Shown here piece after piece: positions 1-55,092 of a stretch of DNA of 55,092 bases. Source of the stretch: Planctomycetota bacterium (GTDB taxonomy: Bacteria > Planctomycetota > Phycisphaerae > Sedimentisphaerales > UBA12454); assembly GCA_018828825.1 (NCBI GenBank), contig JAHJUV010000090.1:1-55092 (forward strand), read 5' to 3'. Each line of letters begins with the position of its first letter. The first letter of the stretch is position 1. The notes under the pieces were generated by a model that searched no databases, was not told the origin of the DNA, and saw nothing but the letters and a program-made list of their open reading frames with translations. Made by a program: the position numbers and the translations under genes.

Positions 1-34
1 CTAACAATGATTATCCAGTTTTATATGCCTTTTA

Positions 35-49
35 CCCGCCTCTGGCGGG
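35..49. repeat. GC-rich REP-like hairpin (cccgcc-tct-ggcggg) preceded by tttac
   Basis: Perfect 6-bp stem read directly. Same architecture as the hairpins at 789-801, 53027-53084 and 54253-54384. Confidence 0.5.
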
Positions 50-59
50 CTGACGTACG

Positions 60-149
60 GTATAAAACAGGAGACGTAGCAGTATAACAAGTTTCCGTTG
101 CTTCATCAAAATTCTATCTCTTTTTCTTTTCAAACTCAACGATAAAAAA
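60..149 (+). repeat. ~90-nt dispersed repeat, partner copy in inverted orientation at 54442-54554
   Basis: Shared blocks with the reverse complement of 54442-54554: gtataaaaca, agtataacaagtt, cgttgcttc, tatctcttttt, aaactcaacga. Confidence 0.7.
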
Positions 150-243
150 CAGCTTTTAATTGCCTTTTACGCTGGTTAGAGGTAGAATATAAAAATATGG
201 GAAAAAGAGGAAAATATGCAACTGTTGGTAATGAGGAATTTAT

Positions 244-678
244 ATGGTAAAGATAGTGGTTTATGTTCTGGCAATCATTGATATAGCGATACTTGGCAAT
301 ATTGGTTTGTTATTACTTTTGCCCTTTTATAAACAAATAGCGAAAGTAAAGCCTTTAATGCAAATAGGTTGTTTCTTGGTTGCTGTTTTTTCTAATGTTT
401 TTGCTGTTTATGTCTTTGTTTGGCTTTGTGGCAAGCTCGATGTATTGCCAACATTAGGGATGCTAATTATTCCATATCTACTTACCATAGCAAAAGACTT
501 CAAAAGAATAAAAAGAGCCAAAAGTGGCATTAGAATGGCTGAGATTTCTCTTCAAGAAACAGGAGAAATACATTATGGCAGTCAAAAATTCTTATCTTTT
601 CTTATTCTCAACGAATATGTATATCTAGTCGGTGATATTTTGGGTTTATCACTTGGCGTGGTTTTCTTTTTGCGATAA
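244..678 (+). CDS. hypothetical small integral membrane protein (about 4 TM segments)
   Basis: 144-aa ORF with an ATG start and gaggaa about 7 nt upstream. Hydrophobic segments. Visibly AT-rich compared with neighbours. No recognisable family. Confidence 0.45.
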   Translation: MVKIVVYVLAIIDIAILGNIGLLLLLPFYKQIAKVKPLMQIGCFLVAVFSNVFAVYVFVWLCGKLDVLPTLGMLIIPYLLTIAKDFKRIKRAKSGIRMAEISLQETGEIHYGSQKFLSFLILNEYVYLVGDILGLSLGVVFFLR

Positions 679-708
679 AGAATAAGCAAAACAATAAATA
701 AAAAATAT

Positions 709-734
709 ATCCGTGCAATCCGCGTAATCCGTGG
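709..734. repeat. short tandem aatccgYg-type repeat (atccgtgcaatccgcgtaatccgtgg)
   Basis: Three tandem near-identical 8-9 nt units read directly in the intergenic region. Confidence 0.4.
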
Positions 735-788
735 TTAAAATTTTTATCTCTAGAATAAAAAACCAAAGCCAAATCCCTAAAAATTTCT

Positions 789-801
789 CCGCCTCCGGCG
801 G
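789..801. repeat. GC-rich REP-like hairpin (ccgcc-tcc-ggcgg)
   Basis: Perfect 5-bp stem in the AT-rich intergenic region. Confidence 0.4.
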
Positions 802-899
802 TTCCACAGCTTTTCACTTTTAACTATTCACTACCAACCAGCAACTATCAACTAATTTCCCCTTTTAATAGCCCTAAATTACGGTTAAAATACTCGCCT

Positions 900-935
900 A
901 TGAACATCAAAGGCAAAACCGCAATTATCACCGGT
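900..935 (+). pseudogene. possible remnant of the N-terminus of a short-chain dehydrogenase/reductase
   Basis: The ATG at 900 encodes MNIKGKTAIITG, the canonical SDR start with the beginning of the TGxxxG motif. It then degenerates and stops at 987-989. Confidence 0.25.
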
Positions 936-1118
936 CTCCCAAATCTATATCATTTACAACGAAAGTTGTACTATATCCTGCCCTTGTAACAGCAACATAT
1001 AGTTTGGACTTATCCCCAACTTTTGATGTATATTATTTCACTGTATCCAAACCTTAAAGGGCGATATAATAATGAATTCACGGAAAAACGCCATAATAAG
1101 ACGGCAGATAGATTTAAG

Positions 1119-2045
1119 ATGCAAAAAGTCGATATAAAAAAGGCACTTGCCGAAAAAGCAGACGCTGTAAACGGCAAAATCAAGGCTTTACTTGAGCAAT
1201 GGACAGGCATTCCGACCAAGCTTGCCGATGCGATTGATTATGTACTTGCTGCGCCGGGCAAAAGGGTAAGGGCTGCGATTGTATTGTGGTGCTGCGAGCT
1301 TGTCGGGGGCAGGCCCGCCGCCCCGCTTCGCGTGAAACGCGGGGGCAGGGAAAATGACGATGCTCTGAACGCGGCGGCGGCGATAGAGATGGTGCATACT
1401 TATTCGCTGGTGCACGATGATTTGCCGGCGATGGACGATGACGATTTTCGCAGGGGCAGGCCGAGTTGTCATAAGGCCTTCGATGAGGCGACAGCTGTTT
1501 TGACAGGCGATGCGCTTTTGACGATGGCCTTTGAAATTATCGCGGCCAAAACAAGCGGCGCCAAAAAAGCGGTTGAGATGATGAAAGTTCTGGCCGAGGC
1601 CGCCGGTCCTGCTGGTATGATAGCAGGGCAGGTCAACGACCTTGCGGCGCAGAACAACGGCAGCAGCTTCGAAGAGCTGCACGATATTCATATCAATAAA
1701 ACCGCCAAGATGTTTCGTGCCTCGGCGATGCTCGGAGCGATAGCCGCTGATGCCGATGAAAAACAAAAAGAAACTCTTGCTTCGTTCGGCCTTACGCTGG
1801 GTCTTGGTTTCCAGGTGGCTGATGATATAATCGATGTAAGCTCGACCAGCCGGCAACTCGGCAAAACTGCCGGCAAAGACGCAAAACAGGGCAAATTGAC
1901 GTATCCGGCGATTTTCGGTCTTAAAAAATCTCGGGAGAACGCCGAACAAATCGCTCATAAAGCCGTGGATATCCTTGAGCCGTTTGGTGATAAGGCCGCG
2001 GTATTAAAAGAACTTGCTTTATCACTTGTTAACAGGACAAAATAA
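1119..2045 (+). CDS. ispA: polyprenyl (farnesyl/geranylgeranyl) diphosphate synthase
   Basis: Both Asp-rich motifs are present: LVHDDLPAMDDDDFRRGRP and FQVADDIIDV. Lies immediately upstream of dxs, as in the ispA-dxs operon. Start chosen at the internal ATG 1119 (MQKVDIKK...). The ORF opens at 1023. Confidence 0.85.
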   Translation: MQKVDIKKALAEKADAVNGKIKALLEQWTGIPTKLADAIDYVLAAPGKRVRAAIVLWCCELVGGRPAAPLRVKRGGRENDDALNAAAAIEMVHTYSLVHDDLPAMDDDDFRRGRPSCHKAFDEATAVLTGDALLTMAFEIIAAKTSGAKKAVEMMKVLAEAAGPAGMIAGQVNDLAAQNNGSSFEELHDIHINKTAKMFRASAMLGAIAADADEKQKETLASFGLTLGLGFQVADDIIDVSSTSRQLGKTAGKDAKQGKLTYPAIFGLKKSRENAEQIAHKAVDILEPFGDKAAVLKELALSLVNRTK

Positions 2046-2049
2046 AAAA

Positions 2050-3933
2050 ATGCAGTACGAATTGCTTGATAAAATAAATTCACCGAAGGATATTAAAACT
2101 CTCTCAATGTCGCAGTTGAACAAACTTGCGGCTGAGATTCGAGATTTTATTACTCATTGCGTAAGCTGTACGGGAGGTCATCTTGCCAGCAATCTTGGCG
2201 CGATTGAGCTTACGATTGCGATGCATTATGTATTTGATTTCAGCACGGACAAACTTCTTTGGGACGTTGGTCATCAGTGTTATGCCCATAAAATCCTGAC
2301 CGGAAGAAGAGAGCTTTTTAAAAAGTTAAGGCAGAAAGACGGCATAAGCGGTTTTCCATCGCCGGCCGAGAGCGAATACGACCAGTTTACCGTAGGTCAC
2401 GCCGGGACGGCGATACCGACAGCAATAGGGCTTGCTCTTGCCGCTGAGAAAATCAAAACAGCAGAAAAGATAGTCGCCTTTGTCGGCGATGCGAGCATTG
2501 TCAACGGTTTGAGCTTCGAGGCTTTGAATAATATGGGGCTTGTCAAGAGACAGCTTCTTGTTGTGCTTAACGATAATTCGATGGCAATCGATGTTTCGCA
2601 GGGGGCCATCGCTCAATTTCTTTCGAAAGTAAGACTCAGCCACACATACGAGGATTTGCGGAAGAGAACGAACAGAATCCTCGAACATTTGCCCCTTGTC
2701 GGCAGAAAAATGGAAGGTGCGCTGGAATCGTTCAAGCGGACTCTTCGTATGGCGATAACGCCGAACAGGCTTTTTGAAAGTCTTAATATTCCTTATTTCG
2801 GTCCGGTTGACGGCCACGACATAAATTCACTTGTTCAGATTTTCAAGGCGATGTCGAATCTTGACAGGCCTGCTGTTTTGCACGTTTATACGAAGAAAGG
2901 TAAGGGATTCAGCCCGGCCGATGACGACCCGACCAGATTTCACTCTACGGGGCCATTCAAAATCAACGGCGAACTCGAATCGGAAAAACCCACAGGCAAA
3001 AGTTTTACGGCCGCTTTTTCCGATGCGATTGTGAAACTTGCCGGAGAAAATGACGAAATAATCGCGATTACCGCGGCGATGTCGGACGGCACAGGACTAA
3101 CAAAATTCAAGCAGCAATTCACATCCCGCTATTATGACGTCGGCATAGCCGAGTCGGTGGCGGTGGATATCGCAGCGGGGCAGGCGAAGATGGGACTTAA
3201 ACCTTTTGTGTGTATTTATTCGACGTTTCTCCAGAGATGTTTCGACCAGATATTCCAGGAAGTCGCATTGCAGAATCTTCCGGTCGTATTCTGTATTGAC
3301 AGGGCAGGGCTGGTCGGCGCCGACGGTCCTACTCATCATGGGCTTATGGATATAGGCTTTTTGCGGATGATGCCGAATATGATACTTATCGCGCCGGCCA
3401 ACGGTGTGGAGCTTGAACTTGCGATGCGTTTTGCCGCTGAATCGCAGGGTCCGGTGGCGATAAGATATCCGAAAGAAGAGGTTGACGACAGTATCTGCCC
3501 CGAAGTTTTTTCGCAGCCTTTCGAGCTTGGCAGGAGCGTAACTGTAAAAAATGGAAAAGGTAAAATAGCTGTTATAGCTTATGGCAGTATCGTAAATGAG
3601 GCTTTAAAGGCGGCCCAAAGCCTTAAAGCCGATAATGTCGATATAACCGTTATAAACGCCAGATTCGCTAAACCGCTGGATGAAAAAATTATTTCGTTAT
3701 TAAGGGCCGATAATAGTATAATAACTGTCGAAGATCATTCTGCGGCAGGTGGTTTTGGTTCAGCGGTCCTTGAAGCAGCGGCCGCTGCAGGAGCAGACAC
3801 CGCAAAAATCAGGATACTTGGCGTAGGCGATAAATTTGTACAGCCCGACAAAAGAGCTGCCCAGATTGCCGGTTTAGGAATCGGAGTTGACGGTATCGCC
3901 GGTGCTGTAAAAGAGATTGTGGAGGCGCATTAA
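2050..3933 (+). CDS. dxs: 1-deoxy-D-xylulose-5-phosphate synthase
   Basis: MQYELLDKINSPKDIK start. The GHxxS-type TPP motif region (GGHLASNLG) and GDASIVNG...LNDN are present. Length is about 627 aa. Confidence 0.95.
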   Translation: MQYELLDKINSPKDIKTLSMSQLNKLAAEIRDFITHCVSCTGGHLASNLGAIELTIAMHYVFDFSTDKLLWDVGHQCYAHKILTGRRELFKKLRQKDGISGFPSPAESEYDQFTVGHAGTAIPTAIGLALAAEKIKTAEKIVAFVGDASIVNGLSFEALNNMGLVKRQLLVVLNDNSMAIDVSQGAIAQFLSKVRLSHTYEDLRKRTNRILEHLPLVGRKMEGALESFKRTLRMAITPNRLFESLNIPYFGPVDGHDINSLVQIFKAMSNLDRPAVLHVYTKKGKGFSPADDDPTRFHSTGPFKINGELESEKPTGKSFTAAFSDAIVKLAGENDEIIAITAAMSDGTGLTKFKQQFTSRYYDVGIAESVAVDIAAGQAKMGLKPFVCIYSTFLQRCFDQIFQEVALQNLPVVFCIDRAGLVGADGPTHHGLMDIGFLRMMPNMILIAPANGVELELAMRFAAESQGPVAIRYPKEEVDDSICPEVFSQPFELGRSVTVKNGKGKIAVIAYGSIVNEALKAAQSLKADNVDITVINARFAKPLDEKIISLLRADNSIITVEDHSAAGGFGSAVLEAAAAAGADTAKIRILGVGDKFVQPDKRAAQIAGLGIGVDGIAGAVKEIVEAH

Positions 3934-3949
3934 ATTCCGGGGAAAGACG

Positions 3950-4813
3950 ATGGCAAAAGCAGGCCAAAAACCGAAGCTGATAATTTTTGGCGATGCCCGG
4001 CGTGATTTTGTAGCCGAGGCTATAGACGATTTTACGAAATTTGCGACCGGCAGGGCACAGATACTCGCCAACTGCTTTCGCGGAGACTGTATTGATGATG
4101 TTGCCAAAGAGGCTGATTTTGCAGTTGTTTTCGGCGGAGACGGCACGATTCTTTCAGCGGCTCGGGATTTGAGCGAAATTAATGTACCTGTTATCGGGGT
4201 CAATGTCGGCAGGCTCGGATTTCTGGCCGAGTTCAGTCTTGACCAGCTTAAGCAGCTTTTCGACAGGGTTACGACCGAAAAAGGGCTGATAGAAAAACGG
4301 ATGATGCTTAAGTGCACTGTTAACGGACAGGGGAAAGAAAAGCTTGTTTCGACCGCGATAAACGATGTCGTTATAAATGCCGGCCCACGTTTCAATATGG
4401 TAGATTTGAAGATAACGGTTCGAGGCCAGAGTCTTGCGGACTGCATAAGCGATGGAATCATTATATCGACGCCGACGGGTTCTACGGCTTATAATCTTTC
4501 CGCCGGCGGGCCGATACTGTCGGCCAATCTTTCGGCGATAGTGATTACTCCGATATGTCCGCATACGCTGAGTTTCAGGCCGATTGTGATAAACGCCGAC
4601 AGCAAAATTGAAATACATCCGCAGAGAACAAACGAAGGCACAGCCGTAATATTGGACGGACAGATATTCAGCGAACTTAAATGTGAAGATATTATTACAG
4701 TTGAGAAGCATAAAGGCTCGTTTCTCGTGGTGAATAATCCTTTGCTGACCCAATGGGATACGCTTGCGGGCAAAATGAGCTGGGCGCAGAAGCCGCAATA
4801 CAAAAGAAAATAA
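3950..4813 (+). CDS. nadK: NAD+ kinase
   Basis: GGDGT motif (VVFGGDGTILSAARD), NVGRLGFL and the TPTGSTAYNLSAGGPI motif. Confidence 0.9.
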   Translation: MAKAGQKPKLIIFGDARRDFVAEAIDDFTKFATGRAQILANCFRGDCIDDVAKEADFAVVFGGDGTILSAARDLSEINVPVIGVNVGRLGFLAEFSLDQLKQLFDRVTTEKGLIEKRMMLKCTVNGQGKEKLVSTAINDVVINAGPRFNMVDLKITVRGQSLADCISDGIIISTPTGSTAYNLSAGGPILSANLSAIVITPICPHTLSFRPIVINADSKIEIHPQRTNEGTAVILDGQIFSELKCEDIITVEKHKGSFLVVNNPLLTQWDTLAGKMSWAQKPQYKRK

Positions 4814-4816
4814 TTT

Positions 4817-6469
4817 ATGAAGAAGAGGCAAAAGGTGAAAAGGTATAATTTAAGGATACCTCTAAAAATTCATTTTGGCAGTAGAGCGAATCTTTTTGTC
4901 GCCGGTCTGCGTCAGACAAAAGCCACTTTATCTATTGATAGAGCTGATTTGTCTTCCTTGCCGGCGAGCAAAAATCTTCTACTTGCCGCCCAGCCCCCGC
5001 GTCTCCCGACGCGAGTCGGGGCGGCGGGTCAAAAGCAATTATTAGAGCTACCCTTAATAAATGTATTTTTTGTTATTCAGATTTTTTGTGCGGTTTGTTT
5101 GGCGCTCGAGAGCCCGATAGGCGACCCGACAGTGCCGCCAAGCAGCACCCGAAGCGGGTTAAGAAGGTCTCCGAATCCTGTAGATACCAGCGGCAATCTT
5201 ATAGTTACGGGCAATGTTCGAGGCGGAATGGAGTTTCGTGGCCTTGTGCCTTACCGTTCAGTGACGGAATTTGGCGCCGATGTAGGCAGCAGTGATATAA
5301 GTTCGTTTCTAAGGCGGTCGGCTCCGATAAATATCGGCAGAGGGCAGATTTCGCCGCAGCCGTATTATCTGCCTTCGACTACGGTAAGTTCGATGACCCG
5401 GGGCGGAATGTCAGGGTTGGTTGCTTATCCGTCCATAAGAGAAAATAAGGGCACCGGAGATTTTGCTGTTCCTAAGGTTGTAAAGATACAGGGCGAGGTT
5501 ACTCCACCGGCGGTTTCGCCGCTTTATGAATACAATCTGGCAAGACCTTTGTCATATAAGCCAACCGACCTTGAAAGGGTTGTTGATTACGACCTGCTGC
5601 GCAGCAAAAAACAAAAAGATTTAATTGCCGCTTTGGATAAGGCTGCTAAAGACAAACAGGATACATCGGAACTGACCGAGCAGATTCAGCAGGAAGACGA
5701 AAGTATTCTTTCAGGGCCGAAGCCAATTAAACCGATTGAGCGTTCTTTTGAGCCTGCCGAGCCTGCAAAGCCGGGCCAGATGCGCGAGGAACTTTCAAAG
5801 GTTAAAAGCGTTTATGAGCAGATGCTTGAGGAAGTTAAAACCGGCGAAACTACCAGTGTTGTGGAGAGTGAGCAGGCAAAAACCGAAAAAGAACCCCGGA
5901 TAGGCGAAATTACAGACTCAAACGCCGGCGGAATGCAAAGCGAACTTTCTCAAATAGACAAGGAAACTGCCGAGGCAATTGTAGATATACATAAGACATT
6001 TGCCTCGAAGGTAAATGATAAATTTAATTACTATATGAAATCGGCAGAGGAATTTTTAAAGCAGGGGCAGTATTATCGTGCCGCCGATTCTTATACGCTC
6101 GCGAGCATATACAAACCGCAGGACCCGCTTGCACATGCCGGCAGGGCGCACGCATTGTTTGCAAGCGGCGAGTATATGAGCAGCGCCTATTATCTTGCGA
6201 CGGCTATAAGTATTTTTCCGGAGTATGTAAAATTTAAAATAGACCTTAATGCTATGATACCGGACAAGGACAGGCTCGAAAGCAGGATAGCCGACATTAA
6301 GACATGGATTGACAGGACAGATTCGGCTGAACTTAGTTTTTTGCTTGCATATATTTATTATCAGCTCGGAAATTCAGACCTCGCATTACAAGCGATAAAC
6401 TTTTCAGCTAAAAAGATGCCTGACAGCCAGGCTGTGCAGGTGCTCAAACAAGCGATTGAGAATAAATAG
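4817..6469 (+). CDS. hypothetical protein with one TM/signal-like segment, an acidic coiled middle and a C-terminal TPR-like region
   Basis: 550-aa ORF. The hydrophobic VFFVIQIFCAVCLAL lies at about aa 84-98. The C-terminal helical repeats (YYRAADSYTLASIY...AHAGRAHALFASGEY...) are TPR-like. The start is uncertain because a REP-like hairpin (4986-5027) lies inside the 5' part. Confidence 0.55.
   Translation: MKKRQKVKRYNLRIPLKIHFGSRANLFVAGLRQTKATLSIDRADLSSLPASKNLLLAAQPPRLPTRVGAAGQKQLLELPLINVFFVIQIFCAVCLALESPIGDPTVPPSSTRSGLRRSPNPVDTSGNLIVTGNVRGGMEFRGLVPYRSVTEFGADVGSSDISSFLRRSAPINIGRGQISPQPYYLPSTTVSSMTRGGMSGLVAYPSIRENKGTGDFAVPKVVKIQGEVTPPAVSPLYEYNLARPLSYKPTDLERVVDYDLLRSKKQKDLIAALDKAAKDKQDTSELTEQIQQEDESILSGPKPIKPIERSFEPAEPAKPGQMREELSKVKSVYEQMLEEVKTGETTSVVESEQAKTEKEPRIGEITDSNAGGMQSELSQIDKETAEAIVDIHKTFASKVNDKFNYYMKSAEEFLKQGQYYRAADSYTLASIYKPQDPLAHAGRAHALFASGEYMSSAYYLATAISIFPEYVKFKIDLNAMIPDKDRLESRIADIKTWIDRTDSAELSFLLAYIYYQLGNSDLALQAINFSAKKMPDSQAVQVLKQAIENK
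4986..5027. repeat. GC-rich imperfect palindrome (ccgcccagcccccgcgtc-tccc-gacgcgagtcggggcggcgg)
   Basis: Nested stems cgcgtc/gacgcg, ccccg/cgggg and ccgcc/ggcgg, read directly. Confidence 0.6.
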
Positions 6470-8445
6470 TGGCGGTGTGTGCTGAATTGGGTGAAGACTT
6501 TGGCATAGAAGAGATTTTTGGCCCCGGCGGCAGATTCGCGTGTTGTTTTGCCGATTATGAAGACAGGCCCCAGCAGCGGCAGATGGCCGATGCTGTTCAG
6601 GATGCGTTAAAAAAACATTATCACCTTGCTGTTGAAGCAGGTACAGGCCTCGGCAAAAGTTTTGCATATCTTATAGGGGCGATTCAAGCGGCCAGACAGC
6701 AGAAATGCAAAGTCCTTATCAGCACTTATACAATCACTCTTCAGGAACAACTGATAAATAAGGATATTCCATTCCTTGCAAAGGCGCTTGGCGGGTGTTT
6801 TCAGGCGGCTCTTGCGCGTGGGCGTAATAATTTCGTATGTTTGAGGAGGCTCGAATTTGCGAGAAGAAAACAGCAGGGTCTTTTCGATTCGGCCGCCGAT
6901 GAACTTTTGCGTTTGAACGCCTGGGCTTCGCAAAGCAAAGAAGGATTATTTAGCGAACTTGGGTTTGTTCCTTCGATGCAGCTCCTCAACGCGGTAAAAA
7001 GCGAGCACGGCAACTGCAGGGGGAGAAAATGCGGGCATTTTAACAAGTGTTTCTATTGGAAAAGCCGACGAAGACTTCAGACTGCTGATATTATTGTGGC
7101 AAATCACGCCCTTTTGTTCAGCGACCTTGTATTAAGACAGGAGAAGACCTCAATTTTGCCCGATTACAAATTCGTGATAATAGACGAAGCGCACAATATT
7201 GAAAATGTGGCGCAGGAGCATTTCGGACTCGATATAAGCCAGTGGCGGGTAAATTTTCTGCTGCACAGTCTTTACAATTCGAGGACGAAAAAAGGCTTTC
7301 TTGCCAACACGGGCTATACGCAGGCAATTGAGCTCGTAAAATTGTGCGAAAAAGCGGCAGAAAACTTTTTCAGTCTTGTGCTGCAATGGCGGCAAACCTG
7401 CGGCGGCAACGGCAGGGTCAGGGAAAAATTTGTAGAGGATATTATAACCGAACCGTTAAAGAAACTCCGGCTTGCTCTTGCGGTGCCTGCGAAACAAGCC
7501 GGCGATGACGATGAACGGTTTGAATTTCTGCGTTTTGCCGATTTGCTGAGGATTTTGCAGGCTGATTTACAGGATTTTCTTGCCTGCTCGAATGAGGCAA
7601 ATGTGTACTGGATTGAGGTTTCGGATAAATCCAAAAGAAAGGCGGTGTCGCTGCGAAGCGCACCGATAAATCCTGCCGTGAATATAAAGCAGTGTCTTTT
7701 TGACAGGTTCGAATCCGTTATACTCACAAGCGCTACGCTGTGCTGCAATAACGAGGGTGACGAAAGCGGTTTTGAATTCTTTGCCCAGCGAATCGGACTT
7801 GAGAAGTTTAAGCCTTTGCGGCTCGGCTCTCCTTTCGACTATCAAAGGCAGGTTACAATGTATATTGAACCTGATATGCCTGAACCTGACAATGCGGCTT
7901 TTATGCAGACGGCGGCCGAGAAGATAAAAAAATATGTGAAACTGACGGGCGGCAGGGCATTTGTACTTTTTACCAGTTACAAGATGCTTGAAACAATTGC
8001 CAATATGCTTTCGGACTGGTTCAGCGAAAATAATATCGAGATGCTTGTGCATGGCGGCCCGGTCAACAGGTCGGAACTTTTGAGACAGTTTAAAATGGAC
8101 AGAGGCAGCGTGCTGTTCGGTACGGACAGTTTCTGGCAGGGGGTGGACGTGCCGGGCCAGGCCCTGAGCAATGTCATAATTGTGAAATTGCCTTTTGCCG
8201 TACCTTCTCATCCGCTTATTGAGGGAAGAATCGAACATATAAGGGCACAGGGGCACAATCCATTTTTCAAGTATCAGCTTCCGCAGGCAGTTATAAAATT
8301 CAAACAGGGTTTCGGCAGGCTGATACGCAGCAAAAGCGACACGGGAATAATAGTGGTGCTTGACAGCAGGATTATCCGGAAAAGCTACGGCAAAGAATTC
8401 CTGACGGCGATAGAAGAATGCAGGGTGGAAATCGCGGCAGATTAA
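6469..8445 (+). CDS. dinG: ATP-dependent DNA helicase, DinG/XPD (Rad3) family with Fe-S domain
   Basis: Walker A AGTGLGKSFAYL and DEAH box VIIDEAHNIE. Four Cys in the Fe-S insertion (FVC...GNC..RKC...NKC). C-terminal helicase motifs FVLFTSY, FWQGVD and GRLIRS. The GTG start overlaps the upstream stop (TAGTG). Confidence 0.85.
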   Translation: MAVCAELGEDFGIEEIFGPGGRFACCFADYEDRPQQRQMADAVQDALKKHYHLAVEAGTGLGKSFAYLIGAIQAARQQKCKVLISTYTITLQEQLINKDIPFLAKALGGCFQAALARGRNNFVCLRRLEFARRKQQGLFDSAADELLRLNAWASQSKEGLFSELGFVPSMQLLNAVKSEHGNCRGRKCGHFNKCFYWKSRRRLQTADIIVANHALLFSDLVLRQEKTSILPDYKFVIIDEAHNIENVAQEHFGLDISQWRVNFLLHSLYNSRTKKGFLANTGYTQAIELVKLCEKAAENFFSLVLQWRQTCGGNGRVREKFVEDIITEPLKKLRLALAVPAKQAGDDDERFEFLRFADLLRILQADLQDFLACSNEANVYWIEVSDKSKRKAVSLRSAPINPAVNIKQCLFDRFESVILTSATLCCNNEGDESGFEFFAQRIGLEKFKPLRLGSPFDYQRQVTMYIEPDMPEPDNAAFMQTAAEKIKKYVKLTGGRAFVLFTSYKMLETIANMLSDWFSENNIEMLVHGGPVNRSELLRQFKMDRGSVLFGTDSFWQGVDVPGQALSNVIIVKLPFAVPSHPLIEGRIEHIRAQGHNPFFKYQLPQAVIKFKQGFGRLIRSKSDTGIIVVLDSRIIRKSYGKEFLTAIEECRVEIAAD

Positions 8446-8453
8446 AGGGAAAT

Positions 8454-8828
8454 TTATTTGAGCTTGGCTTTTATCACGCTCAGCAGCCGTTCATTTTTAA
8501 TAGGCTTTTGAAATACGCCTGCAAAACCAAATTGAGTATAGTCGATATTGTCCGCCATTTCGTCGCCCGCTGCGCTTAGAAGATAGACGGGAGCCTTATT
8601 GCCGAGGAGCCGCAGTTCTTTAACGAAACTTGTGCCGGAATCAATCTCCTCCATCATTAAATCGACGAGGATCAGGTCAGGATTAGTCTTTTTGTAAACT
8701 TCCAGACCTTCTTCGGCGCTTTTTGCCTCAGCCATAATATAGCCGCTGGCCTCAAGAACCATACGCATCGCTGCCAGAAAATCAGGGTCATCATCGATTG
8801 TCAAAATTACATATTTACCGTCCTGCAT
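8454..8828 (-). CDS. stand-alone response-regulator receiver domain (CheY-like)
   Basis: 124 aa with the acidic pocket IDDDPD, phospho-acceptor LILVDLMM, LLSA and FQKPI. No output domain. Lies 12 nt downstream of hoxW. Confidence 0.85.
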   Translation of the reverse strand: MQDGKYVILTIDDDPDFLAAMRMVLEASGYIMAEAKSAEEGLEVYKKTNPDLILVDLMMEEIDSGTSFVKELRLLGNKAPVYLLSAAGDEMADNIDYTQFGFAGVFQKPIKNERLLSVIKAKLK

Positions 8829-8840
8829 TTGAGAGCTCCT

Positions 8841-9329
8841 TTAAAGACAGGCAATAGTTTTTTGCGGTTTATTAAAATTTTTCGTTTTCAGTAATTTCTC
8901 GACAAAATCAACTGCTTTTTCCAGATTAGCCTTTGCTTTTTCTGAAATCAGCGAGCCGAAGTCGTCAAATTCATATCCGCGAATACCGAGAATGTATCCT
9001 GCAGCTTTCGAATTGAACAGATTTTCAGCAAGAGCCAAAACCTGGGCAGGTTCGACGCTGTGACTTGAAAAACTATCGTATTCTTTTGCCTCAATAGTTT
9101 CAAAACTGAAAGGCTCAGCACCATTTATCGAGGCATCGGCAAAAATAACAATATTATGCTCGGCAACCTGGGCGGAATCTTCGATTGTAAGCTGATAATC
9201 AGCATCGACGGTAACACCGGAAATATTTTTCGCTTCAATAGCTTCGGCAAGGGCAGGGCCAAGGCCGTCATCGGCTCTTGCCGGGTTGCCAAAACCAATC
9301 AACAGTATTTTCTCAGGTTTAACCGTCAT
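8841..9329 (-). CDS. hoxW: [NiFe]-hydrogenase maturation endopeptidase
   Basis: GFGNPARADDGLG, FADA and SSHS motifs of the HycI/HoxW family. Overlaps the hoxH stop by ATGA. Confidence 0.85.
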   Translation of the reverse strand: MTVKPEKILLIGFGNPARADDGLGPALAEAIEAKNISGVTVDADYQLTIEDSAQVAEHNIVIFADASINGAEPFSFETIEAKEYDSFSSHSVEPAQVLALAENLFNSKAAGYILGIRGYEFDDFGSLISEKAKANLEKAVDFVEKLLKTKNFNKPQKTIACL

Positions 9330-10756
9330 TCTTTCGTCTTGCTTGCTATCTCATTGCCCTGATAATCGAAAAGCGTAACTTTCAAAGGCATTTTTCCCAT
9401 TGCGTGTGTAGCACAGGACAAACACGGGTCATAGGCCCTTATCGCGACTTCGATATGATTCAAAAGCCCTTCGGTAATTTCCGGCACGCCGTCGATATGG
9501 TCTGCCACGACCTTCTGAATAGCTCTGTTAAACGGCTCATTATTGTTCGTTGTCGATACGATAAGGTTTGCCATAACAATCTGGTCGTTATCGTTAATTT
9601 TGTAGTGATGGAACAATGTGCCTCTTGGCGCTTCGAGAAGGCCGACGCCTTCATTTCTTCGCTCGCCCTTTACCACAAGGTCAGTTCCTTGCAGGTCCGG
9701 GTCGTTCAGAAGCTCATTTATTTTCTCTATCGAGTGCAGAATTTCAATCATTCTTGCCCAATGATAGGCCATTGTAATGTTGTTCGGCTTTCCGTTGGTA
9801 ACAGCCATAAATTCTTTTCTTGCCGCTTCGGCTTCGGGGGTATCGATAAAATCACAGGTATTTATTCTCGCAAGCGGTCCTACCCGGTACCAGCCATTTT
9901 GCGGGCCGAGCGATTTAATGAATGGAAACTTCATATAAGACCACGATTTTACTTCTTCGCTAATGTAATCGAGGTAGTTTGTATAATCGACCTGGTCGAA
10001 TATTTTTTTGCCATCAGCCGTAATTGCTCGCAGGTTGCCGTGATAAAGGTCCATTGCGCCGTCGCTGCGAACAAGACTCAAATGATTTGAGTCGAAAGAC
10101 GCGAACGGTTTAAGCTTTTCGAGGTTCTTAACCGTATAGTCTTTTGCGATATTCAATGCGCTTCTCGACCAGTCGAACATCTGCTTGATATCTTTAAGGA
10201 AAACATCTCTTTCAGTGATTGAAAGGTTTTTATTTATTCCGCCCGGTATGGCTCCTGTACCGTGGATTTTTTTTCCGGCCGTTGCCTTAATAATTTCCTG
10301 GCCGTATTTTCTCATCATAACGCCCTGAACGGCAAGTTCGGGATATTTAGCGGCGACACCTATAATATTTCTGATTTTCGGGTCCGCGTCAAAGCCGAAA
10401 AGCAAATCCGGCGAACAGAGATGGAAGAAATGCAGAGCATGCGATTGGAACATCTGTCCATAGTGCATCAAGCGGCGCATTTTTTCAGCCGTTGGCGTCA
10501 ATTTGTCAACGCCGACGATTTGATCCATTGCTTTTGCCGCTGCCAAATGATGGCTGACCGGGCAAATTCCGCAAAGTCTTTGGACAATTACGGGCATTTC
10601 CCAGTAGGGCCTGCCCTGAATGAATCTTTCAAAGCCGCGGAATTCAACTACGTGAAACCTTGCCTGCGTTATCTTGTTGTTTTCATCCAGCAGTAGGGAA
10701 ACTCTGCCGTGGCCTTCAACTCTGGTTACCGGTTCTATTATGACTCTTTTACTCAT
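9326..10756 (-). CDS. hoxH: [NiFe]-hydrogenase large subunit, NAD-linked bidirectional (group 3d-like)
   Basis: N-terminal RLCGICPVSH and C-terminal DPCLSCATH nickel-binding motifs. A 25-aa extension follows the His and would be the HoxW cleavage substrate. Confidence 0.9.
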   Translation of the reverse strand: MSKRVIIEPVTRVEGHGRVSLLLDENNKITQARFHVVEFRGFERFIQGRPYWEMPVIVQRLCGICPVSHHLAAAKAMDQIVGVDKLTPTAEKMRRLMHYGQMFQSHALHFFHLCSPDLLFGFDADPKIRNIIGVAAKYPELAVQGVMMRKYGQEIIKATAGKKIHGTGAIPGGINKNLSITERDVFLKDIKQMFDWSRSALNIAKDYTVKNLEKLKPFASFDSNHLSLVRSDGAMDLYHGNLRAITADGKKIFDQVDYTNYLDYISEEVKSWSYMKFPFIKSLGPQNGWYRVGPLARINTCDFIDTPEAEAARKEFMAVTNGKPNNITMAYHWARMIEILHSIEKINELLNDPDLQGTDLVVKGERRNEGVGLLEAPRGTLFHHYKINDNDQIVMANLIVSTTNNNEPFNRAIQKVVADHIDGVPEITEGLLNHIEVAIRAYDPCLSCATHAMGKMPLKVTLFDYQGNEIASKTKE

Positions 10757-10774
10757 TTATTACTCCGAAACGAA

Positions 10775-11320
10775 TCAATCGTATTTTATTAGTTCATAAG
10801 GCAATTCAAGAGGTTTGTTATTCAAAAGCGCTACAAGGGCCTGCCAAATTGTATCGGCGCCAGGCGGACAGCCCGGCAGCGAATAATCAATTTTTACGAC
10901 CTCGTGACACGGATAGACCCTGTCGAGACACAGCGGTAATTCCTTGTCATTTGGCATAACTTTTTCCGGATTGTGAATGCTCGGCCCGTTAAGATACGCT
11001 TCCTCGAGGCATTCTTTCAGCGGGATATTGTTTCTCATCGCAGGTATATCGCCCATTATGGCACAATCACCGACGGCAACGAGAATGTCGCAATGCTTGC
11101 GGAATTCCTGAAGAACGTGAACGTTATCTTCGTTCGCGCATCCGCCCTCAATTAGGCCGATGGCGCATCTGCCGGTGAATTCCTTTATGTCGTCAATAGG
11201 AGATTTGTCGAAATCAACAAGCTCAATGAGCTTAAGAATCCGCTCGTCAATATCGAGAAGCGACATATGGCAGCCGAAACAGCCTGCCAGCGATGTTGTT
11301 GCGATTTTCGGTTTTGACAT
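10775..11320 (-). CDS. hoxY: [NiFe]-hydrogenase small subunit (short, group 3 type)
   Basis: 181 aa with the Cys motifs CFGCHMS, GDC and PGCPP. Positioned directly upstream of hoxH. Confidence 0.85.
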   Translation of the reverse strand: MSKPKIATTSLAGCFGCHMSLLDIDERILKLIELVDFDKSPIDDIKEFTGRCAIGLIEGGCANEDNVHVLQEFRKHCDILVAVGDCAIMGDIPAMRNNIPLKECLEEAYLNGPSIHNPEKVMPNDKELPLCLDRVYPCHEVVKIDYSLPGCPPGADTIWQALVALLNNKPLELPYELIKYD

Positions 11321-11347
11321 TTTTATATATCCTTGTAATTTTTACTT

Positions 11348-12055
11348 TTATTTTTTGCGTTCTTCTATTTCCGAGCCAATCGGCTTTGTGTCGTATAATC
11401 TTTTTCCTATCGGAGTTGAGAATGCGGTGCGTTTTTTGTTTATTGCACCGACAGGACAAACGTCCGCGGCCTTATCAGTTGCGGCAAAGTCGGTATCCTT
11501 AAGGTCTGCCTCGGCGTTAACCGCTATTTTCTTTTCAATGCCTCGACCGACAAATTCAAAAACGCCTTTGTGGTCGACATCTCTCGAAGCCTCTACACAT
11601 CTGCCGCACAAAATGCACCTGTTAAGGTCGAGGAATATATCGGGATGTGTGGAATCGACATCTTTTTTCGGGAAGAAATAAGGATACTTCGGAGACAGGA
11701 TTCCGAGCCTGTAAGCTAATGCCTGCAGTTCGCAATTGCCGCTCTTCTCGCAGAACATACAAAAATGATTACCTTCGATAAAAAGCATATCGATAATATT
11801 GCGTCTGCTTTCCTTAAGTTCCGGCGTGTCGTTCTCAACGGTCATTCCCTCGGCAATCGGCTGGGTGCAGGCGGCCTGCGGTTTACCATTAACAAATACG
11901 GTACATACCCTGCAACTTCCGCGGGGAGGCAGATCCGGATGACGACACAACCGTGGTATATATATACCGGCCTCGTCAGCGGCCTGCATAATAGTCTGAC
12001 CCGCTTTGTCTTTTATTTCAACGCCATCAATTGTAAAAGTTATCTGTTCGCTCAT
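11348..12055 (-). CDS. hoxU: hydrogenase diaphorase subunit, NuoG-N-terminal-like Fe-S protein
   Basis: [2Fe-2S] ferredoxin N-terminus (CRH...CRVC...C) and the 4Fe-4S motifs HFCMFCEKSGNC and CILCGRC. Confidence 0.85.
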   Translation of the reverse strand: MSEQITFTIDGVEIKDKAGQTIMQAADEAGIYIPRLCRHPDLPPRGSCRVCTVFVNGKPQAACTQPIAEGMTVENDTPELKESRRNIIDMLFIEGNHFCMFCEKSGNCELQALAYRLGILSPKYPYFFPKKDVDSTHPDIFLDLNRCILCGRCVEASRDVDHKGVFEFVGRGIEKKIAVNAEADLKDTDFAATDKAADVCPVGAINKKRTAFSTPIGKRLYDTKPIGSEIEERKK

Positions 12056-12061
12056 TGTTTA

Positions 12062-12162
12062 CCCCCACACCAATGTAATAAGTTTTGAATACCTCTTTTT
12101 AATCTCGTTTCCATTTTTTTCCCTTAAAAGTTTTCCCCTGCACCAAAACATTGGTGTGGGGG
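12062..12162. repeat. 101-bp MITE-like element with 15-bp perfect terminal inverted repeats (cccccacaccaatgt / acattggtgtggggg)
   Basis: TIRs read directly. AT-rich interior. Fills the hoxF-hoxU gap. A second copy with the same termini lies at 33701-33805. Confidence 0.7.
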
Positions 12163-12191
12163 TTTATCCTCCATTAGGAGTCCCTATGACT

Positions 12192-14009
12192 TTATTTTGT
12201 AAACATTACCGATTGACGGTTTGCGATTTTTTCCGCATCTGCCAGTGCTTTTCTGATATCAAATGTCGGCTGCATACCGTCAGGAGATTTTTTGACTTTC
12301 TTTTCATAACTTTGACGGAAATTTTTCAGGGTAGTTAATACCGGATTCGGCGAAGTTTGCCCAAGACCGCATCGGCTGGTCGTTTTTATGCTTTCGCCAA
12401 GTTCCTGCAATGCATCGAGGTCCTGCGGTTCGCCTTTGCCTGCGAGGATTTTATCGAGGTGTTTTTTCAGCAGTACATTGCCCACCCTGCACGGTGTGCA
12501 ATAGCCGCAGTTTTCCTCAACAAAGAATTCCATATACTCGGTGGCAATCTCTACCATGTCTCTTTCCGAGCCGAATACGATAACCGCTCCGCCTGTTGCC
12601 AAATCGTCATAGCAGATTGTTCTGTTATAATCATTTGGGCCGATTATCTGGCCGCTTGGTCCGCCGACAAGTACTGCCTGAGCATCTTCGGCTCCGACTT
12701 CTTTCAGCAGGTCTTTCACTTTTATTCCGAACGGCAGTTCATAAACGCCCGGCTGTTTGCAATCGCCGGAAACGCTAAGAAGTTTTGTGCCCGGACTGCC
12801 TTTTGAGCCTGTTTCGGCAAACCACGCAGCGCCCATTTCAAGTATTCTTGTTGCACAGCATAATGTCTCGACATTGTTCACCGCTGTCGGATAGCCCAGA
12901 TAGCCTTTTTGTACCGGGAACGGCGGCCTTGTTTTCGGGTCGCCTCTCAATCCTTCGCAGGAGCTTATCAGAGCGGTTTCTTCTCCGCAGATATAGGCGC
13001 CTGCTCCCATTTGGATTGTAATATCGAAATTAAAACCTTTTTTACCGAGGATGTCTTTGCCGAGAAGGTTTTTGTATCTTCTATCCTTCAAAATCTTTTC
13101 AAGCAGCTTTATCAGGTAGGCGTATTCGCCCCGCAGGTAAAGAATACCGGCCTGTGCGCCGATTGCGTAACCGCCGATAGCCATACCCTCGAAGAGCATA
13201 TCTGCCCGTTCCGTAAGGATGACTCTGTCCTTGAATGTACCGGGTTCGCCTTCATCGGCATTACAGAGGATAAATTTTTTCTCGCCTACTGCCGCCCGTG
13301 TAAACTGCCATTTCATTCCAGTAGGGAACCCTGCGCCGCCTCTGCCGCGAAGCCTTGCTGCTTTTACCACGTTGATAATCTCAACCGGACTTACAGCAAG
13401 TGCGTTTTTCAGTCCTGCCTTGCTTTTATAATCGGCAAAGATGACCGGGCCTTTTTTCCTTAGGCCATTGTGTACGCACGAATGAACAAGCTCATCAGCG
13501 TTATTGCCGTCGCCGAGACGATGTTTGAGTTTTGACGGGTCATAATGCTTTTTAATATCAGCGACAATTTCTTTTACCTTATCGGTGGAAAGATATGTAA
13601 TGACTTCATCATTAATAAGTGCCGCCGGTGCCTGGTCGCACATTCCGATACAGGGCGTATATTCGAGCGTTATTTTACCGTCGGTTGTTGTCTGGCCGAA
13701 ATCGATGCTGAGTTCTTTTTTGAATGCATCAGCTACGGCACCAACGCCTGCCATTTTATCGACGACGTCGTTGCACAGCCGAATAATAACTTTGCCTTTG
13801 GGGTTTTTTGACAAAAAGGTGTAGAACGATACGATGCCTTCAACCTCGACACGATGGCAGTTAACGAATTTTGCGATAATATCCATCGCTTCGCTGCTGA
13901 CCTGGCCGAATTTCTCCTGTACGGCCCGGACAATATCCATCATTTTCGTTCGGTCATTGCCGCTGCCCTGGCAAATCGCTTTGATTTCTGACTGAAGATT
14001 TTCACTCAT
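12192..14009 (-). CDS. hoxF: hydrogenase diaphorase subunit, NuoF-like FMN/NAD(H)-binding with fused N-terminal NuoE-like domain
   Basis: GRGGAGFPTG, GEPGTFKDR and the CGYCTPCRVG 4Fe-4S motif. The N-terminal ~165 aa are thioredoxin-like and NuoE-type (...CIGMCDQAP). Confidence 0.9.
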   Translation of the reverse strand: MSENLQSEIKAICQGSGNDRTKMMDIVRAVQEKFGQVSSEAMDIIAKFVNCHRVEVEGIVSFYTFLSKNPKGKVIIRLCNDVVDKMAGVGAVADAFKKELSIDFGQTTTDGKITLEYTPCIGMCDQAPAALINDEVITYLSTDKVKEIVADIKKHYDPSKLKHRLGDGNNADELVHSCVHNGLRKKGPVIFADYKSKAGLKNALAVSPVEIINVVKAARLRGRGGAGFPTGMKWQFTRAAVGEKKFILCNADEGEPGTFKDRVILTERADMLFEGMAIGGYAIGAQAGILYLRGEYAYLIKLLEKILKDRRYKNLLGKDILGKKGFNFDITIQMGAGAYICGEETALISSCEGLRGDPKTRPPFPVQKGYLGYPTAVNNVETLCCATRILEMGAAWFAETGSKGSPGTKLLSVSGDCKQPGVYELPFGIKVKDLLKEVGAEDAQAVLVGGPSGQIIGPNDYNRTICYDDLATGGAVIVFGSERDMVEIATEYMEFFVEENCGYCTPCRVGNVLLKKHLDKILAGKGEPQDLDALQELGESIKTTSRCGLGQTSPNPVLTTLKNFRQSYEKKVKKSPDGMQPTFDIRKALADAEKIANRQSVMFTK

Positions 14010-14188
14010 ATTTTACCTCATAATTACCTTTAATAACTCCCCCTGATGTTTTTCGCCCGGAGCCAAAACAAGCAGTATAGTGCTTTTATGAACGAGTGTC
14101 TATGAAAGAAACCGAATATGAAAGGTCAAAAAAGAAAAATTGCATACCTAAAAGGCCTTGTATATAATTCGGAGACTGTAATGACGAT

Positions 14189-14222
14189 GTTTTTCACAAC
14201 AATCACAATTGTTGTGAAAAAC
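14189..14222. promoter_or_regulatory. perfect 15-bp-arm palindrome (gtttttcacaacaat-caca-attgttgtgaaaaac) 33 nt upstream of metXW
   Basis: Read directly. No flanking U-tract on either strand, so it is an operator or 5'-UTR hairpin candidate rather than a terminator. Confidence 0.4.
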
Positions 14223-14254
14223 AGGCAAAAAAATGATGTAAGGTTGAGTGTGCT

Positions 14255-16003
14255 ATGGCCGAAAAGCAAGCAGGTTCAGTGGGTATTGTTGAGACCAGGA
14301 CCATACGGGTCGTTCATGCGGACGATGCCTTCAAGCTGGTCAGCGGTAAGACCCTCAGTCCGATAGATGTGGCCTATGAGACTTACGGCAAATTGACCCC
14401 TGCCGGTGATAATGCCGTGCTTATTTGCCACGCCCTCAGCGGCAGCGCACATGCCGCCGGTCTCAGCAGTACCGACGACAAAAAGCCCGGCTGGTGGGAT
14501 ATTATGCTCGGGCCCGGCAAGGCGATTGATACAGACAAATATTATGTAATATGCTCTAATTTTTTAGGCGGATGCAGCGGCACAACCGGGCCGTCAAGCA
14601 TAAATTCGCGAACTGAAAAGCCTTATAGCCTTGACTTTCCGATGATAACAATTGCCGATATGGTAAAGGTTCAAAAGCTGCTGCTGGACAAGCTCGGCAT
14701 AAAACAGCTTTTAAGTGTCGTCGGTGGTTCGATGGGCGGAATGCAGGTTCTGCAATGGGCCATTGAATATCCTGAGTTTGTAAAATCGGCGATTGTAATT
14801 GCCGCCACTGCAAGACTCGGCCCACAGGCAATCGCCTTCGATGCGGTCGGCAGAAACGCCATTCTCGCCGACCCTAAAAAAGGTCTTGCTACCGCAAGGA
14901 TGGTAGGGCATATAACCTATCTTTCGAAGGAAAGTATGAGGGAAAAATTCGGCAGAGTCCTCAAAAGCGCCGACAAATACAGTTATGATTTCAGTTCCGA
15001 GTTTTCAATCGAAACTTATCTCGACTACCAGGGCCAGAGTTTTATCGAGCGATTCGATGCCAATAGTTATCTGTACATAACCAAGGCGATGGATTATTTC
15101 GACCTTGAAAGAGATTACGGCTCACTGGCTCAGGCATTTGCGAAGACTAAATCGAGATTTTTGGTAGTTAGCTTTACCAGCGACTGGCTTTTTACTCCCG
15201 CTCAATCGGAAGAGATGGTAAATGCCCTCATCGCCCAGCGAAAATCTGTCAGTTACTGCAATATTTTTTTGCCTTACGGCCACGACGCTTTTCTGCTCGA
15301 ACCGGAAACTCTCGGCAGCCTGATTGGAGGTTTTCTTTCGACAACCATCGCAAAACCGAAATTTGACAAGGCTTCAAAACTTTCAAGCGTAAAGGGCGTT
15401 GACAGGGCAAGAAGACTTCGTGTCGATTATGAGCTTATAGAATCGCTTATCAAGCCCAGCAGCAGGGTTCTTGACGTCGGCTGCGGAGATGGGCAACTGC
15501 TTCTTAGCCTGCAGCATGATAAAAATATTGAGGCTGAAGGCATCGAGGTTGACCAGAAGCTGATTTCGCAGTGTGTGAACAACGGCCTTGATATTATTCA
15601 AAGGGATATTGAGCGGGGTCTTGAGCTTTATCCGGACAACAGCTTTGATTACGCGATTTTGTCGCAGACTCTGCAAACACTCAAAAATCCGCATCTGGTC
15701 TTTGCCGAGCTTTTAAGAGTAGCGGGCAAAGTTGTCGTAAGTTTTCCAAACTTCGCATATTGGCGGTGCAGGGCGGAACTGTTCTTCGGCGGCAGGGCGC
15801 CTCGTACAAAACAACTTCCTTTTAGATGGTACGACACTCCGAATATACATTTTATGTCGCTAAAGGATTTCGATGATTTCTGCGAAGAAATCGGCGCAAA
15901 AATTGAGGCAAAAATTCCACTTATCGGCAACCGCCGAAGTCCTGTAAAATTCGCTCCCAATATTTTTGCCGAGCAGGCTATTTATCTGACAAGCCGAAAA
16001 TGA
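14255..16003 (+). CDS. metX: homoserine O-acetyltransferase MetX fused to MetW
   Basis: N-terminal ~375 aa alpha/beta hydrolase with the GGSMGGMQ nucleophile elbow. C-terminal ~200 aa (from about nt 15407) are MetW-like: VLDVGCGDGQLL, LSQTLQ, SFPNFAYW and WYDTPNIHF. Confidence 0.9.
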   Translation: MAEKQAGSVGIVETRTIRVVHADDAFKLVSGKTLSPIDVAYETYGKLTPAGDNAVLICHALSGSAHAAGLSSTDDKKPGWWDIMLGPGKAIDTDKYYVICSNFLGGCSGTTGPSSINSRTEKPYSLDFPMITIADMVKVQKLLLDKLGIKQLLSVVGGSMGGMQVLQWAIEYPEFVKSAIVIAATARLGPQAIAFDAVGRNAILADPKKGLATARMVGHITYLSKESMREKFGRVLKSADKYSYDFSSEFSIETYLDYQGQSFIERFDANSYLYITKAMDYFDLERDYGSLAQAFAKTKSRFLVVSFTSDWLFTPAQSEEMVNALIAQRKSVSYCNIFLPYGHDAFLLEPETLGSLIGGFLSTTIAKPKFDKASKLSSVKGVDRARRLRVDYELIESLIKPSSRVLDVGCGDGQLLLSLQHDKNIEAEGIEVDQKLISQCVNNGLDIIQRDIERGLELYPDNSFDYAILSQTLQTLKNPHLVFAELLRVAGKVVVSFPNFAYWRCRAELFFGGRAPRTKQLPFRWYDTPNIHFMSLKDFDDFCEEIGAKIEAKIPLIGNRRSPVKFAPNIFAEQAIYLTSRK

Positions 16004-16021
16004 CAAAAAATTTCAAATTTT

Positions 16022-16049
16022 GTCATTGCGAGCAAAGCGAAGCAATCTC
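16022..16049. repeat. member of the gtcattgcgag...gcaatctc dispersed repeat family
   Basis: gtcattgcgagcaaagcgaagcaatctc. Related copies lie at 29997-30050 (reverse orientation) and 54391-54429. Confidence 0.6.
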
Positions 16050-16057
16050 ATACCGTT

Positions 16058-17074
16058 TTAACCACCGATATATTCGTTGCCGACCTTTCTTGCTCTCTGG
16101 GGCTTATCGAGATTGATTCCCAGGCTTACACCCACTTCAACGAGGATATTCCACCCGGCAGCAAGATATATGTAATTGCTCAATTCGCCTATATCGGGAA
16201 CTGTAATTGTCGGGAAGATAGTCTCTTCATCGCTGACAGCAAATACTTTTAACCCTACTCCATCAACGAGCGTCTGTTTTATCTTTTCATACTCGCTCTT
16301 GAACGGGTCAATCAGGATAACAACATCGTTGGCGTTCATTACTTCTTCTACGCCGTGGACGGCATAAGTGCCTTCGAGATAATCGCTTTTCTTGCGGGTA
16401 ATCTCGTTTGTCTTAAGCGTCAGTTCTTCAGCAACACCGTCGTTTTTGCCCGCGAAGTAAATTGTTCCCGCCGATGCTATTGTATCAACGATTTTTTTAT
16501 CTATCGGCATTGTCAAAGCCGCAGCGAAGGCATCGGCGAGCTGGGACAATTTTTTATCGAGCGATGCCCCCTGGATAACCGACAGCAGTTCCTGATAGAA
16601 GAGAGCTTGTTCGGCGACGCTTTTTGTAGCGGCCACAGCCTGCTCTTTTTCGCATTTAAGAATAAAGGTCTCTTGTGCGATAGATTCGAGCTTTGTATTT
16701 TTATTTGCGGTAAGCGCAAACAGGTTCTTGTGATTTATCTTATTAAGTCTTTCGAACAGGCGGATAACTTCTTTGGTCTGGCCGCTGTTGGATGCGCCGA
16801 ATACGACGAAATCGGAAAGGTCATAGCTGTACGCCTGCAGGCCGCCTTCTGTTGCCAGGTTAAGATTTATACCGGCCCTTCGTGCACAATACATCGCGTT
16901 TTTGGCCGGGAAAATCCTGCTTGAGCCTTCGCCTGTAAAGAAAAGTTTGCCTTTTTCTTTGATTGCACTGATGACTTTTTCGGTGTTTTCAAGCTTGAAT
17001 TTTCGCAGAATTTCGGGAGTTTGCAGCATTTCGCGGGTAAGGGCAAATTGTGAGTATTTGGCGTCGGTGTTCAT
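16058..17074 (-). CDS. SIS-domain sugar-phosphate isomerase/deaminase family protein (GlmS-C/AgaS/FrlB-like, two SIS domains)
   Basis: 338 aa with FFTGEGSS and GASNSGQTKE SIS motifs in the first half and a second SIS-like half. No glutaminase domain. Confidence 0.7.
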   Translation of the reverse strand: MNTDAKYSQFALTREMLQTPEILRKFKLENTEKVISAIKEKGKLFFTGEGSSRIFPAKNAMYCARRAGINLNLATEGGLQAYSYDLSDFVVFGASNSGQTKEVIRLFERLNKINHKNLFALTANKNTKLESIAQETFILKCEKEQAVAATKSVAEQALFYQELLSVIQGASLDKKLSQLADAFAAALTMPIDKKIVDTIASAGTIYFAGKNDGVAEELTLKTNEITRKKSDYLEGTYAVHGVEEVMNANDVVILIDPFKSEYEKIKQTLVDGVGLKVFAVSDEETIFPTITVPDIGELSNYIYLAAGWNILVEVGVSLGINLDKPQRARKVGNEYIGG

Positions 17075-17269
17075 TTTTTTCCTCCATTATTTAGACAGAA
17101 TTAGTTTTTGTAATCTTTTCCACAGAAAATTATAAGGGCATATTGTACTCATTTTTGTGACAAAGTCCACACTTTATTGTTCTTTCGTAATACTACGGGT
17201 TTTAACCCGTAATAGTTTACTTTTACTAAAAATTAACCCCGGCGTATTAGCGGAAAACCAGCGTTTAAT

Positions 17270-17305
17270 AAAAAAGCCCTCGTTTTTGACGAGGGCTTTG
17301 TGTTT
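17270..17305 (-). terminator. rho-independent terminator downstream of the giant beta-helix gene
   Basis: On the minus strand, aaagccctcg-tcaaaaa-cgagggcttt is followed by ttttatt. It lies 16 nt after the stop at 17321. Confidence 0.75.
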
Positions 17306-17320
17306 TTACTTGTGTTAATA

Positions 17321-20300
17321 TCAGGGAACCAGATATCCATTTGTGTCATATTTAGGCGATGGTGAACCGGTATTGCTCTCAGGAACCGCAGAATCCCTCG
17401 CATAGACCCTGTAAACACTGTAGTTCGGGACGAGATACGGTCCTGCTATCCATGTGGGGCTTAGCTGCCAGTTGCTGCTTGTGCCTGCTCCGTTAGTACA
17501 CTCGAAATAATAGTAAACAGGCGGACTAACGTCGTTAGCTTCAACAGCGGTCATAGTATGATAGTAGAATTGTCCGTCGTAGGTATAAATAGGTGTACCT
17601 CCGGCAGCCCACTGGCTCGGATTAGGATTCGGCGGAGTAGTATCTTCTGTCGGCTCAGTAGTAGCTGAGGCAGAGTCTGAGTAGCTGGTTGAGTTTTGAT
17701 TAGATGACTTATCACGGGCCATAACCCTATAAGTATATGGAGTACTCGGTAAAAGACCGATGTCTTCATAATTTGGGTCATCCTGCCATCCGCTGCTTGT
17801 TCCTCCGGCATTGCCGCTTGTCTCCTCGAACCAGTATTCGACGCCGGAAATATCCGTAGCGGTTGTTGCAACCATACGGATAGAATCGCTTGATGTTACA
17901 TAAGGAGCTGTTACCCATGTCATTGGATCCGGTTTAGGCGGGGTTCTGTCTTCGTTCGGTTCCGCATAGCCAATAACACTCCAGTCGGTTTCGTTATATT
18001 TGGCATCTCTTGCCTTGACCTGATAGCCATACTGTTGCCCCGGAGTAAGACCAGTGTTGGTATATGTTGTGTCCACGCTCCAGCCGCGATTATTACCGCC
18101 GCCGGACGTGCACTCGAAATAGTATTCGATTATCGTACTCGAGTTATCCCTTGCAGCGGTTGCCCGCATTGTAATTGAGTTCAATCCCGCCGAACGCGGC
18201 GATAACGCCCAGGTCATCGGGTTCGGTCTTGGCGGGACGGTTTCTGTTTTGCCGTAGTTCTCTGCGAAGAGAGCAAAATCTTCAAAATCTACTCTGCCGT
18301 CTTTGTTCAAGTCGCGGCCGGAACAGAAATACGGGAAGCTGCATCCGTCATCCAGCCAGCAGAGCATAAACAGACCAAGGTCTTCAATTGTTAGAATACC
18401 GTCAAAATTTAAGTCGCCGAGCAGGTCGGCAATCAATGTATAATGATAACCCATATCCACATTAGAGTCGGCAACATCAATAATATGGTCGGTTCTCGTA
18501 GTGTGTTTATACATACTGTTATCTACGGCAGAGCCATAGCCTGCATCAACACACGGACTATCCACTGTTTGGCAGGGGTCTGATGTTGCGAGCTGGCTGA
18601 GGTAGTAATTGCCCCATGGCCCAATGACAAATAACGGGCTTTCCAAACTTGTGCCGTTAAAGTTGCCTGTGTTCCAGTCGAGTATGCAGCCGTTTTCTGT
18701 ATCAGCAAATATACCGGCCTGACCGTCCCTTACGTCGCTGTATGAAACATCTACCCTGGCGCCGTGTTTATCTGCCGCATCGAAAGTGTTTCCGATGGAT
18801 ATTTCCGAACCATATTCGGCGTTGTTATTCCAGAGGATACTATTAACAACCTTTGTATAAGCTTCGTAGGCACAGCTTAAACCGCCGCCGTAGTCTGAAG
18901 CGAAACCGGTACCTGAAACAGTGTTATTTGTTATTGTACAGTTTGACAGCGTTAATTCTGCATTCCAGTTGGCAGATACGCCGGCGCCGTCGCGACTTGC
19001 ATTATTGGAAGTTATGAGGCAATTGTGCATATTCGGCTCAGAGTTACTGGTGAAATAAGCGCCGCCGCCTGACACTTCCGCAGTATTGCTGTAAATCTGA
19101 CAGTCGTAGAACATCGCATCGCTCGAGGAATAAATCGCGCCGCCCTGACCTGCCGGACCGATAGCCTGATTATTGCCGAAATAACAATCGACAATAAATG
19201 AACTGTTGTTAACCATAGCCATGCCGCCGCCAATCATCGAAATGCAACTTTCAAAAGTATTATTGACCAGATAAGCGGTTGCACCTTTCTGATATATACC
19301 GCCGCCTGAACAGGCACGGTTATTGATAAAGGTGCAGTTCTCTATAATTTGCGTCGCATCTTCAGCGTCTTCAACACCGGTGTTTTCAGTGCAGATTGCA
19401 CCGCCGTAGCTTACTACCGGACTGTAGAGCGTGGCACCGTCGGGAAGGTTGACATCGCCGATTTGGCCCCTCGTGTCGGCTTCGTTATCGATGAATACGC
19501 AATCCGTGAATTTCGCCTCGCTGCCCCTGGCGATATATACGGCGCCGCCGAAAGATGGGATGGCGTAGTTATAATGAGGCCAACCGCTATAATCGACGTC
19601 ACTTATACCACTTGTGCCGCTGTAAGCAACATTGCCCTGGAAAAGACAACTTTCAAATACAGGCTTGCTTCCGCTTGCACAGTAAATAGCGCCGCCTTTA
19701 CCGCTGTAATACCAGTAAGGCTCGTATGGGCCGAAATCCCATCTGCTGGAGAGAGGATCGCCCCAGTTTCCGCCGTGGCCGCCTGGATCACCGTTTACGC
19801 CGTTGCCGCCGTTTCCACCCTGTACATAGCAATCTATAAAGTTACAATTTTTGACCAATGGATTGCTTGTTTCGTCTATTCCAATAGCGCCGCCGTGTGC
19901 CCAGCCGGCCCAGCCGCCGTCGCCGGCTTCGCCTGAGCCGTCACAGCCGTTGGCGCCCAGAGCAGAGCAGTTTATAAATCGGCAATTTCGAATTGTAGGC
20001 GAAGCGTTATAGAGTCTCATTGCTCCGCCGAGAATGGTGAATCCGTTATACCCGTCTCCGCCCGGATCACTATGAGCCCATGTTGCACTGCAATCGAGGA
20101 ATCCTGCGTAATAATGAGCATCCTGGATAGTGACGCCTTCGATGGTCATCGTTCGGTCAACATCGAGGATGGTAAAACCATTGCCGAGGATAATTGTCTG
20201 AGCGATGATACAGGGATCATCCGGCGCAGAACTGGTAATGGTTATATTTTTACCGTTTATTAAAATTGTCGAATAATCAAAATTACTCTCACTCAAGCTA

Positions 20301-23300
20301 TATGTACCTGTAGCTAAAATAATAGTGTCGCCGCTAACGGCAGCATTGATTGCAGAGCCGAGGTCCGGATAGTCGGTCGGCACATGAATCTCGTCCTGCA
20401 GTTGTGATGGGTCATCGGTAACAAGCCCAAAGCTAACAGTGACTTTTTTGCTCCTATCCATTGTTGTGATAAAATTATTACTATCTGTCTGCTGGCCCAC
20501 GTCGTCAACGAACCAATTGGCTACCTTACAGTTGGCATCCGGGACGGCCTCAAGTGTTATTATTTGTCCTGCGTAAATATTATAGGTATAGCCGGCCAGC
20601 CAGGGCGCTTTAATAGTGCCGTAGGCGGGGTCGTTAACATCTACCGTTAATTCATAACGTCTTGTTATGCCTTCAGAATAATGATAACCAAGGTCAACAA
20701 TACCAATATCTTTGAAATTATCAACTCTTGTTGTGTAACTATCAAGGCTGAGATTTGCCGCCAGAGCGCTGCCGATATCGAAACAGGGGCTGGTATAGAC
20801 TTGCAGAGCGTCTATATGGCTTAAGTAGTAGTTGATGCCGGGAACGAAATTCGGGTCTTCGGCGATATTGCTGCTGCCGGCAGCGGTCCACATATCGTTC
20901 GCGTCTTTCTGAAGGCCGGTTATTGTACAGCTTCGTTCCGTATAAACGGGTACAGATGTACCAAGCATAGAGATGGCAGCACTGACATTTACTCTTGGCT
21001 TTGTAATTGCAATCCTTGTATCCGTTACAGGATTGCCGCTCGCGGTAAGGGCTGCTTTGACCTGAGCGGGTGTCAGGTATGCGCCTGTTATTTGTTTTGC
21101 GGCGTTTTGAAGAGCCGCTACGGCGCCCGCTGCATAAGGACATGCTGCCGAGGTGCCGTTAAAATATTGATAGTAATCTCCAGTGTTATAACCGCCGGTA
21201 CCGACAATATCTGTCGTATAGGCATTTTCTGAAGGAGCAAGAATGTCTAATATACCCGCGGTATTTGAATAACAGGTTACCCCGTCGGGCTGGGTTTGAA
21301 CATAACAATTCTGAGAATAGAATGTTGCGTCATATACGGCGCCTACGCTTATTACATCTGACATTGCCGCCGGCCAGGAAATACCGTCGGTGAAACCGTT
21401 ATTACCGGAAGAAGCAAGAATTGTGATTCCTGCCGAATTGGCAGTTGCTGCCGCTATTGCAAATGCAGGATAGTCGTTATCTGCAGCAGCGGAACTGCTA
21501 TAATAGCCTCCCCCAAGGCTATTGCTTATGGCCTTGATAGGATCGGCCAAATTATCATTTCTGTGGCTTATACACCAGTCCCAGGCGGCAAGAATATCTG
21601 CACTAAAGAAATATCCTGCGTTATCAGGGCTGGCCTTTAGAGCATATATTTTAGCGTTATAGGCGCCGCCGCCGATGTAATCGCCGACTGTGCCGAGCGA
21701 ACCTGCGGCAATGCCTGCACAGGCCGTACCGTGAGCTACGCCTACGGGTATTGGGTCGGCATCGTCACTTCCGGTATCATAACCGCCGATAACTTTACTG
21801 TTCGGGAATGTCCCGCCGCCCAGTCTCGGATGGGTGTAATCAACGCCTGTATCAACGATAGCAATAGATACGCCCTGTCCATTGTAGGTTGCTCTTGTAT
21901 TTAAAGCATTCATTAACGGGATGCCCTGAGCAGTCATAGGATAAACTGTTCTTACCGGCTCAATATGGGCGACCACAGAGCTTACGAGAAGTTTAGAGAG
22001 ACCGGTGGATGTTGCAGTGCCGCTGAATGCCGCTACGTTCGTAAGCTTATGCCGCAGCGTAAATTCACTCGGAGTAACAGTTGAAAGAGCCTGATCTTGC
22101 AATGTTGCGATTTGACTTTGCAGAGTACTTACAGAATCAGGCGACGACCAATCTGTTGTTTGTGCCTCGGCCGGTTCGACAAGGCTTATGATAATCTTTG
22201 CCGAGCCTGAAGAGTTAATTTCATCATAAATTGTTTGTTCATCGACAAGTTTTGGGATGGATGTTGAGCCCGAACTGCCCGAATCAGATTCATTTGGATC
22301 TAGGCCGGAGCCGTATCTCAGGTCAATATCGCTGTATGTTATGGTAAGACTTGACGGCATATCTGTGAAGAATCCACCGTCGCTTAAAGCGATTTGCGAA
22401 CCATCCATACCGCTATTGTTCCAGAATATGGAGTCTTTGACAATCGTGTCGCTTTCATAGGAGCAGAACAAACCGCCGCCGTTGCTGTTCGTATCGGTTA
22501 CGGAGTTGTCTGCGAGCGTACAGTTTTGAATTGTTGGCTTTGCAAAGAAAGTTGAAGCAATACCGCCGCCTGAATCGGCTGCATTATTGTTGGTTATCAG
22601 ACAGTTCTTTATCAACGGTTTTTGGAGGAACATCGTATCGCCATCAAGGCAGATACCGCCTCCGGTCATTCTTGCGTAGTTTTCGGTTATAGCAGTATCG
22701 TTAATGTCAATCAACGATGAAAGAGCGTATATACCGCCGCCTGAACCAAACAAAGCATAGCCTGTATCTTCTACAGTACCGGACTGAGTACCGGCAGTAT
22801 TGCCTTTTACAGATGATTTTGTTATTTCAACGATGCTGTCCATCGCGAGTATGCCGCCGCCGGAGTAAGAATTATTATTTATTATATTACATTCCGTGAC
22901 GTGCAAATCAGTCCAGAGACTGTATATACCGCCGCCGATAGGAGCCGAGTTCTGTATGAATTTACAGTCATTAACCTCTGCAATATTTGCATACCACAGG
23001 CTCAGACCGCCGCCGCCGCTGCAATCGCTGTCGTCTGAAATTACTGTTTCGCCTACATTCGTAGATATCGTTTCATTATTCTGCATATTGCAGTCTGAAA
23101 ATTTTACATTAGAATTTACATCACAGAATACACCGGCGCCAAAGCTTGGGAGATGATAATTTTTATTCGGCTGCTGCTGGGTGCCATAGTAGCTTATGCC
23201 GCCTAATCCGCTGATGCTGCCTTCTGTTGCATTATCTGTAATAATGCAGTTGATAAATGTGGCATTGCAGCCCCAGCCGACATAAACAGCTCCGCCGCGA

Positions 23301-26212
23301 GCGCTGTTATTACTTACTATATCGCCCTGACCTGCACGCGATACTGTGGTAAGACCGCCGTATGAGCATGGGTCTGGGAAATTAAATCCAGCCAGTCCGC
23401 CATTTCCGCCTTGTCCGCCTTTTGCAAAGCAGTTTCTAATAGTACAGTTTTCAAAGGTTGGGCGTGGCAAAGTGAGTGGAGGAAGCCCATATGTCATCCA
23501 GAGCGGCAAGTCATTATCGTCAATTATAGATATACCTCCGCCGAATGCTCCGCCGCCCAAACCGCCTTGTCCGGCATCACCATTATTAGGTTCGGTATCA
23601 GAAGAATAACTATAACCATTTGCGCCGTTTCCGCCGATTCCGCCGACTGCGCAGCAGTCCTCAATAATAGTATTCTTGAAAACAGGGCTGCCGCCTAAAA
23701 TGATAACGCCTGCGCCGTAAACGGTTCCGCCGTCGCCGCCAAAGCTGCCGTTATGGATGGTCGAGTTTCCATCAGCGCCGTCTCCGCCGGTACCACTTCT
23801 GGAGTTTATATTGCGTATAATACAATTCAAAACCTGATGATCACCGCCAATATATAGTCCTAAACCTCCATTCCAGCCGCCGCCTTGTCCAGGGAAGCTG
23901 GGTTCGTTGCTGCCAAAACCGTCCCCGCTATACAAATCGATATTGGCTATAGTTATCCCATTCAGCACGGAGGTACCTGTACCTACAATTTGAAATCCTA
24001 ATGGTCCCCGCAGAGAATCTTCGCCGCTGCCATCTATAACTACGGTTTCAGGATTTTCGGGGTCACCTATGATTGTGATAGATTTATTATACACCCAAAA
24101 ACCTGTTGCGATATAAGTGCCGGGAGCGATTTGTATTGTGTCGCCGTCGTTAGCATCATCAATGGCGTCCTGAATGCATAAATACTGTCCGGGCACATGC
24201 AGAACTCGCGGAATATGATAGCTTACATTAACAGTGTGATTAGCGTCCATTGTTACAGTATTGGTAAGCTCAATTGTATTGTTATCGTCTGTGCCGCTCC
24301 ATATTACCACGGAGTCCAGAGGTATAGTTGCAGTAAGCGGGACAATCGTGCTTTCATTAAAAAGTTGTCCGGTAGGATAATTTGGATCTATTGTTGTGCC
24401 GCTGGCAGCATTTGTGGTCAGGGTGAATTGTGGAATCAGCTCGAACTCTACTTTAACAAGTTTATTTGAAGTCATTGTAACGGTGTTTGTGTTGACATCT
24501 GATGCAGGCTTATTATCCGCGTCGTCTGTCCATTGCTTAACTCTATAGCCGGACTCAAGAGTTGCAGTAATCGTGACGGTCTTTCTTGCCGGCTGGTAGT
24601 ATCGTCCCGGACTGATTGTACCATGCTTTTGTCCGTCCGGCAGAATAATGACTCGCGTATCGAGCATAAATTTGCCGAATTCCACGGCTACCGTAGTGCC
24701 TGAGTCAAGGGTAACTATATATGTTGTATTTGGACCGTAGATAACCGTGTAGGTATTAGGGTCATTGATGTCAAAAGTTGCTGTTCTGCCCTTGAGCCAT
24801 CGATTGACACCATAAATGTTCGGATCTGTCGGGTAAGCATTTATGGTAATCTGGCTGTTTTTCGGGAAACTGGCGCCGGTGGGAGGATAGTTTGGATTGA
24901 TTGTACCGTTCCCGCCGTAAACGAGAGTAATAAGTTTGCATATAGATGGGGCGAACGTAGCCGTTACGGTATGGTTAGCGTCCATTGTAATAAGTCTTGT
25001 TGTGTTGGTATCGCTGACATCATTGCCATCGATAATCCATTTTTCGATGTAGTCGTTTGGGTCAGTTGGATTTGCTGTAAGGAGCACTTCTGAAAATTGT
25101 GTATATGAAGGAAGATTCGGGCTTGGAGTTACTGTTCCGGGGTTTCCGTTGGGGTCAACGCCGGTAGTAAGTACATAGTTGGCATCAATGCCGCTGTCAG
25201 GATAATGGAAGCCCATATCAACAGTATTTGAGTCGGGTATATTATCTGTTCTGGTGGTAAATGAATGGCCCGAGCCGAATATCGTATCGTTTGAATCGCC
25301 GCCGGTATCTATACAGGGACTATTGGGAGCAAGCTGGCCTGCGGCAATCTGGCTTAAATAATAATTACCCCAAGGTCCTGTTTTAAGCAATGGGTCGGTG
25401 TTTATATTGCCTGTTCCCGTGTCGCCGTCCTGAATGCAGGAATATGTTAATGTTGTCGGTCCGTAAATATCATCGCCATTGTTCCACAGGATAGAGTTTC
25501 TTACCGTTGAGCTTGAACCATAGGAGGCATAAACGCCGCCGAAACCGCCGCTGCCTGTGTTATCTGCGATAGTACAGTTTATGATGGCCGGCGAAGAATA
25601 GTCGTAGCAGTCGATAGCGCCGTAGCCGTTTAGCGAGTTATTATCAGTTATAAGACAATTTGTTATATCCGGCGACGATTCACTGCTGCACTCAATAGCG
25701 CCGCCGTCATAATAGGAAATGTTTCCAGCTATAATACAATTATTGATAACAGGAGATGCATAAAAGCAGTCTATAGCGCCGCCATATACTGCGGTACTGT
25801 CTGTTATGATACAGTTGTTAATGGTAGGTGAGGCATCTTCGCATTCTATAGCTCCGCCGTAGTATTCATCACCATTTTTGATTGTAATACCTTCTACGGT
25901 AGCAGCGGGTGTTTCGCCGCTATGGAAATAAAAACCGCGTCCAGCGTTTCCGCAGTCGATTATACAGTTATTCGGATTGCCGCTCGCACTGCGGACAGTG
26001 ATTAACTTGCCGCCGAAATCCAGGTCTCGGTTATTGCTGCCTGCATAAGTTCCATCAGCGAGTTCAACTGTATCGCCTGAGCATGCATCAGCAATTGCAC
26101 CCCTAATGTTGTAGTACGGGCCGGAGACCTGGTCAACTACACGGATTGCTGCACTGCCGATAGAGGTTAATAGAAGAGTTAAAACGAAACTGAAAATAAG
26201 TTTTTTATTCAT
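17321..26212 (-). CDS. giant secreted multi-domain protein: signal peptide, 3 right-handed beta-helix modules, InlB-B-repeat-like domains, internal I9-like propeptide + S8 subtilase, dockerin-like EF-hand pair, 3 FN3-like domains
   Basis: Uninterrupted 2987-codon ORF. The best start is ATG 26212 (MNKKLIFSFVLTLLLTSIGSAA). Recurrent GGAI/GGGI beta-helix turns. S8 triad motifs DTGVD, HGTACAG and GTSAACP. DLNFDG...DLNKDGRVDFEDF. Three PPxPxP(M)xW...ARD repeats at the C-terminus. Confidence 0.9.
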   Translation of the reverse strand: MNKKLIFSFVLTLLLTSIGSAAIRVVDQVSGPYYNIRGAIADACSGDTVELADGTYAGSNNRDLDFGGKLITVRSASGNPNNCIIDCGNAGRGFYFHSGETPAATVEGITIKNGDEYYGGAIECEDASPTINNCIITDSTAVYGGAIDCFYASPVINNCIIAGNISYYDGGAIECSSESSPDITNCLITDNNSLNGYGAIDCYDYSSPAIINCTIADNTGSGGFGGVYASYGSSSTVRNSILWNNGDDIYGPTTLTYSCIQDGDTGTGNINTDPLLKTGPWGNYYLSQIAAGQLAPNSPCIDTGGDSNDTIFGSGHSFTTRTDNIPDSNTVDMGFHYPDSGIDANYVLTTGVDPNGNPGTVTPSPNLPSYTQFSEVLLTANPTDPNDYIEKWIIDGNDVSDTNTTRLITMDANHTVTATFAPSICKLITLVYGGNGTINPNYPPTGASFPKNSQITINAYPTDPNIYGVNRWLKGRTATFDINDPNTYTVIYGPNTTYIVTLDSGTTVAVEFGKFMLDTRVIILPDGQKHGTISPGRYYQPARKTVTITATLESGYRVKQWTDDADNKPASDVNTNTVTMTSNKLVKVEFELIPQFTLTTNAASGTTIDPNYPTGQLFNESTIVPLTATIPLDSVVIWSGTDDNNTIELTNTVTMDANHTVNVSYHIPRVLHVPGQYLCIQDAIDDANDGDTIQIAPGTYIATGFWVYNKSITIIGDPENPETVVIDGSGEDSLRGPLGFQIVGTGTSVLNGITIANIDLYSGDGFGSNEPSFPGQGGGWNGGLGLYIGGDHQVLNCIIRNINSRSGTGGDGADGNSTIHNGSFGGDGGTVYGAGVIILGGSPVFKNTIIEDCCAVGGIGGNGANGYSYSSDTEPNNGDAGQGGLGGGAFGGGISIIDDNDLPLWMTYGLPPLTLPRPTFENCTIRNCFAKGGQGGNGGLAGFNFPDPCSYGGLTTVSRAGQGDIVSNNSARGGAVYVGWGCNATFINCIITDNATEGSISGLGGISYYGTQQQPNKNYHLPSFGAGVFCDVNSNVKFSDCNMQNNETISTNVGETVISDDSDCSGGGGLSLWYANIAEVNDCKFIQNSAPIGGGIYSLWTDLHVTECNIINNNSYSGGGILAMDSIVEITKSSVKGNTAGTQSGTVEDTGYALFGSGGGIYALSSLIDINDTAITENYARMTGGGICLDGDTMFLQKPLIKNCLITNNNAADSGGGIASTFFAKPTIQNCTLADNSVTDTNSNGGGLFCSYESDTIVKDSIFWNNSGMDGSQIALSDGGFFTDMPSSLTITYSDIDLRYGSGLDPNESDSGSSGSTSIPKLVDEQTIYDEINSSGSAKIIISLVEPAEAQTTDWSSPDSVSTLQSQIATLQDQALSTVTPSEFTLRHKLTNVAAFSGTATSTGLSKLLVSSVVAHIEPVRTVYPMTAQGIPLMNALNTRATYNGQGVSIAIVDTGVDYTHPRLGGGTFPNSKVIGGYDTGSDDADPIPVGVAHGTACAGIAAGSLGTVGDYIGGGAYNAKIYALKASPDNAGYFFSADILAAWDWCISHRNDNLADPIKAISNSLGGGYYSSSAAADNDYPAFAIAAATANSAGITILASSGNNGFTDGISWPAAMSDVISVGAVYDATFYSQNCYVQTQPDGVTCYSNTAGILDILAPSENAYTTDIVGTGGYNTGDYYQYFNGTSAACPYAAGAVAALQNAAKQITGAYLTPAQVKAALTASGNPVTDTRIAITKPRVNVSAAISMLGTSVPVYTERSCTITGLQKDANDMWTAAGSSNIAEDPNFVPGINYYLSHIDALQVYTSPCFDIGSALAANLSLDSYTTRVDNFKDIGIVDLGYHYSEGITRRYELTVDVNDPAYGTIKAPWLAGYTYNIYAGQIITLEAVPDANCKVANWFVDDVGQQTDSNNFITTMDRSKKVTVSFGLVTDDPSQLQDEIHVPTDYPDLGSAINAAVSGDTIILATGTYSLSESNFDYSTILINGKNITITSSAPDDPCIIAQTIILGNGFTILDVDRTMTIEGVTIQDAHYYAGFLDCSATWAHSDPGGDGYNGFTILGGAMRLYNASPTIRNCRFINCSALGANGCDGSGEAGDGGWAGWAHGGAIGIDETSNPLVKNCNFIDCYVQGGNGGNGVNGDPGGHGGNWGDPLSSRWDFGPYEPYWYYSGKGGAIYCASGSKPVFESCLFQGNVAYSGTSGISDVDYSGWPHYNYAIPSFGGAVYIARGSEAKFTDCVFIDNEADTRGQIGDVNLPDGATLYSPVVSYGGAICTENTGVEDAEDATQIIENCTFINNRACSGGGIYQKGATAYLVNNTFESCISMIGGGMAMVNNSSFIVDCYFGNNQAIGPAGQGGAIYSSSDAMFYDCQIYSNTAEVSGGGAYFTSNSEPNMHNCLITSNNASRDGAGVSANWNAELTLSNCTITNNTVSGTGFASDYGGGLSCAYEAYTKVVNSILWNNNAEYGSEISIGNTFDAADKHGARVDVSYSDVRDGQAGIFADTENGCILDWNTGNFNGTSLESPLFVIGPWGNYYLSQLATSDPCQTVDSPCVDAGYGSAVDNSMYKHTTRTDHIIDVADSNVDMGYHYTLIADLLGDLNFDGILTIEDLGLFMLCWLDDGCSFPYFCSGRDLNKDGRVDFEDFALFAENYGKTETVPPRPNPMTWALSPRSAGLNSITMRATAARDNSSTIIEYYFECTSGGGNNRGWSVDTTYTNTGLTPGQQYGYQVKARDAKYNETDWSVIGYAEPNEDRTPPKPDPMTWVTAPYVTSSDSIRMVATTATDISGVEYWFEETSGNAGGTSSGWQDDPNYEDIGLLPSTPYTYRVMARDKSSNQNSTSYSDSASATTEPTEDTTPPNPNPSQWAAGGTPIYTYDGQFYYHTMTAVEANDVSPPVYYYFECTNGAGTSSNWQLSPTWIAGPYLVPNYSVYRVYARDSAVPESNTGSPSPKYDTNGYLVP
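20963..22204 (-). other. I9-like propeptide plus peptidase S8 (subtilase) catalytic domain embedded in the giant protein
   Basis: Propeptide-like KIIISLVEP...FTLRHKLTNVAAFSG...VAHIEPVRTVY. Catalytic Asp codon 21851-21853 (VSIAIVDTGVD), His 21731-21733 (HGTACAG), Ser 21149-21151 (GTSAACPYAAG). Confidence 0.8.
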
Positions 26213-26534
26213 AGTAAATTTGCTCCATCCTGACAGATTTAGGCAGGTTTCCTTTTTCTCTGTTCTGGTCATATTTCTTTCCAAAAAACTTTAAACTTTA
26301 AGCGCACTATTTTTCTGTAATCAGGCTGAGTCGTTTCAAAAATAGTCTGTTTTGCAAAGTCTGTTCGCCCATATACCGGCTATCCGTTTTGCCGGCTAAA
26401 GCGACAGAGTGTACCTCATCCTTGAGCCCCAAACAGTCAATAGATTTTATCAAACTTTCAGCCCTATTGCAAGATAAAACCATCGTTCCAACCTTTTCGG
26501 CAAGCCTTTCTGGTAAAAGAACTTCCGTTATTTA

Positions 26535-26563
26535 TTGACAGTAGCGCCAACTATCTGTAATTT
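26535..26563 (+). promoter_or_regulatory. sigma70-like promoter candidate for dapL (TTGACA-17 nt-TAATTT)
   Basis: -35 at 26535-26540 and -10 at 26558-26563. Followed by the 14-bp palindrome ctgcgatatcgcag at 26576-26589. Confidence 0.35.
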
Positions 26564-26653
26564 AGTCTGCACTTTCTGCGATATCGCAGGATATATCGGC
26601 TTATTTTTTCCGTAATATAACCTGTTCGTTTTATTGGCTTTAGTGGAATAGCT

Positions 26654-27892
26654 ATGATTAAGATTAACGCTAATTATCTGAAATTGGAGTCCGGTTATCT
26701 TTTTCCGGAAATTTCCCGCAGAGTCAGGGCATTTTCAGCAAAAAATCCTGATGCGAAGATTATCAGACTCGGGATTGGAGATGTAACCGAGCCTTTACCT
26801 CCAGCTATTATAGAAGCGATGCACAAGGCCGTTGACCAGATGGGCAGCAGGGCCGGTTTTAAAGGCTACGGCCCGGAGCAGGGCTACGATTTTCTCATCG
26901 AGGCGATAATAGCCAATGATTACAAAAGCCGAGGCGTAAGTCTCGAGAACACAGAGGTTTTCGTTAGTGACGGTGCTAAATGTGATACCGGCAATTTCCA
27001 GGAAATATTCGGTATTGACAACGTGGTCGCTGTAACAGATCCGGTCTATCCTGTTTATGTAGATACGAATGTTATGGCAGGCAGGAGCGGCGATGCCGAC
27101 AAAACAGGCCGGTTTTCTGGAATAATTTATATGCCGGCTACGGCCGATAATAACTTCGTTCCCGAATTGCCGAAAGAAAAAGTGGATTTGATTTATCTTT
27201 GTTTTCCCAATAATCCGACCGGTGCCGTTGCCACAAAACAGCAGCTAAAAAGATGGGTCGATTATGCACGGGACAATAAAGCAATAATTTTATTCGATGC
27301 CGCTTATGAGGCGTTTATATCCGATAATCCCGAGTCCATCGGGATCCCTCACTCGATATATGAGATTGAAGGCGCCAAAGAGGTGGCAGTCGAATTTCGC
27401 AGTTTCAGCAAGACGGCTGGTTTTACCGGCCTTCGATGCGCGTTTACAGTTGTGCCTAAAGAATTAAAAGCCTGGACGAAAGACGGCAAAGCTGTAGAAG
27501 TCAATCCGATATGGAACAGACGACACTGTACGAAGTTTAACGGCGCAAGCTGCATTTCGCAGGCGGCAGCAGCGGCGGTTTATACCGCACAGGGCAAAAA
27601 ACAGGTTCGCAAAATAATCGAACTCTATATGTCTAACGCGGCTCTTATCAGAAGCACGCTCGAAAAACTCGGGCTTCAAGTTTACGGCGGCGTCAACGCA
27701 CCGTATGTCTGGCTCAAAACGCCTGATAAAAAAAGTTCGTGGGAGTTTTTCGATTATCTGCTCGAAAAAGCGAATGTTGTCGGCACGCCCGGCAGCGGTT
27801 TCGGCGCGGCAGGCGAAGGATTTTTCAGACTAAGCGCGTTCGGCAATCCGGCAAACGTGGCAGAGGCGATGGAACGCTTTAAAAAACTTTAA
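26654..27892 (+). CDS. dapL: LL-diaminopimelate aminotransferase
   Basis: Typical DapL N-terminus [23 protein letters not shown]-lysine motif [10 protein letters not shown]. About 410 aa. Confidence 0.85.
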
Positions 27893-27901
27893 GGAAGAAA
27901 A

Positions 27902-29056
27902 ATGTCCGGTGAGACGACAGTATATATCGGCCTTGGCAGCAATCTCGGCGACAGGGAAAAAAATCTGAACAAGGCCCTTGGATTGCTCGCAGCCGATAGG
28001 CACATAAATCTTTTCCGTACGAGCAGCATAACGGAGACAAAACCCCTGGCTGATAATCCACCTTCGCTTCCTCCTTCGTTAAAACTACGGAGGACAAGAA
28101 AGCTACGGCGGACAGGAAAACAGCGGGATTATCTTAACCGCGTCGCGGAAATCAGGACAACTTTAAAGGCTGATAAGCTTTTGAAGGTCTTAAAAAAAAT
28201 TGAATCGGCGATGGGAAGGAAAAAATTGGTAGAAAAATGGTCCAGCAGGACGATTGACCTCGATATACTCTTGTTCGGCAATAAAAAAGTTCGCAAAAAA
28301 GACTTGTGTTTACCGCACAGACAGATGCATTTGAGGTCGTTTGTGCTGAAAGGCCTTTGCGAGCTTGATGGCGAGATTGTTCATCCGGTTCTTAAGGAAA
28401 GCGTTTCCGTTCTTTACAGCCGATTGAGCGGAAAGGATTTTTATTTCGATGATGACAGACCGCAGCTTGTCTCGATTGCTGGTGTGATAGGGGCCGGAAA
28501 GACCACGCTTGCCGAAGGCCTGCGAGATTTATTTGGCTTGAGGCTGATAAAAGAATCTTACGACAGCAATCCGTTTTTGCCGAAGGTTTACGCCGGACAG
28601 AAGTCTGTCGCTCTGGACAGTCAGTTATATTTTTTGCTGAGCCGATGCGAACAGTTAAGGCCGGACAGTTTTCCGCCCGGCAGTGTTGCGGTGAGCGATT
28701 ACATAATGGACAAGGAAATGCTTTACGCCCGTATCTGGCTCGATTCGGTGCAGTTCGAGATATACAGAAAAGTCAATGCCGCGATGTGCAAAACAGCCGC
28801 AGAGCCGGTAATAACGGTATATATTAAGCTTCCGCCAAAAAAATGTCTGGAGCGTATAAAGCAGCGCAGCAGGCCTTACGAGCAGGATATCGATTTGAGC
28901 TTTCTTGAAAAACTGCATATCGGATATGAGAAACTTTTTGAAACATTTAATTGCTGTCCGGTTATAACGATAGATGCCGAGGCGGTCGATTTTCGGCAAA
29001 CCCAGCAGATTGAGGCGATTGGCGAAAAGATTAATTATTATATTGGGCGGGATTAA
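27902..29056 (+). CDS. folK: fusion protein: 6-hydroxymethyl-7,8-dihydropterin pyrophosphokinase (HPPK) + deoxynucleoside kinase family domain
   Basis: N-terminal half: VYIGLGSNLGD and RTIDLDILLF HPPK motifs. C-terminal half from about aa 195: P-loop IAGVIGAGKTTLAEGL plus dNK-type SDY...E and RIKQRSRPYE motifs. Confidence 0.8.
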   Translation: MSGETTVYIGLGSNLGDREKNLNKALGLLAADRHINLFRTSSITETKPLADNPPSLPPSLKLRRTRKLRRTGKQRDYLNRVAEIRTTLKADKLLKVLKKIESAMGRKKLVEKWSSRTIDLDILLFGNKKVRKKDLCLPHRQMHLRSFVLKGLCELDGEIVHPVLKESVSVLYSRLSGKDFYFDDDRPQLVSIAGVIGAGKTTLAEGLRDLFGLRLIKESYDSNPFLPKVYAGQKSVALDSQLYFLLSRCEQLRPDSFPPGSVAVSDYIMDKEMLYARIWLDSVQFEIYRKVNAAMCKTAAEPVITVYIKLPPKKCLERIKQRSRPYEQDIDLSFLEKLHIGYEKLFETFNCCPVITIDAEAVDFRQTQQIEAIGEKINYYIGRD

Positions 29057-29103
29057 AAAGGAAGTAAGGAAACAAGGAAGTAAAGAGGTAAAAAAGCAAG
29101 GAA

Positions 29104-29952
29104 ATGGAAATTGTAAAAACCATAGAGCAGGTAAGAAAAGTTGTTTCGGAAGCGGGGATGGCCAGTAGGGAAATCGGGCTCGTGCCGACGATGGGTGCTC
29201 TGCACGAAGGTCATTTTTCGCTTATTAAAGCCGCCAAAAAACAATGCGATTTTGTTGCGGTAAGTATTTTTGTAAATCCGACTCAATTCGGACCCGGCGA
29301 GGACCTTGCCAAATATCCGCGTCCTTTTGATGCAGATGTGAAAGCCTGTAAAGAGCTGGGTGTTGATATTATTTTTGCGCCATCGGATAAAGAAATGTAT
29401 CCGGAAAAAAATATTACGTGGGTAAACGTCGAAAAGCTTAGTGAACCCTTATGCGGCAAGAGCCGGCCGGGCCATTTCAGGGGCGTTGCCACTGTTTGTG
29501 CGAAACTTTTTAATATTGTCCAGCCTGACGTTGCTTTCTTCGGCCAGAAAGACGCTCAGCAGGCAGTAATTATTCAGCGAATGGTTGCCGATTTGAATAT
29601 GCCGATGGAAATTGTTGTCTGTCCGACAGTTCGCCAAATCGACGGTCTGGCGATGAGCAGCCGAAATAAATATCTCAATGACAAGGAAAGAAAAGATGCC
29701 GCGTTGTTATATGCCGCGCTGCAGGAAGCGGAAATGCTTATAGGGGCAGGTGTACGTAAGAGCAGCGAGCTTGTCAGGGAAATGGAAAAAATTCTCAAAA
29801 TAAGCAAACAGATAAAAGTTGAATATATAAGTATTGTTAATGCGCAGACTCTCGATGAGATTGACGAGGTTAAGGGTAAAGTCCTGATTGCCATTGCGGC
29901 CAAACTGGGTTCAGCCCGGCTAATTGACAATATTATGCTTGATGTCGAGTAA
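29104..29952 (+). CDS. panC: pantoate--beta-alanine ligase
   Basis: VPTMGALHEGHFSL (HxGH), FVNPTQFGP and GHFRGVATV motifs. Confidence 0.95.
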   Translation: MEIVKTIEQVRKVVSEAGMASREIGLVPTMGALHEGHFSLIKAAKKQCDFVAVSIFVNPTQFGPGEDLAKYPRPFDADVKACKELGVDIIFAPSDKEMYPEKNITWVNVEKLSEPLCGKSRPGHFRGVATVCAKLFNIVQPDVAFFGQKDAQQAVIIQRMVADLNMPMEIVVCPTVRQIDGLAMSSRNKYLNDKERKDAALLYAALQEAEMLIGAGVRKSSELVREMEKILKISKQIKVEYISIVNAQTLDEIDEVKGKVLIAIAAKLGSARLIDNIMLDVE

Positions 29953-29996
29953 TTCTTTATTAGAATATTACAGGGAATCTCTATTATTGCTTCAAA

Positions 29997-30050
29997 AACG
30001 AGATTGCTTCGCGGAGTTTATCCCGAGCGAAGCGAAGGACTCGCAATGAC
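29997..30050. repeat. member of the gtcattgcgag...gcaatctcgttt repeat family (reverse orientation)
   Basis: aaacgagattgcttcgcg...cgaaggactcgcaatgac in the panC-panD gap. Confidence 0.6.
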
Positions 30051-30110
30051 AAATGATATTTTTAGAGGTTACCTACAGTTCATGCAATTATTATTCTTTG
30101 GTGGTATGAA

Positions 30111-30467
30111 ATGCTGATAAAGATATTGAAGAGCAAGATTCATCGTGCGACAGTAACGGATTCGATTGCGGATTATCCGGGCAGTATTGGTATAGATTCT
30201 GTGCTGATGGAAGCGGCGAAGATAATACCTTACGAATCGGTTCTCGTGGCTGATATTACCAACGGCTCCCGGCTTGAAACTTATGCTGTGCCTGAAAAAG
30301 CAGGTTCCGGAAAAATAACCATACTCGGCGCCGCGGCGCAGCTTATGAAAAAAGGGGATATAATCATCATAATGAACTTCGCGTATCTTGCATCTGACGA
30401 GGCGAAAGGCTTTAAGCCGAAAGTTATTGTTGCTGACGAGAAGAACGGTATTAAGGAAATACTATAA
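30111..30467 (+). CDS. panD: aspartate 1-decarboxylase proenzyme
   Basis: KSKIHRATVT motif. Self-processing Gly24-Ser25 site in YPGSIGID. Confidence 0.95.
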   Translation: MLIKILKSKIHRATVTDSIADYPGSIGIDSVLMEAAKIIPYESVLVADITNGSRLETYAVPEKAGSGKITILGAAAQLMKKGDIIIIMNFAYLASDEAKGFKPKVIVADEKNGIKEIL

Positions 30468-30598
30468 AACGTTAAACGGTTGCGGTCCGCTAAGGGATGG
30501 CTTACGCCATTGCGAAGCTCGTATCGTTTATCGTTTTACGTTTGACGCAGCCGAAACGAGTTGCGCAACCGATTTACGAAAGACGAATTGAGATAATT

Positions 30599-31624
30599 AT
30601 GCATCCGGAACTTTTCAGGATTCCGTTTACCGAACTTACGGTTAAAAGTTACGGCGTGATGATGGTCATCGGTTTTATCGCGGCCATATTCGTTATCCGC
30701 AGACTTTCACGCGATATAGGGCAGGAAAATACCGAGCATATAACGACAGCGGCGCTGTATTCGCTTATCGCCGGTATCGCAGGGGCGAGAATTTTTTACG
30801 TTGTGCATTACTGGCAGCAGTTCAGCGGCAAAGGATTGCTCGAGTTCTTCGCGGTCTGGAAGGGCGGCCTGGAACTGCTTGGCGGAGTCTTCTTTTCGAT
30901 TATAGTAATTGCATTCTATCTGTGGAAACAAAAACTTCCTGTCCGGCGGTATCTCGACATCCTTGCGATAGGCCTGATGCTGGCACTTTTTTTCGGAAGG
31001 CTCGGCTGCCTTTTAAACGGCTGCTGTTACGGCAGACCGACGTGTGCCTTTGTTTCGATACGATTTCCTTACGGCTCTTTATCCTATCAAGGCCAGGTCC
31101 GACCGGACAAGGCGAGGAACAGACAAGAGCCTTATATCGGGCTTCCGACGGAATTTTTCGGTTATATAAATGAAGCGAATGAATGGGTTGTCGCTCCTGA
31201 ATCTGACAAATACGATTATTATTTAAAACCTTTCGACAGGTTGACCGAGCAGGAAAAATCTCAGGTAACCGTCGGCGAATATCGCCCTCTTGAGGTTTGT
31301 CCGACGCAGGTTTACGAATCGCTCTCGGCTCTGGCGGGCTGTATCCTGCTTTACCTTCATCGCAAAAACGGCATCGAGCAGCAGAAGAAGCGAAAGACAA
31401 CCTCGGCGTTTTTCAGGCTCGGCGTTACATTTGCCCTGATGTTTATAGTTTACGGATTTATACGGTTCTTTATCGAATTCTTGCGGGATGACAATCCATA
31501 TCAGGCCAATGGCCTTACGGTTTCACAAAATCTGAGCATTGCGATGGTGATTGTAGGTCTTTTGCTTACTTGGCTTTTTGCCAAAATGAAGCCGGACAAA
31601 TTATCGGTCGAGGACTTGTCTTAA
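30599..31624 (+). CDS. lgt: phosphatidylglycerol--prolipoprotein diacylglyceryl transferase
   Basis: GRLGCLLNGCCYGRP and PTQVYES signature motifs. Start chosen at ATG 30599 (MHPELFRIPF). The periplasmic loop between the two motifs is expanded. Confidence 0.85.
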   Translation: MHPELFRIPFTELTVKSYGVMMVIGFIAAIFVIRRLSRDIGQENTEHITTAALYSLIAGIAGARIFYVVHYWQQFSGKGLLEFFAVWKGGLELLGGVFFSIIVIAFYLWKQKLPVRRYLDILAIGLMLALFFGRLGCLLNGCCYGRPTCAFVSIRFPYGSLSYQGQVRPDKARNRQEPYIGLPTEFFGYINEANEWVVAPESDKYDYYLKPFDRLTEQEKSQVTVGEYRPLEVCPTQVYESLSALAGCILLYLHRKNGIEQQKKRKTTSAFFRLGVTFALMFIVYGFIRFFIEFLRDDNPYQANGLTVSQNLSIAMVIVGLLLTWLFAKMKPDKLSVEDLS

Positions 31625-32761
31625 AGCATCGACCAAACCGTCGAGTTGTTCCTTTGTATGGTCCGACTGAACTGAAATTCTCAATCTTGCCGTTCCCGGC
31701 GCAACCGTTGGCGGGCGAATCGCGACAACAAAAAATCCTTTCCCAAAAAGCTTCTTTGAAATTTCAAGCGTCTTTTTATTATCGCCAATGATAACTGGAA
31801 TTATATGACTTGTGCTTGTGCCTGTATCAAGGCCGAGGGTTTTAAGTTTTTCTCTGAGGTAGTCTGCATTTTGTTTTAATCTTTTTCTTTTATCCTGTGC
31901 GTTTTTGATTATTTCAACCGCGCAAAGCCCTGCGGCGGAATTGGCGACAGAAGACGCCGTTGTATAAATAAACGGCCTTGCCTTATTGACAAGATAATCA
32001 ATTACGCATTTATCGCTTGCGACGAACCCACCGCTGCAGCCTGCCGATTTGCTCAATGTCGCTATGATAATATCTATTTCATTTAACAAGCCGAGTTCCT
32101 CGGCAAGGCCTGCGCCGGTTTTGCCCATACAGCCAAACGCGTGGGCTTCGTCGATGATTAAATATGCGTTATATTTTTTCTTCAGTTCGACAAGTTTTTT
32201 TAAATCCGCAAAATCTCCGTCCATTGAAAAAATGCTTTCGGTAACGATGAATTTGCGATTGTACTCTTCTGATGCGAGAAATTTTTCAATCTTGTCGAAT
32301 TGTGTTCTGTGATAAGTTCTAAATTCCGCATCAGAACCTTGGGCGGCGTCGATAATCGAGGCGTGGTCGAGCTTGTCGAGTAATATTAGGTCTCCTTTTT
32401 GCGGAATAGTCTGCAAAACAGCGAGGTTTGTCATATAGCCGGAAGGAAAGACAAGGGCAGCTTGTTTATTGAACATTTTGGCGAGGGCGTTTTCCAGTTC
32501 GATATGAGGTTTTATTGTGCCGCTGATGAGCCGGGAGGCCGCCGAGCCGTAGCCGAATTTGTCCATCGCCTCTTTGGCGGCGGCGATAATCTGCTTATTG
32601 CCGGCAAGATTAAGATAATTATTGCTGCAAAACAGCGCCTTCTCGGCGTTTGCGATACGTATTACAGTATCGCAGGCAGAGTCAATACAGACAGGAACTC
32701 TGAGCAGATCTGTTTTTTTAAGCTCGGCAAGCTCGTTTTTTATAAAATCAAAATTGGTCAT
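31601..32761 (-). CDS. bioF: alpha-oxoamine synthase family PLP enzyme (8-amino-7-oxononanoate synthase-like)
   Basis: 386 aa with DEAHAFG and the PLP-lysine motif TLSKSAGCSGGF. No other bio genes in the window, so BioF versus Kbl/Spt-like is not resolved. Confidence 0.65.
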   Translation of the reverse strand: MTNFDFIKNELAELKKTDLLRVPVCIDSACDTVIRIANAEKALFCSNNYLNLAGNKQIIAAAKEAMDKFGYGSAASRLISGTIKPHIELENALAKMFNKQAALVFPSGYMTNLAVLQTIPQKGDLILLDKLDHASIIDAAQGSDAEFRTYHRTQFDKIEKFLASEEYNRKFIVTESIFSMDGDFADLKKLVELKKKYNAYLIIDEAHAFGCMGKTGAGLAEELGLLNEIDIIIATLSKSAGCSGGFVASDKCVIDYLVNKARPFIYTTASSVANSAAGLCAVEIIKNAQDKRKRLKQNADYLREKLKTLGLDTGTSTSHIIPVIIGDNKKTLEISKKLFGKGFFVVAIRPPTVAPGTARLRISVQSDHTKEQLDGLVDALRQVLDR

Positions 32762-32844
32762 TTAAAGTTTTCTCATTGAAAACACTAAGGTTTTTCCGAT
32801 ATTATAAGAGAAGCGACAATAAGACAATATTTTTTGGACAATAT

Positions 32845-33699
32845 ATGGGTATTTACGACAGGGACTATTACCGGCCGGATGGTGACCAGCAGGCGAGAAC
32901 TCCGCAGATGCATTTCAGGTTTCCGCAGTTAACGCCGATGGTTAAGCGGCTTTTAATTATAAATATCAGCGTATTTTTGCTGTGTATTATCATAAAGCCT
33001 TTGGGACTGTTTATTTATGAATGGTTCAGTGTCGATTCTACCAGTGCCTCCACCTCATTACAGCCCTGGCGGCTGATAACCTATCAGTTTCTGCACGACC
33101 CGGCAAGTGCCTGGCATATTATTTTAAATATGCTTGGCCTGTATTTTCTGGGTCCGACGCTTGAACGATTCTGGCACAGCAAAAAGTTCCTTATTTTTTA
33201 CCTTTGTTGTGGCATAGCAGGCGGCGTGCTTTATCTTCTTCTTGCAGGTGCCGGCATAGTTCGGCAGGGAAGCCTTATAGGCGCCTCGGGAGCCATACTC
33301 GGAATGCTTGCTGCCTGTGCGATACTTTTTCCGCAGTTTGTCGTGATTCTTTTTATATTTCCGGTTCCTATCCGCTGGGCGGCGATAATTCTGACATTTC
33401 TTTATGTTGTAAATATATTTATCGGTTCGGCTAACGCCGGTGGGGATGTAGCACATCTTACAGGTATGGTGGTCGGAGCGGGATATGTTTATCTGTGGCC
33501 GAAATGGAAAAACAAAAGTAGAGTCTCTCTGCATGTTGACGACTGGGACAAAAAAATCAAGGCTTACAGTCAGCTCCAAAAGGAAGTTGACAGAATACTG
33601 GCCAAAGTCAACGAGCAGGGGATTGGCAGCCTGACAAAGAAGGAAAAAAAGACCCTCGAAGAAGCGACCAAACTTGAGCAAATGAAAAGCAGATTATAA
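32845..33699 (+). CDS. rhomboid-family intramembrane serine protease
   Basis: WHIILNMLGLYFLG (H..N), catalytic GASGAILG and AHLTGMVVG. Start chosen at ATG 32845 (MGIYDRDYYR). Confidence 0.85.
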   Translation: MGIYDRDYYRPDGDQQARTPQMHFRFPQLTPMVKRLLIINISVFLLCIIIKPLGLFIYEWFSVDSTSASTSLQPWRLITYQFLHDPASAWHIILNMLGLYFLGPTLERFWHSKKFLIFYLCCGIAGGVLYLLLAGAGIVRQGSLIGASGAILGMLAACAILFPQFVVILFIFPVPIRWAAIILTFLYVVNIFIGSANAGGDVAHLTGMVVGAGYVYLWPKWKNKSRVSLHVDDWDKKIKAYSQLQKEVDRILAKVNEQGIGSLTKKEKKTLEEATKLEQMKSRL

Positions 33700-33700
33700 A

Positions 33701-33805
33701 CCCCCACACCAATTCACATTTTGATTGAGTATTTTAAAAATTTACTAAAGCAGTTGTTAAGTACCTTTTCAAATCTTGCTGCCTCAATATAAATTGGTGT
33801 GGAGG
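33701..33805. repeat. 105-bp MITE-like element, second copy (cccccacaccaatt / aattggtgtggagg termini)
   Basis: Same terminal inverted repeat as 12062-12162. AT-rich interior. Lies immediately after the rhomboid stop codon. Confidence 0.65.
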
Positions 33806-33813
33806 TAAAAAAA

Positions 33814-33841
33814 GCCCCTTTGTTTGAAGGGGCCTTTTGAA
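33814..33841 (-). terminator. rho-independent terminator for the minus-strand ECF operon (weakly bidirectional)
   Basis: gcccctt-tgtttg-aaggggc. On the minus strand it is followed by tttttttt. Confidence 0.7.
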
Positions 33842-33859
33842 TAAGCATATTGAGTGTTT

Positions 33860-34636
33860 TTAATCCCAGTTGAGTTTTTCTGACTGGCTCAACAGTTCCT
33901 CAAGGTGTTTTTCTGTTTGTTCAGCTTTTTTGCTTTTCATATTTTTGAGTTCAGTCTGGCTTTTGTTCACGCTTTGCTGCAAATCTTCGAGTTTCTTTTT
34001 AAGCTCTTCGTACCTGAGCTGTTTCTTCTGAACAATCAGGTCGAACCTTTGGCCGATTACTTCTTTTAGTTGTTTCGTCAGTTCGGCTTTCTTTTTTTCG
34101 TCAGTTGCGCCTTTAACTTTGTCAAGAAGTTCGTTCCGTTTTTGCTTCAATGCAAGGTCCTGCTTGAGTACTTCAGCAAGAGCCGGATTGGTTTGCTCGG
34201 CATCGATAATCTGACGGTAATTTCTCATTTCGAACATCATTCTTCTCGTATAGGCGGGCGGGTCCGATGTTTTCAGAGCTGCAAGTTCCTTTGCCTTTTC
34301 CGGCTCGTTCTTTTCGAGCCAGGCTATCAGTTCGTTTTCTCTTGCCTGCATGCGCTGGCGCATTCTTTCTCTGCCCATCATTCCTGCGGGTCCTTCGCCG
34401 CTATCTTCCATCTCTGCTCCTCGGCGAGACCGATTTGATTCGAACCTTTCAAATCTCTGTCTATGCGGCCGTACAGCCTTTTCCATTTCCTGGTCCGGAG
34501 TAGCCGCAGACTCGGGTTCAACGATACTCTCAGGCGGAGGCGGAGTGTTAGCTTCGGATTCCTGGGCCTGTAAAGAACAAACAGCAAGAAGAAAAACAGA
34601 CAAAGACAATAACATTATTTTTACAGCCGTTTTCAT
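33860..34636 (-). CDS. secreted/periplasmic all-helical, Lys/Glu-rich protein (Spy/CpxP-like appearance; function unknown)
   Basis: Signal peptide MKTAVKIMLLSLSVFLLAVCSLQA. The remainder is predicted coiled/helical. ATG 34636 has ggaaagga upstream. The ORF opens at a TTG at 34654. Confidence 0.65.
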   Translation of the reverse strand: MKTAVKIMLLSLSVFLLAVCSLQAQESEANTPPPPESIVEPESAATPDQEMEKAVRPHRQRFERFESNRSRRGAEMEDSGEGPAGMMGRERMRQRMQARENELIAWLEKNEPEKAKELAALKTSDPPAYTRRMMFEMRNYRQIIDAEQTNPALAEVLKQDLALKQKRNELLDKVKGATDEKKKAELTKQLKEVIGQRFDLIVQKKQLRYEELKKKLEDLQQSVNKSQTELKNMKSKKAEQTEKHLEELLSQSEKLNWD

Positions 34637-34641
34637 TTTTT

Positions 34642-35136
34642 CTATCCTTTCCAAAATAAGTTTTCAGTTTCTATTATTTCAGTATCAACATTATTAATTG
34701 CATCGGCAAGTTCCCCGTTAGTGCCGTCGTCTTCGTTCAGACGAATGGCGAGAAGTTCGTCCCTGAGAAGCTCGATTTCCTTTTCGAGAGAAGCTATATT
34801 GCTGTCCACCTTTGCCAAAGCCGCCTGGTAGCCGTTTTGGGCACTATGGCTTACAGGTACTTCCTTTATATTCTGCATTAAAAGTGCGGCGCCAATAATA
34901 ACAACCGCCGCCACTGCTGCCGTTTTGACAAGAACAGACGAGAAAGCAATACGTCTTTGTTTTCGGCTTATTTTCGATTTAATCTCGTCGATGACCTCCT
35001 GTGAAACTTGCGGCGAGGGATATTTCTCGAACAGCCGGTCCGCTTCTGTTAGGTCGATTTTTATCTGTTCTATCTCATCGGCCCGATAGAATCGCGATAA
35101 TAAATTGTCGATATTTTCTTTTTTATTTTCAGTCAT
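34642..35136 (-). CDS. putative anti-sigma factor (single-pass membrane protein)
   Basis: 164 aa with one TM (VLVKTAAVAAVVIIGAALLM). Its start overlaps the ECF sigma stop by 8 nt. The assignment rests on position only. Confidence 0.55.
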   Translation of the reverse strand: MTENKKENIDNLLSRFYRADEIEQIKIDLTEADRLFEKYPSPQVSQEVIDEIKSKISRKQRRIAFSSVLVKTAAVAAVVIIGAALLMQNIKEVPVSHSAQNGYQAALAKVDSNIASLEKEIELLRDELLAIRLNEDDGTNGELADAINNVDTEIIETENLFWKG

Positions 35137-35683
35137 CTGAATCTTCCATTAATTGCCGCAGCTTTTTAAGTCCGCGGTGTACTTTTGAAAGTACAGTGCC
35201 GATGGGTTCTTTTCGCATCTGGGCCAATTCTTCGAAACTCAACTGCGAGTAGTAACGCATAACGATAATTTCGGCAGTTTCAGGCTCAAGCTTTTGCAGT
35301 TGCCGGGCCAGTTTATCGGTCAAAAAATTATCCTTTTTAGGCATTTGCGCCTCGGTCAGGACCTGTTCTTCGATGTGCGAAAGCATTTTTTGGTTCCGCT
35401 TTTTGGTTCGCAGATAATCGGTAAACAGGTTCGAGGCTATTCTAAAAAGCCAGGCCTCGAAGGTCTCCGGCCGGCAGGAACCGATTTTTTCCACCATTTT
35501 TAAAAAGAGCTCGCTGAGCAGTTCGTTTGCCTCGTCCCTGTTGCCTGTTAACCTGTAAAAGTAGCCGTACAAACGACTTGAGTAAATATCAACCAGTTGC
35601 GAAAGATCCTGCTTATCGCCTTTACGGGCGAGAGAAACAATGTCTTTAACTATTTCCGGGCTGGGCATTTCTTGTTTTTTCAT
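35129..35683 (-). CDS. ECF-type RNA polymerase sigma-70 family factor
   Basis: Region 2 (LVDIYSSRLYGYFYRLTG...ANELLSELFLK...FEAWLFRIASNLFTDYLR) and region 4 HTH (SFEELAQMRKEPIGTVLSKVHRGLKKLR). Confidence 0.85.
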   Translation of the reverse strand: MKKQEMPSPEIVKDIVSLARKGDKQDLSQLVDIYSSRLYGYFYRLTGNRDEANELLSELFLKMVEKIGSCRPETFEAWLFRIASNLFTDYLRTKKRNQKMLSHIEEQVLTEAQMPKKDNFLTDKLARQLQKLEPETAEIIVMRYYSQLSFEELAQMRKEPIGTVLSKVHRGLKKLRQLMEDSDD

Positions 35684-35789
35684 TAATATAGACGTTTGGC
35701 GGTTTTTGGATTTTGCATCATATTTTTATTTTTTTTATGCCGCAACGGGCTGGCTCAAAGAAAAAAAGAAAGTATGAAGTTAATTTTCA

Positions 35790-37628
35790 TCAGGGCTGGG
35801 TTTTTATCGGGTCAAGAACGAAGTCATAGCTGAAAATATCCTGGTCGGGACTAAAAATCGGCGACTCGGCAGGCTCGAAACCGTCAGCCTGCAGTTTTAA
35901 CTGAAAGTCGATCGGCTCGGTTATCGTCAGTTCATAAGTATTGCCGGAAAATGTCGAAGAGATTGACTCCTGCCAGGAAATGTTGACGTTGTCGAAATAA
36001 TAGCCGGGCGTTATCTTAAAAGTTTCTACCGGCTTGTCGGCCTCGCTGCTGGTTACGTTGCCGTTTATGACAAACGGCAGCAGGAGCGTTATCACATAAT
36101 CATCATCTTCGCTCTTCATTGCAAATTTGCGGACACTCATATAACCGTTCTTTTGTATGTCGAACAAAACCTCATCTTCCGGCGCGTCCAGCCACTCAAA
36201 ATATCCGTTGGCATCGGTTTTTGTTTCAAAGTTTAAGGAATTAACGCCCTGCCAGGATGAAACTTTTACAGATGTGTTCTCTATGGGACTGTCGTTAATA
36301 TCAACGACTCTACCTCGGATAGTACTTCCCGCTTCGAGAGTGAAAATAACAGGCGGCATATCTGCTTTAATTTCGACCGGCAATACCTGCGGTTTGGCGC
36401 CAGCATACTGGGCAGTGAATACCTCGACGCCCGGCATAACATTATCGAAGCGGAACCAGCCGTCCGCATCGCAGATTTGGCTGTTTTCACTGCCGCTTTC
36501 AAATGGACCTCTGATTATTGTTGCCTGCAGGGGATTCTGCTGCCGGTCAACCGTTCTTCCAATAACCGTAACGCCCCTTTCAAGAATTGTCTCGAATGAG
36601 AAGTTTTTTAACTGCTCAATCGCTGCCTGCTGATAAATTTCCATCGGAACGTAGTTTGGATGTGCTGCCGTTATAGAGGCCCCGGCCGCGTTTTTGGGAA
36701 AATTGCCGCATCGCCAAATGCCGTTTGCATCTGTTTTAAATACTCCCAAAAGCTTATTGTTCGAAGTTTCGGTATTATTACTGAAATTAACGAGCACTTT
36801 TACTTCTGCGTCTTTTATCGGCTCAAGTTCCTGGTTTTTGACGACTCCGCCTACAGCCGGCTGCGCTGTATTTATGTCGCTGACCGGCGAAGGCAGACCG
36901 CCAAGTTTCAAAATATCAGCGATATTGGAATCGGTAAGTTCCGCGAGAAATTTTGCCGCCAGCAGTCTTGCGGTTGAATCACCTTCCTTGAGAATTTTTA
37001 AAAGCTCCGGAATATTATCTTCATCGGCGAGTTGTTCTATTATTTCGAGCCGGGATTTTGGAATCTCCTGATACGATTTTATTTCAATTATCGGAGATGG
37101 AGGAGTGACGGTTTTTTTCTGCTGCTGCGGTGTGGCGATCTGTTGGATAGGGGTTTTGGCCGGTCGCAGCAGAATACCGATTGCAATTAGAATCACCGCG
37201 GCAATTGCGGAATATAGAAATATCCTGCTGATATTTTTGTCGGCTGAATCGAATGCGGCCAGTATCTTTGCGCGAAGCTTGTCTTCATGACCCGCATCGG
37301 GCGTTAGGGCGGTATCGACGGCGATTTTGCTGACAAGTTCTGCGAATTCTTTGTCTTTTAAGCTGCGATTTATCTGGTCTGTCGCAATGGCACTGAGCCA
37401 GTTGACGAAATCTGTCCTTGTTCTACCTCGAAAACGCCTGATGTTCCGGGCTGCCTGAACAAAAACCACGCTGGTCATATCTTCAGTAATCTGTTTGGAA
37501 TGCAAACCAGTCAGGCAGTGGTAAAAGATTTTTTCGTAATATATGTCGTAGAGGAGCAGAAATGCCGAACTGTCGGCAGAGACGAGGGTTACCAGCGGGT
37601 CTCGTTCGGCTTCTGAAGTATTGGCCAT
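35790..37628 (-). CDS. membrane protein with N-terminal sigma-70 region-2-like domain (no region 4), one TM, HEAT-like segment and three carboxypeptidase-regulatory-like beta-sandwich repeats
   Basis: N-terminus FLLLYDIYYEKIFYHCL...TEDMTSVVFVQ...FVNWLSAIATDQINRSLK matches the ECF region 2 pattern. TM IFLYSAIAAVILIAIGILL. Repeats of the G.V.D...P...V.V....TDANG.F type. Confidence 0.7.
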   Translation of the reverse strand: MANTSEAERDPLVTLVSADSSAFLLLYDIYYEKIFYHCLTGLHSKQITEDMTSVVFVQAARNIRRFRGRTRTDFVNWLSAIATDQINRSLKDKEFAELVSKIAVDTALTPDAGHEDKLRAKILAAFDSADKNISRIFLYSAIAAVILIAIGILLRPAKTPIQQIATPQQQKKTVTPPSPIIEIKSYQEIPKSRLEIIEQLADEDNIPELLKILKEGDSTARLLAAKFLAELTDSNIADILKLGGLPSPVSDINTAQPAVGGVVKNQELEPIKDAEVKVLVNFSNNTETSNNKLLGVFKTDANGIWRCGNFPKNAAGASITAAHPNYVPMEIYQQAAIEQLKNFSFETILERGVTVIGRTVDRQQNPLQATIIRGPFESGSENSQICDADGWFRFDNVMPGVEVFTAQYAGAKPQVLPVEIKADMPPVIFTLEAGSTIRGRVVDINDSPIENTSVKVSSWQGVNSLNFETKTDANGYFEWLDAPEDEVLFDIQKNGYMSVRKFAMKSEDDDYVITLLLPFVINGNVTSSEADKPVETFKITPGYYFDNVNISWQESISSTFSGNTYELTITEPIDFQLKLQADGFEPAESPIFSPDQDIFSYDFVLDPIKTQP

Positions 37629-37775
37629 TTTTCAGTCCGTTTGCAATTATGCTAACCTGTTATACAGACAGTAATTATATTTTATTTCAGGTCTTGTTTA
37701 TATTCAATAGAAAAATGGCATAAAAAAATAAACAAACAGGAGTTTTTTAGTATAATATTAAGCTGGACAAAAAAC

Positions 37776-37804
37776 TTGACAGAGGGGGCCTGCTCAAGTA
37801 AAGT
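37776..37804 (+). promoter_or_regulatory. sigma70-like promoter candidate for rpsB-tsf (TTGACA-17 nt-TAAAGT)
   Basis: -35 at 37776-37781 and -10 at 37799-37804, about 70 nt upstream of the rpsB start. Confidence 0.4.
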
Positions 37805-37871
37805 GCTTTGTTCTCTAGTTTTGCGTCAATACTTAGTGTAGAAAAGTTAATGTTTTTGGAGGTCATATTTA

Positions 37872-38693
37872 GTGGCTAATGATTTGGCTCGTAATTTAAT
37901 TAATGCCGGTGTGCATTTTGGTCATACCGTCAGCCGATGGAATCCCAAAATGAAACCGTATGTTTATTCCCGCAGGGGTATGGTTCACATTATCAATGTC
38001 CGCGAAACGCTTAAGGGCATTATTCTTGCCAAGAAGCTTTTGGGTGATATTGTGGCCGGCGGCAAGGATGTTGTATTTGTCGGCACCAAGAGACAGGCGA
38101 AAAAAGCGGCAAAGTCCGCCGCCGAAGCGACTGGAATGCATTATGTGACCACGCGATGGCTGGGCGGAACTTTTACGAATTTCAGAACTATACACTCGAG
38201 AATTCAAAGACTCGACGAGCTTGAAGCTATGGCGACAGACGGTTCGATCGAATCCGAAAGCAAAAAACGCGCTTCTACACTCAAACGCGAACTTCGCAAG
38301 GTCAAATCGAATCTTGAGGGCATTCGCAAAATGAGCCAGATACCGGGAGCCATTGTGGTTGTTGACGCAAGGAGAGAAGTTCTTGCTCTTCGTGAAGCGA
38401 AGAAAATGGGAGTTCCGACAATAGGCATTATTGATACCGATTCGAACCCGGACCTGGTCGATGTTCCGATACCGGGCAATGACGATTCGGTCAAGGCGAT
38501 AGATATTATTTTCGGCGAGCTTGCTTCAGCGGTTGCCGAGGGCAAAACTATGTATAAGGCAGTGGCTAAGGACGAAGACGGCCGCAAACCTCGTGTTCGC
38601 AGGCGTTCTCTGGCCAGGGCCGCCGATGCTGAAACCGCCGCAGAAACGGGCAAAGAACCCGCACAGACCCCAACGACAGGTCAATCTGCATAA
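37872..38693 (+). CDS. rpsB: 30S ribosomal protein S2
   Basis: GTG start. LINAGVHFGH, WLGGTFTNF and VVVD...EA.KMGVP motifs. Charged C-terminal tail. Confidence 0.95.
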   Translation: MANDLARNLINAGVHFGHTVSRWNPKMKPYVYSRRGMVHIINVRETLKGIILAKKLLGDIVAGGKDVVFVGTKRQAKKAAKSAAEATGMHYVTTRWLGGTFTNFRTIHSRIQRLDELEAMATDGSIESESKKRASTLKRELRKVKSNLEGIRKMSQIPGAIVVVDARREVLALREAKKMGVPTIGIIDTDSNPDLVDVPIPGNDDSVKAIDIIFGELASAVAEGKTMYKAVAKDEDGRKPRVRRRSLARAADAETAAETGKEPAQTPTTGQSA

Positions 38694-38780
38694 GTTTGGG
38701 CGCAGCAAAAAAGACCGTACCAGGGTAAAAAGTACGGCCTTTGTGCAAATACTAATTTAAATTTCAGGAGATTTTCTAAA

Positions 38781-39647
38781 ATGGCAGAAATAGAGGCTGC
38801 ACTGGTTGTAAAACTGAGAAAAATGAGCGGGCAGGGAATGATGGACTGCAAAAAAGCTCTTGAGGAAAGCAATGGAAACCTCGAAGAGGCGATGACCTCG
38901 CTGAGGAAAAAAGGACTTGCGACTCTTGCCAAAAGGGCGGACAAGCAGGCCTCCGAGGGCAAGGTAATATGCGTTTCAAGTCCCGATGGCAAAGAGGCCG
39001 CGATGGCAACGCTCTGCTGCGAGACCGATTTTGTAGCCAAGACCGATGCGTTTGTCGCCACTGTCGATGCGATGGGCGATTATCTGCTTGCCTGCAAGGC
39101 GGCGGACAGCGTTGAAAATCTGCTCGGTACCGAAAAGGACGGAAAAAAGTTTTCCGATTGTTTGACCGAATGTGTCAGCAAAACGGGCGAAAAGACCGAA
39201 GTCGGAAATTTCGCCAGATTCAAACTCGAAGGTACTGGCAGTATAGCTACTTATGTTCACTTTAACGGTAAAATAGGCGTTATGGTCGAATATGAAACAA
39301 GCACGCAGGCCGTTGCCGACAGCGAGCAGTTCAAGTTCATCGGCAGGGACATCGCGATGCACATCGCTGCGGTAAATCCTATTTCGCTGGATTCTTCGGG
39401 AATTGCGGCCGATGTAGTCGAACGCGAAAAGGCCATTGCCGCAGAACAGGTAAAGGACAAGCCCGCCAATATCATCGGTAAAATTGTCGAAGGCAAAATG
39501 AAGAAATTTTTCGCTGAAAACTGCCTGTTGTCTCAGGGATTCGTAAAGGACGAGAAAGTCTCTGTCGAGAAAGTACTTACCGACACCGCGAAAGCGGCCG
39601 GCGGCACCGCGAAAATAAAAAGATTTGTACGATTCGCAATCGGATAA
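38781..39647 (+). CDS. tsf: translation elongation factor Ts
   Basis: UBA-like N-terminus LRKMSGQGMMDCKKALEESNGNLEEA. CETDFVAK motif. Follows rpsB. Confidence 0.95.
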   Translation: MAEIEAALVVKLRKMSGQGMMDCKKALEESNGNLEEAMTSLRKKGLATLAKRADKQASEGKVICVSSPDGKEAAMATLCCETDFVAKTDAFVATVDAMGDYLLACKAADSVENLLGTEKDGKKFSDCLTECVSKTGEKTEVGNFARFKLEGTGSIATYVHFNGKIGVMVEYETSTQAVADSEQFKFIGRDIAMHIAAVNPISLDSSGIAADVVEREKAIAAEQVKDKPANIIGKIVEGKMKKFFAENCLLSQGFVKDEKVSVEKVLTDTAKAAGGTAKIKRFVRFAIG

Positions 39648-39682
39648 TATAATAAACTTCGTAAAAAGACAGGAACACAGGG

Positions 39683-40399
39683 ATGGGCGAATTGAAATAC
39701 AAACGTGTTCTGCTGAAAATCAGCGGCGAAAGCTTTTGTAAAAGCGGCGGATTCGGTATTGACGGCGAGCCACTCGCTTCGATTGCCGAAAGAATACAGC
39801 AAATCCGGAAACTCGGCACTCAAATCGCCGTCGTTGTAGGCGGAGGCAATTTTCTCCGGGGCGAAACTTTCAGCAAATCAAGTCATATCTCCCGTCATAC
39901 CGCTGATTATATGGGTATGCTCGCCACGGTCATCAATGCCTGCGCCTTGCAGGAGACTCTCGAAGAAATAGGCCAGCCGACGCGAGTGCTCAGCGCGATA
40001 GAGGTTTCAGCCATCTGCGAGCCTTTCATCCGCAGAAGGGCGATAAGGCATCTCGAACAGGGCAGGGTCGCTATCCTGGCCGGCGGAACGGGAAATCCGT
40101 TCTTTTCCACCGATACCTGTGCAGCGCTTCGTGCTTCCGAGCTTGATGCCAATGTACTTATCAAGGCTACAAAAGTTGACGGCGTTTATGACGAAGACCC
40201 GATTAAAAATCCGAAAGCGAAATTTTTCGATAAACTTGCTTATCGGGACGTGCTGAATAAAAACCTGCGGGTTATGGACCATTCCGCGATAAGTTTATGC
40301 AGTGAAAATAAAATTCCGGTTATTGTTCTGAATATCTTTCAGAAGGGCAATATCACAAAGGCTCTTCTCGGCGAAAAAATCGGTACGATTATCTCTTAA
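39683..40399 (+). CDS. pyrH: UMP kinase
   Basis: YKRVLLKISGES, VVGGGNFLRG and GGTGNPFFSTD motifs. Confidence 0.95.
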   Translation: MGELKYKRVLLKISGESFCKSGGFGIDGEPLASIAERIQQIRKLGTQIAVVVGGGNFLRGETFSKSSHISRHTADYMGMLATVINACALQETLEEIGQPTRVLSAIEVSAICEPFIRRRAIRHLEQGRVAILAGGTGNPFFSTDTCAALRASELDANVLIKATKVDGVYDEDPIKNPKAKFFDKLAYRDVLNKNLRVMDHSAISLCSENKIPVIVLNIFQKGNITKALLGEKIGTIIS

Positions 40400-40416
40400 T
40401 TTTGCAGGAGCGGGTT

Positions 40417-40977
40417 ATGCCGACACAGAAAATTATAAGCGAACATAAACAGCTTATGGAAAAAGCGTTGGAATTTCTCCACAGCGAATTCAAAACTGTC
40501 AGAACCGGCAGGGCTTCCACAGGCCTTGTTGAAAATCTCAGGGTCGATTATTACGGCTCACCCACGCCTTTGAAACAACTTGCGACTCTCTCGGTGCCCG
40601 AGTCGAGTATGATTGTCATTAAGCCGTTTGACCCCGCCTCCATAAAGGACATCGAAAAGGCGATTAAGAACAGCGACCTTTCCATCGCCCCGATGTCGGA
40701 CGGTAAAATCATCAGGCTCAATGTCCCGCCGCTGTCTGGAGAAAGAAGAACACAGCTCGCATCGCAGGTCAAACAGCTCGGCGAGCAGGCAAAAATCAGC
40801 ATTCGGAACATCAGAAGAGACGCAAATAAAAAACTCGACGATGCCCAAAAAGCAAAAACTCTTACCGAAGATGACCGCGACCACGGCAAGAAAGAAATCG
40901 ACGAACTTACTAAACAATATACGGACAAAATCGATAAGGCCGTAAAGTCCAAAACAGATGAAGTTATGGAAAGCTGA
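40417..40977 (+). CDS. frr: ribosome recycling factor
   Basis: TVRTGRAS, IRNIRRDAN and the coiled C-terminus. ATG 40417 has aggag 8 nt upstream. The ORF opens at TTG 40402. Confidence 0.9.
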   Translation: MPTQKIISEHKQLMEKALEFLHSEFKTVRTGRASTGLVENLRVDYYGSPTPLKQLATLSVPESSMIVIKPFDPASIKDIEKAIKNSDLSIAPMSDGKIIRLNVPPLSGERRTQLASQVKQLGEQAKISIRNIRRDANKKLDDAQKAKTLTEDDRDHGKKEIDELTKQYTDKIDKAVKSKTDEVMES

Positions 40978-41042
40978 CAAAACGATTCATACCTATTCGT
41001 CAGAACTCCGAATTTTGAAATCTCTTTTGTGAGGGGACGAAA

Positions 41043-44000
41043 ATGCAGACCGAAAATAACACTCAGAAGAAGACCGGCTCTAAAATCACCATAAAAAAGA
41101 TTTTCCTGTGGACATCGCTCCTGCTCCTACTGTTTTTCCTTATCTTGTTTTTTGCGGTGCCGGCGTATTTATCTTCGAACAGCGGGAAAAGCTTAATCCT
41201 TAACAAGGTGAACGATGCCATCGACGGCGAAGTCAAAATTGCCTCTCTTTCGATGGGCTGGTTTGACGGTGTAAAGGCGCAAAAGCTTGATTTTTCCGAC
41301 GATACAGGCTGCACGAAGATAACCGCAAAGCAGATTGCCGCTCGGCCGAGCTATTTTTCGCTCCTGGCGGGAAAACTTGCGATTGACAAGGCCGTTATAG
41401 ACCAGCCGATGGTTTTGATAGATACTACCGGCCCGTGTTCACAAAAGAAGAAAGAACTTGTGTCGAAATCATCGCAGCCGAAAACACAGGCAGCACCTTC
41501 CGCCGCCGTACTGGCTTTTGAGCATATAGATTTGATAATAAACAACGGCAATTTCAAAGTTATTACCGCCGATGTTAATAATATCGCGCAAACGCTTGAG
41601 CTTAGAGACATCAACAGCAGGCTCGCGATAAAACCGTTTGGCAGCAGGAGCAGTTTCGATGTCTCGATGGCTGTCGCATCGGCCAACAATGTGTCGCAAA
41701 TCAGCGCATCGGGCAATATAAAGACCGGAAAAAAGGCTTGGTCGTTTGCGGATACGACCGGCCAGCTTTCACTCGAAGTCAACGACCTCGACCTTTCAAC
41801 GCTGGGGTCCTTGTTTGCGGCACTCGACGCCAACGTTACCGCCAAAGGAATAATAAACGCCAGCATCGAAGCTAAACTCGAAAAAGGGCTTTTCGAAAAT
41901 CTCCAGGGGAAAATAAAAGCGAGCGAACTTGACGTTGCGGGAGATTTTCTAAAGGGCGACAGAATCCAAACCTCATCGCTCGATGCCGATATAAAACTCA
42001 GTTCCACCGAACAGGCGATCAATATAGATAGATTGACGTTTAAGGCCGATGGTTTGGATGCCGATGTAAAAGGGACGGTGCCGAAAACGCTTCGCAGCTT
42101 TGAAGATTTTATGAAAGCCGATTCTGCGGATACCCTGCAGGCGAAGTTCGACTGTGATGTTGCTAAAACATTCAAACAGGTAAAAACAATAGCGAAATTC
42201 AAAGAGGATTTCAATATTAACTTCGGCAGACTGAGCGGCAATATAAATACCGAAGCTCAAAACGGCAAAAGAACCCTGACGGGCAAAGTCAAGTTATGGG
42301 CACTCGAGGGGAATTTTCCTATAAAGCGGATTGTGCTTTCAAAACCGGTAGAAATTGACGCGAAGATTATTTCTCAGAAAGACAAGATAACCATTGAAAA
42401 ACTTGCCGTCGATTCGGCTTTTTTAAAGGCCAAACTTAACGGCACAACAGACAATATGAATTATACCGCCGATGTCGATCTTGCCAAAATGCAAAGCGAT
42501 GTGGGTCAGTTTATCGAAATAAAACAGACTCTTGCCGGCGATGTCAATCTTGCAGGCCGCGGCTCTTTCGTAAATGGAGTTCTCAGCAGCGCCGGTAGCG
42601 GGGCGTTCAGCAATATTTCAGTAAAAATGCCGGACGGCAGCGAAATTTCAGAACCGGCTGCGAATGTAAAATTCGATTTCACTTCCGATTTCGAAAAGAA
42701 ACAGCTTTATGTCAAAACCGCCGACATCACCGCCTCGGCAGGCAGACTGAACCTGAGGGATTCTCGAATTCCTCTCGGCTCCGATGCCGTCAGCCAGATA
42801 CAGATAAACGCCGATATGGCCCTCGAACTTGCCAAGGCCGTCCAATATTTGCGAACTTTCGGAAAGCTCGACCCTCAAATTCAGCTTGCCGGCTTTGCGC
42901 AGGGCGACATCGCCCTGAATATAAAAGGAGATATCGTCGATGCGATTACAAAACAAATAGCCGTGAAAAATTTCAACCTTGCTTATCCCGGCAGAGAGCC
43001 GTTTTCTCAGGAATATATAAATATCGCTTTCAGCGGCAGGTTTGACACAGCCGAAAAAATTTATACTATCGAAAAGCTTCAGCTTGTAAGTCCGCAGATA
43101 AAACTATCCGGAAAACTCACAAATTTCCAAACCGGCCAAAACGTAAAAACCGAAGGTTCGTTCAAGGCTGATTATGACCTCGCCGCGGCAAGCTCGCTCA
43201 TTTCTCCGTTTTTGCCCAGCGGTTTTTCCGCGACCGGCAAAAGAAGCGATTCGATATCGTTCGTAACTACTTATCCCAAACAGAACTCGGCCCTGTTTAC
43301 GTCAAATCTCAGCACAAAGACATCGTTTGGTTTCGACACCGCCGAATATATGGGCCTGAATATCGGCAAAAGCGAGTTTAATGTAGATATAGATAGCGGC
43401 CTGATGACGGTTGCACCGTTTTCAACTACTGTCAATAAAGGCGCGCTCAGTTTCGCTGCCTCTGCGAACCTTAAGGAAAAGCCAGCGATACTCAGAACGC
43501 CCGGCCCGGTAAAAATATTCGACAAAATTCAGATCAATCAGCAAACTACCGATATGCTTCTGCGGTATGTAAATCCTCTCTTTGCCGATGCCGCCGATAT
43601 TTCAGGAGTCCTGACTTTCGACAGTGAGAAAATCGCATTTCCGCTTCAAACGGGTTACAAAAATGCCATCGAAATAGCCGGCACGCTTTCCATCGACAAT
43701 ATGCATCTTGGCGGTTCGTCCCTCCTGGGCCAGATTGTTCAGCTTGCCGGCGTCTCGCCCGATGCCAATATTACCGTTCTGCCCTGCAGGTTCGTCCTGG
43801 CCGATGGAATTCTCAGGTACGATGATATGCAGATGAACATCGACAAGAAAAGTATCAACTTCAGCGGCCAAATCGGCCTTGATAAATCTATGCAGATGAC
43901 CGTTACGCTCCCCTGGACACGCAATGGCCAGAGAATCAGACTCCCGCTCAAAGGCACCGTCGATAAACCAGAAATCGATATGAGCAAACTACTCGAACAG

Positions 44001-44060
44001 CAGCTCCAGCAGGAACTCGAAAATCAGATAAGGCAGGGCCTGGAAAAAATATTCAAATAA
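41043..44060 (+). CDS. AsmA/TamB-like large envelope protein (N-terminal anchor, long beta-rich body)
   Basis: N-terminal TM followed by the AsmA-type start (PAYLSSNSGKSLILNKVNDAIDGEVKIASLSMGWFDG...). About 1000 aa of repetitive beta-strand-like sequence. Confidence 0.6.
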   Translation: MQTENNTQKKTGSKITIKKIFLWTSLLLLLFFLILFFAVPAYLSSNSGKSLILNKVNDAIDGEVKIASLSMGWFDGVKAQKLDFSDDTGCTKITAKQIAARPSYFSLLAGKLAIDKAVIDQPMVLIDTTGPCSQKKKELVSKSSQPKTQAAPSAAVLAFEHIDLIINNGNFKVITADVNNIAQTLELRDINSRLAIKPFGSRSSFDVSMAVASANNVSQISASGNIKTGKKAWSFADTTGQLSLEVNDLDLSTLGSLFAALDANVTAKGIINASIEAKLEKGLFENLQGKIKASELDVAGDFLKGDRIQTSSLDADIKLSSTEQAINIDRLTFKADGLDADVKGTVPKTLRSFEDFMKADSADTLQAKFDCDVAKTFKQVKTIAKFKEDFNINFGRLSGNINTEAQNGKRTLTGKVKLWALEGNFPIKRIVLSKPVEIDAKIISQKDKITIEKLAVDSAFLKAKLNGTTDNMNYTADVDLAKMQSDVGQFIEIKQTLAGDVNLAGRGSFVNGVLSSAGSGAFSNISVKMPDGSEISEPAANVKFDFTSDFEKKQLYVKTADITASAGRLNLRDSRIPLGSDAVSQIQINADMALELAKAVQYLRTFGKLDPQIQLAGFAQGDIALNIKGDIVDAITKQIAVKNFNLAYPGREPFSQEYINIAFSGRFDTAEKIYTIEKLQLVSPQIKLSGKLTNFQTGQNVKTEGSFKADYDLAAASSLISPFLPSGFSATGKRSDSISFVTTYPKQNSALFTSNLSTKTSFGFDTAEYMGLNIGKSEFNVDIDSGLMTVAPFSTTVNKGALSFAASANLKEKPAILRTPGPVKIFDKIQINQQTTDMLLRYVNPLFADAADISGVLTFDSEKIAFPLQTGYKNAIEIAGTLSIDNMHLGGSSLLGQIVQLAGVSPDANITVLPCRFVLADGILRYDDMQMNIDKKSINFSGQIGLDKSMQMTVTLPWTRNGQRIRLPLKGTVDKPEIDMSKLLEQQLQQELENQIRQGLEKIFK

Positions 44061-44071
44061 AGGAACACGTT

Positions 44072-45373
44072 ATGTTCGAAAAAATGGTTTCCGTTCCGAC
44101 AAGTGAACTGAGCAGATTTACACGTTTTATATTTTTTCAGATAAGACTTTGGCCTCAGTGCATAAAACTTTTGCTCAAGAACAAAGCCAACCAGCAGGCT
44201 GCGGTCCTGTCGTACAATACCATTTTTGGCATCGTGCCCCTTGCCATTGTAATGCTTCTGATTTTTAATTCCCTCGGCGCTTTTGATGAGCTCGGTTCGC
44301 CGTTGAGAAATTTTTTATACGAACAGAGCTTTATTAAAAACATTCAATATCCTGTCGATGCCAACAACCCTACCGAAAAAGTCACCCTCGCCCAGAAAAT
44401 CGACGAGTTTACAGCCGGTTTTTATGATAATCTCAACAAGGGCTCAATCACAGTTATAAGCTGCGCGGTTATTATATGGGCGGCTATTGCGTTATTGAGC
44501 ACTATCGAAAATTCGTTCAATATGATATGGGGCGTCGGCCGGGGCCGAAATTTCATTCAAAGGGTTACCAATTACTGGGGCTTTCTGACTCTCGGCCCAT
44601 TGCTTTTCGGCGTCGCCGTTTATGTCAATGCCAGGTACAGCATTGCCGGCAATCTCAGTAAAAGCGTCTTTACTTATATTGGCCCCGTTATGCCGTTTTT
44701 GGTCGCGTTTGTCGGTCTCTTTGCGCTGTATATGCTTATGCCCAACGCGAAGGTAAGTTCGCTGGCCGCCGTTTGGGGCGCTCTTATCGCGGCCAGTGCG
44801 TGGATGTTTGCGAAATGGGCCTTCGGCCTTTACGTCGTAAAGCTTATTCCGTACAGCATCGTTTATGGCGTACTCGGTCTTATCCCGCTGGGCGTTTTAT
44901 GGATTTATATCACCTGGCTCATCGTCCTTTTCGGCCTGCAGCTCACGTTTACCACCCAGAATTTAAAGACTATCGAAGAGGCCGAAAAAGCCGCTTCAAA
45001 GCGCCGGCAGGATTATTTCCTCGCCACGGATTTGCAGATAGCCGGAATTATGAAGTTTATCTATGCTGCTTTCGAAAAGAAAAACGCGCCTGTCCCATCC
45101 GAGCTTATCTGCAGCCAGTTGAATCTGCCCCCCGATTTTACCCAAAAGGTTTTAACCCATCTCGTAAAGGCGGGCCTGCTTTTAAAGACGACCGACCCGT
45201 CAACCGGTTTCGCACCTGCGACCGTTGCTGAAAATGTAAAGTTGTCTGATATTTACGATGCGGTAAAAAATGCTTCTTTTGTTGCCCCCGGCGACCAATC
45301 CGCTGTCATAAATCAGATTACCAACGATTACAAACAGACCCTTTCTCAATATACCGTAAAAAATCTGATGTGA
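44072..45373 (+). CDS. YihY/BrkB-family inner membrane protein with C-terminal winged-helix-like extension
   Basis: AAVLSYNTIFGIVPL and the multi-TM core typical of the YihY family. Confidence 0.75.
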   Translation: MFEKMVSVPTSELSRFTRFIFFQIRLWPQCIKLLLKNKANQQAAVLSYNTIFGIVPLAIVMLLIFNSLGAFDELGSPLRNFLYEQSFIKNIQYPVDANNPTEKVTLAQKIDEFTAGFYDNLNKGSITVISCAVIIWAAIALLSTIENSFNMIWGVGRGRNFIQRVTNYWGFLTLGPLLFGVAVYVNARYSIAGNLSKSVFTYIGPVMPFLVAFVGLFALYMLMPNAKVSSLAAVWGALIAASAWMFAKWAFGLYVVKLIPYSIVYGVLGLIPLGVLWIYITWLIVLFGLQLTFTTQNLKTIEEAEKAASKRRQDYFLATDLQIAGIMKFIYAAFEKKNAPVPSELICSQLNLPPDFTQKVLTHLVKAGLLLKTTDPSTGFAPATVAENVKLSDIYDAVKNASFVAPGDQSAVINQITNDYKQTLSQYTVKNLM

Positions 45374-45451
45374 GTTGCAAAGACACAAAAGATACAACAT
45401 TCAAGAGGAAACAGGTACTTAATTAGACGCCCAGGGCGACGCCAATTTGTT

Positions 45452-45480
45452 TTGACTATACGGTCTGATTGTGGTAAATA
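45452..45480 (+). promoter_or_regulatory. sigma70-like promoter candidate for pheA (TTGACT-17 nt-TAAATA)
   Basis: -35 at 45452-45457 and -10 at 45475-45480. Weak -10. Confidence 0.3.
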
Positions 45481-45512
45481 CTACGGGTTTTAGGGAGTTT
45501 GGCGGTATTTCT

Positions 45513-46580
45513 ATGAATCTTGAGGACTTGCGCAGGCAGATAGACCAGATTGATTCAAAGCTCGTAGAGCTGTTAAATCAGCGTGCGCAAGTAGTTATAG
45601 AAATCGGCAAACTCAAGGCCGACGGCCCCGTTTACGCCCCCGACCGCGAAAAAAAGGTCTTGGAACGCATCGCTGAGCTGAATAAAGGACCTTTGCCTGA
45701 CAAAACCCTAAACGCTGTTTGGCGGGAGTTGATGAGCGGCTCGTTTTTTCTCGAAAGGCCGTTGAGAATTTCGTACCTCGGCCCACAGGGCAGTTTTACG
45801 CATACCGCTTCGGTTCGCAAGTTCGGCCAAAGCGTCGAATACGAAGCCGTTATGGACATTCGTGGAATATTCGACGAGGTCGGCAAGGGACACTGCGATT
45901 TGGGTGTTGTTCCGATAGAAAATTCGTCCGGTGGCGGAGTAATCGAAACGCTCGACACGTTTGTCGATACGAGCGTGCTCATCTGCGCCGAAGTTTATAT
46001 GCCGATACATCACAATCTGCTTGCAAACTGCAAGCTCGAAGAAGTTGAAAAGATTTATTCCAAGCCGGAAGTCTTCGCCCAGTGCCGGCACTGGCTGAGT
46101 ATGACTTTCAAGGAGGCCAATACGATAGCTGTCGCCTCGACGGCAAAAGCGGCTCAAATGGCAGCGGAGGAAAAAAACGCCGCCGCCATCGGCTCCGACA
46201 TCGCCGCCGAACTATATGGATTAAGGATGATATGCGAGAATATCGAAGATATCGCAAATAACATAACGCGGTTCTTAATCATCAGCAAGGAGGATGCAAG
46301 GCCCAGCGGCGACGATAAGACTTCGGTTCTCTTCAGCACCGCCCACAAGGCAGGCGCTCTTGCCGATGTGCTGGACGTCTTCAAGAAAAAAGAGGTCAAC
46401 CTTACGAATATCGAATCCCGCCCGAGCAAGAAAAGGCAGTGGGAGTATTATTTCTTCGTCGATTGCCAGGGACACCGCAAAGACGAAAAAATTATAGATT
46501 GTCTCAACGAAGTAAGACAGCATTGTCTGCAGCTTTCCGTGCTCGGCAGCTATCCCAGAACTGACACATTGTTGGAATAA
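45513..46580 (+). CDS. pheA: bifunctional chorismate mutase / prephenate dehydratase (P-protein) with ACT domain
   Basis: CM helix LRRQIDQIDSKLVELLNQRA. PDT YLGPQGSFTH...PIENS and NITRFL motifs. C-terminal ACT with ESRP. Confidence 0.9.
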   Translation: MNLEDLRRQIDQIDSKLVELLNQRAQVVIEIGKLKADGPVYAPDREKKVLERIAELNKGPLPDKTLNAVWRELMSGSFFLERPLRISYLGPQGSFTHTASVRKFGQSVEYEAVMDIRGIFDEVGKGHCDLGVVPIENSSGGGVIETLDTFVDTSVLICAEVYMPIHHNLLANCKLEEVEKIYSKPEVFAQCRHWLSMTFKEANTIAVASTAKAAQMAAEEKNAAAIGSDIAAELYGLRMICENIEDIANNITRFLIISKEDARPSGDDKTSVLFSTAHKAGALADVLDVFKKKEVNLTNIESRPSKKRQWEYYFFVDCQGHRKDEKIIDCLNEVRQHCLQLSVLGSYPRTDTLLE

Positions 46581-46598
46581 TTTTCGGAGAACAGAATA

Positions 46599-47369
46599 AT
46601 GAGAAAACCGTTCATAGGCGGCAACTGGAAAATGAATACCGACGGCAAAAACGCTGTCGAACTTGCCAAAGGCGTAGCCCAAGGCTGCGCCGGCGTAATT
46701 GACAAGGTTGATGTCTCTGTCTGCCCGCCTTTTGTATATCTTTCAGCGGTGAAACAGGCTCTCGGCTCATCGAATATCGGCCTCGGCGCACAGAATGTTT
46801 ATTTCGAGGCGAAAGGCGCCTTTACAGGCGAAGTGAGCTGCCAAATGCTGAAAGACGTCGGCTGTAAAGATGTCCTCATCGGTCATTCAGAAAGAAGACA
46901 CGTTATCAAGGAAACTGATGCGCTGATTAACAAAAAACTCATCGCCGCGATAGAGGCGTCCCTGCTGCCGATATTCTGCGTCGGCGAGCTTCTCGAAGAA
47001 CGAAAAGCCGGAAAAACCGAACAGGTAGTTAAAGAGCAGATACAAAAAGGTATGGCGGGCATATCTGTCGAAAAGGCAAAAGCGGTTACTATCGCTTATG
47101 AGCCCGTCTGGGCAATCGGCACAGGCGTCAACGCCACCCCGAACCAGGCGCAGGAAGTTCATTTAATGATTCGACAGCTTATCGCTTCGATGTATAATAA
47201 GGACTTTGCCGCACAAATCAGGATTCAGTACGGCGGCTCGGCGAAGCCCGACAATGCCGCCGAATTGATGACTCAGCCGGATATCGACGGTCTGCTGGTC
47301 GGCGGCGCAAGCCTTAAAGCCGATGATTTTACCGCTATTGTTAAAGCGGCTGCTCCGGTAAAAAAATAA
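46599..47369 (+). CDS. tpiA: triosephosphate isomerase
   Basis: GGNWKMN, GHSERR and IAYEPVWAIGTG motifs. Confidence 0.95.
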   Translation: MRKPFIGGNWKMNTDGKNAVELAKGVAQGCAGVIDKVDVSVCPPFVYLSAVKQALGSSNIGLGAQNVYFEAKGAFTGEVSCQMLKDVGCKDVLIGHSERRHVIKETDALINKKLIAAIEASLLPIFCVGELLEERKAGKTEQVVKEQIQKGMAGISVEKAKAVTIAYEPVWAIGTGVNATPNQAQEVHLMIRQLIASMYNKDFAAQIRIQYGGSAKPDNAAELMTQPDIDGLLVGGASLKADDFTAIVKAAAPVKK

Positions 47370-47417
47370 AAACCGTTAAAATATAAATAATGAATCTAAT
47401 TTTTCAGGGATAATAAA

Positions 47418-47813
47418 ATGATTGATTTTGCATTGGCCGCGGTGCCGTTCGTAATGAAAGTCGTGGTTGCTCTCTGGGCAATCATAGCGGTGGTTTTGGT
47501 TCTTCTCGTTCTTATTCAGAAAGGCCGGGGCGGCGGGCTCGGCAGCGCTTTCGGCGGAATCGGGAATTCTCTGCTCGGTACAAAGACCGGAGACTTTCTT
47601 ACGTGGGTTACTATTTGTCTGGTAGCTGTGTGGCTCTTATTGAGTGTTGTTGCGGCCAAGTGGTTCAAGCCGCAGGCAAGCGAATTTCTCCAGAGCAGAC
47701 CGGCGACTTCAGCGCCTGCCGCTATGCCGGTTCAGCCCGAAGCGCCTCTGGCCGAACAGCAGGTACCGATTCAGGCACCGGCCGCAGCGCAGCCAAATAC
47801 TCCGGTAAACTAA
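47418..47813 (+). CDS. secG: preprotein translocase subunit SecG (with Pro/Ala/Gln-rich C-terminal tail)
   Basis: Two TMs flanking LIQKGRGGGLGSAFGG. Conserved tpiA-secG synteny. Confidence 0.8.
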   Translation: MIDFALAAVPFVMKVVVALWAIIAVVLVLLVLIQKGRGGGLGSAFGGIGNSLLGTKTGDFLTWVTICLVAVWLLLSVVAAKWFKPQASEFLQSRPATSAPAAMPVQPEAPLAEQQVPIQAPAAAQPNTPVN

Positions 47814-47829
47814 ATATAAAGGTAAATAT

Positions 47830-48714
47830 ATGTTGAACAGTATGACAGGATTTGCGCGTGTATGCCGGGAGATAGACGGCATAAGTTATGCGGTCGAGAT
47901 AAAAACGGTTAATAACCGTTATTTCAAGCCGGGCATCAGGCTGCCGGATTCCGCTACGTTTCTTGAGCAGGATATTGAAAAGCTCCTGCGTCAGAATATC
48001 TATCGCGGTGCGGTCAATTGCCAGTTGCGGTATAAAAACGTCAGCGGCGAGCCTATGTTCGACATAGATTCCGCTGCTTTGAAGAGTTATGTGGAAAAAT
48101 TAAACGACATCCAGCCCAGCAGTGGCGTCCAGTGCGGCATAAATCTTGCCGATTTGCTTCTGTTGCCCGGCGTTGTAAGACCGCAGGAGCCTGAAAATGG
48201 AAAGGCTCAGCAGGTTCGAAAAGCCGTCATTGAAGTAACGACCCAAGCCGTCGAGCAGCTCAAAAAAATGCGCGCACAGGAAGGTCAGTCGCTTGCCGAC
48301 GACCTCAAGCGGCAGTGTAACAAAATAACTCAGCTTCTTGAGGGTATAAAGTCTCGCGGCAAGGTGGTAATCGGCGAATACCAGGAAAGACTTGCCTCCC
48401 GTGTTAAGGACCTGCTTGCAAATGCTCGTCTTGAGCTTGACAGCGCGACTCTTGCAAGAGAAGTGGCGCTTTTTGCCGATAGGAGCGATATAAGCGAAGA
48501 AATTATCAGGCTCGGTTCGCATATCGAGCAGTTTCTTGCGAGCTGCCGGTCGGACGAATATGCCGGAAGGAAACTCGATTTTATCGCACAGGAAATGCTG
48601 CGGGAAGCTAACACCATCGCGAGCAAGGCTTCGGACGCGAAAATTTGTTCTGATGTGGTCGAAATAAAATCCTGCATTGAACGTATCAAGGAACAGGTGC
48701 AAAACATTGAGTAA
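47830..48714 (+). CDS. yicC: YicC-family stress-induced protein
   Basis: N-terminus MLNSMTGFAR. C-terminal DISEEI.RL..H and EMLREANTI.SKA motifs. Confidence 0.85.
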   Translation: MLNSMTGFARVCREIDGISYAVEIKTVNNRYFKPGIRLPDSATFLEQDIEKLLRQNIYRGAVNCQLRYKNVSGEPMFDIDSAALKSYVEKLNDIQPSSGVQCGINLADLLLLPGVVRPQEPENGKAQQVRKAVIEVTTQAVEQLKKMRAQEGQSLADDLKRQCNKITQLLEGIKSRGKVVIGEYQERLASRVKDLLANARLELDSATLAREVALFADRSDISEEIIRLGSHIEQFLASCRSDEYAGRKLDFIAQEMLREANTIASKASDAKICSDVVEIKSCIERIKEQVQNIE

Positions 48715-49291
48715 TCAGGAACACAACCCTGTCGAACAGCAGGTAATCGTTATAAGCGGGCCCAGTGGTGTAGGCAAAAGCACTATCTGTGGCGAGCTTG
48801 TTCAACGGCTTGATAATATTTATCTGAGTGTGTCTGCAACGACACGCGAGAAAAAGGATAGTGAGCAGCAGGACAGAGAGTATCATTTTATCAGCACCGA
48901 AGAGTTTGAAAGACAGATAGAGGCCGATAATTTTATCGAATACGCTAAAGTGTTCGGGAATTTATATGGTACGCCGAAAGACAAACTTGCCCAGGCTCTT
49001 GACCAGGGGAAAACAGTTGTATTGGAAATTGATGTTCAGGGTGCACTGCAGGTAAAGAAACTGTATCCTGAGGCGAAGTTGATTTTTATTTTTCCGCCGA
49101 AGCAGACGGAACTTCAAAATCGCATAAACGGTCGAGGCAGGGACGATGAAAAAGATATTGAAAAGAGACTTGCCGGAGCGGGCATAGAAATGGCCGCAGG
49201 TTGGCAGCATTATAAACATATAGTGATTAACGATAATCTGACTCATGCGGTAGAAGAAGTTATACAGATAATTAAAAAATCCGGAGAATAA
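48707..49291 (+). CDS. gmk: guanylate kinase
   Basis: P-loop ISGPSGVGKST, TTR and YGT motifs. The start is uncertain: TTG 48707 preferred, and the ORF opens at TTG 48677 overlapping yicC. Confidence 0.85.
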   Translation: MSNQEHNPVEQQVIVISGPSGVGKSTICGELVQRLDNIYLSVSATTREKKDSEQQDREYHFISTEEFERQIEADNFIEYAKVFGNLYGTPKDKLAQALDQGKTVVLEIDVQGALQVKKLYPEAKLIFIFPPKQTELQNRINGRGRDDEKDIEKRLAGAGIEMAAGWQHYKHIVINDNLTHAVEEVIQIIKKSGE

Positions 49292-49294
49292 ATT

Positions 49295-49525
49295 ATGATA
49301 GATGAACTGAAGAACAAGGAAATTTTTGAAAAAATCGGCGGCGCGTTCAAGGTCTCTGCCCTGATACAGAAAAGAATGGCCGAGATCCTCGAAGGCTCAA
49401 GGCCGCTTATCGAAAACACGGAAGGTAAAACGATGATGGAGATAATCGTCGAGGAAATTATGCAGGATAAGATTACCGCCGATTATGCCCCTGAGTCGCC
49501 AAAGGCCGATATCCCCAAATTATAG
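49295..49525 (+). CDS. rpoZ: DNA-directed RNA polymerase omega subunit (probable)
   Basis: 76 aa with FKVSALIQKRMAEILEG..PLI resembling the RpoZ core helix. Sits in the conserved gmk-rpoZ-coaBC position. Confidence 0.6.
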   Translation: MIDELKNKEIFEKIGGAFKVSALIQKRMAEILEGSRPLIENTEGKTMMEIIVEEIMQDKITADYAPESPKADIPKL

Positions 49526-49536
49526 GTATCTAAACA

Positions 49537-50109
49537 ATGGCACAGAAAAATTCTGCAATCAGCGGTTTGAAGGTTCTGCTCGGCGTAAGCGGCGGCGTTG
49601 CCGTCTATAAGGCCGTTGACCTTGCCAGCAAGCTTACAGCGGCCGGTGTTCTCGTCGATACCGTTATGACCGAAAACGCTTGCAGATTCGTTCTGCCGAA
49701 AAGTTTCGAGGCTGTAACAGCACGGCCGGTTTATACGAGTATGTGGGAAAACCCGGCTGGTTTCCAGATTGAGCATATCCATCTTACCGACAGTGCCGAT
49801 ATCGTTGTCGTCGCTCCGGCCACGGCGAATATCATCGGCAAGACCGCAAACGGCATCTGCGACGACCTTCTGAGCACAACGCTGTGTGCCTGCTCGCAGA
49901 AAAAGGTCCTGTTTGCACCGGCAATGAATGAAAAAATGTGGACAAATCCCACCGTCGGAAAAAATATCGAGACGTTAAAAAAAATGGGCTTTGAGATAAT
50001 CGGTCCTGAAAAAGGCAGATTAGCCTGCGGAACCGAAGGCATCGGCAGAATGTCGGAAGTGCCGGAAATAATTGCGCAAATCGAAAAGATAGCGAAAAAG
50101 AATAAATAG
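49537..50109 (+). CDS. coaC: phosphopantothenoylcysteine decarboxylase (flavoprotein, CoaC half)
   Basis: GVSGGVAVYKA, APATANIIGK and PAMNEKMW motifs. Ends at the position of the usual CoaBC linker. Confidence 0.9.
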   Translation: MAQKNSAISGLKVLLGVSGGVAVYKAVDLASKLTAAGVLVDTVMTENACRFVLPKSFEAVTARPVYTSMWENPAGFQIEHIHLTDSADIVVVAPATANIIGKTANGICDDLLSTTLCACSQKKVLFAPAMNEKMWTNPTVGKNIETLKKMGFEIIGPEKGRLACGTEGIGRMSEVPEIIAQIEKIAKKNK

Positions 50110-50118
50110 CAGCGAAAA

Positions 50119-50262
50119 ATTCTAAATACTAAATCCTAAACTCTAAACAAATTCAAAATACGAAATACTAATGTTCAAATTGAAAAAATGTTTATACTTT
50201 GATGATTTGAATTTATAAATTGGAATTTATTTAGGATTTAGATATTAGGATTTAGAAATTAA
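50119..50262. repeat. ~140-bp AT-rich imperfect palindrome built of ctaaatcc/ggatttag-type units
   Basis: The left arm aattctaaatactaaatcctaaactctaaacaaattcaaa mirrors the right arm tttgaatttataaattggaatttatttaggatttagatattaggatttagaaatt. It occupies the coaC-coaB gap. Confidence 0.7.
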
Positions 50263-50274
50263 TTTTGAGTCATT

Positions 50275-50886
50275 ATGATTAAAAATTTACATCTCTTAAT
50301 TACAGCGGGGGGCACAAGAGAATATATCGACCCTGTCCGTTTCATTTCCAACGCAAGCAACGGCAAAATGGGATTCGCGCTTGCCGATGCCGCCGCCAAG
50401 GCCGGTCATAAAGTTACACTTATAACCACAATCAAAAATTCCAAATTTAAAAGTGTTTATGTCGAAACGGCCGAACAAATGTTTGCAGCAGTCAGGAAAT
50501 ATTTCCCCAAATGTGATTGTTTGATAATGGCCGCCGCGGTTGCAGATTATACACCCGCTAAAAAATCGAAGCTGAAAATCAAAAAATCGGACAAAAATCT
50601 GACATTCAGACTGAAACCAACGGCTGATATCCTGAAATGGGCGGGGAAAAACAAAAAAAAGAATCAAATCGTTGCTGGCTTCGCTCTTGAAGATAAAAAC
50701 CTGCGTAAAAACGCTGAAGAAAAACTGAAAGACAAAAAACTCGATATGATAATCGCAAATACCCCGTCAACTATCGGCGCCGAAAAAGCAGCGGTTCAAA
50801 TAAAACAAAAAAACAAAAATTGGGTAACGCTGCAAAACGCAGATAAATCCTTAATTGCCAAAAAAATCGTTGCATTCATAAAATAG
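50275..50886 (+). CDS. coaB: phosphopantothenate--cysteine ligase (CoaB half)
   Basis: ITAGGTREYIDPVRFISNASNGKMG, AAAVADYTP and KIKK motifs. Confidence 0.9.
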   Translation: MIKNLHLLITAGGTREYIDPVRFISNASNGKMGFALADAAAKAGHKVTLITTIKNSKFKSVYVETAEQMFAAVRKYFPKCDCLIMAAAVADYTPAKKSKLKIKKSDKNLTFRLKPTADILKWAGKNKKKNQIVAGFALEDKNLRKNAEEKLKDKKLDMIIANTPSTIGAEKAAVQIKQKNKNWVTLQNADKSLIAKKIVAFIK

Positions 50887-50951
50887 TCATCCCGACAAAA
50901 TCGGAATTCCACAAATTTTACATTTTAAATTTTAATTTTTAAATTTTGTTA

Positions 50952-51476
50952 TCAGTCTTTTATGCCGAGGTCTTCTTTAGTCAAAATGCTTTCGAATTTG
51001 TAACCTGCATTTGTGATATTTTCACCCGCGCCCTGTTTGCGGTCGATTACAGAAACAATCTTTTTTATCTTCGCACCGGCTTCGGTTATTATCTTCGCGG
51101 CCTCTAAAACCTGCCCACCGGTCGTCGCGATATCCTCGACAAGCAGAACAACATCGTTTTTATTTAATACGCCCTCAATCATCTTGCTTGTGCCGTAATC
51201 TTTTTTACTGTTGCGGATAATTATCCATTTTTTGCCTGTATGCATTGCCGTTGCCGCCGCCAGCGCAACGCCGCCAAGTTCAGCCCCCGCAATCATCGTA
51301 ACATCGCTGCTGGCATACTTCGCAAATTCAGCGCCGAGAGCCTTCAAAATATCCGGCTGCGTCTCGAACAGATATTTATCCATATAGTATTTGCTCTTCT
51401 TGCCGCTCCGAAGCGTAAAGTCCCCCTCCAGATACGCCGTTTCCTTTATTCGCTTCGTAAGCTCTTGTTTATTCAT
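50952..51476 (-). CDS. pyrE: orotate phosphoribosyltransferase
   Basis: PRPP-binding motif VVLLVEDIATTGGQ. 174 aa. Confidence 0.9.
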   Translation of the reverse strand: MNKQELTKRIKETAYLEGDFTLRSGKKSKYYMDKYLFETQPDILKALGAEFAKYASSDVTMIAGAELGGVALAAATAMHTGKKWIIIRNSKKDYGTSKMIEGVLNKNDVVLLVEDIATTGGQVLEAAKIITEAGAKIKKIVSVIDRKQGAGENITNAGYKFESILTKEDLGIKD

Positions 51477-51492
51477 AGGTTACGTCTTTCTT

Positions 51493-52923
51493 TTACACTT
51501 TAAGCACTGTCTTTTTATTAAGTTTTCCGCGATATTTTTTCAATGTCGGCGAAACGACTTCTTTAATAAATTCATCGACCTGCTGAGGCGCTCTGCCGAC
51601 ATAATCGCCTGCGTTCAAAACTTTTTTGAAATCCACTTTTGCAAAAGCCGCATCGTTTTTCAATCGTTCGATTAAGTCATTCGGCTTTCCGAATTTTTTG
51701 ATCTGTCCGGCCGCCGCCTGTGAATGCACTCTGATTTTCTCGTGCAGTTTTTGTCTGTTTCCGCCCGCCTTGACGGCAGCCATCAGAATATTTTCAGTCG
51801 CCATAAACGGCAGTTCCGCTTCGATTCTCGCCGCTATCACTTTCGGATAAACCACAAGCCCGCTCGTCACATTAATCAAAATTTCGAGAATCCCGTCAGC
51901 CGCAAGAAATGCTTCCGGTATTACTATCCGCCGATTTGCCGAATCGTCCAGCGTCCTTTCGAGCCACTGCTCCGCCGCCGTCATCTGCGAACTGCTCGAA
52001 AGACTGATTAAAAATCTCGAAAGGGCGGTAACCCGTTCGCACCGCATCGGGTTCCTCTTATATGCCATCGCGCTTGAACCTATCTGCGATTTCTCGAATG
52101 GCTCTTCGACTTCTTTCAGGTTCGCAAGCAGCCTGATATCGTTGCATAGCTTATGGGCCGACAAGGCAATCTGCACAAGCGTATTTATCACGAGCGAATC
52201 TATCTTTCGTGAATATGTCTGGCCCGTAACGGCGCAAACCTTATCGAATCCGAACGCCTTTGCCACCATTTTATCGAGATGTTTAACCTTATTATGGCTT
52301 CCGCCGAACAGTTCGAGAAACGACGCCTGCGTTCCCGTCGTGCCTTTTACTCCTCTGAATGGAATATTTTCTATTCGGTACTCGATTTCGCTAAGGTCGC
52401 TGACAAAATCATTGCACCAAAGCGTCGCGCGTTTACCGACGGTCGTCAATTGTGCCGGCTGGAAATGTGTGAACCCCAGCGTAGGCAAATTGCGGTACTT
52501 TTTCGCAAAGCCCGCCAGAGAATTTACAAGACACGCCGTTTTGCCTGCGATAATCTGCATCGCGTTTCGCATAATTATCAAATCCGCATTGTCGCCCACA
52601 TAGCAGCTTGTCGCGCCAAGGTGTATTATCGGCGCAGCTTTCGGTGCGGCATCGCCGAACGTATGAATATGTGCCATCACATCGTGCCGAAACTTTTTCT
52701 CGTATTCAGCGGCCTTATCGAATTTGATATTATCGAGATGTTTCGCCATCTGGCTGATTTGTGCCGATGAAATTTTCAGCCCAAGCTTCTTTTCCGCCTT
52801 CGCAAGCTCCAGCCACAGCCGCCGCCAGGTGGAAAACTTCTTTTGATTGCTGAAAAGTTCAGACATCTCTTTTGAAGCGTTGCGCTCGACCAGCGGAGAA
52901 CTGTAAATATTATGATTTTTCAT
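51493..52923 (-). CDS. purB: adenylosuccinate lyase (long form)
   Basis: Signature [11 protein letters not shown]. Start chosen at ATG 52923 ([11 protein letters not shown]). The ORF opens at 52986. Confidence 0.9.
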
Positions 52924-53020
52924 TTTTTTATATCCTAAAATTCCACTAATCAGTTTACCACAGCAAACATTTTTTGGCAATTGCAAATGCCCCTTTAATT
53001 TGTTATAAATCAGTTTCAGT

Positions 53021-53090
53021 GTTTAGCCCCGACCCCTGCGGTCGGGGTTTGTTATCGTGTTTGGCCCCCACCCTGTGGTGGGGGTTGTTT
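53021..53090. repeat. two tandem REP-like units (gtttagc-CCCGAC cccTgcg GTCGGGG; gtttggc-CCCCCACC ctgt GGTGGGGG)
   Basis: Hairpins at 53027-53047 and 53065-53084, read directly, in the purB/prfB divergent gap. Confidence 0.65.
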
Positions 53091-53112
53091 AGCTAAATTT
53101 TAAAGTAAAATT

Positions 53113-54234
53113 ATGGAATTAGTCCAGCTTAAACAGAGAATTAACGACCTCAGGGCCCGGATAACAAAAATCCGGGATTGTCTTGACGTCGCTGCCAAAC
53201 AGCAGCAGTTCGACCAACTCGCTCAGCAGATGTCAAAACCCGGTTTCTGGGACAATCAGGACTCCGCCAAATCCGTCGTCTCCCGCCTCAGCGCATTAAA
53301 AGCCGTCATTGAGCCCGCAATCGACGCCGAAAAGAAAATTACCGACATGGCCGAGCTTTTCGAGGTAGCCCTTGCCGAAAACAACTCCCAAATCATCTCC
53401 GATACCGAGCAGGAGCTTGGCCAACTCGAAAAAAAATGCGCCCAGATTGAGCTTACCGGTATGCTCAGCGGCCCGGATGATATGAAAAATTGCTTTTTCA
53501 GTATCCACGCCGGCGCAGGCGGAACAGAAAGCTGCGATTGGGTCAGTATGCTCCTGCGTATGTACACTCGTTTTTTCCAGCAGAACAAATTCACTTACGA
53601 AGAGCTTGATATGACCCCCGGCGAAGAAGCAGGCATCCGTTCCATTACACTCAAAGTCGCTGGCCCCTTTGCATTTGGCAAGCTTTCCTGCGAGTCCGGC
53701 GTCCATCGTCTCGTCAGGATAAGTCCTTTTGACGCCAACAAACGCCGCCATACAAGTTTCGCCGCAGTTGACGTTATGCCTGAATACGATGACGATATAG
53801 ATATCGAAATAGATGAGAAGGATTTGCGAATCGATTTTTATCGTGCCGGCGGCGCTGGCGGCCAGCACGTCAACAAAACAAGTTCGGCCGTCCGCATTAC
53901 TCACGCCCCGTCAGGAATTGTTACCCAGTGCCAGAGCGACCGCTCCCAGCATCGCAACAAGGCCGAAGCGATGAAAATGCTCAAGGCCAAATTATATATG
54001 CTCGAGCAGCAGAAGCGCGACGCCGAAGTCGCCAAACTCTACGGCAGCAAAGGCGAAATCGCATGGGGCAACCAGATTCGAAGCTACGTCCTCCAGCCTT
54101 ACCAGATGGTTAAGGACCACCGTACTGACTGCCAGACCGGAAAAGTTGACGCCGTCCTCGATGGCGATATAGAAGATTTCATAGATAGTTATTTGCAGTA
54201 CCGCGCCGAAAAAAAACATAAACACCACGATTAA
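53113..54234 (+). CDS. prfB: peptide chain release factor 2 (single uninterrupted ORF)
   Basis: SPF tripeptide (RISPFD) and GGQ (AGGAGGQHVNKT). No in-frame TGA or CTTTGAC site at the canonical codon ~25 position. Confidence 0.9.
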   Translation: MELVQLKQRINDLRARITKIRDCLDVAAKQQQFDQLAQQMSKPGFWDNQDSAKSVVSRLSALKAVIEPAIDAEKKITDMAELFEVALAENNSQIISDTEQELGQLEKKCAQIELTGMLSGPDDMKNCFFSIHAGAGGTESCDWVSMLLRMYTRFFQQNKFTYEELDMTPGEEAGIRSITLKVAGPFAFGKLSCESGVHRLVRISPFDANKRRHTSFAAVDVMPEYDDDIDIEIDEKDLRIDFYRAGGAGGQHVNKTSSAVRITHAPSGIVTQCQSDRSQHRNKAEAMKMLKAKLYMLEQQKRDAEVAKLYGSKGEIAWGNQIRSYVLQPYQMVKDHRTDCQTGKVDAVLDGDIEDFIDSYLQYRAEKKHKHHD

Positions 54235-54384
54235 CCCCCGCACCGGAGTTTACCCCTGCGAAGGCAGGGGGCGGGGAAATACCCTGCCTTGCAGGGTCGT
54301 TTTGATTCGTGCCGGGGGTGTTTAAATCGGTTAGCCCTGCCATCACGATGGCAGGGTTATTTAGCCCGCCTGCCTGCTGGCGGG
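54235..54384. repeat. array of at least four different GC-rich REP-like hairpins
   Basis: cccctgc-gaag-gcagggg (54253-54270), ccctgc-ctt-gcaggg (54282-54296), ccctgcc-atcacgat-ggcaggg (54325-54346) and cccgcc-tgcctgct-ggcggg (54365-54384). Several are preceded by ttagc. Confidence 0.65.
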
Positions 54385-54390
54385 TTCGCC

Positions 54391-54429
54391 GTCATTGCGA
54401 GGCCGCTTCGGCCGCGGCAATCTCGTTTG
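54391..54429. repeat. member of the gtcattgcgag...gcaatctcgttt repeat family
   Basis: gtcattgcgaggccgcttcggccgcggcaatctcgttt. Confidence 0.6.
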
Positions 54430-54441
54430 TCATTTCCTTAA

Positions 54442-54554
54442 TTTTTTCTCGTTGAGTTTTTTAAAAAAAAGAGATATAATTCTTACGAAGCAACGAGGAA
54501 TTGCATCAGGAACTTGTTATACTGAAAAAGAAGTCTGTGTTTCTTGTTTTATAC
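54442..54554 (-). repeat. ~113-nt dispersed repeat, inverted partner of 60-149
   Basis: Its reverse complement aligns with 60-149 in long identical blocks, with two short extra segments. Confidence 0.7.
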
Positions 54555-54599
54555 AGACGGCATAAGCATTGTTGGGATTTCAGAAACGGAAGCTAATCA

Positions 54600-54926
54600 A
54601 TGAATTATGTAATGATTCTCGTCGGGGCGATGTTATCTTTCCTGTCGTACAGATGGTCATTTTACTATAGGTGCAACCCAAATTACTACCGGCTTAAAGG
54701 CCGCTCTGAGGTCACCCAGCTTTGGTTTGAGACTGCATCAAATGTAATATTCTTTGGTGGGTACGGTCTTATCATTTTCTCAAGTGGTTTTCGTCTATCC
54801 CGAATTGGAATCAATCTTGGAATAGTTATCCTTCTTCACTTTGTCGTGTTCCCAATTCTTGGACCGAGGTGGAGGCGGAGAGAGAAAGAAAATCCCAACA
54901 ACGGAACCACCCCAAGAAGCCAATAG
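54600..54926 (+). CDS. hypothetical small membrane protein
   Basis: 108-aa ORF with 3 hydrophobic segments, AT-rich. No recognisable family. Confidence 0.4.
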   Translation: MNYVMILVGAMLSFLSYRWSFYYRCNPNYYRLKGRSEVTQLWFETASNVIFFGGYGLIIFSSGFRLSRIGINLGIVILLHFVVFPILGPRWRRREKENPNNGTTPRSQ

Positions 54927-55092
54927 TTGGGTGAGAATTAAAGGGGCCAGAGGGGGTGTTGAAAAAGTCACACAAATTTTCCCTAAGCAGCTATTCTCGA
55001 AATTACAAAATCTTTCCGCCATTGCAACAAAACACGGCTGTAAATTAATTCCATTAAGCCAAAATCGCTTCGATGTCTGTTTTTGTTACGCA

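What the first reader, a model, noticed from the sequence alone, without database searches (positions are those of the whole stretch)
17321..26212. Giant secreted beta-helix protein with a subtilase cassette nested inside the cap of its second beta-helix module
All three beta-helix modules end with the same cap: SI[LF]WNN ... [TS]YS[CD][IV] ... GNYYLS ... SPC.D.G ... TTR[TV]D ... VD[ML]G[FY]HY. In modules 1 and 3 the cap is contiguous. In module 2 it is split. ...LTITYSDIDL (about nt 22320) is followed by ~470 aa, and only then by ...NIAEDPNFVPGINYYLSHIDALQVYTSPCFDIG...TTRVD...VDLGYHY (about nt 20680-20880). The intervening ~470 aa carry an I9-like propeptide and a complete S8 catalytic triad (DTGVD, HGTACAG, GTSAACP). 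A subtilase with its own pro-domain therefore sits about 1350 aa from the signal peptide. This suggests self-processing of a polyprotein, or a protease displayed on a beta-helix scaffold. No transmembrane anchor, autotransporter barrel or sorting signal is evident at the C-terminus.
Basis: partly seen in the sequence, partly recalled or inferred. Interest (0 to 1): 0.7.

Follow-up and report, generated by a model that had tools for sequence, protein, structure and literature searches.

The report
Pro-subtilase nested in beta-helix cap
A 2963-residue secreted protein of an uncultured Phycisphaerae-type planctomycete carries a complete subtilisin-like protease, with its own folding pro-domain, spliced into a loop at the end of one beta-helix module, and the same loop carries other functional domains in related giant proteins.

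Summary
The ORF at 17321-26212 (-) encodes a 2963-aa protein with three beta-helix modules that end in the same cap. In module 2, about 459 aa (aa 1299-1757) split the cap between YSDIDL and VPVYTE. The insert is a G/S-rich linker, an I9-like pro-domain and a Peptidase_S8 domain with an intact D1454/H1494/N1604/S1688.

It is not an assembly artefact. Syntenic orthologues in four independent MAGs have the same split cap. A related giant gene has the homologous module with an uninterrupted cap.

The main new result is that the site is a general insertion socket. In 148 representative giant relatives, 60 of 258 paired caps are split at the same point. The inserts are S8 (24), vWA (15), NIDO (7), choice-of-anchor L (3) and an unknown ~330-aa domain (8). 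All 28 aligned nested S8 cassettes keep their catalytic residues and group apart from free-standing relatives.

This favours a protease displayed on a beta-helix scaffold over polyprotein processing. Pro-domain autocleavage near T1427|A1428 would nick the chain, but that is inferred. Two AlphaFold runs did not show whether the cap halves reassemble. GenBank annotates the protein only as "S8 family serine peptidase".

The parts
17321..26212 (-). Whole gene, 2963 codons plus stop; giant secreted multi-beta-helix protein
   Evidence: Open frame. The exact protein is in GenBank as MBU1259781.1 and MBU2458124.1, 'S8 family serine peptidase'.
26147..26212 (-). Signal-peptide-like N-terminus, aa 1-22 (MNKKLIFSFVLTLLLTSIGSAA)
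   Evidence: Read directly from the sequence. Orthologues align from aa 1. No signal-peptide predictor was available.
25187..26146 (-). Beta-helix module 1 with contiguous cap 1 (capN aa 209-262, capC aa 268-342)
   Evidence: Pfam Beta_helix and DUF1565. Cap HMM hits.
24173..25186 (-). InlB B-repeat-like (Flg_new_2) repeats, aa 343-680
   Evidence: Pfam PF18998, E 6.9e-21, 3 stretches.
22535..24172 (-). Beta-helix module 2 body, aa 681-1226 (Pmp-like GGAI rungs)
   Evidence: Pfam Beta_helix. AlphaFold gives rungs with pLDDT 80-95.
22319..22534 (-). Cap 2, N-half, aa 1227-1298 (...SIFWNN...LTITYSDIDL)
   Evidence: capN HMM E 3e-39. Predicted as the last beta rungs.
22259..22318 (-). Flexible G/S/D-rich linker, aa 1299-1318; start of the insert
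   Evidence: pLDDT below 50. Not alignable between orthologues. In the 8 relatives where it could be measured the equivalent linker is 20-25 aa and G/S/T-rich.
21932..22258 (-). I9-like pro-domain, aa 1319-1427
   Evidence: AlphaFold beta-alpha-beta-beta-alpha-beta, pLDDT 95-98. Best PDB fold matches are pro-subtilisins 3afg, 3whi and 2e1p, with about 455 aligned columns against about 309 for mature enzymes. Pfam I9 was not detected.
20942..21931 (-). Peptidase S8 catalytic domain, aa 1428-1757. D1454 = nt 21851-21853, H1494 = 21731-21733, oxyanion N1604 = 21401-21403, S1688 = 21149-21151
   Evidence: PF00082, 125.6 bits. Triad alignment to 3afg. D, H, N and S are conserved in 28 of 28 nested cassettes.
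20663..20941 (-). Cap 2, C-half, aa 1758-1850 (VPVYTERSCTITGL...NYYLSH...SPCFDIG...TTRVD...VDLGYHY)
   Evidence: capC HMM E 1e-26. Contiguous with capN in the L001 homologue. Fold not resolved, pLDDT 33-71.
20333..20662 (-). InlB B-repeat-like spacer, aa 1851-1960
   Evidence: One of the Pfam Flg_new_2 stretches is presumed to lie here (which prints coordinates only for the best stretch). The homologues P0002 and P0004 have the same order of parts.
18422..20332 (-). Beta-helix module 3 (aa 1961-2420) with contiguous cap 3 (aa 2421-2597)
   Evidence: Pfam Beta_helix best stretch at aa 2288-2437. Cap HMMs.
18233..18421 (-). Dockerin/EF-hand-like Ca-binding pair, aa 2598-2660
   Evidence: Pfam Dockerin_1 E 0.031 and EF-hand_5 E 0.0022, both below their cut-offs. 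Free-standing relatives carry PF00404.
17324..18232 (-). Three fn3-like C-terminal domains, aa 2661-2963; no anchor or sorting signal detected
   Evidence: Pfam fn3 26.5 bits against a cut-off of 25. Conserved in P0001, P0121 and L003-L006.
17273..17299 (-). Terminator-like hairpin with T-run 22 nt after the stop codon
   Evidence: Pattern scan. This is a consensus match only.

Best explanation
The gene encodes a Sec-secreted, probably surface-associated or extracellular scaffold. It has three parallel beta-helix modules separated by InlB-repeat-like spacers, followed by a dockerin-like element and three fn3-like domains.

Each beta-helix module ends in a conserved cap of about 100-135 aa. A loop of that cap lies between '...YS[DN][IV]x' and 'P[IV]Y[VT]E..C.L.GW'. 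In a large Planctomycetota family of giant proteins this loop is a general insertion socket, into which whole functional domains have been spliced.

In this protein the socket of module 2 holds a complete zymogen-type subtilase: a flexible linker of about 20 aa, an I9-like intramolecular-chaperone pro-domain, and an S8 catalytic domain. The cassette derives from the signal-peptide-bearing secreted subtilases that are common in the same lineage.

The enzyme is expected to be catalytically competent, and the beta-helix presents it as a side or tip domain.

Inferred, not shown: the pro-domain folds the catalytic domain and is then autocleaved near T1427|A1428. This placement follows the AQSVPYG mature N-terminus of subtilisin, matched here to AQGIPL. 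The cleavage would nick the polypeptide into halves of about 150 and 165 kDa. The halves could stay together through the pro-domain/enzyme complex and, if the two cap halves form one fold, through the cap.

The likely role is proteolysis of polymeric substrates at surfaces bound by the adhesin-like modules of an anaerobic polymer-degrading Sedimentisphaerales-type bacterium.
For: - Architecture and motifs.
- S8 membership, triad and oxyanion Asn.
- Zymogen-like fold: pro-domain pLDDT 95-98, and the top PDB fold matches are unprocessed pro-subtilisins.
- Empty site: L001 ORF 2525-7156 contains the module-2 homologue (48% identity) with an uninterrupted cap, HSDIDL-LTGY-APIYTEADCTIDGL...YYLSH...SPCIDAG.
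- Full-length or long orthologues with the same split cap at a syntenic locus (PanC, HPPK/dNK, aminotransferase, giant gene, SIS, MetXW, NuoF): L003, L004, L005, L006.
- Socket generality: of 258 paired caps in 148 representative proteins, 198 are contiguous and 60 are split at the same point. The inserts are S8 24, vWA 15, unknown ~330-aa domain 8, NIDO 7, choice-of-anchor L 3 and three mixed or unclassified. L007 has S8 in one cap and vWA in the next.
- Selection on the protease: the S8 domain is 70-78% and the pro-domain 67-74% identical between orthologues. Several other regions fall to 35-50% (for example the InlB-like repeats, 40-41%), although caps and some helix regions match or exceed the cassette.
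- Every nested S8 for which both flanks are available has capN before it and capC after it.
- Nested cassettes separate from 107 free-standing relatives at one tree bipartition.
- Free-standing relatives have the form signal peptide, pro-domain, S8, variable C-terminal domains and often a dockerin-like element.
Against: - No experiment supports activity, cleavage or localisation.
- Pfam Inhibitor_I9 is not detected by sequence.
- Two AlphaFold runs left capC at pLDDT 33-71, so the fold of the cap and its reassembly around the insert are unproven.
- No solved structure matches capC by sequence.
- The cleavage site is placed by analogy only.
- The dockerin assignment is below threshold, and no cohesin partner was looked for.
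- The tree is neighbour-joining without bootstrap, and the free-standing sample was chosen by similarity to the query.
- 113 of 371 capC hits could not be paired with a capN, so the census is approximate.
Confidence: 0.65

Rival explanations
1. Polyprotein self-processing. The embedded S8 exists mainly to cut the giant precursor at inter-module sites, releasing separate beta-helix modules that act independently.
For: - An active-looking protease lies inside a multi-module protein.
- Inter-module linkers exist.
- A preprint on giant PVC-group proteins speculates that S8 and C39 domains cleave them into smaller polypeptides (10.1101/2023.11.21.568195).
Against: - Only 24 of the 148 representative relatives have a nested S8 (28 S8 domains in all), yet most have several modules, so the family does not need an internal protease.
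- The same socket holds vWA, NIDO and choice-of-anchor L domains, which cannot process anything.
- No conserved cleavage motif between modules was noticed, though none was searched for systematically.
Confidence: 0.15
2. Permanently latent or non-catalytic S8. The pro-domain is never removed because it is tethered on both sides, so the cassette acts as a binding or structural module, or as an enzyme activated only by an external protease.
For: - The pro-domain is tethered to the scaffold by a linker of only about 20 aa and could remain docked after cleavage.
- The top fold matches are unprocessed forms, although AlphaFold models single chains and would give this result in any case.
Against: - The triad and oxyanion Asn are invariant in 28 of 28 nested cassettes. 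Such conservation is not expected for a purely structural module.
- The pro-domain/mature junction (EPVR....LAQ.IPL.NA) is conserved as in the free-standing, presumably self-activating relatives.
Confidence: 0.12
3. Assembly chimera or gene-fusion artefact that joins a subtilase gene to a beta-helix gene.
For: The source is a metagenome-assembled contig. The related locus L001 does show frame breaks.
Against: - The same continuous ORF and split cap occur in four independent MAGs at a syntenic locus.
- The same arrangement occurs in 24 other representative proteins.
- The identical protein was deposited from two or more assemblies.
- Both cap halves flank the cassette in frame.
Confidence: 0.01
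4. Intein-like or otherwise self-excising mobile cassette.
For: It is a discrete insertion in a conserved host site, and empty sites exist.
Against: - No Hint or intein family hit.
- The junction residues (L|RYG ... GTS|VPV) lack the Cys/Ser/Thr and His-Asn splice residues.
- The cassette is a normal secreted-enzyme unit, conserved with its host over 50-70% sequence divergence.
Confidence: 0.01

Closest known systems
Secreted pro-subtilases of MEROPS family S8A with an I9-type pro-domain (Tk-SP 3afg, pro-subtilisin E 3whi, pro-Tk-subtilisin 2e1p), and the free-standing Phycisphaerae subtilases P0015, P0028 and P0078
   Same: - Pfam S8 fold.
- D-H-S order and oxyanion Asn.
- Docked beta-alpha-beta-beta-alpha-beta pro-domain.
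- AQ.IP-type mature N-terminus.
- 50-55% identity to the free-standing lineage relatives.
   Different: - No signal peptide of its own.
- The whole zymogen is internal, inside a loop of another domain about 1300 aa into the chain, so pro-domain cleavage would break the host polypeptide.
- It lacks the variable C-terminal accessory domains of the free-standing enzymes.
Protease-bearing beta-helix autotransporters: SPATEs such as Hbp, Pet and EspP, and subtilase autotransporters such as NalP, SphB1 and Ssp (from my own knowledge, not tested here)
   Same: A serine protease is presented on a long right-handed beta-helix stalk. Side domains project from beta-helix loops, and in Hbp these have been used as a display platform.
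   Different: - In autotransporters the protease is the N-terminal domain, not nested in a C-terminal cap.
- SPATE proteases are chymotrypsin-like (S6).
- A C-terminal beta-barrel translocator defines the family and is absent here.
PA-domain insertions in subtilases, such as C5a peptidase, lactocepins and plant SBT3/cucumisin (from my own knowledge)
   Same: A nested-domain architecture that involves an S8 protease.
   Different: The roles are reversed. In those proteins S8 is the host and PA the guest. Here S8 with its pro-domain is the guest and a beta-helix cap is the host.
Chlamydial Pmp-type / PbH1 parallel beta-helix repeats, and the choice-of-anchor Q terminal motif (NF041518)
   Same: - GGAI...N rungs: PF13229 hits, POMP_repeat E 0.008, and PF02415 in homologues.
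- The SPC.D.G ... DMG[YF]H[YE] end motif resembles the SPxIDAG...DxGAYE ending.
   Different: - Choice-of-anchor Q scores 12 bits against a cut-off of 25, so this is not a member.
- No autotransporter barrel.
- The long cap form with the PIYVE..C.L.GW segment and its insertion socket is not described in these families.
Giant proteins of Omnitrophota and other PVC bacteria with S8 or C39 peptidase domains (10.1101/2023.11.21.568195)
   Same: Very large secreted multi-domain proteins in the PVC group that carry subtilisin-family domains. Autoproteolysis has been proposed for them.
   Different: In that work the S8 domains are described as N-terminal. Neither 'nested' nor 'domain insertion' occurs in the text of that preprint. 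This protein (2963 aa) is much smaller than those giants.

Membership tests
Peptidase S8 (subtilase), Pfam PF00082 | Profile score above the gathering threshold | tested here: met
   120.4 bits for the whole protein and 125.6 bits for the insert, against a cut-off of 21.8.
Peptidase S8 (subtilase), Pfam PF00082 | Catalytic Asp-His-Ser in that order, plus the oxyanion Asn | tested here: met
   D1454, H1494 and S1688 align to the catalytic positions of 3afg. N1604 is in SGNNG. All four are invariant in 28 nested cassettes.
Inhibitor_I9 pro-domain (PF05922) | Sequence match to the I9 profile | tested here: not met
   No PF05922 hit even at E <= 10 on the insert. Some free-standing relatives do carry precomputed PF05922 hits.
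Inhibitor_I9 pro-domain (PF05922) | Beta-alpha-beta-beta-alpha-beta fold docked on the catalytic domain, as in pro-subtilisins | tested here: met
   AlphaFold secondary structure with pLDDT 95-98. Foldseek top hits are pro-forms with about 455 aligned columns. This rests on a predicted structure, not an experimental one.
Autotransporter (type V secretion) | C-terminal beta-barrel translocator domain | tested here: not met
   No autotransporter family appears in the Pfam or NCBIfam scans. The C-terminus is fn3-like.
Type VII secretion mycosin (TIGR03921) | Equivalog score of at least 278.75 | tested here: not met
   66.8 bits, a generic S8 similarity only.
Dockerin type I (PF00404) | Profile score above the threshold of 22.9 bits | tested here: inconclusive
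   14.9 bits, E 0.031, at aa 2598-2650. The paired DxNxDGxxD-like loops are visible.
Choice-of-anchor Q domain (NF041518) | Profile score of at least 25 | tested here: not met
   Not reported for the window caps. 12.2 bits (E 0.16) for the L001 cap.
Intein / Hint domain | Hint profile and splice-junction residues | tested here: not met
   No hit. Junctions are L|RYG and GTS|VPV.
Self-processing polyprotein | Cleavage of the precursor into separate functional chains | not testable with these tools
   Requires protein chemistry or N-terminomics.
Split-cap (nested-domain) beta-helix module family defined here | capN and capC both present, flanking the insert at the YS[DN][IV]x / P[IV]Y[VT]E column | tested here: met
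   HMM hits at aa 1227-1297 and 1780-1850.
Split-cap (nested-domain) beta-helix module family defined here | The two cap halves form one folded unit around the insert | tested here: inconclusive
   capC pLDDT is below 50 in model 1 and 33-71 in model 2. No PDB relative of capC was found.

The most novel reading that the evidence does not exclude
The beta-helix cap is a purpose-built, evolvable display socket and also a molecular clasp. Cassettes (S8, vWA, NIDO, choice-of-anchor L and an unknown domain) are swapped between modules by recombination within the repeated caps.

For the pro-subtilase cassette, autocleavage at the pro-domain junction turns the single chain into two halves of about 150 kDa. 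These would be held only by the re-associated split cap and the bound pro-domain. Protease activation, by loss or degradation of the pro-domain, would then be coupled to controlled shedding of the distal half of the protein, which carries the active protease, module 3, the dockerin-like element and the fn3-like domains.
Probability: 0.2. Interest if true: 0.75.

Novelty: new variant of a known kind. Interest (0 to 1): 0.55.

Why it matters
Every part is a known domain. What appears undescribed is the arrangement: a whole zymogen, pro-domain included, nested in a loop of another domain, at a site that recurrently accepts at least five unrelated cassettes across a family with more than 2000 representative sequences. 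I found no description of it in the searchable literature.

If confirmed, it would matter in four ways:
- It provides a natural, modular beta-helix display platform. This is of interest for protein engineering, by analogy with the Hbp display system.
- It poses a concrete folding and maturation question, because pro-domain cleavage must break the host chain.
- It points to unannotated functional content in giant surface proteins of abundant anaerobic Phycisphaerae from peat, fen and subsurface habitats. These proteins are currently labelled only 'S8 family serine peptidase' or 'hypothetical'.
- It flags an unknown ~330-aa domain that uses the same socket.

Tried and rejected
- Pfam Inhibitor_I9 on the insert gave no hit. 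The pro-domain call therefore rests on predicted fold.
- The self-BLAST of the giant protein printed nothing useful. It was replaced by motif and HMM mapping.
- AlphaFold on aa 1130-1850 with an S8-rich alignment left capC at pLDDT below 50 (A1). A second run with an alignment enriched in contiguous caps improved capC only to 33-71 (A2). MAFFT had not aligned the capN parts of the contiguous-cap sequences to the query, so cross-cap covariation was almost absent.
- A profile search of the PDB with beta-helix plus cap matched only the rung region, for example Rhombotarget A 9cdu and chondroitinase B. Nothing matched capC.
- NCBIfam choice-of-anchor Q, NosD and mycosin were all far below their cut-offs.
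- The midpoint-rooted 'smallest clade' test for monophyly of nested S8 was uninformative. It was replaced by a best-bipartition test.
- The search for homologous proteins listed no protein longer than about 1.7 times the query length in either search. Full-length giants therefore appeared only in the exhaustive representative search and the genome scan.
- Literature searches for a described S8-in-beta-helix or Sedimentisphaerales giant-protein architecture found nothing specific. One attempted paper query failed on a short search term.
- The intein, chimera and autotransporter readings were considered and rejected (see rival explanations and membership tests).
- Covariation between capN and capC was considered but not attempted, because only about 260 paired caps are in hand.
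Full report
**1. What is in the window**

The minus-strand ORF 17321..26284 is the longest in the region. From the ATG at 26212 it encodes 2963 aa, beginning with a signal-peptide-like MNKKLIFSFVLTLLLTSIGSAA. The identical 2963-aa protein is in GenBank as MBU1259781.1 and MBU2458124.1, 'MAG: S8 family serine peptidase [Planctomycetes bacterium]'.

The neighbouring genes are housekeeping genes:
- a MetX-MetW fusion, a SIS-domain protein and an aminotransferase;
- an HPPK-deoxynucleoside kinase fusion, PanC and Lgt;
- NuoF-like and [NiFe]-hydrogenase genes, DXS and release factor.

A terminator-like hairpin follows the stop codon. GC content is even across the gene.

**2. Check of the observation**

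The cap spans aa 240-337 in module 1 and aa 2458-2591 in module 3. In module 2 it is divided into aa 1261-1298 and aa 1782-1845. With the intervening residues removed, cap 2 aligns colinearly with caps 1 and 3.

Pfam finds the following:
- Beta_helix, four stretches;
- Peptidase_S8 at aa 1445-1725, 120 bits against a cut-off of 21.8;
- three divergent InlB B-repeat stretches;
- a borderline fn3;
- a sub-threshold dockerin.

The triad motifs align to the catalytic residues of the Tk-SP structure 3afg. Pfam's I9 model does not hit the ~110 aa before the S8 domain.

An AlphaFold model of aa 1130-1850 gives those residues as a beta-alpha-beta-beta-alpha-beta unit at pLDDT 95-98. The best PDB fold matches of the model are unprocessed pro-subtilisins: ProN-Tk-SP 3afg, pro-subtilisin E 3whi and pro-Tk-subtilisin 2e1p. 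These align over about 455 columns, against about 309 for mature enzymes. The cassette is therefore a complete zymogen-type subtilase.

**3. It is an insertion, not a chimera**

Metagenomic fragments at 50-63% identity repeat the order beta-helix, capN, linker, pro-domain, S8, capC. These are P0001, P0002, P0003, P0005, P0006 and P0034.

A scan of GTDB species genomes found long or complete orthologues in four MAGs:
- L003, HGW-Planctomycetes-1, 70% identical and colinear over aa 971-2963;
- L004, Sedimentisphaerales SPRUCE_196, 3086 aa;
- L005, 'Phycisphaerales' fen_1357, 2918 aa;
- L006, Anaerohalosphaeraceae, 5136 aa.

All four have the S8 cassette between a capN and a capC. All lie in the same gene neighbourhood as the window.

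The neighbours are 73-91% identical in L003-L005, whereas the giant protein is only 50-70% identical. In L006 the neighbours are 53-75% identical. Within the giant protein, the S8 domain (70-78%), the pro-domain (67-74%) and the cap halves are among the better-conserved parts. The linker cannot be aligned.

Locus L001 supplies the 'empty site'. Its ORF 2525-7156 contains a module 48% identical to the window's module 2. The cap of that module is uninterrupted...TIRHSDIDL-LTGY-APIYTEADCTIDGL...YYLSH...SPCIDAG...TTRSD...VDMGFHH. This fixes the window's insert at aa 1299-1757. It lies between YSDIDL and VPVYTERSCTITGL.

**4. Where the cassette comes from**

More than 100 of the best hits to the cassette are free-standing secreted subtilases of Phycisphaerae, Sedimentisphaerales and other Planctomycetota. 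They are about 820-1060 aa long. Their form is signal peptide, the same pro-domain, S8, variable C-terminal domains and often a dockerin-like end. They lack cap sequences.

In a neighbour-joining tree, one bipartition separates 107 free-standing enzymes from all 42 nested cassettes. Two giant proteins that carry the cassette at their N-terminus (P0210 and P0290) fall on the nested side. This is consistent with one capture event followed by spread. The tree has no support values, and the sampling is biased toward the query.

**5. The cap loop is a general socket**

An exhaustive search of 1.84 billion representative proteins with cap 3 found 2254 proteins at E <= 1e-3. Many are 2000-5600 aa long and have 2-10 caps.

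I built capN and capC HMMs and scanned the best 148. Of 371 capC hits, 258 could be paired with a capN:
- 198 are contiguous, with a gap of 60 aa or less;
- 60 are split.

The gap lengths are multimodal, at about 0-40, 220-360 and 440-500 aa. The inserts fall into these classes:

| Insert | Number of split caps | Basis |
|---|---|---|
| S8 cassette | 24 | |
| vWA | 15 | Pfam VWA_4, |
| Unknown ~330-aa domain | 8 | no Pfam or NCBIfam hit |
| NIDO | 7 | PF06119, E 7e-27, |
| Choice-of-anchor L | 3 | NF038133, E 2e-71, |
| Mixed or unclassified | 3 | |

In all classes the insert begins a residue or two after ...YS[DN][IV]. It ends just before P[IV]Y[VT][ED]..C.L.GW. Some proteins carry two or three different cassettes in different caps. 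Examples are L007, P0160, P0188, P0193 and P0178.

All 28 aligned nested S8 cassettes keep D, H, the oxyanion N and S. Every nested S8 with both flanks available has capN before it and capC after it.

The N-side linker of the window's insert is 23 aa. In the 8 relatives where it could be measured it is 20-25 aa and 45% G/S/T. The C-side connection is about 11 aa.

**6. Mechanism**

Shown:
- the nested architecture and its conservation;
- an intact catalytic apparatus;
- a zymogen-like predicted fold;
- recurrent use of the site by unrelated domains.

Inferred:
- The protein is exported by Sec and acts outside the cytoplasm.
- The beta-helix modules serve as a scaffold or adhesin that presents the cassette.
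- The pro-domain chaperones folding and is autocleaved near T1427|A1428. AQGIPL corresponds to the AQSVPYG mature N-terminus of subtilisin, and Y1443-D1454 matches the Y21-D32 spacing. This is my own alignment against a subtilisin BPN' sequence recalled from memory; one search shows only that the S8 region aligns.
- The cleavage would nick the chain into two halves of about 150-165 kDa.

Whether these halves stay together through a re-formed cap is unresolved. capC stayed at low confidence in two AlphaFold runs. No solved structure resembles it in sequence.

Non-protease cassettes occupy the same socket, and most family members have no S8. I therefore favour display on a scaffold (0.65) over polyprotein processing (0.15) or a latent, non-catalytic module (0.12). 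The chimera and intein-like readings are effectively excluded.

**7. Comparison with known systems and novelty**

The cassette is a bona fide S8 member. The host modules are PbH1/Pmp-like beta-helices. Their terminal motif resembles the choice-of-anchor Q ending but does not qualify for it.

- Autotransporter proteases also combine a protease with a beta-helix. There the protease is N-terminal and a beta-barrel is required, and no barrel is present here.
- PA-in-S8 nesting is the reverse topology.
- A preprint on PVC giant proteins mentions N-terminal S8 domains and speculates on autoproteolysis.

I found no description of S8, or any other domain, nested in a beta-helix cap.

I rate this a new variant of a known kind, with interest 0.55. 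The parts are ordinary and the gene is already deposited under a generic name. The nested zymogen and the family-wide socket appear to be unreported, and they raise testable folding and maturation questions.

Noticed in passing
L001 nt 9700-10150 (P0001 aa ~600-705), compared with window aa 1758-1850 and 2497-2597: P0001's capC is chimeric relative to the window. Its first part (VPIYVEAGC...NIAEDPNFVLG) is 59% identical to cap 2C and 38% to cap 3. Its second part (WGNYYLSQ...MGYHYTL) is 77% identical to cap 3 and 45% to cap 2C. It then continues into the dockerin and fn3 tail. This looks like recombination between repeated caps that deleted or added a whole module.
   Followed up: partly
Related proteins, e.g. 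P0165 aa 1523-1864, P0177 aa 2079-2413, P0178 aa 571-905: A ~330-aa cassette occupies the same cap socket in 8 caps and has no Pfam or NCBIfam match. Its conserved motifs are ...HHDGMEF[IV]NGYLFLAD..GD... and ...LEGMGFGAL.HFW.GS... It is a candidate new domain family.
   Followed up: partly
L006 nt 2366-17773 (Anaerohalosphaeraceae MAG) and L007 nt 1-8610: At the syntenic locus L006 encodes a 5136-aa version with extra modules. L007 carries S8 in one cap and vWA in the next. Module number and cassette content vary between relatives, while the flanking housekeeping genes are better conserved than the giant gene (73-91% in L003-L005, 53-75% in L006). The giant gene therefore evolves fast.
   Followed up: partly
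P0210 (2914 aa) and P0290 (3872 aa), aa 1-480: Two giant proteins carry the same S8 cassette at the N-terminus, directly after a signal peptide and followed by fn3-like domains. They group with the nested cassettes in the tree. They could be an intermediate or a derived arrangement.
   Followed up: no
L001 nt 7156-8044: The giant gene in this ENA contig is broken into several frames. tblastn hits switch between frames 3, 2 and 1. This indicates either assembly indels or a pseudogene, and it explains why P0001 begins mid-module.
   Followed up: no
window 14255-16003 (+): A single ORF fuses an alpha/beta-hydrolase (MetX-like homoserine acetyltransferase fold) with MetW. The fusion is conserved at 84% identity in L005.
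   Followed up: no
window 27902-29056 (+): A single ORF fuses HPPK (folate biosynthesis) with a deoxynucleoside-kinase-like domain. It is conserved in L004 and L005.
   Followed up: no
window aa 1765 and 1810 of the giant protein (nt ~20920 and ~20785), and the equivalent positions in other caps: Two cysteines in capC, in ..E..C.L.G. and SPC.D.G, recur in most long-form caps (they are replaced in a few). This suggests an intradomain disulfide, consistent with an extracytoplasmic location.
   Followed up: no
window 9326-14009 (-): A NiFe-hydrogenase large subunit, a 2Fe-2S/4Fe-4S subunit and a NuoF-like flavoprotein lie adjacent. This looks like a soluble NAD(P)-linked hydrogenase module, consistent with an anaerobic fermentative lifestyle.
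   Followed up: no
P0133 (531 aa, partial, Phycisphaerales): Another arrangement: the end of an S8 domain is followed directly by a complete beta-helix module with a contiguous cap and InlB-like repeats. S8 and beta-helix modules therefore also combine in tandem, not only nested.
   Followed up: no
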